Source of the DNA: Wolbachia endosymbiont of Drosophila innubila
GTDB lineage: Bacteria > Pseudomonadota > Alphaproteobacteria > Rickettsiales > Anaplasmataceae
Assembly: GCF_021378375.1 (NCBI RefSeq)
Contig: NZ_CP076228.1
Coordinates: 1,110,001 to 1,142,000, forward strand
Length of the DNA: 32,000 nucleotides
Direction: 5' to 3'
Made by a program: the position numbers and the translations under genes. The notes under the pieces are model-generated. The model had not been told where the DNA came from. It saw nothing but the letters and a program-made list of their open reading frames with translations, and ran no database searches. Positions 1 to 32,000 of the stretch are shown one piece after another (positions within the stretch are counted from its first letter, which is position 1; every line of letters begins with the position of its first letter).

Positions 1-301
1 ACTATTAATGCTGCTATTTTGTATTTCTTAGCGCACATATTTCTTTTTGTAGAAGCTTTCCTCTCTATCCAAGATTCTTTCCGAAAAATAAAATTTCTGA
101 CATCATATAAAAGTTACTTCCCCTATTAACTAGCATAATTATAATAGCAAAAGAGATATTTAGAGAGCTCAAAATCTATCTTTGCCTGCGGATTAAACAA
201 CTAAATTTTAGTAAAAAATGATAGTATTACAAATCGTAAAATACTTTCAACATAGGAAAAATAAATTGCATATTTTTCAGTAAATTAGCTATGCTAAACA
301 C

Positions 302-1366
302 ATGCAAAAACGTCATATAACTATTTGTTTCATACTGCTTTTTATAATAGGGATGTTATTCCTGATGCGTCCTATGATTTTTCCATGTTTAATATCTATT
401 ATTATTGCATATTTGTTTAATCCGCTAGTAGTCAAGTTTGAAAAGTATAGAATACCACGTTCATGTTCTGTAATTTTTATAATACTTATTTTATTAATAG
501 CTTTTATACTAGTCATAACATTTGTTTTACCTATTATATATGTTCAAATTACTTCAATATTAAATTTCTTAGTGAGTAAAGTGCCTTCATTAAAGTTTAA
601 AGTAATCCCCTCTGTATTAGAATTTCTTAATATGAAAATCGAGGATAGCTTATTTGATCATTTATCTAAAAATCTAGCAGAAAATTACAGCAACTATGTA
701 TCTTATTTCATGAATGCTCTTGATATTGCTAGTAACTTTATAATCCAAGTGTTAAGTTCAAGCTTTAACACGGTATCATTAATGGTGATTACTCCTGTAG
801 TGTTTTTCTATATATTACGTGATTGGCCTTTAATTATAGAAAAAGCTAGTAAATTAATCCCTATTCCTTACAGAGGAAAAATTGCAGATTATTTTTCCAA
901 AGTGGATTTCATTATATCTAATTATCTAAAGGGGCAGGTAAATGTATGTATTGTCATGATGGTCTTTTACTCTGTGAGTCTGAGCATAATTGGATTGGAA
1001 CACTCTATTGTTATTGGAATTTTATCAGGAATGTTAACGTTCATACCTTACGTAGGGCCATTATTATATACCATTATTGGGTTTTTGAGCGCTATCACTC
1101 AATTTAGTGGATGGTTTGAAAGTGCTGCTGTTTTGCTATTATTTGGTGTTGGACAATTAATAGATTCAAATATATTAGTTCCTTTATTAATAGGAAAAAA
1201 AGTTCATATACATCCAACTGTAATTATTCTGGGAATTACTATATGCGCTTCATATTTTGGATTTACAGGTATATTACTTTTTATTCCAATAATAGCAATG
1301 TTCAATGTATCAGTAGAATATGCAATCAATAAATATTTTAAAAGTGAGCTTTATAAAAACGGCTAA
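302..1366 (+). CDS. AI-2E family transporter (PerM/UPF0118-like permease)
   Basis: 354-aa ORF that is hydrophobic throughout with multiple predicted TM helices. The C-terminal stretch GQLIDSNILVPLLIGKKVHIHPTVIILG resembles the conserved AI-2E/PerM signature. Confidence 0.7.
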   Translation: MQKRHITICFILLFIIGMLFLMRPMIFPCLISIIIAYLFNPLVVKFEKYRIPRSCSVIFIILILLIAFILVITFVLPIIYVQITSILNFLVSKVPSLKFKVIPSVLEFLNMKIEDSLFDHLSKNLAENYSNYVSYFMNALDIASNFIIQVLSSSFNTVSLMVITPVVFFYILRDWPLIIEKASKLIPIPYRGKIADYFSKVDFIISNYLKGQVNVCIVMMVFYSVSLSIIGLEHSIVIGILSGMLTFIPYVGPLLYTIIGFLSAITQFSGWFESAAVLLLFGVGQLIDSNILVPLLIGKKVHIHPTVIILGITICASYFGFTGILLFIPIIAMFNVSVEYAINKYFKSELYKNG

Positions 1367-1495
1367 CAGACCTTTTGCATAATCAATTTATGGTAAGAGG
1401 AGAAATGAGCCCAGAATACCTGACACATTTGAGGAGCGTAAGTAAATTTCTGCGCAAAAATTACTACCAGAAAGAGGTTACGTAAGAGGTTCAAC

Positions 1496-2131
1496 GTGCA
1501 ATTAAATTTATTTAACAACAATCAAGCTGATTATAGCCGGCAAAATTACATCATCTTAGATGAAAATAAGCACGTATATAATTCGGTAGTTAATGATTTA
1601 TCTTGGAAATGTCTGATTCTTTTTGGACCTAAAAGCTCCGGTAAAACTCATCTTGCTCATATTTGGCAATCAATAAACGATGCAATCTTTATCAATGTGA
1701 ATAACTTCGTAAGCGAGATTAGGTATAGCGATGCTTTTATTTTAGAAGACGTACAAAACATTAAAGATGAAGCCATGTTATTACATTGTTACAATTACAT
1801 GAAAGAAAACGACAAGAGGCTGCTAATCACTTCTTCAATTTCACCAAAAAAGCTTAACTTCAAACTAAGAGATTTAAGTTCTCGAATATTATCAACTATC
1901 AGCGTAAAAATTTTGCCTGCAAGCGAGGAATTATTAAGAATTATGCTAATAAAACGATTTTCAGATAAACAGTTAAAAATTGATTTAAAAGTGATTGATT
2001 ATATTTTAGCAAGAATAGAACGTTCTTTCTATAGCATTGATAAAATTATAGAAAAGATAGATAATGAATCTATAGGGTCAAATGTGACCGTTCCTTTTAT
2101 TAGCACTTTATTAAAAAAAGATGCCATTTGA
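1496..2131 (+). CDS. DnaA-related AAA+ protein, Hda/HdaA-like regulatory inactivator of DnaA
   Basis: 211 aa with a GTG start and Walker A LILFGPKSSGKTHLAHIW. The C-terminal part (LRDLSSRILS...LKVIDYILARIERSF) is typical of short Hda-type DnaA paralogues. Confidence 0.65.
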   Translation: MQLNLFNNNQADYSRQNYIILDENKHVYNSVVNDLSWKCLILFGPKSSGKTHLAHIWQSINDAIFINVNNFVSEIRYSDAFILEDVQNIKDEAMLLHCYNYMKENDKRLLITSSISPKKLNFKLRDLSSRILSTISVKILPASEELLRIMLIKRFSDKQLKIDLKVIDYILARIERSFYSIDKIIEKIDNESIGSNVTVPFISTLLKKDAI

Positions 2132-2496
2132 TTTCTTCTTTTGTAAAGGTGTATATTAAAAATTTATTAACACCCATAACACTAACGTAATTGGAATCTC
2201 TACCTGTCCATGTTAGAATTATAATCAATGTTATGTTATAATAAATATAGATAGATACAGCTAAGAAGTATTCTATATTTATAGTAGAGCTCACTTTATA
2301 AGGTGTTTTTTATAGATTTAACGTTATAATTTAACTATGATAAGAGTAAGATTAAATTTAAGAAAAAGGTTAAAGCAAAAGTTTGTGATGTTCACTCTAT
2401 TGATAAATGCTTTATTTGTCTCATATTTTCTCATAAGAAACACAGGGAACACTTCTAATCAAATTATAGCCAAAGAAATAAATATAGGAACTGATA

Positions 2497-3483
2497 ATGA
2501 AAAATAAACAGTCGCAAAATAAAAAAGAAAATCTTTACATAACATATTACATAGATGCTTTAGCTTCAGAGAGGTCCGCTGCACAAAATACTCTGGAAAG
2601 TTATCGTTCGGATTTACACCAGTTTGAAGAATTTTTATTGGAAAGCGGCACTACCTTGGTTGGTGTAAACAAAACCAATATTAAAGATTATGTGAAATCT
2701 TTATGTACACAAAAAAAATATAAAAGTAGCTCTATATCAAGAAAAATATCCGCTATGAAAAATTTTTACAAGTGTCTATTTAATGACGGAATAATAGATT
2801 TTAATCCAGCGCCGGCTAATGATGCTGAATTAAAGAATCCAAAAGTTTCTCGTCCTTTGCCTAAGTATTTAAGTGTCGAAGAAATATTTTTGCTAATGGA
2901 CACAGTGAGAAAATCAGCAAGCGAATCGAATAAAGAGATAAGCAGTAAAAGGCTATGTGCGATTTTAGATATCCTTTACTCTTCTGGAATGCGTGTTTCT
3001 GAACTAATTAGTATGAAATTATGTGAAGTGTCACATTTAATAAACAGTAATAACAAAGAATGCTATATAATAATAAAAGGAAAAAGTGGTAGAGAGAGGC
3101 AAATTCTTTTTAATGAACAAGCATTGCAGAGCCTTAGAAATTATTTATCAGTTCGTGATAATCTGATCTCTAAAGAAAAGGAATCCGATTGGCTATTCCC
3201 AGGTGATAAACCTAATAAACCAATTACAAGGCAGAGGGTCGGTCAATTAATGAAGGAGTTGGCAAGAAAATGCAATATTGATGAAAATAAGATCTCTCCA
3301 CACGCGGTTAGGCATTCTTTTGCTACCCATCTACTAAATAGCGGAGTAAATATTGTGTTGATACAGAAAGTTCTTGGCCATACTAACCTTTCTACAACAC
3401 AAATATATACTCATATTGCTAACGAAAAGTTAAAGGACAAATTAGCTGATTCGCATCCTATTACTCAGATGATCAATAATTAA
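2497..3483 (+). CDS. xerD: site-specific tyrosine recombinase XerD (XerC/D family)
   Basis: N-terminal SAM-like core-binding motif (ERSAAQNTLESYRSDLHQFEEFL). The catalytic C-terminus carries the conserved R, HAVRHSFATHLL and LGHTNLSTTQIYTH (H-x-x-R ... Y). Confidence 0.75.
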   Translation: MKNKQSQNKKENLYITYYIDALASERSAAQNTLESYRSDLHQFEEFLLESGTTLVGVNKTNIKDYVKSLCTQKKYKSSSISRKISAMKNFYKCLFNDGIIDFNPAPANDAELKNPKVSRPLPKYLSVEEIFLLMDTVRKSASESNKEISSKRLCAILDILYSSGMRVSELISMKLCEVSHLINSNNKECYIIIKGKSGRERQILFNEQALQSLRNYLSVRDNLISKEKESDWLFPGDKPNKPITRQRVGQLMKELARKCNIDENKISPHAVRHSFATHLLNSGVNIVLIQKVLGHTNLSTTQIYTHIANEKLKDKLADSHPITQMINN

Positions 3484-3538
3484 ATTTATTGTTTTTAATT
3501 TGTAATAAAGTTAAATTTAAATAAATTTATGTGAGTTT

Positions 3539-4264
3539 GTGATTTCAAGTTTATTGTTTAATTTCTTTCTTATATTATGGGAGGTATTCTATACTTTCAT
3601 TACTCTCCCTGTAATTTTCTTTTCTGAGTGTGTAATAACCATTTTCCTCGTCTGTTCGGTGAGAGTTGTATTATTCATGCTGCGTTTATTATGTGGCATT
3701 AAATATGAAGTGAGGGGAATGGAAAACATCCCTAAGCAACCTTTTATCATTGCATCTAAACACCAATCTCCATTTGAAACATTTATTTTTATACTACTAT
3801 TTAGAAAAGCGGTTTTTATTTTAAAACGTGAATTGAAATGGATTCCATTCATTGGTTTGCATCTTATAGCGCTGAAAATGATTTTTATTAACCGTTCAGA
3901 TGGTATCAGTTCTATACGCCATATAATCAAACTAGCAAAAATGCGTATAAAAGAAAATAGAAGCATAATAATATTTCCTGAAGGTACAAGAACAACTATA
4001 AACCAAAATATAAAATATCAACCAGGTATTGCTGCTTTATATAGCGTATTATCTGTTCCTGTGTTACCGGTTGCTTTAAACACTGGTTTGTTTTGGCCAA
4101 AAAGCATACTTTCTCTGAGAAAGAATCCCGGAAAGGCAGTAATAGAAATATTGCCCCCAATATATCCTGGGTTAAACAAAAATGAATTCTTGCAAAGTTT
4201 AGAAAAAATTATTGAAGAGAGAAGCAGTAGATTAACCATAGGAAAAACTGATATTGCAAATTAA
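3539..4264 (+). CDS. plsC: 1-acyl-sn-glycerol-3-phosphate acyltransferase
   Basis: N-terminal TM segment, acyltransferase block I variant (ASKHQSPFETF) and block III (IIIFPEGTRT). The GTG start at 3539 is uncertain. Confidence 0.75.
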   Translation: MISSLLFNFFLILWEVFYTFITLPVIFFSECVITIFLVCSVRVVLFMLRLLCGIKYEVRGMENIPKQPFIIASKHQSPFETFIFILLFRKAVFILKRELKWIPFIGLHLIALKMIFINRSDGISSIRHIIKLAKMRIKENRSIIIFPEGTRTTINQNIKYQPGIAALYSVLSVPVLPVALNTGLFWPKSILSLRKNPGKAVIEILPPIYPGLNKNEFLQSLEKIIEERSSRLTIGKTDIAN

Positions 4265-4315
4265 CAAAAAAACTTTATAATTAAAAGAAAAGTACAGTAT
4301 TTTAGGTATTAATAT

Positions 4316-4585
4316 ATGGCAAATCATAAGAGTGCTAAAAAAATGATAAAGGTAATAGCAAAGCGCACTTTAATAAATAAGATGCGGAAAAGTAAAACTC
4401 GCACTGCTATTAGAAATTTGGTTGATATAATCAAGTCTGGCGACAAAGAAAATGTTGTTCTGGCATTTCGGAATGCTGAATCTAATTTACACAAGTGTGT
4501 GAATAAAGGTGTTATTCATAGGAATACCGCTGCGCGTAAAATAAGTCGCTTAAATGCAAAAGTAAAAGCATTGATGACCGCTTAA
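4316..4585 (+). CDS. rpsT: 30S ribosomal protein S20
   Basis: 89 aa and highly basic. MANHKSAKKMIK...RNTAARKISRLNAKVKAL is the classic S20 N- and C-terminal pattern. Confidence 0.9.
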   Translation: MANHKSAKKMIKVIAKRTLINKMRKSKTRTAIRNLVDIIKSGDKENVVLAFRNAESNLHKCVNKGVIHRNTAARKISRLNAKVKALMTA

Positions 4586-4662
4586 TACGGTTAATGTAAA
4601 GTTAACTGTATTAATATATACTCCTCAGTTTGTATATTCTGTATAAAATTTAAGTAGCTTAA

Positions 4663-5916
4663 GTGATGGATAAAAAAGTGCTATTAGAACTAAGTAATGG
4701 ATTAAAAATCGAGCTACCTGTATTAAGCGGAACAACAGGTCCTGATGTGTTAAATATCAAGGATTTATATAAGATGACAGGATTATTCACTTACGATCCA
4801 GGGTTTGTTTCTACAGCTTCATGCTCTTCTACAATTACATTCATTGATGGAGATGAAGGAGTTCTTAAATATAGGGGACATAATATAGCTGATTTGGCAG
4901 AGAATAATAATTTTACTGCTGTGATTTATTTATTGCTCTATGGTGAATTACCCAGTTCAGAGCAACACAAAAAATTTCTTCTCAAAATACAAGAATCATC
5001 CAAAGTATCAGAGCAAGTTACAAATGTAATTAAAGCATTTCCAAAAACTGCTCACCCTATGTCAATCTTAGTTGCATGTTTTGCAAGTTTGTCAGCATCT
5101 TATCATGAAAAGCATGGCAACAATGTCAATGGTGAAGACCTAGATTTTGGAATTTCTGCAATAGCGCAAGTTTCCACAATTATTGCAATGATTTATAGGC
5201 ATATCAACAATCAGGAATTCATAAATGCTAACAATGAATTAAGTTACAGTGAAAATTTCTTAAAGATGATATTTGGCGATGCTGTTGATAATGATAAAAG
5301 CGCCCTTTTTGCAAAAGCTCTGGATAAAATATTTACTCTCCATGCTGATCATGAACAGAATGCTTCTACGGCGGCTGTCAGATTGGTGGGATCGGCTGGT
5401 TCTAATCTGTTTGCAAGCCTCTCTGCAGGAGTTGCTACACTTTGGGGACCAGCACATGGTGGAGCTAATGAGGCAGTTATAAATATGCTAAAAGAGATAG
5501 AGCAAAGTGGAGATATAGATAAATTCATCGAAAAAGCTAAAGATGATAAAGATCCATTTAAATTGATGGGATTTGGACATCGTGTTTATAAAAATTATGA
5601 TCCGCGCGCGCGTATATTGGAAGGCGCTTGCCATGAGGTTCTAAGTAAACTAGAACAAAATAATGAACTGCTTAAAATTGCAAAAAAACTTGAAGAAATA
5701 GCTTTAAAGGATGAATATTTTATCGTGCGTAAGTTATATCCAAATGTTGATTTTTACTCAGGTATAATAATGAATGCTATTGATATCCCCTCAAATATGT
5801 TCACGCCTATTTTTGCACTTGCAAGAACCACTGGTTGGGTTACTCAGTGGTATGAAATGATAAATGATAAAGAAACTAAGATCTGTAGACCAAGGCAACT
5901 CTATTTTGGTAAATAA
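4663..5916 (+). CDS. gltA: citrate synthase
   Basis: 417 aa with citrate synthase signatures LHADHEQNASTAAVRLVGS, GPAHGGANEAV and GFGHRVYKNYDPRA. GTG at 4663 or ATG at 4666 could be the start. Confidence 0.92.
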   Translation: MMDKKVLLELSNGLKIELPVLSGTTGPDVLNIKDLYKMTGLFTYDPGFVSTASCSSTITFIDGDEGVLKYRGHNIADLAENNNFTAVIYLLLYGELPSSEQHKKFLLKIQESSKVSEQVTNVIKAFPKTAHPMSILVACFASLSASYHEKHGNNVNGEDLDFGISAIAQVSTIIAMIYRHINNQEFINANNELSYSENFLKMIFGDAVDNDKSALFAKALDKIFTLHADHEQNASTAAVRLVGSAGSNLFASLSAGVATLWGPAHGGANEAVINMLKEIEQSGDIDKFIEKAKDDKDPFKLMGFGHRVYKNYDPRARILEGACHEVLSKLEQNNELLKIAKKLEEIALKDEYFIVRKLYPNVDFYSGIIMNAIDIPSNMFTPIFALARTTGWVTQWYEMINDKETKICRPRQLYFGK

Positions 5917-5969
5917 ATTTATTTTCACTTCATTAGACTTCTTGCATAACCCAAACTAAGTAGAAAAAA

Positions 5970-6072
5970 GGTGTCATCCGAGTAGCTGACACTGGTTCCT
6001 TTACGACGGAAGTGTCCAGAGGTGTCATTCCAGTCTGGAATCCAGAAAAAAGGATGGTGTCATTCCGTATCC
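5970..6072. repeat. cluster of short palindromic repeat units (Wolbachia/Rickettsia palindromic-element-like)
   Basis: Hairpins gtgtca-N10-tgacac and attccag-t-ctggaat are followed by atccagaaaaaaggatgg. The same motifs (gtcatYccag, ctggRatccagaaaaaa) recur at 12392-12510, and tgacactggWWcctt recurs at 19424-19440. Confidence 0.55.
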
Positions 6073-7550
6073 GTTCAGCCAATGGCGTCAACTTAAGAAC
6101 TTTCATTAGCAAACTCTCCTAAAGACATGATGGCGTTTAGGCTTATCTACTTTATTGCGGCTGTCCCGGTCGGATTTTAACTTTAGCGCGTATACTTAAA
6201 AAGGGCTTGAAAGTTTTTTGGCGCAATAAGTACCTGATAGAGTTTCTGCCTCATTACACCAAATAAAACTGAAAAATTTAAACGATACTCATACCAATTC
6301 TCATTATTAGTGAATCAAATAAGCGATATTGTAGAGTTATTTAATTGTGGAGTGAGAAAGAAAGGCAATAGTATGGCTTTTTTTCCATTGTTATCTATCC
6401 GTTTATTGTGCAGTGGGAATTGGTATCAGTAATTTGATCTGGGTTCCAAGGCCCTTGTGCATCACACATATGAAGCGATAATATATTGCACATGACCAAG
6501 TTTGCCCAAAATTCTTGTAATACAGCCTCTCCAGAAAAATTCTCTAACTCTGCTCCTACTTTGAGTCGTTTATAGCACTCCTCTATGTGCCACCTTAACA
6601 CATAAGCTTTGCTCCAAAGTCTCGGTCAAAAACTCTGTTTCTCAGTTGGCTAATGTCAGCACTATAACTCTTACTTTCTGTCCTTTCATTTTATTTTTAG
6701 CTTTTCATTTTCTAATATAAAATCAAAATCTAATTCGCCAGCGTTCCCATAGCTTACTATAATTTCTTTTTTGCAAGCGAAAAATAAAATCTACTTCCAA
6801 ATTATAATGCTGCTGAATGAATTTTACTGAAGACGATCATAGATAAATAATAATTTCTCTTGATTTAATAAACGCATTTGAGTGATAACTTCGGGTAATT
6901 GCTCTGCCGCCAACGTTTGTTCACCTATATTCCAAGCTGCAAGACGAGCACTGCAAATCAATGAAGTACACAAATCAACAAACAAATTGCCAATGGTGCC
7001 TGTTGTTCCATTTGGTTCAAACTCGGATACAATTTCCCCAGAGCTGGGTAATCTCATACCAGAACCATCTGCTGCAATAAGTCTATAGCCTCTCAACTCA
7101 GGTTCATCCTGATAGGCTGTTTGGATGCTTAAATTCTTGAAAAAGCCTGTATGGCAAATCTTATACCTTGCTTTAGAAAAAGCTTGCTTTGAGGGTACAT
7201 GTCAATGGCTCCATAAGTTCACATTCTATTCCCAAACTTTTTTTAACTAACTTTAAAATCATAGAAAATACTGTCGAAAAAGGAAGTTTTCTTGTTCGTG
7301 TAAAACTCAACACAATGGATTTTCTGAAAAGTTTTCGAGTATATTGCATTTTTAATTTGTAAGATAAGATCTTTTCCTTTTTGCATGCCTCACCTAAAAA
7401 AGACACATTTTAAACTTTTTTGTTGCAATAAAATAGAAACAAAAGTGCTGTCCCTTGCACTCTTTGGATAATTTAATGATAAAAAATTTGGAGAGAAATT
7501 TTATACACTATCGCTGATATTTTTCCTTAAGTTGACGCCATTGCCTGAAC
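6073..7550 (-). mobile_element. IS4-family insertion sequence, full length but with an inactivated transposase
   Basis: 25-bp terminal inverted repeats: GTTCAGCCAATGGCGTCAACTTAAG at 6073-6097, and its reverse complement at 7526-7550 with one mismatch. They enclose about 1.48 kb carrying transposase fragments on the minus strand. Confidence 0.8.
6395..7406 (-). pseudogene. IS4-family DDE transposase, broken into at least 3 ORF fragments
   Basis: The fragments are 7173-7406 (N-terminus, FTRTRKLPFSTVFSMILK), 6824-7096 (GYRLIAADGSGMRLP, a DDE aspartate region) and 6395-6601 (RWHIEECYKRLK, the Y-R-E-K C-terminal motif). Stops and frameshifts separate them. Confidence 0.75.
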
Positions 7551-7707
7551 ACTTACCTAATGATGAAGCTATCGAAAACATAGCAAAGAGACTTCAAAAA
7601 TCTATAGACGATGCAAAAAAGCACAAGGTCATGTTTAGTGTTGATGTATTCCAAGGAGAAAAAAGTCATCAATAATAGATTATTCGATACTGATCTTATA
7701 CCACCTC

Positions 7708-7923
7708 ATGGAGCAAGATAAAAATGTTACTGAGACTGGAAAAGAAAAACTACGGCCTCTTATGTTAGAAATGTTTAATCTAGTTTCAACAGGCACTGAT
7801 GTGAGCCAAGAAGTTCGGAGATTATTGCCAGAAGATATACTGAAAGAACGCGGCGAATATTTGTCACGTCTAAAACAAATTGTAAGTGATAGTATTGAAA
7901 ATGACAAAAAAAAGGAATTGTAG
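7708..7923 (+). CDS. hypothetical short ORF, possibly a fragment of a decayed gene
   Basis: 71-aa charged ORF with no recognisable motif. It lies in a stretch (7551-8390) of several short same-strand ORFs next to the IS. Confidence 0.2.
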   Translation: MEQDKNVTETGKEKLRPLMLEMFNLVSTGTDVSQEVRRLLPEDILKERGEYLSRLKQIVSDSIENDKKKEL

Positions 7924-8087
7924 TAGAAAGAGATAATAAATTTTATTATGTACAGTGTCCAGAAAAAAGTGTGATCACTCCTGCAAAATTTATGAACTCC
8001 CCGGAATTTAAGGACTTAGAATATGGTGCATTGCGAATAGGAGAAGGAGATAATCTAATCTGAATAAAAAGCTGGCAATATCATGAT

Positions 8088-8390
8088 ATGCAAGGCAAAG
8101 TAAAAATGACCTTTAGGGTAGGCGATGAAAAGATCGAAATGATTTTATCTTCTGAAAAAGCTGAAAGTTTTGGTAAAATAATGGTACATATGGATGACAA
8201 AAGTTGTGAAATCTTCTCAAAGTACCTAAAAGAGCTAGAAAAAGAACCTCGTATAAGCAAGGTTGTTGAAGCTGCTAAAAGTTTTGCACAAACGAAAAGC
8301 AGTGCAGTTAGTCCACCTCTTTCTAATATGAAAAGAGTTGACACATCGCAACATTTTCAAAGTAGTGACCATGAATCACCAGAGCATTAA
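8088..8390 (+). CDS. hypothetical protein or gene remnant
   Basis: 100-aa ORF with no recognisable motif, on the same strand as the neighbouring short ORFs. Confidence 0.25.
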   Translation: MQGKVKMTFRVGDEKIEMILSSEKAESFGKIMVHMDDKSCEIFSKYLKELEKEPRISKVVEAAKSFAQTKSSAVSPPLSNMKRVDTSQHFQSSDHESPEH

Positions 8391-8497
8391 CAATTATCAT
8401 ACATACATTGTTGCATATAGCAATAGTGTATGTGTATAGTTAGTAGGGTTTGTAAACTTAATAAAGTCTACAACTAATTTGAAAACTACTTTATTGT

Positions 8498-10024
8498 ATG
8501 CAAGACTTTAAAATACTAGAAAATCTAAAAACCAAAGCACTAGAAGCTGAAAAAGGAGGCGGTTCTGACAGGATTACCAAACAACATGAAAAAGGGAAAT
8601 TAACTGCTAGAGAAAGGCTCAGTATATTGCTCGATGAAAGTTCTTTTGCAGAATACGATAAATTCGTAAAACATCATGCAAATGATTTTGGCATGCAAAA
8701 TGCTAATTTTTTAGGTGATGGGGTAGTGATTGGTCATGGTACTATTTATGGCAGAAAAGTTTTTGTTTATTCTCAGGATTTTACTGTCTTTGGTGGTTCA
8801 CTTGGTGCGTCACATGCAAAAAAAATATGCAAAATTATGGATATGGCAATTAATGCCAGAGTTCCAATTATCGGACTAAATGATTCTGGTGGAGCCAGAA
8901 TTCAGGAAGGAGTAAATTCTCTTGCTGGTTATGGAGAAATTTTTCAAAGAAACGTAAATGCATCGGGTGTTATACCACAAATTTCTTTAATTATGGGCCC
9001 ATGTGCAGGAGGTGCAGTTTATTCCCCAGCATTAACTGACTTTACTTTCATGGTGAAAAACAGTTCATATATGTTTATAACCGGGCCAGATGTAGTAAAA
9101 AAGGTTACCTACGAAGATGTAAGTTTCGAAGACCTCGGTGGAGCAAAAATTCATACAAGCAAAACAGGAGTAGCGGATTTTGCATTCAATAATGATGTTG
9201 AAATGCTGCTAAAAATGCGTGAATTCTTTACTTTCTTACCAGCAAATAATCAAGAATCACCAAAATCTGCACCAATCTGTAATGATGTTGACGACATTGA
9301 TGAATCCTTAAACACTCTAATTCCTACCAATCCTAATACTCCTTATGATATGTATGAACTCATTGAAAAAGTTTGTGATGAAAGGAATTTCTTTGAACTG
9401 AAACCTGATTTTGCTCGTAATATCATAACTGGTTTTGGTAGAATTGGAGGAAATACTGTCGGTATTGTTGCAAATCAACCTATGCACCTTGCAGGATGTT
9501 TGGATATTGATTCTTCAAGAAAAGCTGCGAGGTTTGTAAGGTTTTGTGACGCATTTAACATTCCGATCATCACACTTATTGATGTTCCAGGATTTTTGCC
9601 GGGTACAAATCAAGAATACAATAATATAATACAACACGGAGCGAAACTGCTTTACGCTTACGCTGAAGCGACCGTGCCGAAAATTAGCCTTATCACTAGA
9701 AAAGCGTATGGTGGTGCATACATTGTTATGAATTCGAAACATCTAAAAGGTGATATAAATTATGCCTGGCCAACTGCTGAAATAGCTGTGATGGGCCCTG
9801 AAAGTGCAGTTGAGATTATATTTCGACACGAAAAAGATCAGCAAACGTTAATTAAAGAATATAAAGAAAAATTTGCTAACCCATTTTTTGCTGCATCATA
9901 TGGATACATTGATGACATTATAGTGCCAAGTAAAACAAGGTATCACTTTTGTAAAGCATTAGAGCTACTCAAAAACAAGAAGGTAGAAAGGATATGGAAA
10001 AAGCATGACAACTTACCTCTGTAA
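8498..10024 (+). CDS. pccB: propionyl-CoA carboxylase beta chain (acyl-CoA carboxyltransferase)
   Basis: 508 aa with the typical carboxyltransferase N- and C-domains: [68 protein letters not shown] and [10 protein letters not shown]. Confidence 0.88.
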
Positions 10025-10077
10025 CTTTCTTCTAAGCCTTGCTTACAAGTTATGCAATATTATAAGTATAATCAGTG

Positions 10078-10150
10078 TGCCGTTACCAAGACTCGAACTT
10101 GGGACCTCGTCATTACCAATGACGTACTCTACCACCTGAGCTACAACGGC
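10078..10150 (-). tRNA. tRNA-Thr (anticodon GGU)
   Basis: The reverse complement GCCGTTGTAGCTCAGGTGGTAGAGTACGTCATTGGTAATGACGAGGTCCCAAGTTCGAGTCTTGGTAACGGCA folds as a cloverleaf. It has a 7-bp acceptor stem, anticodon stem CGTCA/TGACG, loop TTGGTAA and T-loop TTCGAGT. CCA is not encoded. Confidence 0.9.
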
Positions 10151-10397
10151 AAGTTTATATATTATGATAATGAATAACACAAAAAAGAATAAGGAAAAAG
10201 AAGAGGAGAAAAAAAGATTAGCGAAAGCTTTAAAGCAAAATATTTTGAAAAGAAAAAAGCAGCAACAGAGTAGACAGAGAACCCTTTCAAAACTCGTTTG
10301 TGGTGAGGAATTTTTAGGAGAAAGCACCGCAGAATACTCGAATGTATTTGAGAACGACAAAATTACCATCAGAAACTTAAGTTTTGAAGGAGGTATC

Positions 10398-11213
10398 ATG
10401 CCAGAACTACCGGAAGTGGAAGTAATCTCTAATTTTTTGCTTGATAAAATTAAAAACAAGCAAATCAGTAATGTTATAGTGAATAATTGGAATTTACGTG
10501 CCCCAATAACAAAAAATATTGATGATATGCTAAAGGGCAAAGTCATACGCAACATCAAGCGTAGAGGTAAGTATACCATCTGGAATACAGATGGTAGTGT
10601 GGCTGTAATCATACATCTTGGCATGAGCGGAAAGCTTATATATGCTGACCACGATCAAATGCGGAATAAGCATGATCACGTGGTATTTTTATTTTCTGAC
10701 AATACTTCAATAATTTTTAATGACCCAAGAAGATTTGGATTAGTTATCGTTTTAAATAAAGAACAAGAAACGGATTTTTTTAGCGATTTTGGAATAGAGC
10801 CCCTCACGGATGAATTCAGTGGAGACTATTTACAGGAGTTGCTGAAAAACAAAAAAGTGAATATCAAATCAGCGTTAATGGACAATAAATCAATAGTTGG
10901 CGTAGGCAACATATATGCTTCTGAGAGCTTGTTTAGAGCCCGTATATCACCACTCAGGTCAGCAAAAAACTTGACCTATAGAGAGTGCGAAAAACTTGCT
11001 GCTGAAATAAAAAATACTCTGAGTGATGCAATTGCTGCAGGTGGTTCAACACTGAAAGATTATGCACAGCCATCTGGATCTGCTGGATACTTTCAAAATA
11101 ACTTTTACGTATATGGTAAAGTTCAAAAACCTTGCAAGATTTGCAATAATATCATAACACTTATACGACAAAATGGCCGTAGCACTTATTTTTGCAACGC
11201 GTGCCAGAATTAA
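10398..11213 (+). CDS. mutM: formamidopyrimidine-DNA glycosylase
   Basis: The true start is the internal ATG giving MPELPEVE (catalytic Pro2/Glu3), preceded by gaaggagg. A C-terminal zinc finger CKICNNIITLIRQNGRSTYFCNACQ is present. The ORF-track start at 10164 adds a Lys-rich non-homologous extension. Confidence 0.9.
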   Translation: MPELPEVEVISNFLLDKIKNKQISNVIVNNWNLRAPITKNIDDMLKGKVIRNIKRRGKYTIWNTDGSVAVIIHLGMSGKLIYADHDQMRNKHDHVVFLFSDNTSIIFNDPRRFGLVIVLNKEQETDFFSDFGIEPLTDEFSGDYLQELLKNKKVNIKSALMDNKSIVGVGNIYASESLFRARISPLRSAKNLTYRECEKLAAEIKNTLSDAIAAGGSTLKDYAQPSGSAGYFQNNFYVYGKVQKPCKICNNIITLIRQNGRSTYFCNACQN

Positions 11214-11229
11214 GATTTTATTTTTTGAT

Positions 11230-11823
11230 ATGATATTTTCACTTGAAAAAGATCCATTTGATTTGTTTTCAAAGTGGTACAAAGCAGTACTTAATTCTCC
11301 GTGTGAACAACCAGCTGCAATGACGCTAGCAACTTGTAGCAAAGACTGTATTCCATCTGCAAGAGTGGTATTACTAAAGGAATATAGCAAAGAAGGTTTT
11401 GTGTTTTTCACTAACGTAAACAGTAAAAAAGGGAAAGAATTGACTGAGAACCCCAAAGCTGCGTTAGTGTTTCATTGGATAGAATTTGCTAGGCAAGTGC
11501 GAATTGAAGGAGAGGTTAAACTTCTAAACGATGAAAGAACTGACAAATACTTCTCTTCTCGAGCGCTGGGTAGTCAAATTAGCGCATGGTGCTCAAAACA
11601 ATCGAGCATTCTGAAAGATTGGCAAGATTTTGAGCAAGCTATAAAATTGAAGGAAAAAGAATTTCACAATACACAAGTTTCTCGTCCTGATTTTTGGGTG
11701 GGATTTTGCGTAATCCCAAAAGTAATTGAATTTTGGCAAGAAGGTGAATATAGGAAGCATATTAGATTTAGATACACTCTTGTTGAGGGAAGCGATTGGA
11801 AAGTGGAACAACTATATCCTTAA
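11230..11823 (+). CDS. pdxH: pyridoxamine 5'-phosphate oxidase
   Basis: Starts MIFSLEKDPFDLFSKWY. Conserved motifs are ARVVLLKEY..GFVFFTN..S.KGKEL, RQVRIEG and IEFWQEGEYRKHIRFRY. Confidence 0.85.
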   Translation: MIFSLEKDPFDLFSKWYKAVLNSPCEQPAAMTLATCSKDCIPSARVVLLKEYSKEGFVFFTNVNSKKGKELTENPKAALVFHWIEFARQVRIEGEVKLLNDERTDKYFSSRALGSQISAWCSKQSSILKDWQDFEQAIKLKEKEFHNTQVSRPDFWVGFCVIPKVIEFWQEGEYRKHIRFRYTLVEGSDWKVEQLYP

Positions 11824-11826
11824 AAA

Positions 11827-11903
<77 letters not shown>

Positions 11904-11965
11904 TCGTTGCTTATTTAGTTATTATATATACAAATAATGAAAAAAGAAAAATAAAATTTCACCAC

Positions 11966-14148
11966 ATGCAAATATCGACACACTTATTAACTTTTCTTGA
12001 CATAATAGTTAGTTATATACGTAACAATCTGCGCAATGAACAATATAACTTGATACTGTGGTTTCCTGTTCTTCAGTGTGCAGGAATTTTAACATATTTT
12101 TCCCTAAGTTTTGAACCAAGCTGCATATCTATTTTTCTTTTGCTTTTACCCACACTAATTTTGATTGCAATATTATACAGAAAGTACGCAATATTATGCA
12201 TTGCTTTAATTGCAGTGCTCATAGGATTTACAGCCAGTAAATTAAGAACAGCTTTAGTTGATACTCAAATTCTTGATAAAGAGAGGTATGTAAAAAATAT
12301 CGTTGCCACAGTGAAGGATATTAACGACAGGGGCTCATATAAACAATTTCTGCTTTCTGTTGAAAAATCCCCTACTATCTCAAAATCCTCTCCTGTCATC
12401 CCAGCGCCCCCTTTTGTCATCCCAGTGCCCCCTTTTGTCATCCCAGTACTTGATACTGGGATCCAGAAAAAAAAGATATGGATTCCAGCGTCACGCGCTG
12501 GAATGACACCGGATAGAGCTCTAGATAACATCAGAATATCAGTTAGAACCAAAGTGGAAAAAGGCATTAAAACAGGCGATCAAGTAAAATTATCAGCAAA
12601 ACTCTTCCCTCTAAAGATTGCACCTTCGGAGTATGCATACGATTTTGCAAGAATAGCATATTACCAGAAAATAAGTGCAACAGGTTTTGCAACAAGCAAA
12701 ATAGCCCTACACAAAAAGGCTGAAGCAAGGCAATTTCTAGAGTATATAGAATCTTTCCGTCAATACATTTATGAAAACCTGCAGCAAAATATCAAAAAAC
12801 CACATGCGGATATAATCTCTGCATTACTGATCGGTAAAAAAGATGGCATAGATCAAAAAACTATGGACGCGATACGAGATTCAGGTATAGCACATTTGTT
12901 TGCCATATCTGGTTTGCATTTATCATTTGTTGCTGGTCTGTTTTTTGTAGTGTTTCGTAATTTATTCGCAATATCTGAAACTTTGACTCTTAAGTATAAC
13001 ACCAAGAAAATATCTGCATTCCTTACTATCTTGCCAACCACGTTTTATTTATTGATTATCGGTATGCAAATTTCTGCTCAGCGTGCCTACATTATGGTGA
13101 TTTAGTACTCGTTGCAATAATGATAGAGAGAAAGTATCGAGGGTTAATAGCAATTGCGTTTGCTGCTTCAGTGATACTCTCAGTAGAACCAGAAGCAATT
13201 TTAAAGCCTGGCTTTCAGATGTCATTTTTTGCTGTTTTGGCACTGGTTGCCAGTTATCAAATTAATGCTAATAAGTTGTTCAAAATAAAAATAATGAAAT
13301 ATTTTGTGTCGATAATGATCAGCTCAGTAATAGCAAGTTTAGCAACTGTTCCGTATACGATATATAATTTTAATTATTTTTCAATTAGTGGCATTATCAC
13401 AAATTTAGTTGCTATACCAATAGTTACATTAATTATTATTCCACTTGGAATAATCTATGTTTTGTTGATTCCTTTGGGTGTTGAATGGATTATAGCGCCA
13501 TTTATAGAGCGCCCAATTGACAGCATTTTGTATATAACAAATGCAATCGCTAGTCTTCAGTATTTGGTTATTCCCATTCGTACTTTTCCTGCCTCATCAA
13601 TTATTATAATAACATTTGGGTTATTGTGGCTGTGCTTGTGGGAAAGAAATTGGCGTTTCTTCGGAATTTTCTTTATTGTGCTGGGTATTTTCTCTAGTGC
13701 TATGTATAGAACTCCTGATATCTTGATAAATGCTGATAATGTTGCTGCAAAGGAGAGTGATAACTTACTATATTCTCTCACCAGAAAAAATAGGAACTTT
13801 GTTGTCAAAACATGGGCGAAGCAAAATGGGCAGAACCAAATTTTGAATCATAAAAAATACAATAACTCAGATAAAAGGCTAAAGTGTAACGATTATGGCT
13901 GCATATATAATAAAGGAAATAATAAATTAGTGCTGCTAGCTTATAAAAAAGAAGATATTTCAGAAAATTGTGATAAAGTTGATTTAACAATTCAATTAAG
14001 TGAATTCGACTATTCAGCTTGCAACGCTAAAATTATTAAACATGCTGATCTAGAAACGTATGGCACACATTCTGTTTGGTTAACAAATCGTTACGTAAAG
14101 ATTAATACAGTGCGCTCCAATAGGCCTTGGCACATGTTGAAAAATTAA
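11966..14148 (+). pseudogene. comEC: ComEC/Rec2-family competence channel protein, interrupted by a frameshift near 13085-13120 and carrying an in-frame repeat insertion
   Basis: The N-terminal fragment is 11966-13105 (MQISTHLL...; polytopic, with GIAHLFAISGLHLSFVAG, the ComEC core motif). The C-terminal fragment is 13120-14148, in another frame (PGFQMSFFAVLALV plus more TM helices). The track start at 11867 overlaps the tRNA-fMet and is spurious. Confidence 0.7.
12392..12510. repeat. palindromic repeat element embedded in frame in comEC
   Basis: Three gtcatcccag units at 21-bp spacing (12395, 12416, 12437) are followed by the hairpins cccagta-cttga-tactggg, atcca-N13-tggat and ttccagcg-N5-cgctggaa. 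It translates as VIPAPPFVIPVPPFVIPVLDTGIQKKKIWIPASRAGMT. Confidence 0.65.
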
Positions 14149-14209
14149 GAAACTTGATTTTAAGGTTTGGTTAACGTATACCTAAATAAGTTTAAACTAG
14201 AAAAATGTT

Positions 14210-15907
14210 ATGGTTACAGACACTCAAGATCCTTTCAAAGACTATTTTGATTTTTTAGGATTTAGAAAACTTTCTGACCAGCCCAGTAGAATTTTGAGCT
14301 CTATAAGAAAGTATTCTGGTACTATATCGATAGCAAGTACCATTGCTACTCTTATAGCATTTACTGCCTTTTCTATTCAGCCTGTTACAGTAAGTATTGC
14401 TGGGTTTGCGTTCACGCCAGCACCTCTTGCCTTTATTCCTCTTATAGTTCTCTTATTTACTGCTGTTATAAACTTTATAAATACACAAAAAATAAAAGAG
14501 AATGAAATAGATAAAAAAATAGGAAACTATCAAGTTGATGAACAGTACAGCCAGATTGCTCAAGAAGCTAAAAAAATTGAAATTGTAACAAATTTAGATA
14601 AAAAGGGGGAAAAGCTTTCAATAGTTTTACCAATTTCTAAGACGCAGAGAGAAATACTAGAAGATATAGAAGCAGAAAATAGAAATAGGATTCTCTTGTT
14701 TACTGGATCATATGTATTTGGTACTACTATAGTAGTTTCAGCAATATCACAATCCATTAATGCTCCAATAATATTAATAGCTTTATTAGTCGCTATTCTT
14801 TTATGCATCATATCAACACTTAGCAATCTAATAAGTAATAGCGTGGATCATGAAAATCATACTATTAGAAAACACAGTTCTTTAGGTCTTCTATTTCCAT
14901 ACTGGTCTGGAAAGGGCATGGTTGTATCAGTAGTAGAAAATAAGCTTGGTAAAAGGGAAAATGAACTAATATCTCTAATGAAAAAACTACTTAGTCCGCT
15001 TTGCAACTCATTTGACAGTAACCTTAAAAAAGCTTGCGATTTACTTGATAATAGTCTTTTAAAGCCTGCAAATATTAACATTAAAGAAACGCTTGATCAC
15101 CTAAAAAAAATCAGAGAAGACATCAAAAAAGATTTAGATTGGCTACATGCAGAAATTTCAGAAGTTTTAAACAACACTAAAGAATTGACAAAAAAAGCAC
15201 ATTCACTAGATATTGAAGGTACTTTTTCTAGGTTAGAGAATGCTATTAAAATTGCTGAAGATAAAATTGAACGATTTGAACCAAGCCGCTTTGTAGGCTG
15301 GCTTCAATCAACTACGCAGTCTAATAATAACGAGTTCCTTAGCATGCTAAAAAAGTTAAAAGAGGATACAGAAGAGGAAAAAACGGAATTGAAGGAGCAA
15401 TTAAACGTAGTAAGGAATGAATTAGAAGAAATAAAAAAGAAGCAAGCTCAACCAAGTACGCCTGATTTAGAAGCTAACAATGGAAATAATACTAATAAAT
15501 TATTAGTATTAGAAAATAAAGTCAAAGAACTACGTGACACAGTTAGAAAGTTAGAGCTGGAAGCAGAACAAAATAAGCTGCAGCAAAAGAAGGAAAAGTT
15601 AGAGCAAAAAAAATCTGAACAAGAAAAAACAGATGAATGGAAAGAAAAAATCAACGGCAAACCAAGTGAATTCTTATATTATTTATTAGAATCTATTAAG
15701 CTGGAAGAAAAAGATAATAAAGAAAAAAAGGTTGAGGCAACATTACGAGATTTTGATAATAAAGTTACAATCTACTGGAAAGATGGCTCTCAAACAATTT
15801 GCCATATTAAAAAACAAGGTGATCTGCAAATTGAGTCTAGTGCAACAATGTTTACAGACCCAAATGTTCAAGCAGCATGGGAAATGGCGCGGGGTAAATC
15901 ACTATAG
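14210..15907 (+). CDS. hypothetical membrane protein with two paired hydrophobic domains and a long charged or coiled-coil C-terminal region
   Basis: 565-aa uninterrupted ORF with hydrophobic blocks at aa 38-90 and 161-207. From about aa 280-520 it is Lys/Glu-rich and heptad-like (LKEQLNVVRNELEEIKKK, VKELRDTVRKLELEAEQNKLQQKKEKLEQKK). No enzymatic motif was recognised. Confidence 0.6.
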   Translation: MVTDTQDPFKDYFDFLGFRKLSDQPSRILSSIRKYSGTISIASTIATLIAFTAFSIQPVTVSIAGFAFTPAPLAFIPLIVLLFTAVINFINTQKIKENEIDKKIGNYQVDEQYSQIAQEAKKIEIVTNLDKKGEKLSIVLPISKTQREILEDIEAENRNRILLFTGSYVFGTTIVVSAISQSINAPIILIALLVAILLCIISTLSNLISNSVDHENHTIRKHSSLGLLFPYWSGKGMVVSVVENKLGKRENELISLMKKLLSPLCNSFDSNLKKACDLLDNSLLKPANINIKETLDHLKKIREDIKKDLDWLHAEISEVLNNTKELTKKAHSLDIEGTFSRLENAIKIAEDKIERFEPSRFVGWLQSTTQSNNNEFLSMLKKLKEDTEEEKTELKEQLNVVRNELEEIKKKQAQPSTPDLEANNGNNTNKLLVLENKVKELRDTVRKLELEAEQNKLQQKKEKLEQKKSEQEKTDEWKEKINGKPSEFLYYLLESIKLEEKDNKEKKVEATLRDFDNKVTIYWKDGSQTICHIKKQGDLQIESSATMFTDPNVQAAWEMARGKSL

Positions 15908-16011
15908 ATTACTCAATAATAACCTTAAGTGTTAATAATGATAAAGAGAAATTAAGGTTAGACACCTATATAGCTGAAAAATGCAACATATCACGCAGCA
16001 AAGCGCAAAGA

Positions 16012-16842
16012 TTGATACAAAATGAGCAGGTGAAATTACTTGGCACACCGATAATTAATAATGACTACATAGTAAAACCAGATGAAGAATATGTGGTGCA
16101 TCTCGTTCAACCTGACATATCCACATCAATTGAGCCTAATTATGACATAAAACTTAATATCGTCTATGAAGATGAGGACATTATAGTTCTGAGTAAACAA
16201 AGTGGATTAACAGTGCACCCAGGTGCTGGGACAAACAATGATACGCTTTTGAACGCAGTTATCGCTCACCTTAATGTAAGACCAGGAATTGTTCATAGAC
16301 TCGATAAAGATACTAGTGGGCTAATGGTAATTGCAAAAAATGAAGCAGCCCATAGTTTTTTGTCTGAATTGTTATCGAATCGCAAAATAAAGCGGGAATA
16401 CTTAGCAGTAGTTTGGGGAACATTATCTTCTCAGCAAGGCACGATAAAAACTAACATTGCTCCCAAACGCGGTAATAAAGAAATGATGTGTGTAACAAAA
16501 ATCACAGGCAAATTAGCAATCACTCACTATTTAGTGCAAAAAGTTATAGGACAAGTAAGCCTCGTTAAATGCACTTTAGAGACAGGCAGAACACACCAAA
16601 TTCGAGTCCACATGAGCCACATAGGACATTCCATAGTTGGTGATCAAGTTTATGGAAAAAATAGTAGTAAAAGCACAAAATATGCTAAAAACTCTAGTTT
16701 CATTCGTAATTTCAATAGACAAGCACTACATGCTTATACACTGGGCTTATACCACCCAAAAAGTAAGGAATACATGGAATTTGTCTCTGATTTACCGCAA
16801 GATATAAAAACTTTAATTGGTGAGTTTGACAACATATCTTAA
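16012..16842 (+). CDS. rluD: 23S rRNA pseudouridine synthase, RluA family (RluD-like)
   Basis: Catalytic motif HRLDKDTSGLMV, plus GRTHQIRVHM and RQALHA. S4-domain-like sequence (LRLDTYIAEKCNISRSKAQRLIQNEQV) continues in frame upstream of the TTG at 16012, back towards about 15916, so the true start is probably earlier. Confidence 0.8.
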   Translation: MIQNEQVKLLGTPIINNDYIVKPDEEYVVHLVQPDISTSIEPNYDIKLNIVYEDEDIIVLSKQSGLTVHPGAGTNNDTLLNAVIAHLNVRPGIVHRLDKDTSGLMVIAKNEAAHSFLSELLSNRKIKREYLAVVWGTLSSQQGTIKTNIAPKRGNKEMMCVTKITGKLAITHYLVQKVIGQVSLVKCTLETGRTHQIRVHMSHIGHSIVGDQVYGKNSSKSTKYAKNSSFIRNFNRQALHAYTLGLYHPKSKEYMEFVSDLPQDIKTLIGEFDNIS

Positions 16843-16853
16843 TAACATTCGTA

Positions 16854-17204
16854 TTAACCTATCAATATTATCATCCATGTTATCAGGAAGTTAATTAATG
16901 AAAGAAAAACTGCTGCACTACCTAGATCTTTCACCTTTTTTGAAAGTATGTGTTGTTCACTGGAAATACGCTCAATTGTCGTTTCAAAAGCAGTGTTAAC
17001 AATTTCCACAATTAACACCAGGAATAGGCTGCTTATCATTACTGCACGTTCTAGATTACTTACATCCAAAACAAACAAAATTGAGACACATACTATAAAA
17101 AGCAGTAACTCCTGTCTGAACGCAATTTCTGATATAAAAGCTGATTTTATTCCTTCACAAGAGTATTGAATTGCTTTTATTAGACGAATAATGCCCTTCT
17201 TCAT
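16854..17204 (-). CDS. dgkA: diacylglycerol kinase (prokaryotic DgkA family)
   Basis: 116 aa with three TM segments. Carries AFRQELLLF and the EIVNTAFETTIERIS (E-x-x-N-T-A-x-E) signature. Confidence 0.8.
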   Translation of the reverse strand: MKKGIIRLIKAIQYSCEGIKSAFISEIAFRQELLLFIVCVSILFVLDVSNLERAVMISSLFLVLIVEIVNTAFETTIERISSEQHILSKKVKDLGSAAVFLSLINFLITWMIILIG

Positions 17205-17301
17205 TATTATTCACAAAACCCTTTAATCAAAATTTTAACTCATTTAGATTTGCTACACCCTATAGCATTTTTATCATTTGTTCACCCTATTGGTTTTGAA
17301 A

Positions 17302-18093
17302 TTAAGATTTACCGCAACTACAATAAGTACTCTTATCATCACATTTTGGTGTTAAGTCAGGATAGAACGTGAGTATAGCATCATTCTTTCTTACAAACAC
17401 TGATTGATAATTGTCATCTTCCATTTCATATAGACACATTCCATCTTTTCCTAATTCCTTAAACGCCTTAGTTGCAGAAATTATCGGCATGAAGGTTATA
17501 TGTGTATCCATTTGGGCATTTAACTTTCACTTCCCCATCCTTACCCAAATATTTCATTCCAAATGTATAAACCGGCGGCTTAATATCTGATTCATTGCAC
17601 AGGATTCCAACTGCCCATTTATCCTCTTGAGCTTCAACATATCTACCTACAAAATGCATACCACCTAATTTATCGTTTGGCTCACCACAAAAAATATGTC
17701 CAAACCCTATAGTTTCTTTTTCACTTCCACTATTTGTAAACCAAATGTTAGCCAGTTCATCTTTAAGTAACTCCAAATCCGCATCTGGCGTAATCACTTA
17801 TATATTCCTTTCACTACTTCTTGATGCTGCGGACAACTAAGTAAAATTTTGAAATCTTCTTTATCTGGATGTGCTCCCCAATCTCCACAAACTTTCAACA
17901 CTCCTCTATCGAAGTCAGTTAATTCTGAAACGGTGGCTGGTTGTGAACTGAAAAATGGTTCAAAATTGACTTCAACATTTTCTTCTACATAGCCGGTGTG
18001 AAAATAATGATCCTTAATATAAAAAATAAATCCTATTATTGGTATTATTAAACACAAAATTAGTTTAACTGTCTTCGACATAATCACGTTCAC
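17302..18093 (-). pseudogene. membrane-anchored EndoU/XendoU-like ribonuclease-fold protein, split into three overlapping ORFs
   Basis: The ORFs are 17794-18093 (N-terminal signal anchor KLILCLIIPIIGFIFYI), 17468-17797 (GFGHIFCGEPNDKLGGMHF, i.e. H-x-F-x-G-E ... G-x-H as in the EndoU catalytic histidines) and 17302-17511 (ends ..AILTFYP). The junctions overlap by 4 nt and 44 nt. Confidence 0.4.
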
Positions 18094-18130
18094 AAAAAAG
18101 CTAGCCTATAAGAAATAATTTAAAAAAGTT

Positions 18131-19327
18131 TTAATCTAATCGTTTTTGCAGAGCAGCAACTCCCGGCATTTCATCGCCACTTAACCAATCTAAAAATGCT
18201 CCTCCACCAGTGGAAACATATGTAAAATCCTTATCGGCAAGGCCTGCAGCGCTTATTGCAGATAGACTATCGCCTCCCCCTATTATGCTGGTTAACTTTC
18301 CTTTGTGCGTTAAGTCACTTACGATTTTCATTACCCCTATTGTACCGCTTGCAAAAACTGAATGTTCAAAAACACCAATAGGTCCATTCCACAGCAGAGT
18401 CTTACTGCTTGCTATTATACTGCTTATTGTACTCAAAGTTTGTGATCCGATATCCAAAATTATATCACCGTCCAAAATGGACTCAGTTCTTCTTGAAATA
18501 CTAGTGCTGTAATCAGAGTTTACTGCAACCAGAACGTCTTCTGGCACAACTATTTTGCAATTGTTTTTATTTGCTGTTTCAAGAATATTATGCAGAAGGT
18601 CGTCAACACCATTTTGAAAGAAAGATTTCCCTATATTTACTTTGCTAAATGACAAAAAATTATTGGCTATTGCACCACCTAGAACTAGGTAATTAACCTT
18701 TTCTGTTAGCTTCATAAGCACTTTTATTTTAGTTGATATTTTAGCTCCCCCAACTATCGCAGTAATAGGTTTAGCTTTAAACGATACAGCTTTTTCAAGA
18801 TACTTTAGCTCATCTTGCAAGCAAAACCCTGCATAAGAGGGTAAAAATTCTGTAATGCGTGAAATAGAAGCGTGAGCTCTGTGAGAGCAAGAAAATGCAT
18901 CATTTACATATATATCCGCTAGAGATGCTAGTTGTTTGGCAAAATTTGAGTCACTTTGCTCTTCCTCTTTATAAAATCTTAGATTCTCTAGTAATATTAT
19001 ATCTCCTGCATCCATAACACTTACTGCTCTTTGTACTTTTTCACCAAAGCAATCGTCAATGAATTTCACTTTTTTATTTAGTAACTGCGATAAAGTGTCA
19101 ATTACATTTTTTAGCGACAGATTATTGTCTCTGGCCTTTGGGCGTCCAAAATGTGATATAATAATAATCTTTGCACTCGCATTCACTAAATACTGAATAG
19201 TAGGCAATGCTCTCAAAATACGAGTGACGTCACGAATTTCTCCATCTTTTATAGGAACATTGAAGTCAACTCTGAGTAAGACGGTTTTATTGTGAAGATC
19301 ACAATTTTCTATACTAGGTATATTCAT
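18131..19327 (-). CDS. pgk: phosphoglycerate kinase
   Basis: 398 aa with VLLRVDFNVP, IIIISHFGRPK, NDAFSCSHRAHAS, AIVGGAKISTKI and STGGGAFLDWL. Confidence 0.93.
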   Translation of the reverse strand: MNIPSIENCDLHNKTVLLRVDFNVPIKDGEIRDVTRILRALPTIQYLVNASAKIIIISHFGRPKARDNNLSLKNVIDTLSQLLNKKVKFIDDCFGEKVQRAVSVMDAGDIILLENLRFYKEEEQSDSNFAKQLASLADIYVNDAFSCSHRAHASISRITEFLPSYAGFCLQDELKYLEKAVSFKAKPITAIVGGAKISTKIKVLMKLTEKVNYLVLGGAIANNFLSFSKVNIGKSFFQNGVDDLLHNILETANKNNCKIVVPEDVLVAVNSDYSTSISRRTESILDGDIILDIGSQTLSTISSIIASSKTLLWNGPIGVFEHSVFASGTIGVMKIVSDLTHKGKLTSIIGGGDSLSAISAAGLADKDFTYVSTGGGAFLDWLSGDEMPGVAALQKRLD

Positions 19328-19420
19328 TACAAAATTGAAGCTATAAAGTCACTATACAGCAGTTTGATCTAAAGTAAAGTTTTAAGCTTACGAACGTTTA
19401 AGGAAATTTGCATGCCAAAC

Positions 19421-19533
19421 GCTTGACACTGGAACCTTATCGTCATGCCATCACGAACCGTCATACCGCCGGGTATCTCTTAGCCGCTAACACGTAGCGG
19501 GATACTTGACCTTTACAGGGATGACGATTGTCG
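19421..19533. repeat. palindromic repeat units related to those at 5970-6072
   Basis: ttgacactggaaccttatcgtc parallels ctgacactggttcctttacgac at 5987-6008. A nested hairpin gtatc..ccgcta-acacg-tagcgg..gatac is also present. Confidence 0.45.
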
Positions 19534-19845
19534 TTTAGTCATAAATATTTAAGAAATTTACTAAACAGAAAAAAAGGCAAAAGAAGCCCCGTGGTTGGCT
19601 AATTACTTACATTATACTTTCAAGTATGGCGTTTTTTTATTCTAAACGCTTAATAACCGCGATTTAGCTGCTTTTTAATGCAACTAACCTTTAGTCATAA
19701 ATATTTAAGAAATTTACTAAACAGAAAAAAAGGCAAAAGAAACCCTAGGGTAGCTAATTATTCACTATCCATTTTTTAAGTTGGCGTTTTTTGATGTTTT
19801 AAATGCTTTATAAGCGTATTTCAGCTTGTATAGGTAAAAACCTAG
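19534..19845. repeat. two-copy tandem duplication with a period of about 156 bp
   Basis: Copy 1 begins at 19534 and copy 2 at 19690. The first 52 nt are identical (tttagtcataaatatttaagaaatttactaaacagaaaaaaaggcaaaagaa). The remainder is recognisably similar but diverged. Confidence 0.65.
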
Positions 19846-20152
19846 AAATTTGATAAAGACATAGAGTGCACATAGTGCAAAAAATTAAACATGAGACGCC
19901 AGATACGTTGAGTTTTTTTGTCATTTAATCTGTACAGAGAAGATAAATAAATAGCTTCAGTTTCATGATAAGGAGGCTGGCGGAGTTTGTCAAGTAAGTT
20001 TTTCGTTTAATCCGTTTCTTGATTTAGGTGCCCTTGACTTCCGGCTGGGTCGAATTTGTATAGCTACATTGTCGGTAAATCTAAATTGCTTTAATGATTT
20101 TGATTGAAAAATAGTTTTTCTATTATATAAATGCTACTTTAGGGTAATCAAA

Positions 20153-20674
20153 ATGGGAGACGATAAATATAGCCTAGGTTTAAGAGTTATCCATTGGTTG
20201 ATGGCTGTTTTTATTATCGGTATGCTTTGTTCTGGACTTTATATGAAAAGCCTGCCACTTAGCAATGAAATTAAGTTCAACATATACGCTATTCATAAGG
20301 CTTGCGGTATCACTATTCTTGGATTAATCATAGTACGCATATTTTTTCGCGTCTTTACTTATGTTCCACCACTTCCAGCAAATTTTTCTCGGTTTGTAAT
20401 CAATATAAGTAAAGCAGTACACTTTGGTTTATATTCTTTGATGGTGCTAATGCCACTATCTGGCTATGTCATGTCTTCTGCTTCTGGCAAACAGATCAAA
20501 TATTTTTTTCATATCCCTTTGTTGATTAATCAAAACAAAGATCTAGCTAACACGGCTAACGAGCTACATTCGATGCTTGCATATTTTATGGTACTCTTTA
20601 TAATCTTACATATACTTGGCGCCTTAAAACACACATTTATAGATAAACAAAACATTTTTAAACGTATGATATAG
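20153..20674 (+). CDS. cytochrome b561 family protein
   Basis: 173 aa with four TM helices. Conserved histidines sit in VIHWLMA, IHKACG and LHSMLAYFMVLFIILHILGALKH, a CybB-like arrangement. Confidence 0.7.
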   Translation: MGDDKYSLGLRVIHWLMAVFIIGMLCSGLYMKSLPLSNEIKFNIYAIHKACGITILGLIIVRIFFRVFTYVPPLPANFSRFVINISKAVHFGLYSLMVLMPLSGYVMSSASGKQIKYFFHIPLLINQNKDLANTANELHSMLAYFMVLFIILHILGALKHTFIDKQNIFKRMI

Positions 20675-20679
20675 GTTAT

Positions 20680-21708
20680 ATGTTAAGTAGCCTCTGGAAA
20701 AAAGGAACAGATTTTCTTAGCAGTGAGTTTGCTATAATGGGTGGTGCTATGAGCTGGGTTTCAGAGAGAAACTTGGTCTCAGCAATCTCAAACGCTGGTG
20801 GTTTTGGTGTGATTGCATGTGGTGCAATGTTTCCAGACTTGCTAAAAAAAGAAATCATAGAGACGCAGCAATTAACTAACAAGCCATTTGGTGTAAATCT
20901 AATTACTATGCACCCAAAGTTGAGTGAGTTGATAGATGTGTGTATTGAAACGAAAGTGAGCCATATAGTGCTTGCCGGTGGACTGCCAACAAAGCCTAAT
21001 ATAGAAAAAATCAAGGGTGCAGGCATTAAAGTTATGTGCTTTGCACCAGCATTAAGCCTTGCGAAAAGGTTAGTAAAAATGGGAGTAGATGCATTAATAA
21101 TAGAAGGAATGGAAGCAGGTGGGCATATAGGTCCAGTTAGCACTTCTGTTCTTGCACAAGAGATATTGCCTCATTTTAAAAATGAACAAATACCAGTGTT
21201 TGTTGCAGGTGGAATAGGAAGAGGTGAAATGATAGTTAATTACCTGGAAATGGGAGCAAGTGGCTGTCAAATAGGTACATTATTTGTCTGCACTAATGAG
21301 TCAATTGCCCACAAAAATTTTAAGGAAGTGTTTATTAAATCGGCCGCACGTAATGCAATACCTTCTGTACAGATAAGTGCTGATTTTCCTGTAATTCCAG
21401 TAAGAGCTATAGCCAACAAAGCAAGCGATGACTTTATGAAGCGTCAAAAAGAAGTTATTGATGAATACCAAAAGGGACAGATCTCAAAAGAAGATGGGCA
21501 GCTTGAAATAGAAAAATTCTGGGCTGGAGCTTTAAGAAGAGCAGTAATTGATGGAGATGTTGAAACGGGATCTTTAATGGCTGGCCAAAGTGTTGGCATG
21601 GTTGATAAGGAAAAGCCTGTAAAAGAAGTAGTGGATATGTTAGTTCAACAAGCAAAGAATCATATTAATAGCAAATCTGTAGAAGTAGAAAGCCCAGAAA
21701 GCAAATAG
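20680..21708 (+). CDS. nitronate monooxygenase family flavoprotein (FabK-like enoyl-ACP reductase II / 2-nitropropane dioxygenase family)
   Basis: IMGGAMSWVSERNLVSAISNAGGFGVIA, FGVNLI, DALIIEGMEAGGHIG and FVAGGIGRG are typical of the FMN-binding TIM-barrel NMO/FabK family. Confidence 0.72.
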   Translation: MLSSLWKKGTDFLSSEFAIMGGAMSWVSERNLVSAISNAGGFGVIACGAMFPDLLKKEIIETQQLTNKPFGVNLITMHPKLSELIDVCIETKVSHIVLAGGLPTKPNIEKIKGAGIKVMCFAPALSLAKRLVKMGVDALIIEGMEAGGHIGPVSTSVLAQEILPHFKNEQIPVFVAGGIGRGEMIVNYLEMGASGCQIGTLFVCTNESIAHKNFKEVFIKSAARNAIPSVQISADFPVIPVRAIANKASDDFMKRQKEVIDEYQKGQISKEDGQLEIEKFWAGALRRAVIDGDVETGSLMAGQSVGMVDKEKPVKEVVDMLVQQAKNHINSKSVEVESPESK

Positions 21709-21830
21709 TTAAGCGACCTTCCAATAAGCAAGTTGCCGCAATTATTTATAATATGGCATAATTGCCCAGTTTTAATGTAAAATTAACGCTAAAGAGGTAT
21801 CTATACATTTTGTTATGTATGGAGGAGTCT

Positions 21831-23048
21831 ATGCTAAGTTCTAAAAAAGATATTAACCAACAATTGCACGACACTATATACAAAAAGGTAACAAAAGAAA
21901 ATCATAAATATGGAAGCCCACAAAAGGGAGATGGAACTATCAAAAAATGCATAGAGTTGTTCAAGGAAGGAGCTAGTCTTGAGGTATTAACTGAATTAGA
22001 AAAATCGCTGAGAGAACAATTAGAAAAATCACCAAAAAAACAAGAGGAATATCAAAAACATTATAAGTATTATATCGAAAACTTTCTTCCTGCATTGAAA
22101 GATGAAGTAATAAAATCAGAAGAACTAGCTGTACCTACAGTATTTAACAATGAAAGAGAACAATCACAAAGACCACAAACAATAAGAGGAAAAATAGTAA
22201 AAACAATTTTGGATATTACTAACAGGAGCAGCAGTGTAAGCTCAATACCAAATGCTGTTGAAGAAAATATTGAAGATCAAATGCAGCTAAAACATATTGA
22301 AGAGCAAAACAACACACAAGAAACACCCTTGAATGTAGCTGAGAAAAAAAGTGGTGATAATAAAATACTTAGTAATTCAGATGTTGCAGAGGAAGTGTTT
22401 GAAAAATATAGCAAGGTTGTGAAAGAAATAGAGGAGAAGAAAACTTCTAAACTCAGTAGTGGCAATGACTCAGATAGTGGAATAGACTCACCTAGAACGA
22501 GTAAAGAAAGTTTGAAATCACCAGTAAGTAGCAGAAGGAGCAGTTTAACTTTAGTAACAAGCACTTCATCTGAGGAAAGTTTAAACTCAACATTGAGCTC
22601 TGTTGAAGGAGATAATGGCTTGCAACCAGAGGGTGGAGAAAAAACTGAGTTATTAGAATCAAATTTGGAATCCCCAAAAGAAAACGAGACTCAAGTGCAG
22701 CCAGAGCAGACTGTAAAAAAAGAGCCAAAAATGCAAGAAAATGAAAACTCAGATGGTCAAGCAAATCCAGATCAAGTTAAGAAAGATATCCTACTTAAAA
22801 ACCAACCCAATAACAGAAATCTTCACGTTGCACTTGTAGCAGGTTGTGCTCTCTCCACAATAAGGTGCATTGTTGCAGGAGCAATGACATCAGGATTGAT
22901 AGGAGCAGGACTACTTGCTATGGCTGCAGTGTTTGCTATAGCAGCAGTAGCTGAATTGCATTCAAACTTCCTATCAAGTAAATTAACATCCATTAATGTG
23001 AGTCCTCTTGTTGATGATAAAGAGCTTACAGCATGTTCACGTCTGTAA
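21831..23048 (+). CDS. hypothetical Ser/Glu/Lys-rich protein with a C-terminal bilobed hydrophobic domain
   Basis: The ORF is open from 21762. The ATG at 21831 is preceded by ggagga, and ATG 21819 is also possible. It has a long low-complexity Ser-rich middle and a C-terminal hydrophobic region of about 46 aa, LHVALVAGCALSTIRCIVAGAMTSGLIGAGLLAMAAVFAIAAVAEL. No known domain was recognised. Confidence 0.6.
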   Translation: MLSSKKDINQQLHDTIYKKVTKENHKYGSPQKGDGTIKKCIELFKEGASLEVLTELEKSLREQLEKSPKKQEEYQKHYKYYIENFLPALKDEVIKSEELAVPTVFNNEREQSQRPQTIRGKIVKTILDITNRSSSVSSIPNAVEENIEDQMQLKHIEEQNNTQETPLNVAEKKSGDNKILSNSDVAEEVFEKYSKVVKEIEEKKTSKLSSGNDSDSGIDSPRTSKESLKSPVSSRRSSLTLVTSTSSEESLNSTLSSVEGDNGLQPEGGEKTELLESNLESPKENETQVQPEQTVKKEPKMQENENSDGQANPDQVKKDILLKNQPNNRNLHVALVAGCALSTIRCIVAGAMTSGLIGAGLLAMAAVFAIAAVAELHSNFLSSKLTSINVSPLVDDKELTACSRL

Positions 23049-23146
23049 AAATTAAATATGTGTTACTTGTAGTGGATAAGTGAATTCAGTTCTTGCCTAT
23101 TGATATAAAAGTTGTTATATTTAAGAAATGTTTAAAAGGTATTTAG

Positions 23147-23524
23147 TTGATGCGCATTCAATTGAATAAAGTTTTGGTTTTTATAGCCTTATTAAGTTTC
23201 ATTTTTGCATCATATTCTAGCGAAGCAAGTTCGGCGAGTGATGAATTAAAGGGTATACAAGAAACGGTAAAAAATTTTATTTCTTCATTTTCAGTTAAAG
23301 ATACTGTAGAAAATATGAATCCTTCAACAATCATAGGGTTGTGTATAGCTGCAGTGATACTTGCAGTAGTGTTCAGAGGTCTAATCTTTTTTATGATAAT
23401 GTTTGGTGTACTGGTCCTGATGTTCGGTAGTACAGAAAAGGCAACAGACTACTTAAAAGAAAAATTTAACTTTGCAAAAGATATAAAATTACAATCCGAT
23501 AGCGAAAAAAAAGATAAAAATTAA
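23147..23524 (+). CDS. small membrane protein, VirB2/TrbC pilin-like by topology
   Basis: 125 aa with an N-terminal signal-peptide-like segment (VLVFIALLSFIFASYSSEA). Two adjacent hydrophobic helices (IIGLCIAAVILAVVF-RG-LIFFMIMFGVLVLMFG) are followed by a charged tail. It lies 32 bp upstream of a virB4 paralogue on the same strand. Confidence 0.45.
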   Translation: MMRIQLNKVLVFIALLSFIFASYSSEASSASDELKGIQETVKNFISSFSVKDTVENMNPSTIIGLCIAAVILAVVFRGLIFFMIMFGVLVLMFGSTEKATDYLKEKFNFAKDIKLQSDSEKKDKN

Positions 23525-23556
23525 GATAGTATTTTTATCTTTTTTAATTATCTTTA

Positions 23557-25923
23557 TTGAATATGCATATGCAGTTAAAAGTACCAACAGTTAACTCTAA
23601 GCTTAAAAAAAAGAACAACTTAGCATTACTAGAAAGCATTGATTTAGATTTTGTTCCTTATGCTTGTCATTACGATGAAGAAACCATACTAACAAAACAG
23701 GGAGAATTGTTAAAAATAATCAAGTTAGAAGATTATTCTTCTGTTGATAACTACAGCGACCTCAGAACTGAAATTAGAAAAAGCATATCAAAAAATATTA
23801 ATAGCCTGTGTTTTACCGCTTGGATTCATACCGTTAGAAAGCGCAATAAACTGAGCTTGAAATGGAATAAAACTGAAGACTTCTCTGACAACCTACATTC
23901 AACGTGGTTTAATAAACTAACTGATAGTAAATTACAGTATATAAATGAACTATACATTGTAATATTGTTTAGCGATTTTGGCAAGCATACTAATAATTCG
24001 TTTTTTTTCAATAGAATAAAGAATAAGCATAAGTTGTCTTTACAAGGAAGCCATCAGGAGTTGCAAAAGATAACTGACGTAATTCAAAATGATTTAGGAC
24101 CTTTTGGAGCTAAAAAACTGAGTCTAAGGTTTAGTGAAGGTAAAATATATTCTGAAATGATAGAATTTCTCCACTATATTGTTACATTAACGCACAAAGA
24201 TTATCCAATACATGAAAGGGACCTGTCGCAATATATTAGAAATTTTAAAATAGCTTTTGGTTTCAATACGTTTCAAACAATATTTGAAAATCAACAGAAA
24301 TTTGGCTCTATTTTCAGCATAAAAGAATACCGGGAAATCTCTTTAGGTAATATAGATAGATGCTTGCAGCTTGAATCTGAATTTATCATTACAGAAATAA
24401 TGATATTTACTAGTAATAACAAAGCAATAAAAGAATTTAAAAAACAAATCAACATGCTGCAAATTAGTGAGGATAATACCTTACTTAAAAGCTCAGGAAT
24501 TGAAGAAATAATAGAGCTTGAAAAGACCTCTAGTATAGACTTCTGCCAACAGAAAATTATTTTTACAATATTTGCAGATGATAGGAATAAGTTAGCTGAA
24601 AGTATTAGTGATTTATCTTCTATAATGTCATTAGTTGGCTTCATGATGTTTAGAACTGATTTACATATGGAAAGTCATTTTTGGGCACAACTTCCAGGCA
24701 ATTTTGCTTTTATTACGCAACCGAAAAATATCTTAACAAAATACGCTTGCAGCTTTGCTATGCTGCACGATTTTACGTCAGGTACATTAAAAGGAAGAAG
24801 GTGGAAAGAAGCGGTAATGATTTTTTTTTCAAAAAAAGGAAATCCTTACTTCTTTAATTTTCATGGAAAAAGAAATAATGGCCATACTACGATACTCGGA
24901 GCTCCAAATTCAGGCAGAACTTCACTCATTAATTTTCTATTATCAGAATCAAGAAAGTTTAACCCAAGAATTGTCATATTGGATAACACTGGAAAATCAA
25001 TAATTTTTACTAAAGCAGTGAGTGGTAAATATTACATAATCGATCCAAAATATAAGGACAAAAGCCTAAAATTTAATCCACTAAACATTGAAGATAGTGC
25101 TTCCAATCGCAATATGTTGGTTGAACTGATCAGAAGAATGGTAGCCGATACGAGCTTGGTGGACGTAGAAGAAAAGATAAGAAAAATTGTGGATTCTATA
25201 TTTGCTATACCCAAGGAATCACGTTCTATTTCACAAATTTCTGAGGTGCTCTTGCTCCTTGGGGGTAAGATAAGTAGATGGTGTGACGATGGTGATTTTG
25301 CTTACTTATTTCAAGATGGTGATGAATCAGATATTGACTGGGAAACAAAAATTATATCTCTCAACACCGCAAACCTTACAAAACAAAAGGAATGTATGTC
25401 CGTGATACTTTACTATTTTTTATATTCTTTTGAGGCAAAATGTGATGGCTCGCCTGCAATACTTGTTTTGGATGAAGCATGGGAGATAAGTAATATTTTT
25501 CCTACAGAGAAAGAGTTTGATAACTGGATGCAAAGAATGACGGAACTAAATGTTGTAGTAATCCTAAGTACTGAGAATTTAAATCTCGCATTTGCTAGCA
25601 AATTTACTCAATATTTAGATAAACATGTTGATACAAGAATCTTGATGCCGAACGTCAATGCAAATAGATTATACATGAAGGCATTTTCTCTATCGAAAGA
25701 GGAGCTGAATATAATTCTGCAGACGCCAACACAGGAAGGTTTATTTTTGATAAAACAGTACAAAGGATTAGTAACCTTAAATCTGGATTTGAAGGATATG
25801 CAAGAAATACATGTACTTTCAGCTAACAAAGAGACTATAAAGTATATGTATGAGGCAATAAAAGAAAAAGGAGAAGAAGTTAATGAGTGGTTACCGGTAT
25901 TTTATGAGAAGTGTAAGGCTTAA
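23557..25923 (+). CDS. virB4: type IV secretion system ATPase VirB4 paralogue, divergent second copy
   Basis: 788 aa with VirB4/CagE/TrbE-like organisation. Walker A-like GHTTILGAPNSGRTSLINFLL, Walker B AILVLDEAWEI, and a C-terminal region NVVVILSTENL. Possible starts are TTG 23557, ATG 23563 or ATG 23569. Confidence 0.85.
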   Translation: MNMHMQLKVPTVNSKLKKKNNLALLESIDLDFVPYACHYDEETILTKQGELLKIIKLEDYSSVDNYSDLRTEIRKSISKNINSLCFTAWIHTVRKRNKLSLKWNKTEDFSDNLHSTWFNKLTDSKLQYINELYIVILFSDFGKHTNNSFFFNRIKNKHKLSLQGSHQELQKITDVIQNDLGPFGAKKLSLRFSEGKIYSEMIEFLHYIVTLTHKDYPIHERDLSQYIRNFKIAFGFNTFQTIFENQQKFGSIFSIKEYREISLGNIDRCLQLESEFIITEIMIFTSNNKAIKEFKKQINMLQISEDNTLLKSSGIEEIIELEKTSSIDFCQQKIIFTIFADDRNKLAESISDLSSIMSLVGFMMFRTDLHMESHFWAQLPGNFAFITQPKNILTKYACSFAMLHDFTSGTLKGRRWKEAVMIFFSKKGNPYFFNFHGKRNNGHTTILGAPNSGRTSLINFLLSESRKFNPRIVILDNTGKSIIFTKAVSGKYYIIDPKYKDKSLKFNPLNIEDSASNRNMLVELIRRMVADTSLVDVEEKIRKIVDSIFAIPKESRSISQISEVLLLLGGKISRWCDDGDFAYLFQDGDESDIDWETKIISLNTANLTKQKECMSVILYYFLYSFEAKCDGSPAILVLDEAWEISNIFPTEKEFDNWMQRMTELNVVVILSTENLNLAFASKFTQYLDKHVDTRILMPNVNANRLYMKAFSLSKEELNIILQTPTQEGLFLIKQYKGLVTLNLDLKDMQEIHVLSANKETIKYMYEAIKEKGEEVNEWLPVFYEKCKA

Positions 25924-28765
25924 TTTCTTATTGATATTTTTTTTGATACTTGGTCTTTCGTATCAAGGATATGCTGATTGTCCAACATTTGTAGAAAGTA
26001 ATACTTGGTGGGAAGCAATAGTTGGTGGAGATTGGGTAAAGGAAATTAAGGTGCAAGCAATAAAAGATCAAGGAGTTGATGGTTACTTTAATCCCAAAAT
26101 TAGAGTATGTGCTTATGATGGACAAAGTTATTGTTATGACTTACAAAGTGGGGAATCCTGCCGCCAGATATATGGAACGCAAGGTACAGGAGCTGGAGTT
26201 TCTGCTGCAGCTTTTATCGACTGGGAAGGAGATAAAACAAAAGCTGGAGGAGAAATTGCTCGGGGTCTTAAATGGGAATGGGCAGACGGTGTTACTGATG
26301 AGGAAAAAAGAAGATTCGCTAACTCTCCTAAAATATGTGCTTGCAGTCAAAAAGGGGCTTGTATGTCAGGAATTTCTTCATGGGGTTCTAGAGTATTTTC
26401 GGGTGAGAATATTTTCCGTCTTGGGGAGATGGAAAAAGTCTGTGATACCTGCTACCAAACGGCAGTAAAATGTGCTCCTGTTCCACTTGCACCTGGCCCC
26501 CCTCCATTTTGTGAACAACTTGCAATGTCGCTTCCACAAGTTAGAATTGTTCCTATAACAGATAAAGACAATGATTACTTTAATCCTAAGGTTAAGGTAA
26601 TCATTGGTGATCTGAAAGGAAGAGACGGAGAGATTGGAGAAAAATTAGATTTCCCTAAAGGGTATGGAGAAAATAAAGCTGAGTGGCGCTCTATTTTAGA
26701 CAAAAATGGCATCACGTACTACTTCAAAACTTATAGAGAAAAAGATAAGCTCTGCGCTGAATACCTTGGAACTCAAAGTATAGATGAAAACAATCCACAG
26801 TTCATCCGCTGTTTTCCTGCACTACCTGCTCCAGAACCTGAGATAGTGGAGATAGTAAATGCAAATACATTGAAAGTAGAAATGAAGATGAGTGAGAGCG
26901 CTTGTGCTAAAGCACATGGAACCTATAGTAATGGTTCCTGTACTTTTAATGTTAATACTGACCTCAACCATCCTATAAACATTGGCCCCCTATCTTTAAA
27001 AGTAGTAAAACCAGCAATAGTAGCAAAAACAACTGATAGTAATATTGATAATATTATAGAAGGTATATTAGAAAGTAATCCGCAACAATTTAAAGTTCTG
27101 AAAGAATATGGCTATGTTCCTGATGTGCAAATTAAATGTTCTAAAGGCGGAAGTTTTTATAGTTTTAATGATTTTGAGAAAAAGTTAAAAGACAAATCTA
27201 TTCAATGTGAATTTAATAACTCTGGGCAGCCGGAAATAGAAGTAAAGTATAAAGGAAATTCTAACAGTAAAATGCTTTGTCTTTCTGGATGGCAGCCAGA
27301 ACCAGAGGAGTTTGTTCTTAAAAGAGAAAATAAAATAATACCACTAAAATTAATGGGAACAAGATATACTAAATACAATGCTGTTTACTCCAAGGAATCA
27401 AATCAGTTCTATTATCTTCCAAGCAAGGAAATAGTTTACCCTTTGAAAGAAACTCAAGAGAGGTTGGATAAAATAATATTTAATAAGCAAGAGTATGTTT
27501 TCTTCCCTGATGAAAATGAGCAGAAGAAGGAAGAATGCAGTTATTGTGTGAAGAAAGATAGCAAAATAGACGAAAAATTAAAATCTGGTGAAGGACTGAA
27601 AGTAGTATACAAATTGACGGATGTAGAGCATAAAGAAGGATGTGAGCAAGGTGATGATGGTTGCATCTGCTTTGATGGAAAGTGTAGCCGTTCAAAACAA
27701 TATTTGAATAAAAATGAAGATGATAAGCCATTCTACTTAAGGTATGAGGAAGTGGATTGTAAAGATAAGGATGGTAAAGTATTAAGAGATGAAAAAAATG
27801 AAGTACGAAAGTGTACACAATTAAAAGATCAACTGATTAAAGCAAACAGAACAGAGGTTTTTTACGCTGATAAATTGTGTAGGTTCGATTTAGAAGGTCT
27901 CAAAAAGAAATTAAAAGAAAAATTAAAAGAGATAATCAAGGAACATCTGAAAAATAAGAAACCAGATCTTGAAAAAAATAATGAAAAATCCTATGATCAT
28001 AAAAATAAAGATGTTTATACAGATGACTTATCAATAAAATTTGATCGTATTAAAATAGAAGCGTGGGGAAGTGGTGAAGCAGGTCATATACAAGGTAGTG
28101 GCTGTGACAATCAAAAATGCCATTCTACTGAAAGCAGAGTAGGGATGCCAGGAGATTATATTAAAGCTAAACTGAAAATCGATCCTAATTATCCTATAAT
28201 TAAGGTGCAAGTCACAGAGGGAGGGGGTAACCAGGAAAGTAACTTCTCAGATAAGGACGGGGGACCTATTTTCATAGAAATGTGCAATTCGCAGAAGCAA
28301 CATTGCCAGCAACTGATTACTGTTGCAGGTGGAGGTGAGTATAGAATATACGGTGGTAAGGGTTATGAGGAAACAGTAATTCATAAGCAAGATTTAAAGC
28401 TAGAGGAGAAAATTGTAAAGGCAGATAAACTGAAGTCTACACAAGACAATCAAATAGCATATATAGAAAATGGTGAAATCAAGTATGAAACAGTAGAGTG
28501 TGGAAGTGGTTTGAGAAGCAGTAGATCTGGTGCAGGTGGCTGCATTAATAAAAGCAAAGGAATTTATGGTAAAGGCTCTCCAGGGTATGTGAAGATTAGA
28601 CCTATTATAAAGGAATTTGACGAAGAAGAAATAAATGCTGCTATTAAAAAAGTAATAGAGGATCTATACGATCTTGAAACTATGACTGATTTTTGGGTAG
28701 GGGATCTTAACGTGAATATAAGTGGGATAATTAAAGAGGAAGTCAAAAAAGAATTATCAAGGTAA
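25883..28765 (+). CDS. large secreted cysteine-rich protein of unknown function with a C-terminal glycine-rich domain
   Basis: 960-aa uninterrupted ORF overlapping the virB4-paralogue 3' end by 41 nt (20 nt if it starts at ATG 25904). It has a signal peptide LNFLLIFFLILGLSYQGYA|DC, many Cys residues, and Pro-rich linkers (PLAPGPPPF, ALPAPEPE). The motif D-x-YFNPK-[IV]-[RK]-V occurs twice. The C-terminus reads IEAWGSGEAGH...VTEGGGNQ...ITVAGGGE...GAGGC...GKGSPGYVKIRP. Confidence 0.7.
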   Translation: MSGYRYFMRSVRLNFLLIFFLILGLSYQGYADCPTFVESNTWWEAIVGGDWVKEIKVQAIKDQGVDGYFNPKIRVCAYDGQSYCYDLQSGESCRQIYGTQGTGAGVSAAAFIDWEGDKTKAGGEIARGLKWEWADGVTDEEKRRFANSPKICACSQKGACMSGISSWGSRVFSGENIFRLGEMEKVCDTCYQTAVKCAPVPLAPGPPPFCEQLAMSLPQVRIVPITDKDNDYFNPKVKVIIGDLKGRDGEIGEKLDFPKGYGENKAEWRSILDKNGITYYFKTYREKDKLCAEYLGTQSIDENNPQFIRCFPALPAPEPEIVEIVNANTLKVEMKMSESACAKAHGTYSNGSCTFNVNTDLNHPINIGPLSLKVVKPAIVAKTTDSNIDNIIEGILESNPQQFKVLKEYGYVPDVQIKCSKGGSFYSFNDFEKKLKDKSIQCEFNNSGQPEIEVKYKGNSNSKMLCLSGWQPEPEEFVLKRENKIIPLKLMGTRYTKYNAVYSKESNQFYYLPSKEIVYPLKETQERLDKIIFNKQEYVFFPDENEQKKEECSYCVKKDSKIDEKLKSGEGLKVVYKLTDVEHKEGCEQGDDGCICFDGKCSRSKQYLNKNEDDKPFYLRYEEVDCKDKDGKVLRDEKNEVRKCTQLKDQLIKANRTEVFYADKLCRFDLEGLKKKLKEKLKEIIKEHLKNKKPDLEKNNEKSYDHKNKDVYTDDLSIKFDRIKIEAWGSGEAGHIQGSGCDNQKCHSTESRVGMPGDYIKAKLKIDPNYPIIKVQVTEGGGNQESNFSDKDGGPIFIEMCNSQKQHCQQLITVAGGGEYRIYGGKGYEETVIHKQDLKLEEKIVKADKLKSTQDNQIAYIENGEIKYETVECGSGLRSSRSGAGGCINKSKGIYGKGSPGYVKIRPIIKEFDEEEINAAIKKVIEDLYDLETMTDFWVGDLNVNISGIIKEEVKKELSR

Positions 28766-28889
28766 AAAGATATAGCTCTGGAAATGATGCTCTTGTTTTA
28801 ATAATTAATTAAAGTAAAGCATGTAGTAAATGGTGTAATTGCTGTATCTTAACAAAAAGGTATAACGAATGTAGGAGGGTGCTTTATGT

Positions 28890-30800
28890 GTGCGCCAAGA
28901 AGTGCGTAAGGAACAGTTGGTGAAAATCCAACACGGGTAAAGCTTAGCCGGCAACCTGGAACAAACCATTATGCTGCGTAAGGTAACGAGCGTAGTAAAG
29001 CTAATGGAATGGACAACATAGGGTGCAACGAAAGTGAAGGTATTGAGTCCCGTAATTCACGCGTCATGGGGGCTGACACTTTACATTTGGTGGAAGGCAA
29101 CATGGGTAATAACGCTAAGGCAAGATATTACTCACCTCATCGGGATCGAAGGCCGCGTCATGTGTTGAGATGGACCTTACGTGAACTTGGGAGATCCTTT
29201 GTATTCCTGTAAGGGTACTCTGGAACAAGTCAATAAAGGCGAGGACTGGAGGAAGATGCAAAGGAAGTCGGACTAATTGATAGTACTCGGAGTGTGGGAA
29301 AGCCACATACAAGGGGAAGCGGTTAGCAATATAGTGACTGGTATAGGGATTGCTATACCAATACAACAGAGATTAGAGGAGTATGCAAGGAAAACTAAAC
29401 CAGATAGCAGTAAGGGCTAAGCAAGATAAGCGAGTAAAATTTACATCATTAGTTCATTTGATTAATGAAGAGAATCTTGCAGAGTGTTATAAGGAACTAA
29501 AACGCAACAAGGCTTGTAGTATAGATCGTGTGACAGTGGAAGCTTATGGAGAAAATCTAGAAGAGAAACTTAAAACACTAGTGGATAGTATGAAGAGAAA
29601 ACAATATCAACCGCTACCAGTGAAAAGGGTATACATACCCAAAGCCGGGAGCAAAGAGAAGCGCGGTCTCGGAATACCATCAACGGAAGATAAGTTGGTA
29701 CAGGTAATGCTAAAGAAGATATTAGAAAATATTTATGAAGCAAACTTTATGGACAGCTCGTATGGATTTCGACCAGGAAGAAATTGTCATCAGGCGATAA
29801 ACGCTCTAGATAAAGCAGTTATGCACAAACCAATTAACTATATTGTAGAAGTGGATATCAAGAAGTTCTTTGATAATGTTCAACATAAATGGCTAATGAA
29901 TTGTCTAAGGAACGAATAGCTGACCCAAATTTATTGTGGTTAATAAAACGATTTCTAAAGGCAGGAATAGTCGAAGTTGGATGTTATAAAGCAACCGATC
30001 AAGGCACACCACAAGGTGGTATAGTAAGCCCTGTATTAGCTAATATATACTTACACTATGTGCTGGACTTATGGTTTGAAAAGAAATTTAAGCCAAAAGC
30101 CAGAGGATATTTACAGCTAATAAGGTTTTGCGACGATTTTGTAGTTGGCTGCGAGAGGAAGAAGACGCAAAAGAATTTCTAGAATTACTGAAACAAAGAC
30201 TAAGTAAATTTGGGTTGGAAATAGCTGAAAATAAAACAAAAATAGTAAAGTTTGGTAAGAAAGAATGGTATCAAGCAGAAAGAGAGAAACGTAGGACGGC
30301 TAGCTTCAACTTTCTAGGATTTACACATTATTGTGGAAAAGTCGTAATGGTAAACTTATGATGAAGCAGAAAACTTCAAAAATAAGCCTAGCCAGAAAGA
30401 TTAAAAGAAATCAAAGAATGGTTGAAGATGGTACGAAGTCGTATCTGTTTCAAAGATTGGTGGCAGAAACTTAAAAGCCAAACTAACAGGACACTATAGC
30501 TACTTCGGAGTTAGCGGAAATTATCGGTGTTTGATTCAATTCTATCGACCGGTAACAAAGTTAGCATTTAAGTGGATAAACCGACGTAGTCAAAAGAAAA
30601 GTATGGATTGGGAACAATTTATACACTATTTAAAAGTAAATCCATTACCAAAACCAAAGGTATATGTTTCTTTATACACAGGAGCACTAGTGTGAACGCT
30701 GTATTGTGGAGCCGTGTGCGGGAAATCCGCAAGCACGGTTCTTTTGGGGAGACTATGGTTATGAGACCAAATCGCTGGTTTCAAGGTCATGAGTCTCTAC
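28890..30800 (+). mobile_element. bacterial group II intron (ribozyme plus degraded intron-encoded protein)
   Basis: The 5' end is GTGCG at 28890. About 490 nt of higher-GC structured sequence precede the domain IV ORF. Domain V at 30709-30741 (GAGCCGTGTGCGGGAAATCCGCAAGCACGGTTC) closely matches the canonical DV with a GAAA tetraloop. A DVI-like stem has a candidate bulged A at 30792, and the element ends ..CTAC near 30800. The 3' boundary is good to only a few nt. Confidence 0.8.
29383..30695 (+). pseudogene. group II intron reverse transcriptase/maturase, multiply frameshifted
   Basis: RT blocks are present: VKRVYIPKAGSKEKRGLGIPSTEDKLVQ, YGFRPGRNCHQAI, GTPQGGIVSPVLANIYLH and RFCDDFVV (YADD-box position). 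The maturase/X region reads FLGFTHY...FKWINRRSQKKSMDWEQF. It is split over at least 4 frames, with shifts near 29895-29920, 30150-30180, 30340-30365 and 30400-30600. No En/HNH domain was seen. Confidence 0.8.
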
Positions 30801-30961
30801 CAGACTAAGATAAATCGAAGCATTTTTGTGGAAATAAAGCGAAATATGGAAGACAAAAGATAAATGCATTCTGAAAGGCTACACAGCATGTTCGTCCCGC
30901 TAATTAATAATATCTTTATTATTGTATGAGATAGGTAATTTAGCATTTATGAATTTGTAAT

Positions 30962-31837
30962 GTGTTGCATATAGCTCAAAGAAATAAGGTTTACTGGTTA
31001 CACGCTGCAGCCAATGCCACAACACTAGGACCTATGTTTATCTGCATGTTAATTTGCGTTGTGATTTTATGGAGGTCTTCTGTTACCTATGCTAGTGAAA
31101 ATTTGGAGATACAGAAGGCCTTTGATAGTGTTGTCAAGCATATAAAAGCTGATAAAAAATATAAAGATCTTGATGTTATTGAGAGAAAAAGTGATAAATT
31201 TAACATCAAAATTGCGCAGAATTCTGGCAAGAGTTTTGACATATACTCTACTTTAAAAAAAGCAAAAGATTCCTTTGAATCAGGAGATAATGAAACAGCT
31301 ATTTCTCTCCTTAATCAGATCATTGCAAAGTTTCCTTATCATAAAAATGCTTTAATTGGATTGGGAAATATTTATTACGCTAATAAAGAATACAAAAAAG
31401 CTGTAGAGATTTACACAAGACTGTTAAAAGAACACCCTAGTAACCCTTACATATTAAAAAATTTTCTGACGATAATCTCACAATATAATCCTGATCTGGC
31501 GTTGAGTGAAATGTTAAAATTGTATGATATACATAAAAATTATGCTCCTTTATTAGCAAATTTAGGTATGATCTATATGAAAAAGGAGGATTATGTAAAA
31601 GGTAAAGAGTATATGATAACTGCTATTTCCCTCGATGAAAACAATATTTTTTATACTTATAATTTAGCTGTTATTCTAGATAAACTTTCAGATTTTCAAA
31701 ATGCTACAATATTCTACTTAAAATTGTTGAACATGGCTACAACTTCGAAAGATGTGAGTGAAAAAATACCTTTATACAAAGTGACAGCAAGACTAAAATT
31801 TATAAAACTTCACAGCACGCACTCAAAGATTTCATAA
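30962..31837 (+). CDS. tetratricopeptide (TPR) repeat protein with an N-terminal membrane or signal segment
   Basis: Repeated 34-aa TPR-like units are visible (AISLLNQIIAKFPYHKNALIGLGNIYYANKEYKKAVEIYTRLLKEHPSNP; LANLGMIYMKKEDYVKGKEYMITAISLDENN; YNLAVILDKLSDFQNATIFYLKLL). The N-terminus is hydrophobic, MFICMLICVVILW. The start codon is uncertain (GTG at 30962). Confidence 0.7.
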   Translation: MLHIAQRNKVYWLHAAANATTLGPMFICMLICVVILWRSSVTYASENLEIQKAFDSVVKHIKADKKYKDLDVIERKSDKFNIKIAQNSGKSFDIYSTLKKAKDSFESGDNETAISLLNQIIAKFPYHKNALIGLGNIYYANKEYKKAVEIYTRLLKEHPSNPYILKNFLTIISQYNPDLALSEMLKLYDIHKNYAPLLANLGMIYMKKEDYVKGKEYMITAISLDENNIFYTYNLAVILDKLSDFQNATIFYLKLLNMATTSKDVSEKIPLYKVTARLKFIKLHSTHSKIS

Positions 31838-32000
31838 AAGCTTATAGCTCACCTAAATCTAATTTATCGTATCTGTTCAAGGGAGTGGCTAATGTGCAAA
31901 TATTGAAGCAAAGTGTGTGAAACACAGATGTACGAACATTTGTTTGCAAAGGTAATTTACACAACAAATGCATAACTGTACGAACATTGTGATTTTGGCC

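Follow-up and report, generated by a model that had tools for sequence, protein, structure and literature searches.

A conserved Wolbachia gene trio places a divergent second VirB4 next to an overlapping gene for a predicted secreted, cysteine-rich EtpE-family protein

The window (the whole 32-kb stretch of DNA analysed) carries three tightly packed, co-directional genes on the plus strand between 23147 and 28765 (Table 1), and their maximal open reading frames are exactly those of an earlier sequence-only reading: 23147-23524 (125 aa, TTG start), 23557-25923 (788 aa, TTG start) and 25883-28765 (960 aa, ATG start). The spacing given in that reading, a 32-bp gap between the small gene and virB4 followed by a 41-nt overlap between virB4 and the large gene, holds for the maximal frames but not for the conserved and annotated starts. 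The public proteins for the trio begin at the ATG codons listed in Table 1. ATG 25904 is conserved in the Wolbachia supergroups, in Candidatus Mesenet and in another Anaplasmataceae MAG, always 20 nt before the virB4 stop codon, and ATG 25883 is present only in some supergroup A strains. Therefore, from the conserved and annotated starts, the true gap is most likely 44 nt and the true overlap 20 nt; the large gene is translationally overlapped with virB4, as had been claimed. Many homologues and purifying selection indicate that all three genes are real, with dN/dS values of 0.15-0.34 for the small gene, 0.07-0.13 for virB4-II (strong purifying selection) and 0.26-0.43 for the large gene. Upstream, the FabK-like gene that had been described as flanking the trio is present (FabK/NMO-like, 20680-21708), but a gene for a 428-aa hypothetical protein (21762-23048) intervenes. 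Downstream, the proposed group II intron was recognized by Rfam matches at 28923-29155 and 30707-30805, with a frameshifted reverse transcriptase in between. Neither virB3, virB6 or virB8-11 nor any further type IV secretion system (T4SS) gene was found within the 32-kb window, in agreement with the isolation of the locus noted earlier.

Table 1. Features of the three-gene locus (positions in the window).
Feature	Position	Strand	Basis or remark
Small gene	23150..23524	+	124 aa from ATG 23150; maximal ORF from TTG 23147
Small protein, predicted Sec signal peptide MRIQLNKVLVFIALLSFIFASYSSEA	23150..23227	+	Sequence and alignment A1
Small protein, two hydrophobic helices with VirB2-like hairpin topology	23321..23428	+	Invariant columns in A1
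rvhB4-II / virB4-2, divergent second VirB4 paralogue	23569..25923	+	784 aa from ATG 23569; maximal ORF from TTG 23557
Degenerate Walker A GAPNSGRTS, catalytic Lys to Arg	24898..24924	+	Alignment to TrwK GQSSSGKT
Walker B ILVLDEAW, D-E pair kept	25459..25482	+	TrwK alignment and cross-lineage alignment
LSTENL at the position of TrwK FATQEP, conserved Gln to Glu	25564..25581	+	TrwK alignment and cross-lineage alignment
Dual-coding junction of 20 nt, ATGAGAAGTGTAAGGCTTAA	25904..25923	+	Sequence and cross-lineage comparison
Large secreted Cys-rich EtpE-family protein (predicted)	25904..28765	+	953 aa from conserved ATG 25904; 960 aa from ATG 25883
Large protein, predicted Sec signal peptide MRSVRLNFLLIFFLILGLSYQGYA, then DC	25904..25975	+	Read from sequence
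Best-conserved N-terminal core motifs GYFNPKIRVC, KICAC..C, PLAPGPPPFCEQ	26081..26518	+	(Nearly) invariant columns in A2, A3 and A6
Predicted helix rich in Lys/Glu, a coiled-coil-like linker preceding the C-terminal domain	27890..27991	+	Helix 670-699 in AF2 model
C-terminal glycine-rich domain, Gly_rich_2-type fold class	28046..28597	+	Pfam, AF2, Foldseek, BFVD
Helical tail of ~55 aa, seen in Wolbachia sequences	28598..28765	+	Alignments A2 and A3; model helices 914-926 and 946-959

The middle gene is identified by profile comparison as rvhB4-II (virB4-2). Its product, an exact match to wInn UID81202.1, aligns with TrwK end to end and matches PF03135 (1.2e-30) and TIGR00929 (3.3e-134, but below the TIGR00929 cut-off), which bears out its earlier description as a divergent second VirB4; the counterpart in wBm is virB4-2, wBm0750 (PMC3518464). 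Judging from the alignments, the ATPase site of RvhB4-II is crippled by the Walker A Lys-to-Arg and the Gln-to-Glu replacements, yet the protein is strongly conserved. The NTP clefts of VirB4b/RvhB4-II have been described as degenerate (PMC2653234, PMC4676284). All Wolbachia share the Walker A replacement with Mesenet and GLO_MAG_00122, the degenerate Gln motif is likewise conserved across them, and both motifs have decayed further in two deeper lineages. Synteny and motif decay, rather than phylogeny, suggest that the VirB4s of the deeper lineages are orthologous to RvhB4-II. In one lineage, L018, only the VirB4 N-terminal domain is left (aligning to residues 29-386), yet its gene is still preceded by a TrbC gene and still overlaps the large gene by 10 nt. 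As cited in PMC2653234, an active-site mutant of Agrobacterium tumefaciens VirB4 still stabilized VirB3 and VirB8 and supported pilus formation.

The large protein had been described as secreted and cysteine-rich, and the analysis agrees: a Sec-type signal peptide is predicted, the family as a whole conserves a hydrophobic N-terminal leader, and 23 of the 33 cysteines are invariant. An exhaustive HMM search revealed about 30 distant full-length relatives, proteins of Ehrlichia chaffeensis and Anaplasma among them, that have both the N-terminal motifs and the glycine-rich domain at the C terminus; one N-terminal core motif also served as a search pattern. The family HMM matched the product of the 1963-aa EtpE gene (over part of the EtpE sequence only) and its two tandem paralogues at 6e-44, 1.5e-43 and 5.6e-42, and hhalign aligned the Wolbachia protein with the Ehrlichia/Anaplasma paralogues at 99.6% (E 3.6e-24, 605 columns). 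By these comparisons, the large protein shares homology with the ~700-775 aa that are conserved at the N terminus of EtpE and its paralogues. EtpE is the surface-exposed entry-triggering invasin of E. chaffeensis, and EtpE-N is its predicted membrane-proximal anchor (PMC3789761). The sequence-only reading had speculated that the partner is a surface or tip component or a dedicated substrate; the surface part of this speculation gains indirect support, because the large protein is homologous to the N-terminal module of EtpE. Nor is the large protein new to the field: the family includes EtpE, and the wBm orthologue WBM0749 was listed earlier as a likely surface protein and effector candidate (PMC1069646, PMC6160203). 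The WBM0749 protein has been detected in B. malayi and its gene is highly transcribed (PMC6160203, PMC7787461). No prior report of an EtpE link or of conserved synteny for WBM0749 or this family was found in the literature.

The N-terminal ~700 aa of the large protein gave no detectable similarity to T4SS components, and AF2 modeled the full-length protein poorly (pLDDT 56.6). The glycine-rich domain, which carries the motifs IEAWGSGEAGH, GMPGDYIKA, TEGGGN, VAGGGEY, GAGGC and GKGSPGYVKI, was modeled with a pLDDT of 85.6 and a pTM of 0.83. PF21722 (Gly_rich_2) matched 15 of 22 family members (best 1.5e-8); the large protein of the window itself reached no Pfam match. Foldseek retrieved the ALK glycine-rich domain, the cyanophage Pam3 fiber and the Bxb1 tail tip at a probability of 1.0 with modest TM-scores of 0.28-0.53, and BFVD gave 61 matches at E<=1e-3 to phage minor tail/tail-fibre and giant-virus fibre proteins. 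These matches place the C-terminal ~190 aa in the fold class of phage tail-fibre/minor-tail proteins. In alignment A3, the Lys/Glu-rich linker is missing from the family members outside Wolbachia, and non-Wolbachia members stop at ...TCExW directly after the glycine-rich domain.

Conservation of the three-gene adjacency had been proposed as a check, and it was observed in every Wolbachia examined: the order small gene, VirB4 and large gene occurs in 7/7 Wolbachia loci, including those of the filarial supergroups C and D. Homologues of the large protein also lie downstream of the second virB4 in other Anaplasmataceae and deeper Rickettsiales; Mesenet and GLO122 keep VirB4 and the large gene with a 20-nt overlap, and a related trio headed by a true TrbC/VirB2 gene is found in eight of the ten non-Wolbachia Rickettsiales loci. 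The E. chaffeensis locus tags follow the order virB2-4 (ECH1042), VirB4 (ECH_1041) and EtpE (ECH1038) (PMC9765013, PMC12053472). Across lineages, virB4 and the large gene either overlap by 4-50 nt or are separated by <=18 nt, with the exception of Anaplasma (~550 nt), and the overlap is identical in length (20 nt) in wBm, wDimm, Mesenet and GLO_MAG_00122; in the window, the large gene starts within the two codons for Y and E in WLPVFYEKCKA, the conserved tail of VirB4. These comparisons show the gene order and tight junction to be conserved across Anaplasmataceae and deeper Rickettsiales, and the EtpE-type family is spread across Rickettsiales, almost always directly downstream of a VirB4-II paralogue. 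In genome L009, one paralogue of the large protein stands alone, with no VirB4 nearby, and Anaplasma has extra tandem paralogues that do not adjoin VirB4. The L009 paralogue and the ~550-nt gap in Anaplasma imply that the family can exist without tight coupling. No family member was detected in the genus Rickettsia, although RvhB4-II is universal there; Rickettsia VirB4b has been reported as solitary (PMC2653234).

We lean slightly towards a reading in which the trio is a module for a Sec-exported, disulfide-rich envelope or surface protein that is made and assembled with a non-catalytic VirB4 scaffold and a small pilin-like partner. The three genes would be co-transcribed, and the large gene would be translationally coupled to virB4-II. 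The EtpE-family product would cross the inner membrane by the Sec pathway, fold oxidatively in the periplasm and take its place in the envelope or on the surface, in association with the rvh type IV secretion machinery. Instead of working as a motor, RvhB4-II might provide a scaffold for assembly, chiefly by way of its N-terminal domain, and the small protein might be a pilin-like membrane partner. A link to T4SS regulation speaks for this reading: the EcxR-type regulator wBmxR2 binds a probe that covers the 3'-terminal 80% of the small gene and the virB4-2 start. Coupling of the synthesis and assembly of the large protein to the VirB4 scaffold is what we infer; the conserved gene order and translational coupling speak for co-expression, not co-assembly. 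Such a module could stand in for a missing VirB5-type or TraN-type T4SS adhesin branch. In Ehrlichia the common core bears an additional C-terminal receptor-binding extension (EtpE-C), and in Wolbachia a short helical tail only.

The pilin-like partner is the part to which a competing view applies. The small protein had been called VirB2-like, a label for which a profile match had been proposed as the check and which now refers to position and topology only, as neither TrbC/VirB2 nor VirB3 profiles matched it in Pfam and PDB profile searches. It resembles TrbC/VirB2 pilins in its size, signal peptide, two hydrophobic helices, basic loop residue and place immediately upstream of virB4-II, and syntenic VirB2s in its FG[AS] helix end; its helices, with an invariant F-R-G loop (23372-23380) between them, are co-linear with those of VirB2 (alignment A8). 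It differs in having a ~12-aa insertion before helix 1 and a longer charged C-terminal tail and in lacking two cysteines, that of the ICN motif of VirB2 and the C-terminal one of most syntenic VirB2s, and its sequence similarity to the pilins is not significant (hhalign against syntenic VirB2s, 0.4% and 4.9%). The gene is conserved in all Wolbachia supergroups sampled, and tag order suggests that WBM0751 is its wBm orthologue. It is quite conceivable, if somewhat disfavoured, that Wolbachia recruited an unrelated membrane protein into the slot of a moved or lost ancestral virB2, the true unit being VirB4-II and the large protein. Besides the lack of TrbC/VirB2 similarity by all three methods, this view draws on the finding of small-protein homologues in Wolbachia only, on Mesenet and GLO122, the closest sampled Wolbachia relatives, which have no small gene upstream of virB4-II, and on the recognized virB2 paralogues carried by Wolbachia (PMC7397232, PMC12407924), presumably encoded elsewhere in the genome. 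The features shared with syntenic VirB2s argue against it, as do the TrbC gene at the same position in eight other lineages and the 4.9%-level hhalign match, which is weak but co-linear; the name TrbC/VirB2 family, given to one family member by UniProt automatic annotation, is a lead only.

For the large protein, the coupling to VirB4-II proposed in the favoured module competes with an unlikely alternative, an autonomous EtpE-like surface adhesin or anchor that uses Sec and general outer-membrane pathways. The adjacency to virB4-II would then reflect shared EcxR-type regulation or frozen gene order, and RvhB4-II would act elsewhere in the rvh machine. EcxR and wBmxR2 bind upstream of virB4-2 as at other rvh loci; the stand-alone paralogue in L009 and the Anaplasma arrangement also fit, and EtpE, with an EtpE-N predicted to be an outer-membrane anchor, was studied as an invasin without a reported T4SS requirement (PMC3789761). 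Nevertheless, the adjacency has been kept over very deep divergence (~20-25% identity in the large protein) despite extensive genome rearrangement, even in strongly reduced filarial Wolbachia. Outside Anaplasma, virB4-II and the large gene overlap or are <=18 nt apart in every lineage, with the dual-coding 20-nt overlap as one case, and the VirB4 cut down to its N-terminal domain in L018 still overlaps the large gene. Such conservation exceeds what co-regulation usually preserves. A two-step route for a disulfide-bonded, Sec-dependent T4SS substrate exists in Bordetella, where pertussis toxin is handled by Ptl. That the large protein is likewise an rvh T4SS substrate, either as a translocated effector or by Sec export, periplasmic folding and T4SS release across the outer membrane, is improbable: the tight linkage to a T4SS gene favours it, as do the detection of WBM0749 in worm tissue and the choice of WBM0749 and its neighbours as T4SS effector candidates on the grounds that they are co-regulated with the T4SS (PMC6160203). 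However, classical VirD4-dependent translocation out of the cytoplasm fits poorly with a predicted cleavable signal peptide and 23 invariant cysteines, EtpE remains on the bacterial surface and is not released (PMC3789761), the part of PMC6160203 consulted reports no yeast phenotype for WBM0749, and the glycine-rich domain belongs to a class typical of structural fibres rather than of enzymes or effectors.

Compared with known systems, the Wolbachia large protein is a relative of the protein that Ehrlichia uses to enter human cells. It shares with EtpE (ECH1038) a signal peptide, a Cys-rich N-terminal region with PxAPxPPPFC and the glycine-rich domain, and the shared core matches EtpE-N (residues 29-708), a region conserved from one Ehrlichia species to another (PMC3789761). 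The gene neighbourhood is also alike, since EtpE lies, by its locus tags (PMC9765013, PMC12053472), downstream of virB2 paralogues and virB4-2, an arrangement also seen at the Anaplasma locus. However, neither the ~950-aa strain-variable central region of EtpE nor the ~300-aa DNase X-binding EtpE-C has a counterpart in the Wolbachia protein, and the invasin activity of EtpE is therefore not transferable to it. Unlike EtpE, it has its own coiled-coil linker and ~55-aa helical tail, and its gene overlaps virB4-II by 20 nt and is single-copy, in contrast to the three tandem paralogues of Ehrlichia and Anaplasma. Its C-terminal ~190 aa belong to the same fold class as PF21722 Gly_rich_2, the ALK/LTK GRD and phage/giant-virus fibre domains, but, unlike the viral domains, contain conserved cysteines and end a bacterial envelope protein. 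As a Sec-exported extracytoplasmic protein within a T4SS gene set, it recalls the VirB5/TrwJ minor pilins, F-plasmid TraN, which is cysteine-rich as well, and Bartonella Trw, components that mediate surface contact; the analogy is functional only, as profile and structure comparisons detected neither sequence nor fold similarity to them. In Trw, a T4SS is devoted not to secretion but to variable adhesive pili, whose VirB2 and VirB5 components have been duplicated (PMC4676284). Finally, the middle protein corresponds to RvhB4-II/VirB4b as described, a full-length VirB4 with altered NTP-binding residues encoded apart from rvhB3, rvhB6 and rvhB8-11 (PMC2653234, PMC4676284). RvhB4-II figures in the literature as a solitary locus of unknown function, whereas in the present analysis it forms the centre of a conserved, translationally coupled module.

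The small gene, virB4-II (also called rvhB4-II, VirB4b or virB4-2) and the large gene all lie on the forward strand at the positions assigned to them in the sequence-only reading. The proteins recorded for wInn begin at ATG 23150 (124 aa), ATG 23569 (784 aa), and ATG 25904 (953 aa). ATG 25904 is the conserved start of the large gene and is located exactly 20 nt ahead of the virB4 stop in wBm, wDimm, three further Wolbachia, Candidatus Mesenet longicola (Mesenet) and GLO_MAG_00122, another metagenome-assembled genome (MAG) of the Anaplasmataceae, whereas the upstream ATG 25883 is restricted to some supergroup A strains. With this conservation, the junction between virB4-II and the large gene is most likely a 20-nt dual-coding overlap, ATGAGAAGTGTAAGGCTTAA, in which the codons for Tyr and Glu in the conserved VirB4 tail WLPVFYEKCKA supply the start codon of the large gene. 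The 41-nt overlap claimed earlier was ruled out as the real junction, because the upstream ATG on which it depends is not conserved. A consensus scan, which called promoters and terminators only as often as expected by chance, detected no terminator-like site on the forward strand inside the trio. The remainder of the 32-kb window contains housekeeping genes and lacks any further type IV secretion system (T4SS) gene. The group II intron proposed as the downstream flank is indeed present; the FabK-like gene is not the direct upstream neighbor, a position occupied by a gene for a 428-aa hypothetical protein located between FabK and the trio. This acidic Ser/Glu/Lys-rich protein has a C-terminal Gly/Ala-rich hydrophobic segment and no family match. 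Its wBm counterpart (411 aa) is WBM0752 by inferred tag order, a published effector candidate, and no gene is called at this position in the reduced wDimm genome.

Features of the trio and of the surrounding window (window coordinates)
Feature	Position	Strand	Product
Region between citrate synthase and the next gene	5917-8087		
ComEC, first ORF	11867-13105	+	412 aa
ComEC, second ORF	13120-14148	+	342 aa
EndoU ORF with overlapping ORF	17468-18093	-	109 aa and 99 aa
Acidic Ser/Glu/Lys-rich protein	21762-23048	+	428 aa
Small gene, longest ORF	23147-23524	+	125 aa
virB4-II, longest ORF	23557-25923	+	788 aa
Large gene, longest ORF	25883-28765	+	960 aa
Group II intron	28923-30805	+	
Intron domains D1-D4	28923-29155	+	
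Reverse-transcriptase ORF, part 1	29383-29919		
Reverse-transcriptase ORF, part 2	29889-30182		
Reverse-transcriptase ORF, part 3	30128-30361		
Intron domains D5-D6	30707-30805	+	

Several other features of the window were recorded. Both domain groups of the group II intron reach Rfam gathering scores. The reverse-transcriptase ORF of the intron is spread over three frames, which makes a defective intron-encoded protein probable. ComEC (Pfam Competence) is present as two consecutive ORFs that divide the Competence domain between them (profile positions 1-85 and 93-268); the gene may be either split or a frameshifted pseudogene. The 109-aa ORF contains a bacterial EndoU nuclease domain (2e-10) and overlaps a 99-aa ORF without a match; this pair may be what is left of a polymorphic toxin system, or a small module of one. 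The region of approximately 2.2 kb downstream of citrate synthase contains no ORF of at least 90 aa, except for one 90-aa antisense ORF, and no Rfam match, and may be non-coding or the remains of a decayed gene.

Component-wise HMMs run on every fetched locus revealed that the order of the trio extends far beyond wInn. The arrangement of small gene, VirB4 and large gene is present in all seven Wolbachia loci, and VirB4 is followed by the large gene in Mesenet and GLO_MAG_00122. Eight further non-Wolbachia loci carry TrbC (one to three copies), VirB4 and the large gene in this order; they come from “Anaplasmataceae bacterium” OZ242261, Rickettsiaceae bacterium H1, Rickettsiales OZ253531, three MAG/Logan contigs, a 1.08-Mb genome, and an Anaplasma MAG. 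The VirB4/large-gene junctions show a 4-50 nt overlap or a gap of at most 18 nt, with the exception of Anaplasma (about 550 nt). The sole family member without an adjoining VirB4 is the second paralogue in OZ242261. The adjacency predicted for related genomes is thus borne out, and the order of a VirB2 slot, VirB4-II and an EtpE-family gene with tight junctions is deeply conserved. In two deep-lineage loci, L018 (4649-5266) and L019 (2795-3337), a DPBB_1 (RlpA-like) gene is located on the opposite (minus) strand just upstream of the TrbC-VirB4 module; its product might act with the module in cell-wall remodelling, or the position could be a coincidence.

The middle gene encodes a full-length VirB4, in line with the earlier assignment to VirB4: the CagE_TrbE_VirB domain (PF03135) is matched at 1.2e-30, and the protein is co-linear over residues 30-788 with R388 TrwK (E 1.3e-53). 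TIGR00929 matches residues 31-785 at 3.3e-134, with a score below its curated NCBIfam cut-off. The TrwK alignment revealed that Walker A (GxxxxGK[ST]) is not intact; the motif reads GAPNSGRTS, with the catalytic Lys replaced by Arg, and the conserved Gln of the NTP cleft (ATQE in TrwK) is replaced by Glu (STE), while the D-E pair of Walker B is retained. Arg in place of the Walker A Lys is fixed throughout the Wolbachia examined and also in Mesenet and GLO_MAG_00122. The syntenic VirB4s of deeper lineages, which would be orthologous to RvhB4-II on the basis of synteny, are variable: the Lys position may hold Ser, the P-loop and Walker B may both be wholly lost, and two of the proteins have kept GK intact. 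The extreme form is encoded at L018 5925-7010, in a complete 1.47-Mb Rickettsiales-like genome, where VirB4 is a 361-aa protein that aligns to residues 29-386 and consists of the N-terminal domain only; it lacks the ATPase domain, yet the upstream TrbC and a 10-nt overlap with the large gene are kept. Despite the defective site, dN/dS of virB4-II is 0.07-0.13; this constraint and the intact ORF in reduced filarial genomes rule out a decaying pseudogene. RvhB4-II/VirB4b paralogues have been described as proteins that “lack conserved ATPase active sites” and whose locus is “well separated” from other rvh genes, their function being given as unknown (PMC2653234, PMC4676284). The window VirB4 shares both the degenerate NTP site and the separate locus, which identifies it as RvhB4-II, and its wBm orthologue is the published virB4-2, wBm0750 (PMC3518464). 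In RefSeq records, VirB4-II is often named “type VI secretion protein”, a mis-annotation previously pointed out by Lindsey 2020 (PMC7397232).

Homologues of the small gene were recovered only from Wolbachia, in each supergroup sampled, including the filarial ones, and the gene evolves with dN/dS of 0.15-0.34. On inspection of the alignment, the protein comprises, in order, a signal peptide, a hydrophilic stretch of approximately 30 aa, two hydrophobic helices linked by an invariant F-R-G loop with its basic residue, and a charged tail of approximately 30 aa. This is a VirB2-type topology at a virB4-adjacent position, and to that extent the label “VirB2-like” stands. The profile evidence does not accompany it: Pfam TrbC (PF04956) gave no match to the window protein at E<=1, Pfam and NCBIfam scans returned nothing, only two of the 28 family members matched TrbC in a per-member Pfam scan (E about 1), and a PDB profile search with the family alignment gave chance-level matches and no pilin. 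In hhalign comparisons with VirB2s from the syntenic loci, the probability was 0.4% against five sequences and 4.9% (E 0.008, co-linear over 52 columns) against 12, neither of which is significant. In 8 of the 10 non-Wolbachia loci, true TrbC/VirB2 genes are located directly upstream of this VirB4, and those re-scanned gave Pfam E-values of 1e-15 to 2e-20; in Mesenet and GLO_MAG_00122 the small gene is absent from that position. Since no sequence test gave a significant link to VirB2, the similarity lies in topology and position, and the gene is absent from these two genomes, a protein derived from VirB2 and an unrelated replacement are nearly equally likely. VirB3 was ruled out as an identity, because the protein has a signal peptide and no VirB3 match and the slot is held by TrbC in relatives.

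The large protein has approximately 220 close homologues, all from Wolbachia or “Rickettsiales” MAGs, and the window protein gave no match in Pfam and NCBIfam scans. The alignment and an AlphaFold2 (AF2) model delineate a signal peptide, 23 invariant cysteines, a Lys/Glu-rich helix, a C-terminal block of approximately 190 aa (motifs IEAWGSGEAGH, GMPGDYIKA, TEGGGN, VAGGGEY, GAGGC, and GKGSPGYVKI) and, in the Wolbachia sequences, a helical tail of approximately 55 aa. The predicted Sec-type leader and the invariant cysteines indicate that the protein is exported, in keeping with its earlier description as secreted and Cys-rich. The gene is constrained (dN/dS 0.26-0.43), with non-synonymous change 3-7 times faster than in VirB4; purifying selection thus acts on all three genes of the trio. 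An exhaustive HMM search of 1.84 billion representatives yielded 61 matches, among them approximately 30 distant full-length proteins (680-1100+ aa) covering both the N-terminal core and the C-terminal block. The distant members have in common a leader peptide, GFFxPxIxV, ICA..C, PxAPxPPPFC, conserved cysteines, and a terminal domain with “CDFxTIEAWGGGxSG ... PGxGGC ... TCExW”. Pfam Gly_rich_2 (PF21722) is matched by 15 of 22 family members (best 1.5e-8), the window protein alone giving no match. In approximately one third of the non-Wolbachia members (P0185, P0187, P0193, P0195, P0202, P0205, P0206, and P0213; columns ~240-300 of the family alignment), a Gly/Ala-rich hydrophobic insertion resembling a membrane segment directly follows ICAC..C; Wolbachia proteins lack it. 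A 1657-aa “nudix hydrolase domain-containing protein” of the spider Trichonephila clavata (P0089), in which VirB4 domains are fused to a large protein with 64% identity, is most likely Wolbachia DNA, from contamination or lateral transfer, annotated as a single eukaryotic gene because virB4-II and the large gene overlap.

The full-length AF2 model of the 960-aa protein was poor (pLDDT 56.6, pTM 0.34) and gave no Foldseek match in PDB at E<=0.001; therefore, the C-terminal domain was modelled separately, with a confident result (pLDDT 85.6, pTM 0.83). Its PDB fold matches are the ALK glycine-rich/TNF-like domain, a cyanophage fiber, and Bxb1 tail-tip proteins (prob 0.96-1.0, E 1e-3 to 3e-2, TM 0.28-0.42). 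In BFVD, 61 matches at E<=1e-3 (TMq 0.4-0.53) comprise mycobacteriophage minor tail proteins, tail-fibre proteins, and glycine-rich or collagen-like fibre proteins of giant viruses. As modelled, the C-terminus belongs to the glycine-rich domain class (PF21722 type). For the N-terminal ~700 aa, the poor full-length model and a PDB profile search, in which the family alignment gave chance-level matches only, provided no structural or sequence relative outside the family. Six family members searched against PHROGs matched only families of unknown function (E about 0.003-0.007).

The family includes proteins of E. chaffeensis and Anaplasma. In the exhaustive HMM search described above, an E. chaffeensis protein (P0210) was recovered at E 7.8e-9. 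E. chaffeensis Arkansas carries three tandem genes, the first encoding a 1963-aa product and the third a 750-aa family member. By its length, the first is EtpE (ECH1038), reported to be 1963 aa, and the RefSeq accessions of EtpE and the 750-aa protein are two steps apart (PMC3789761, PMC9765013). The family HMM matches EtpE at 6e-44 (the part contained in the E. chaffeensis locus, which ends at ~residue 775), the 1231-aa paralogue at 1.5e-43, and the 750-aa paralogue at 5.6e-42; by inferred tag order, the two paralogues downstream of EtpE would be ECH_1037 and ECH_1036. In Anaplasma, three tandem paralogues follow virB4-2. An hhalign comparison of the Wolbachia alignment with that of the Ehrlichia/Anaplasma paralogues gave 99.6% (E 3.6e-24) over 605 columns. 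Judged from these profile matches, the Wolbachia large protein is the equivalent of the conserved EtpE-N module (residues 29-708), which is conserved among Ehrlichia species (PMC3789761). The adjacency of virB4-2 and etpE in Ehrlichia rests on the Anaplasma locus and on published locus tags, which place virB2-4 (ECH1042), a VirB4 (ECH_1041), and EtpE (ECH1038) in one cluster (PMC9765013, PMC12053472). A full-text search retrieved no paper tying EtpE to Wolbachia homologues, virB4 synteny or a glycine-rich domain, which, for an incomplete library, is absence of evidence only.

The wBm orthologue of the large protein, WBM0749, is expressed according to the literature. It was listed among likely surface proteins by Foster et al. 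2005 (PMC1069646), its transcription is high (PMC7787461), and it was detected in worm proteomes in Carpinone et al. 2018 (PMC6160203). Li and Carlow 2012 reported that a “virB4-2 promoter” probe is bound by wBmxR2 (PMC3518464). This EMSA probe maps to 10081-10429 of the wBm locus: it begins within the small gene, of which it holds the 3′ 80%, crosses the 30-bp spacer and runs 21 nt into virB4-2. As the probe covers the small gene, that gene was not recognised at the time, and the wBmxR2 binding site may therefore lie inside coding sequence.

In the favoured reading, the products of the three genes would function together. RvhB4-II would be a non-catalytic scaffold, a role towards which the natural N-terminal-domain-only variant in L018 argues, and the large protein, linked to the rvh machinery, would serve in the envelope or at the surface in place of a VirB5- or TraN-type adhesin. 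The fuller proposal is that the rvh T4SS has an unrecognised subunit, structural or adhesive, in the EtpE-family proteins, and that these form, with RvhB4-II as a non-catalytic N-terminal platform and VirB2-type paralogues, a surface-display or pilus-tip branch replacing VirB5; we regard it as speculative and rather unlikely as a whole. No similarity of the large protein to VirB5 or TraN was found in Pfam, NCBIfam or PDB, the full-length model being too poor for a firm fold-level negative. Alternatively, the large protein may be an autonomous surface protein whose linkage to virB4-II is regulatory only. Within the family, surface exposure has been demonstrated for EtpE only; EtpE-N is the predicted outer-membrane anchor of EtpE, antibody reaches it poorly on live bacteria, and it does not bind host cells (PMC3789761). 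The large protein may instead be a T4SS substrate: WBM0748, 0749, 0751, and 0752, which flank virB4-2, were named candidate T4SS effectors by co-regulation in Carpinone et al. 2018 (PMC6160203). The family-wide Sec-type leader and 23 invariant cysteines do not fit a classical VirD4-dependent effector, which is cytoplasmic, devoid of a Sec signal and recognised by features of its C-terminus. As a further alternative, the small protein may be unrelated to VirB2.

If the display-branch proposal is true, it would give a function to the Rvh-II paralogues, provide a candidate identity for the additional periplasmic densities (“wing” and “baseplate”) and for the pilus without VirB5 in wMel cryo-ET, and imply that the T4SS of Ehrlichia presents EtpE to the host. 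Wolbachia, Ehrlichia, Anaplasma, and Rickettsia, all members of the Rickettsiales, carry an unusual T4SS with duplicated parts, and since about 2009 it has been asked what the second set (Rvh-II), which is enzymatically defective, does. The rvh system has no VirB5 tip adhesin, yet a 2025 cryo-ET preprint showed Wolbachia pili; rvh pili and outer-membrane complexes are described in PMC12407924. The present analysis indicates that rvhB4-II is not solitary and is coupled across deep distances, putatively by translational coupling, to a secreted Cys-rich family that includes the core of EtpE. This linkage poses specific questions, namely whether VirB4-2 controls EtpE display and whether the Wolbachia orthologue is located on the pilus or the outer-membrane complex. 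Wolbachia biology gains a conserved, expressed candidate surface protein, and EtpE vaccine work gains an evolutionary context for EtpE-N. Even if the linkage is merely regulatory, three genes annotated as “hypothetical” or mislabelled are usefully re-annotated.

Compared with known systems, the trio is a variant of RvhB4-II, EtpE and VirB2 paralogues, joined by a proposed mechanistic link, and not a new kind of system. The main difference from EtpE lies at the C-terminus. EtpE runs ~1200 aa past the glycine-rich domain, whereas the Wolbachia protein stops ~55 aa past it and has no EtpE-C. The DNase X-binding EtpE-C, which carries the invasin activity and is not conserved even among Ehrlichia species (PMC3789761), is a lineage-specific addition.

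Follow-up and report, generated by a model that had tools for sequence, protein, structure and literature searches.

Genes at the locus

The window is a 32,000-nt stretch of the genome of the Wolbachia endosymbiont of Drosophila innubila (contig NZ_CP076228.1, positions 1,110,001 to 1,142,000 of the forward strand), and all positions given below count from its first nucleotide. Four of its genes are considered here:

21762..23048, + strand: serine-rich acidic protein of 428 aa with a C-terminal hydrophobic segment, kept as the upstream neighbour in the supergroup B locus L002
23147..23524, + strand: small membrane protein of 125 aa with a signal peptide and a hydrophobic hairpin, VirB2-like in topology and position
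23557..25923, + strand: divergent VirB4 paralogue of 788 aa (VirB4-II / rvhB4-II type), with Pfam CagE_TrbE_VirB and the Walker A motif GAPNSGRT
25883..28765, + strand: ORF X, predicted to encode a secreted, cysteine-rich protein of the EtpE-N family (960 aa; the start at M8, nt 25904, gives the 953-aa database form)

VirB4-II scored 449 bits with TIGR00929, under the cut-off of 643 bits. X overlaps the stop codon of this gene (25921–25923) by 41 nt, or by 20 nt if it begins at M8, the start used by most databases; the overlap is 20–41 nt in Wolbachia and 4 nt in locus L005, which suggests translational coupling. The 953-aa form matches WP_233641027.1 exactly, an entry of the D. innubila symbiont annotated as "hypothetical protein". 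The 125-aa ORF occupies the position of TrbC/VirB2 genes in distant relatives; as a candidate VirB2 homologue it was rejected, having no TrbC match and an hhalign probability of 1%. Between the window and L002, the 428-aa proteins share 43–52% identity and the VirB4-II proteins 87%, and it is uncertain whether the former belongs to the VirB4-II/X module.

Sequence features of X

The following features were recognized within X:

25883..25975, + strand: predicted Sec signal peptide (aa 1–31), with a hydrophobic core at aa 8–30 and likely cleavage after G-Y-A
26045..26113, + strand: beta-hairpin motif copy 1 (aa 55–77), IKVQAIKDQGVDGYFNPKIRVCA, from hhalign comparison with copy 2
26471..26512, + strand: Cys-flanked proline-rich linker C-APVPLAPGPPPF-C (aa 197–210), one of the best-conserved blocks in the family
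26477..28339, + strand: core that aligns with Anaplasma EtpE-like proteins (X aa 199–819 with their aa 171–692; about 170–780 of the EtpE model)
26540..26605, + strand: beta-hairpin motif copy 2 (aa 220–241), VRIVPITDKDNDYFNPKVKVII, from profile alignments and conservation
27890..27979, + strand: long lysine/glutamate-rich alpha-helix (aa 670–699, H in the AlphaFold secondary structure), preceding the glycine-rich domain
28025..28618, + strand: TNF-like/glycine-rich domain (aa 715–912), from Pfam Gly_rich_2 in orthologues, pLDDT of about 84, Foldseek and conservation
28619..28762, + strand: acidic helical C-terminal tail (aa 913–960; 27% D+E), occurring in Wolbachia

The description that had first been drawn from the DNA alone, namely an ORF with a signal-like segment, two YFNPK motifs, many cysteines and a C-terminus with glycine motifs, was confirmed as a whole, and its motif coordinates proved right to within a few bases when mapped onto X. 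The sole hydropathy peak of X lies at aa 8–30 and is followed by G-Y-A and then D, which is compatible with a putative Sec signal peptide, and a hydrophobic N-terminal segment is kept across the family in the alignments. X contains 33 cysteines, including those of ICACS (aa 151) and GCICFDGKC (aa 593), and the body in which they lie is conserved: across 25 Wolbachia orthologues, 23 of the cysteines are invariant and 2 more nearly so, and across 52 family members with identities down to 20% the corresponding numbers are 9 and 5. In the proline-rich linker, C197 and P206 are invariant in the 52 sequences, with P201, P204, P207, P208 and C210 nearly so. The helix at aa 670–699 is a Wolbachia-specific insertion that is missing from the aligned non-Wolbachia relatives, and the distant relative P0166 has its own C-terminal extension, unrelated to the acidic tail of X. 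The body of X would be built as a chain of beta-rich domains with a twice-used [FY]FxPK beta-hairpin and a polyproline linker bracketed by cysteines.

A repeated beta-hairpin

The motif YFNPK occurs at aa 68 (nt 26084–26098) and aa 232 (nt 26576–26590). An exact repeated 5-mer of some kind was found in 34% of shuffles, so the recurrence is not significant in the single sequence. We nevertheless regard the repeat as real, since each copy is kept throughout the family (consensus GFFxPKIxV and SFFxPKIKV, with F69 and P71 of copy 1 nearly invariant in the 52 sequences) and the two aligned with each other at E = 5.5e-5 over 22 columns (hhalign, 52-sequence alignment). The original prediction had read the two copies as traces of an internal duplication of about 165 aa. 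Two conserved hairpins spaced 164 aa apart, each followed by beta-rich sequence, are what a tandem duplication making up the N-terminal half of X would leave; however, comparison of aa 30–215 with aa 216–380 aligned only 11 columns with the Wolbachia alignment (E = 3e-4) or 22 with the 52 sequences and nothing past the hairpin, and the cysteine pattern differs between the two supposed halves. The two copies stand, whereas duplication of a whole module is improbable, and as judged from these alignments the repetition appears to be limited to a beta-hairpin of 22 residues.

The C-terminal glycine-rich domain

The conserved motifs of aa 715–912 are WGxGEAG, GxPGDY, EGGG, DGGP, AGGG, GAGGC and GxxG, represented in X by WGSGEAG (aa 728, nt 28064), EGGG (aa 779), AGGGE (aa 815), GAGG (aa 883) and GKGSPGYV (aa 896, nt 28568–28591), together with two conserved cysteine pairs (801/808 and 873/887). 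Glycine makes up 14% of this region and 7% of aa 32–714. With a content of only 14%, in runs of 3–4 residues, the domain is therefore unable to build a large lattice of polyglycine helices like those of ALK or Pam3, for which a very high glycine content is required.

Neither X as a whole nor its C-terminus alone matched any Pfam or NCBIfam model, and Gly_rich_2 (PF21722) did not match X even at E<=10, so that the assignments made here rest on orthologues and profiles. Against a gathering cut-off of 24.3 bits, Gly_rich_2 scored 26.6–27.6 bits in four orthologues (P0102, P0107, P0115 and P0113) and about 35 bits in the distant member P0163 (35.3 at best); in the Anaplasma EtpE-like protein P0187 the match covers positions 12–220 of the 226 in the model. 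ALK_LTK_GRD (PF12810) gave no Pfam match in X or its orthologues, its best score in the family being 20.9 bits (E = 3.9e-4) in a paralogue from a Rickettsiaceae MAG, below the cut-off of 24.5.

The AlphaFold model of X had a pLDDT of 78.1 and a pTM of 0.59, with a pLDDT of about 84 in aa 715–910. An earlier run with the 25 Wolbachia sequences only had reached a pLDDT of 56 and returned nothing significant from the PDB in Foldseek; the improvement came from adding distant relatives to the alignment. With the better model, the best PDB match in Foldseek was the Pam3 fibre gp24 (7ypx_A, E = 4.4e-4, probability 1.0), followed by the Bxb1 tail tip; the match to 9d93_Qa had E = 4.7e-4. In BFVD, 109 matches with E<=1e-3 were obtained, mostly glycine-rich-domain, minor-tail and tail-fibre proteins. 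As the Foldseek output carries no query residues, the match was placed in the C-terminus from the 220–240 or so aligned columns and the Pfam coordinates. At the sequence level, PHROG minor-tail families weakly matched distant family members, the C-terminal alignment, used in a word-indexed search, retrieved nothing but fragments from Wolbachia and from host assemblies, and PDB sequence searches with X alone or with three profiles (A2, A6 and A5) gave chance-level matches that included no ALK, LTK or phage fibre. Nor was an ALK or LTK chain present in the PDB profile searches or among the best 50 Foldseek PDB matches listed.

The model thus supports a fold shared between the last 200 or so residues of X and the glycine-rich domains of phage tail fibres. 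This bears out the assignment of the C-terminus to the phage-fibre/ALK type in the original prediction, the phage side by the above-threshold orthologues and the Foldseek matches, the ALK side by the sub-threshold match in one paralogue. In phage tail fibres, domains of this type make up the tips that bind the receptor, and in ALK/LTK the region that binds the ligand.

Homology to the Ehrlichia invasin EtpE

Profile comparisons identify X as the Wolbachia representative of a family that spans the Rickettsiales and is homologous to EtpE-N, the conserved first 780 or so residues of the Ehrlichia invasin EtpE. A Wolbachia profile recovered Anaplasma EtpE-like proteins among 1.84 billion representatives, with matches at about 165–400 and 729–918, and aligned with them over 481 columns in hhalign (probability 95.5%, E = 1.5e-8). 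The EtpE model NF049896 scored 344–356 bits with the Anaplasma proteins, 200 and 111 bits with the distant members P0159 and P0150, and 51–108 bits with P0155, P0157, P0158, P0166 and P0156; its positions from about 170 to 777 were matched by eight of the nine distant MAG members scanned, P0163 matching only in part. Four of the 25 Wolbachia orthologues were also matched (best E = 3.6e-12, top score 44 bits), while X itself gave no match with this model. All scores of the X family are far below the equivalog cut-off of 1500 bits. In a word-indexed search with alignment A7, Wolbachia orthologues dominated and no Ehrlichia EtpE identifier was returned.

The family matches stop by about position 850 of the 1934 in NF049896; EtpE-C (aa 1658–1963) has no counterpart in X, which ends 48 aa past the glycine-rich domain. 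EtpE is exposed on the cell surface, its N-terminus being predicted to carry both a secretion signal and an outer-membrane anchor, and its only part with a demonstrated function is EtpE-C, which binds DNase X (PMC3789761). HEK293 cells were not bound by beads coated with rEtpE-N, and antibodies to EtpE-N had hardly any neutralising effect on infection (PMC3789761); the sole experiments on this module thus lend no support to a host-binding role. The original prediction had named a confident match to a characterised family as grounds for its refutation; the link to EtpE partly provides one, but the part of EtpE that is matched is without a known function. One paper (PMC8834651) calls EtpE a unique Ehrlichia invasin, and no paper linking EtpE to Wolbachia was found in the literature searched. 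The original prediction had missed both the homology to EtpE-N in Ehrlichia and Anaplasma and how deeply the order VirB4-II-X is conserved.

Gene order and distribution

A database search returned about 220 cluster representatives of the X family, nearly all named Wolbachia. The family was present in every Wolbachia supergroup sampled and has relatives in other Rickettsiales, and is old within the order; the view that such a protein is unusual in an intracellular symbiont does not hold.

The secretion-system context that had been proposed is borne out by X lying directly after VirB4-II. This arrangement was found in all three Wolbachia loci examined (the window, from supergroup A, wApol and a supergroup B strain), in MAGs of four Rickettsiales lineages (L003, L005, L006 and L010), and in Anaplasma (L012 and L013), where a gap of about 550 nt separates the two genes. 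In total, the order occurs in at least eight lineages, with wholly different flanking genes and VirB4-II identities down to 31–35%. The related-locus search, which used an 8-sequence alignment, followed one narrow pattern and is not a census. VirB2 pilin gene(s) usually lie upstream of the pair. The published locus tags of E. chaffeensis (virB2-4, ECH1042; VirB4, ECH_1041; EtpE, ECH1038) suggest that EtpE is likewise near virB2 and virB4. Paralogues away from virB4 were found in two genomes (L008, gatB-X-X-atpD; L009, flgK...X...atpD). As to prophages, which had been raised as a possible setting for paralogues, searches with close patterns found no relative in 2.9 million viral contigs, and in all genomes examined the surroundings of the locus are housekeeping and T4SS genes.

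Proposed role of X

We propose, with a probability of about 0.6, that X is an EtpE-N-family protein that is exported by Sec, disulfide-bonded, located in the envelope or on the surface, and working with the T4SS pilus module. Export through the Sec system is suggested by the N-terminal signal-like segment, and folding in the oxidising periplasm with many disulfides by the 13–25 conserved cysteines; an envelope or surface location would follow by analogy with EtpE. Within the rvh type IV secretion system, X may be co-expressed with the VirB2/VirB4-II sub-module and work together with it, as suggested by the gene overlap and by a position kept across lineages whose VirB4-II has diverged. Its most plausible role would be that of a binding or scaffold factor associated with the envelope or the pilus, with the glycine-rich domain contacting a ligand or oligomerising.

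X could instead be an adhesin of the outer membrane or surface with a function separate from the T4SS, its adjacency to virB4-II being historical. The C-terminus of EtpE alone triggers entry without other bacterial factors (PMC3789761), the paralogues of L008 and L009 are unlinked to virB4, and the Anaplasma copy is well separated from VirB4; nevertheless, the persistence of the VirB4-II-X order amid changing flanks and diverging VirB4-II, and the overlaps of the two genes in Wolbachia and L005, make independence somewhat unlikely.

Another possibility is that X is an effector translocated by the T4SS into the host cytoplasm, since it adjoins T4SS genes and bears a charged C-terminal tail. An effector screen put four genes flanking virB4-2 (wBm0750) in the B. 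malayi symbiont, WBM0748, 0749, 0751 and 0752, on its list of candidates as "co-regulated with T4SS", and proteomic data from B. malayi included WBM0749 (PMC6160203). However, X mapped to no wMel or wBm locus tag with certainty, the Sec-type N-terminal segment and the conserved cysteines point to periplasmic oxidative folding, and EtpE, the homologue that has been characterised, sits on the surface and is no translocated effector. Many VirB/D4 signals are basic, whereas the tail of X is acidic, and we consider an effector role quite unlikely. That X is a domesticated phage tail fibre or a remnant of prophage WO, as the structural matches of its C-terminus and the weak PHROG similarities might suggest, is highly improbable, since the phage-like part is limited to the last 200 or so residues, the viral contigs searched with close patterns and the flanking genes in the genomes examined offer no sign of a phage, and the family is old within Rickettsiales.

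The conserved N-terminal module of EtpE proves to be an ancient Rickettsiales protein, which widens its importance considerably, and the presence in it of a binding domain of the phage-fibre/ALK type hints at a possible function. Its fixed place after virB4-II, usually behind virB2, ties X to those parts of the rvh T4SS that are understood least, namely the second VirB4, the several pilins and the lack of VirB5, and makes it a concrete candidate in the question of how wMel assembles a pilus without VirB5. Wolbachia is genetically intractable; as a conserved and probably exposed protein, X could matter for contact with the host membrane, for antibody tools and for comparison with the tractable Ehrlichia.

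Comparison with known systems

Although no homologue of VirB5 exists in Rickettsiales, wMel has a pilus, and a recent cryo-ET preprint describes the assembly of this pilus without VirB5 as "unresolved". It is possible that X replaces the missing protein. In the Agrobacterium operon virB5 sits after virB4, and X, likewise predicted to be secreted, lies right after virB4 with pilin gene(s) upstream, the upstream ORF in Wolbachia being VirB2-like in topology only. On the other hand, VirB5 is small and alpha-helical, while X is 4–5 times larger and mainly beta in the AlphaFold model; X had no Pfam or NCBIfam match to VirB5/TrbJ, and no VirB5 structure was among the best 50 Foldseek PDB matches listed. 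The likeness to VirB5/TraC, CagL and F-plasmid TraN, which are surface or pilus adhesins of T4SSs, is thus one of functional analogy only; TraN is cysteine-rich, as is X. A broader and rather doubtful extension would have the whole EtpE-N family fill the role of VirB5 in the rvh T4SS of Rickettsiales: the VirB2/VirB4-II sub-module would assemble a Sec-exported, disulfide-stabilised EtpE-N adhesin at the exterior of the pilus or channel, with the glycine-rich domain at the contact end, and Ehrlichia and Anaplasma would later have added host-receptor-binding C-termini, giving rise to invasins.

Phage tail fibres, among them Pam3 gp24 (PDB 7YPX), S16 gp38, mycobacteriophage minor tail proteins and members of PF21722, resemble X in combining beta-strands and glycine motifs over about 200 aa, and gp24, like X, has a helix in front of its glycine-rich domain. 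Pam3 gp24 has been described as TNF-like and glycine-rich, receptor-binding and ALK-like, resembling C. elegans ALK (7LIR), with 39% glycine in its glycine-rich domain (PMC9608196). In contrast, the domain of X has 14% glycine and predicted intradomain disulfides, is joined to a non-phage body of about 700 aa, and is not phage-encoded. With ALK/LTK, X shares, by way of gp24, the same broad TNF-like and glycine-rich architecture but no kinase or receptor context.

EtpE (ECH1038, NF049896) is 1963 aa long, compared with the 960 aa of X, and has a strain-variable middle of about 950 aa and the DNase X-binding C-terminus, both absent from X, whereas the helix at aa 670–699 and the acidic tail are found in X and not in EtpE. 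X may therefore be viewed as the conserved "base module" with a Wolbachia-specific acidic helical tail. An N-terminal secretion signal is predicted in both proteins, the EtpE-like Anaplasma protein P0187 has the same glycine-rich domain as the X family, and in Anaplasma the EtpE-like gene directly follows virB2/virB4-2, as X follows VirB4-II.

Gene X and its neighbourhood

Gene X encodes a 960-aa protein and lies on the forward strand of the Wolbachia window with the following features:

21762–23048, +, 428-aa acidic protein rich in serine, with a hydrophobic segment at its C-terminal end
23147–23524, +, 125-aa ORF, signal peptide and hydrophobic hairpin (35 residues, interrupted by R-G)
23557–25923, +, VirB4-II, a divergent VirB4 paralogue (788 aa), directly upstream of X
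25883–28765, +, ORF X (960 aa)
28923–30805, +, group II intron (Rfam), just downstream of X

From its second methionine (M8, nt 25904), X has the same sequence as WP_233641027.1, annotated as a "hypothetical protein" in the Wolbachia of Drosophila innubila; the cluster of that record (158 members) carries hypothetical annotations only. The motifs listed in the original prediction were all recovered in place or a few bases off. The sole hydrophobic stretch of X (aa 8–30), followed by G-Y-A|D, fits a predicted Sec signal peptide, in agreement with the cleavable signal proposed earlier. The frequent cysteines noted at the same time form a conserved framework: X has 33, with 23 invariant and 2 nearly invariant among 25 orthologues of 60–91% identity.

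Two YFNPK motifs had been taken to suggest duplication of a module of about 165 aa. Judged on the sequence of X alone, this repeat is not beyond chance, with an exact repeated 5-mer of some kind occurring in 34% of shuffles of X; it is convincing because both copies are kept in relatives down to 20% identity (consensus GFFxPKIxV and SFFxPKIKV). Profile-profile alignment of the two halves of X covered 11 columns when built from Wolbachia sequences (E=3e-4) and 22 when built from a 52-sequence alignment (E=5.5e-5), and found no similarity outside a strand-turn-strand element. The repeat is a predicted reused beta-hairpin, and duplication of the module was not shown, the halves aligning over 11–22 columns only.

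VirB4-II scored 449 bits against TIGR00929, under the 643-bit cut-off. Its Walker A motif, GAPNSGRT (aa 448–455), has Arg for the canonical Lys, as in wApol and a supergroup B strain, and agrees with the atypical structure ascribed to RvhB4-II in the literature; in two distant relatives the motif reads GKPESGST and GPMNSGKT, the latter retaining the Lys. The Wolbachia proteins have an intact Walker B (ILVLDEA). The stop codon of VirB4-II falls within X, and the two ORFs share 41 nt (20 nt if X starts at M8). The 125-aa ORF has a VirB2-like topology and the position of the TrbC/VirB2 genes of distant relatives, but no detectable homology to TrbC/VirB2 (hhalign probability 1%), and could be either a highly diverged pilin or a small membrane protein of unrelated origin. 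The 428-aa protein has no Pfam or NCBIfam match. In a supergroup B locus it is syntenic and 43–52% identical, versus 87% for VirB4-II; it evolves rapidly and might qualify as a membrane-inserted or host-facing candidate. The intron comprises group-II-D1D4-6 (28923–29155) and Intron_gpII (30707–30805), and since its reverse-transcriptase ORF is split into at least three frames (29383–29919, 29889–30182 and 30128–30361) it is probably a decaying copy.

Homology to the N-terminal part of EtpE

A search of 1.84 billion representatives with a profile built from the Wolbachia proteins retrieved about 25 full-length distant relatives of 680–1850 aa, recorded from Anaplasmataceae, Rickettsiaceae and Rickettsiales metagenome-assembled genomes (MAGs) and from Anaplasma. 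They match X at about aa 165–400, around the second hairpin, and at about aa 729–918, the glycine-rich domain. An NCBIfam scan of these relatives identified NF049896, "entry-triggering protein EtpE", over model positions ~170–780, with 344–356 bits for the Anaplasma proteins, 200 for P0159, 111 for P0150, and 51–108 for P0155, P0157, P0158, P0166, P0156 and P0163 (P0163 and P0166 over a shorter stretch). Four of the 25 Wolbachia orthologues matched it directly (best E=3.6e-12), and hhalign of the Wolbachia alignment against the Anaplasma EtpE-like proteins gave 95.5% probability and E=1.5e-8 over 481 columns (X aa 199–819). X is thus homologous to EtpE-N, the conserved N-terminal part of EtpE.

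[quoted passage not shown] X was considered as an EtpE orthologue and rejected: it falls below the NF049896 equivalog cut-off and lacks the C-terminal part, and is a homologue of different architecture.

Several non-Wolbachia members (P0150, P0155, P0157, P0166, P0177 and P0183) carry a 20–70-residue Gly/Ala/Val/Ile-rich hydrophobic insertion between the positions of X C160 and C197 (family alignment A3, columns ~235–300), which is absent from the Wolbachia proteins. The insertion resembles a transmembrane or glycine-zipper segment, possibly a membrane anchor that Wolbachia has lost or replaced. The X locus also occurs in host-genome records: P0089 (Trichonephila clavata, a spider), annotated as a 1657-aa "nudix hydrolase domain-containing protein", was called as a fusion of VirB4-II and X, and the nematode records P0135 (Dictyocaulus viviparus) and P0139 (Brugia malayi Bm9339) are C-terminal fragments. 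Such records probably reflect Wolbachia contamination of the host assemblies or lateral transfer.

The C-terminal glycine-rich domain

X of the window has no match in Pfam or NCBIfam. Four more divergent orthologues reach 26.6–27.6 bits against Pfam Gly_rich_2 (cut-off 24.3), which more distant members also pass, with up to 35 bits, one spanning nearly the entire model; ALK_LTK_GRD gave a sub-threshold match in one Rickettsiaceae MAG paralogue, and PHROG minor-tail families matched distant members. A first AlphaFold model, from Wolbachia sequences alone, had pLDDT 56 and gave no matches in the fold search. With distant relatives added, pLDDT was 78.1 (~84 over aa 715–910) and pTM 0.59, and the top Foldseek match in the PDB was the fibre of cyanophage Pam3 (7ypx_A, E=4.4e-4, probability 1.0), with the tail tip of mycobacteriophage Bxb1 in second place. 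Against BFVD there were 109 matches at E<=1e-3 with 220–240 aligned columns, chiefly "glycine-rich domain-containing", "minor tail" and "tail fibre" proteins. The Foldseek tables carry no query coordinates, and the match was placed at aa ~700–912 from match length and Pfam coordinates.

Pam3 gp24 has a TNF-like and glycine-rich receptor-binding tip resembling S16 gp38 and C. elegans ALK; glycine makes up 39% of its glycine-rich domain (PMC9608196) versus 14% of the X domain. ALK was never reached by PDB sequence-profile searches. The X C-terminus is of the Gly_rich_2/TNF-like fold class, and because these fold and sequence matches include the Pam3 fibre, the phage-fibre/ALK-type reading of the original prediction was right at superfamily level.

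Outside Wolbachia, cysteines occur at both ends of this domain (alignment A6, X residues ~719 and ~907), within the sequences K-C-D-F (start) and I-T-C-E-x-W (end). Three Wolbachia-type sequences lack both together and have a C-terminal helical tail instead, and this joint loss suggests that the ancestral domain had a terminal disulfide staple.

Conserved linkage to virB4-II

The secretion-system context noticed earlier recurs across Wolbachia, MAGs and Anaplasma. VirB4-II is followed by X with a 20-nt overlap in wApol and a supergroup B strain, and also precedes it in an Anaplasmataceae MAG (VirB4-II 55% identical). Three unrelated small genomes have the orders TrbC, TrbC, VirB4, X; TrbC, VirB4, X (4-nt overlap); and TrbC, VirB4, X, atpD. 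The Anaplasma order is TrbC, TrbC, VirB4 and a 1864-aa EtpE-like protein, and published E. chaffeensis locus tags (virB2-4, ECH1042; VirB4, ECH_1041; EtpE, ECH1038) fit a similar proximity. Since the flanking genes differ at every locus and VirB4-II identity falls to 31–35%, this conserved adjacency provides good evidence that the two are functionally coupled. Paralogues beside atpD at loci L008 and L009, with no virB4, are exceptions.

In the Anaplasma contig (L012, 12616–20774), the EtpE-like gene is followed by two large ORFs (1275 and 1333 aa) without Pfam matches. At L006, L008 and L009, three loci of distant genomes, atpD (encoding the ATP synthase beta subunit) is closely preceded by a family member. 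L008 has two tandem paralogues between gatB and atpD with no virB4 nearby; at L009 the paralogue comes after flagellar flgK, and a 311-aa minus-strand ORF separates it from atpD. The atpD-adjacent position could be the ancestral site of the module.

Proposed role and comparison with known systems

X would be exported by Sec, acquire its disulfides in the periplasm and, by analogy with EtpE, reside at the envelope or surface, presumably co-expressed with the VirB2/VirB4-II sub-module; its glycine-rich domain may serve in binding or oligomerisation. [quoted passage not shown] Genes flanking virB4-2 were shortlisted in a wBm effector screen as candidates co-regulated with the T4SS, but a translocated effector fits poorly with the predicted signal peptide and conserved cysteines of X and with EtpE being a surface protein. 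A prophage remnant is unlikely, since no relatives were found in the viral contigs searched.

X occupies the position of virB5 in the Agrobacterium operon. Absence of a VirB5 analogue is regarded in the literature as a hallmark of rvh systems (the Rickettsiales T4SS), and a 2025 cryo-ET preprint, reporting a long pilus made by wMel, calls assembly without VirB5 unresolved. That X fills the VirB5 role is an attractive but quite improbable idea, and caution is due because of the negative bead-binding result for EtpE-N.

No link between EtpE and a Wolbachia homologue was found in the literature searched, coverage of which is incomplete, so that prior mention elsewhere is possible; six papers there name both EtpE and Wolbachia, with Wolbachia mentioned one to three times in each, and the abstract of one review terms EtpE unique. 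Compared with EtpE, X is the counterpart of the N-terminal module only, a short form without EtpE-C, and the family adds to the known system an EtpE-N with a phage-fibre-type domain that is part of a conserved virB2 – virB4-II – etpE module.
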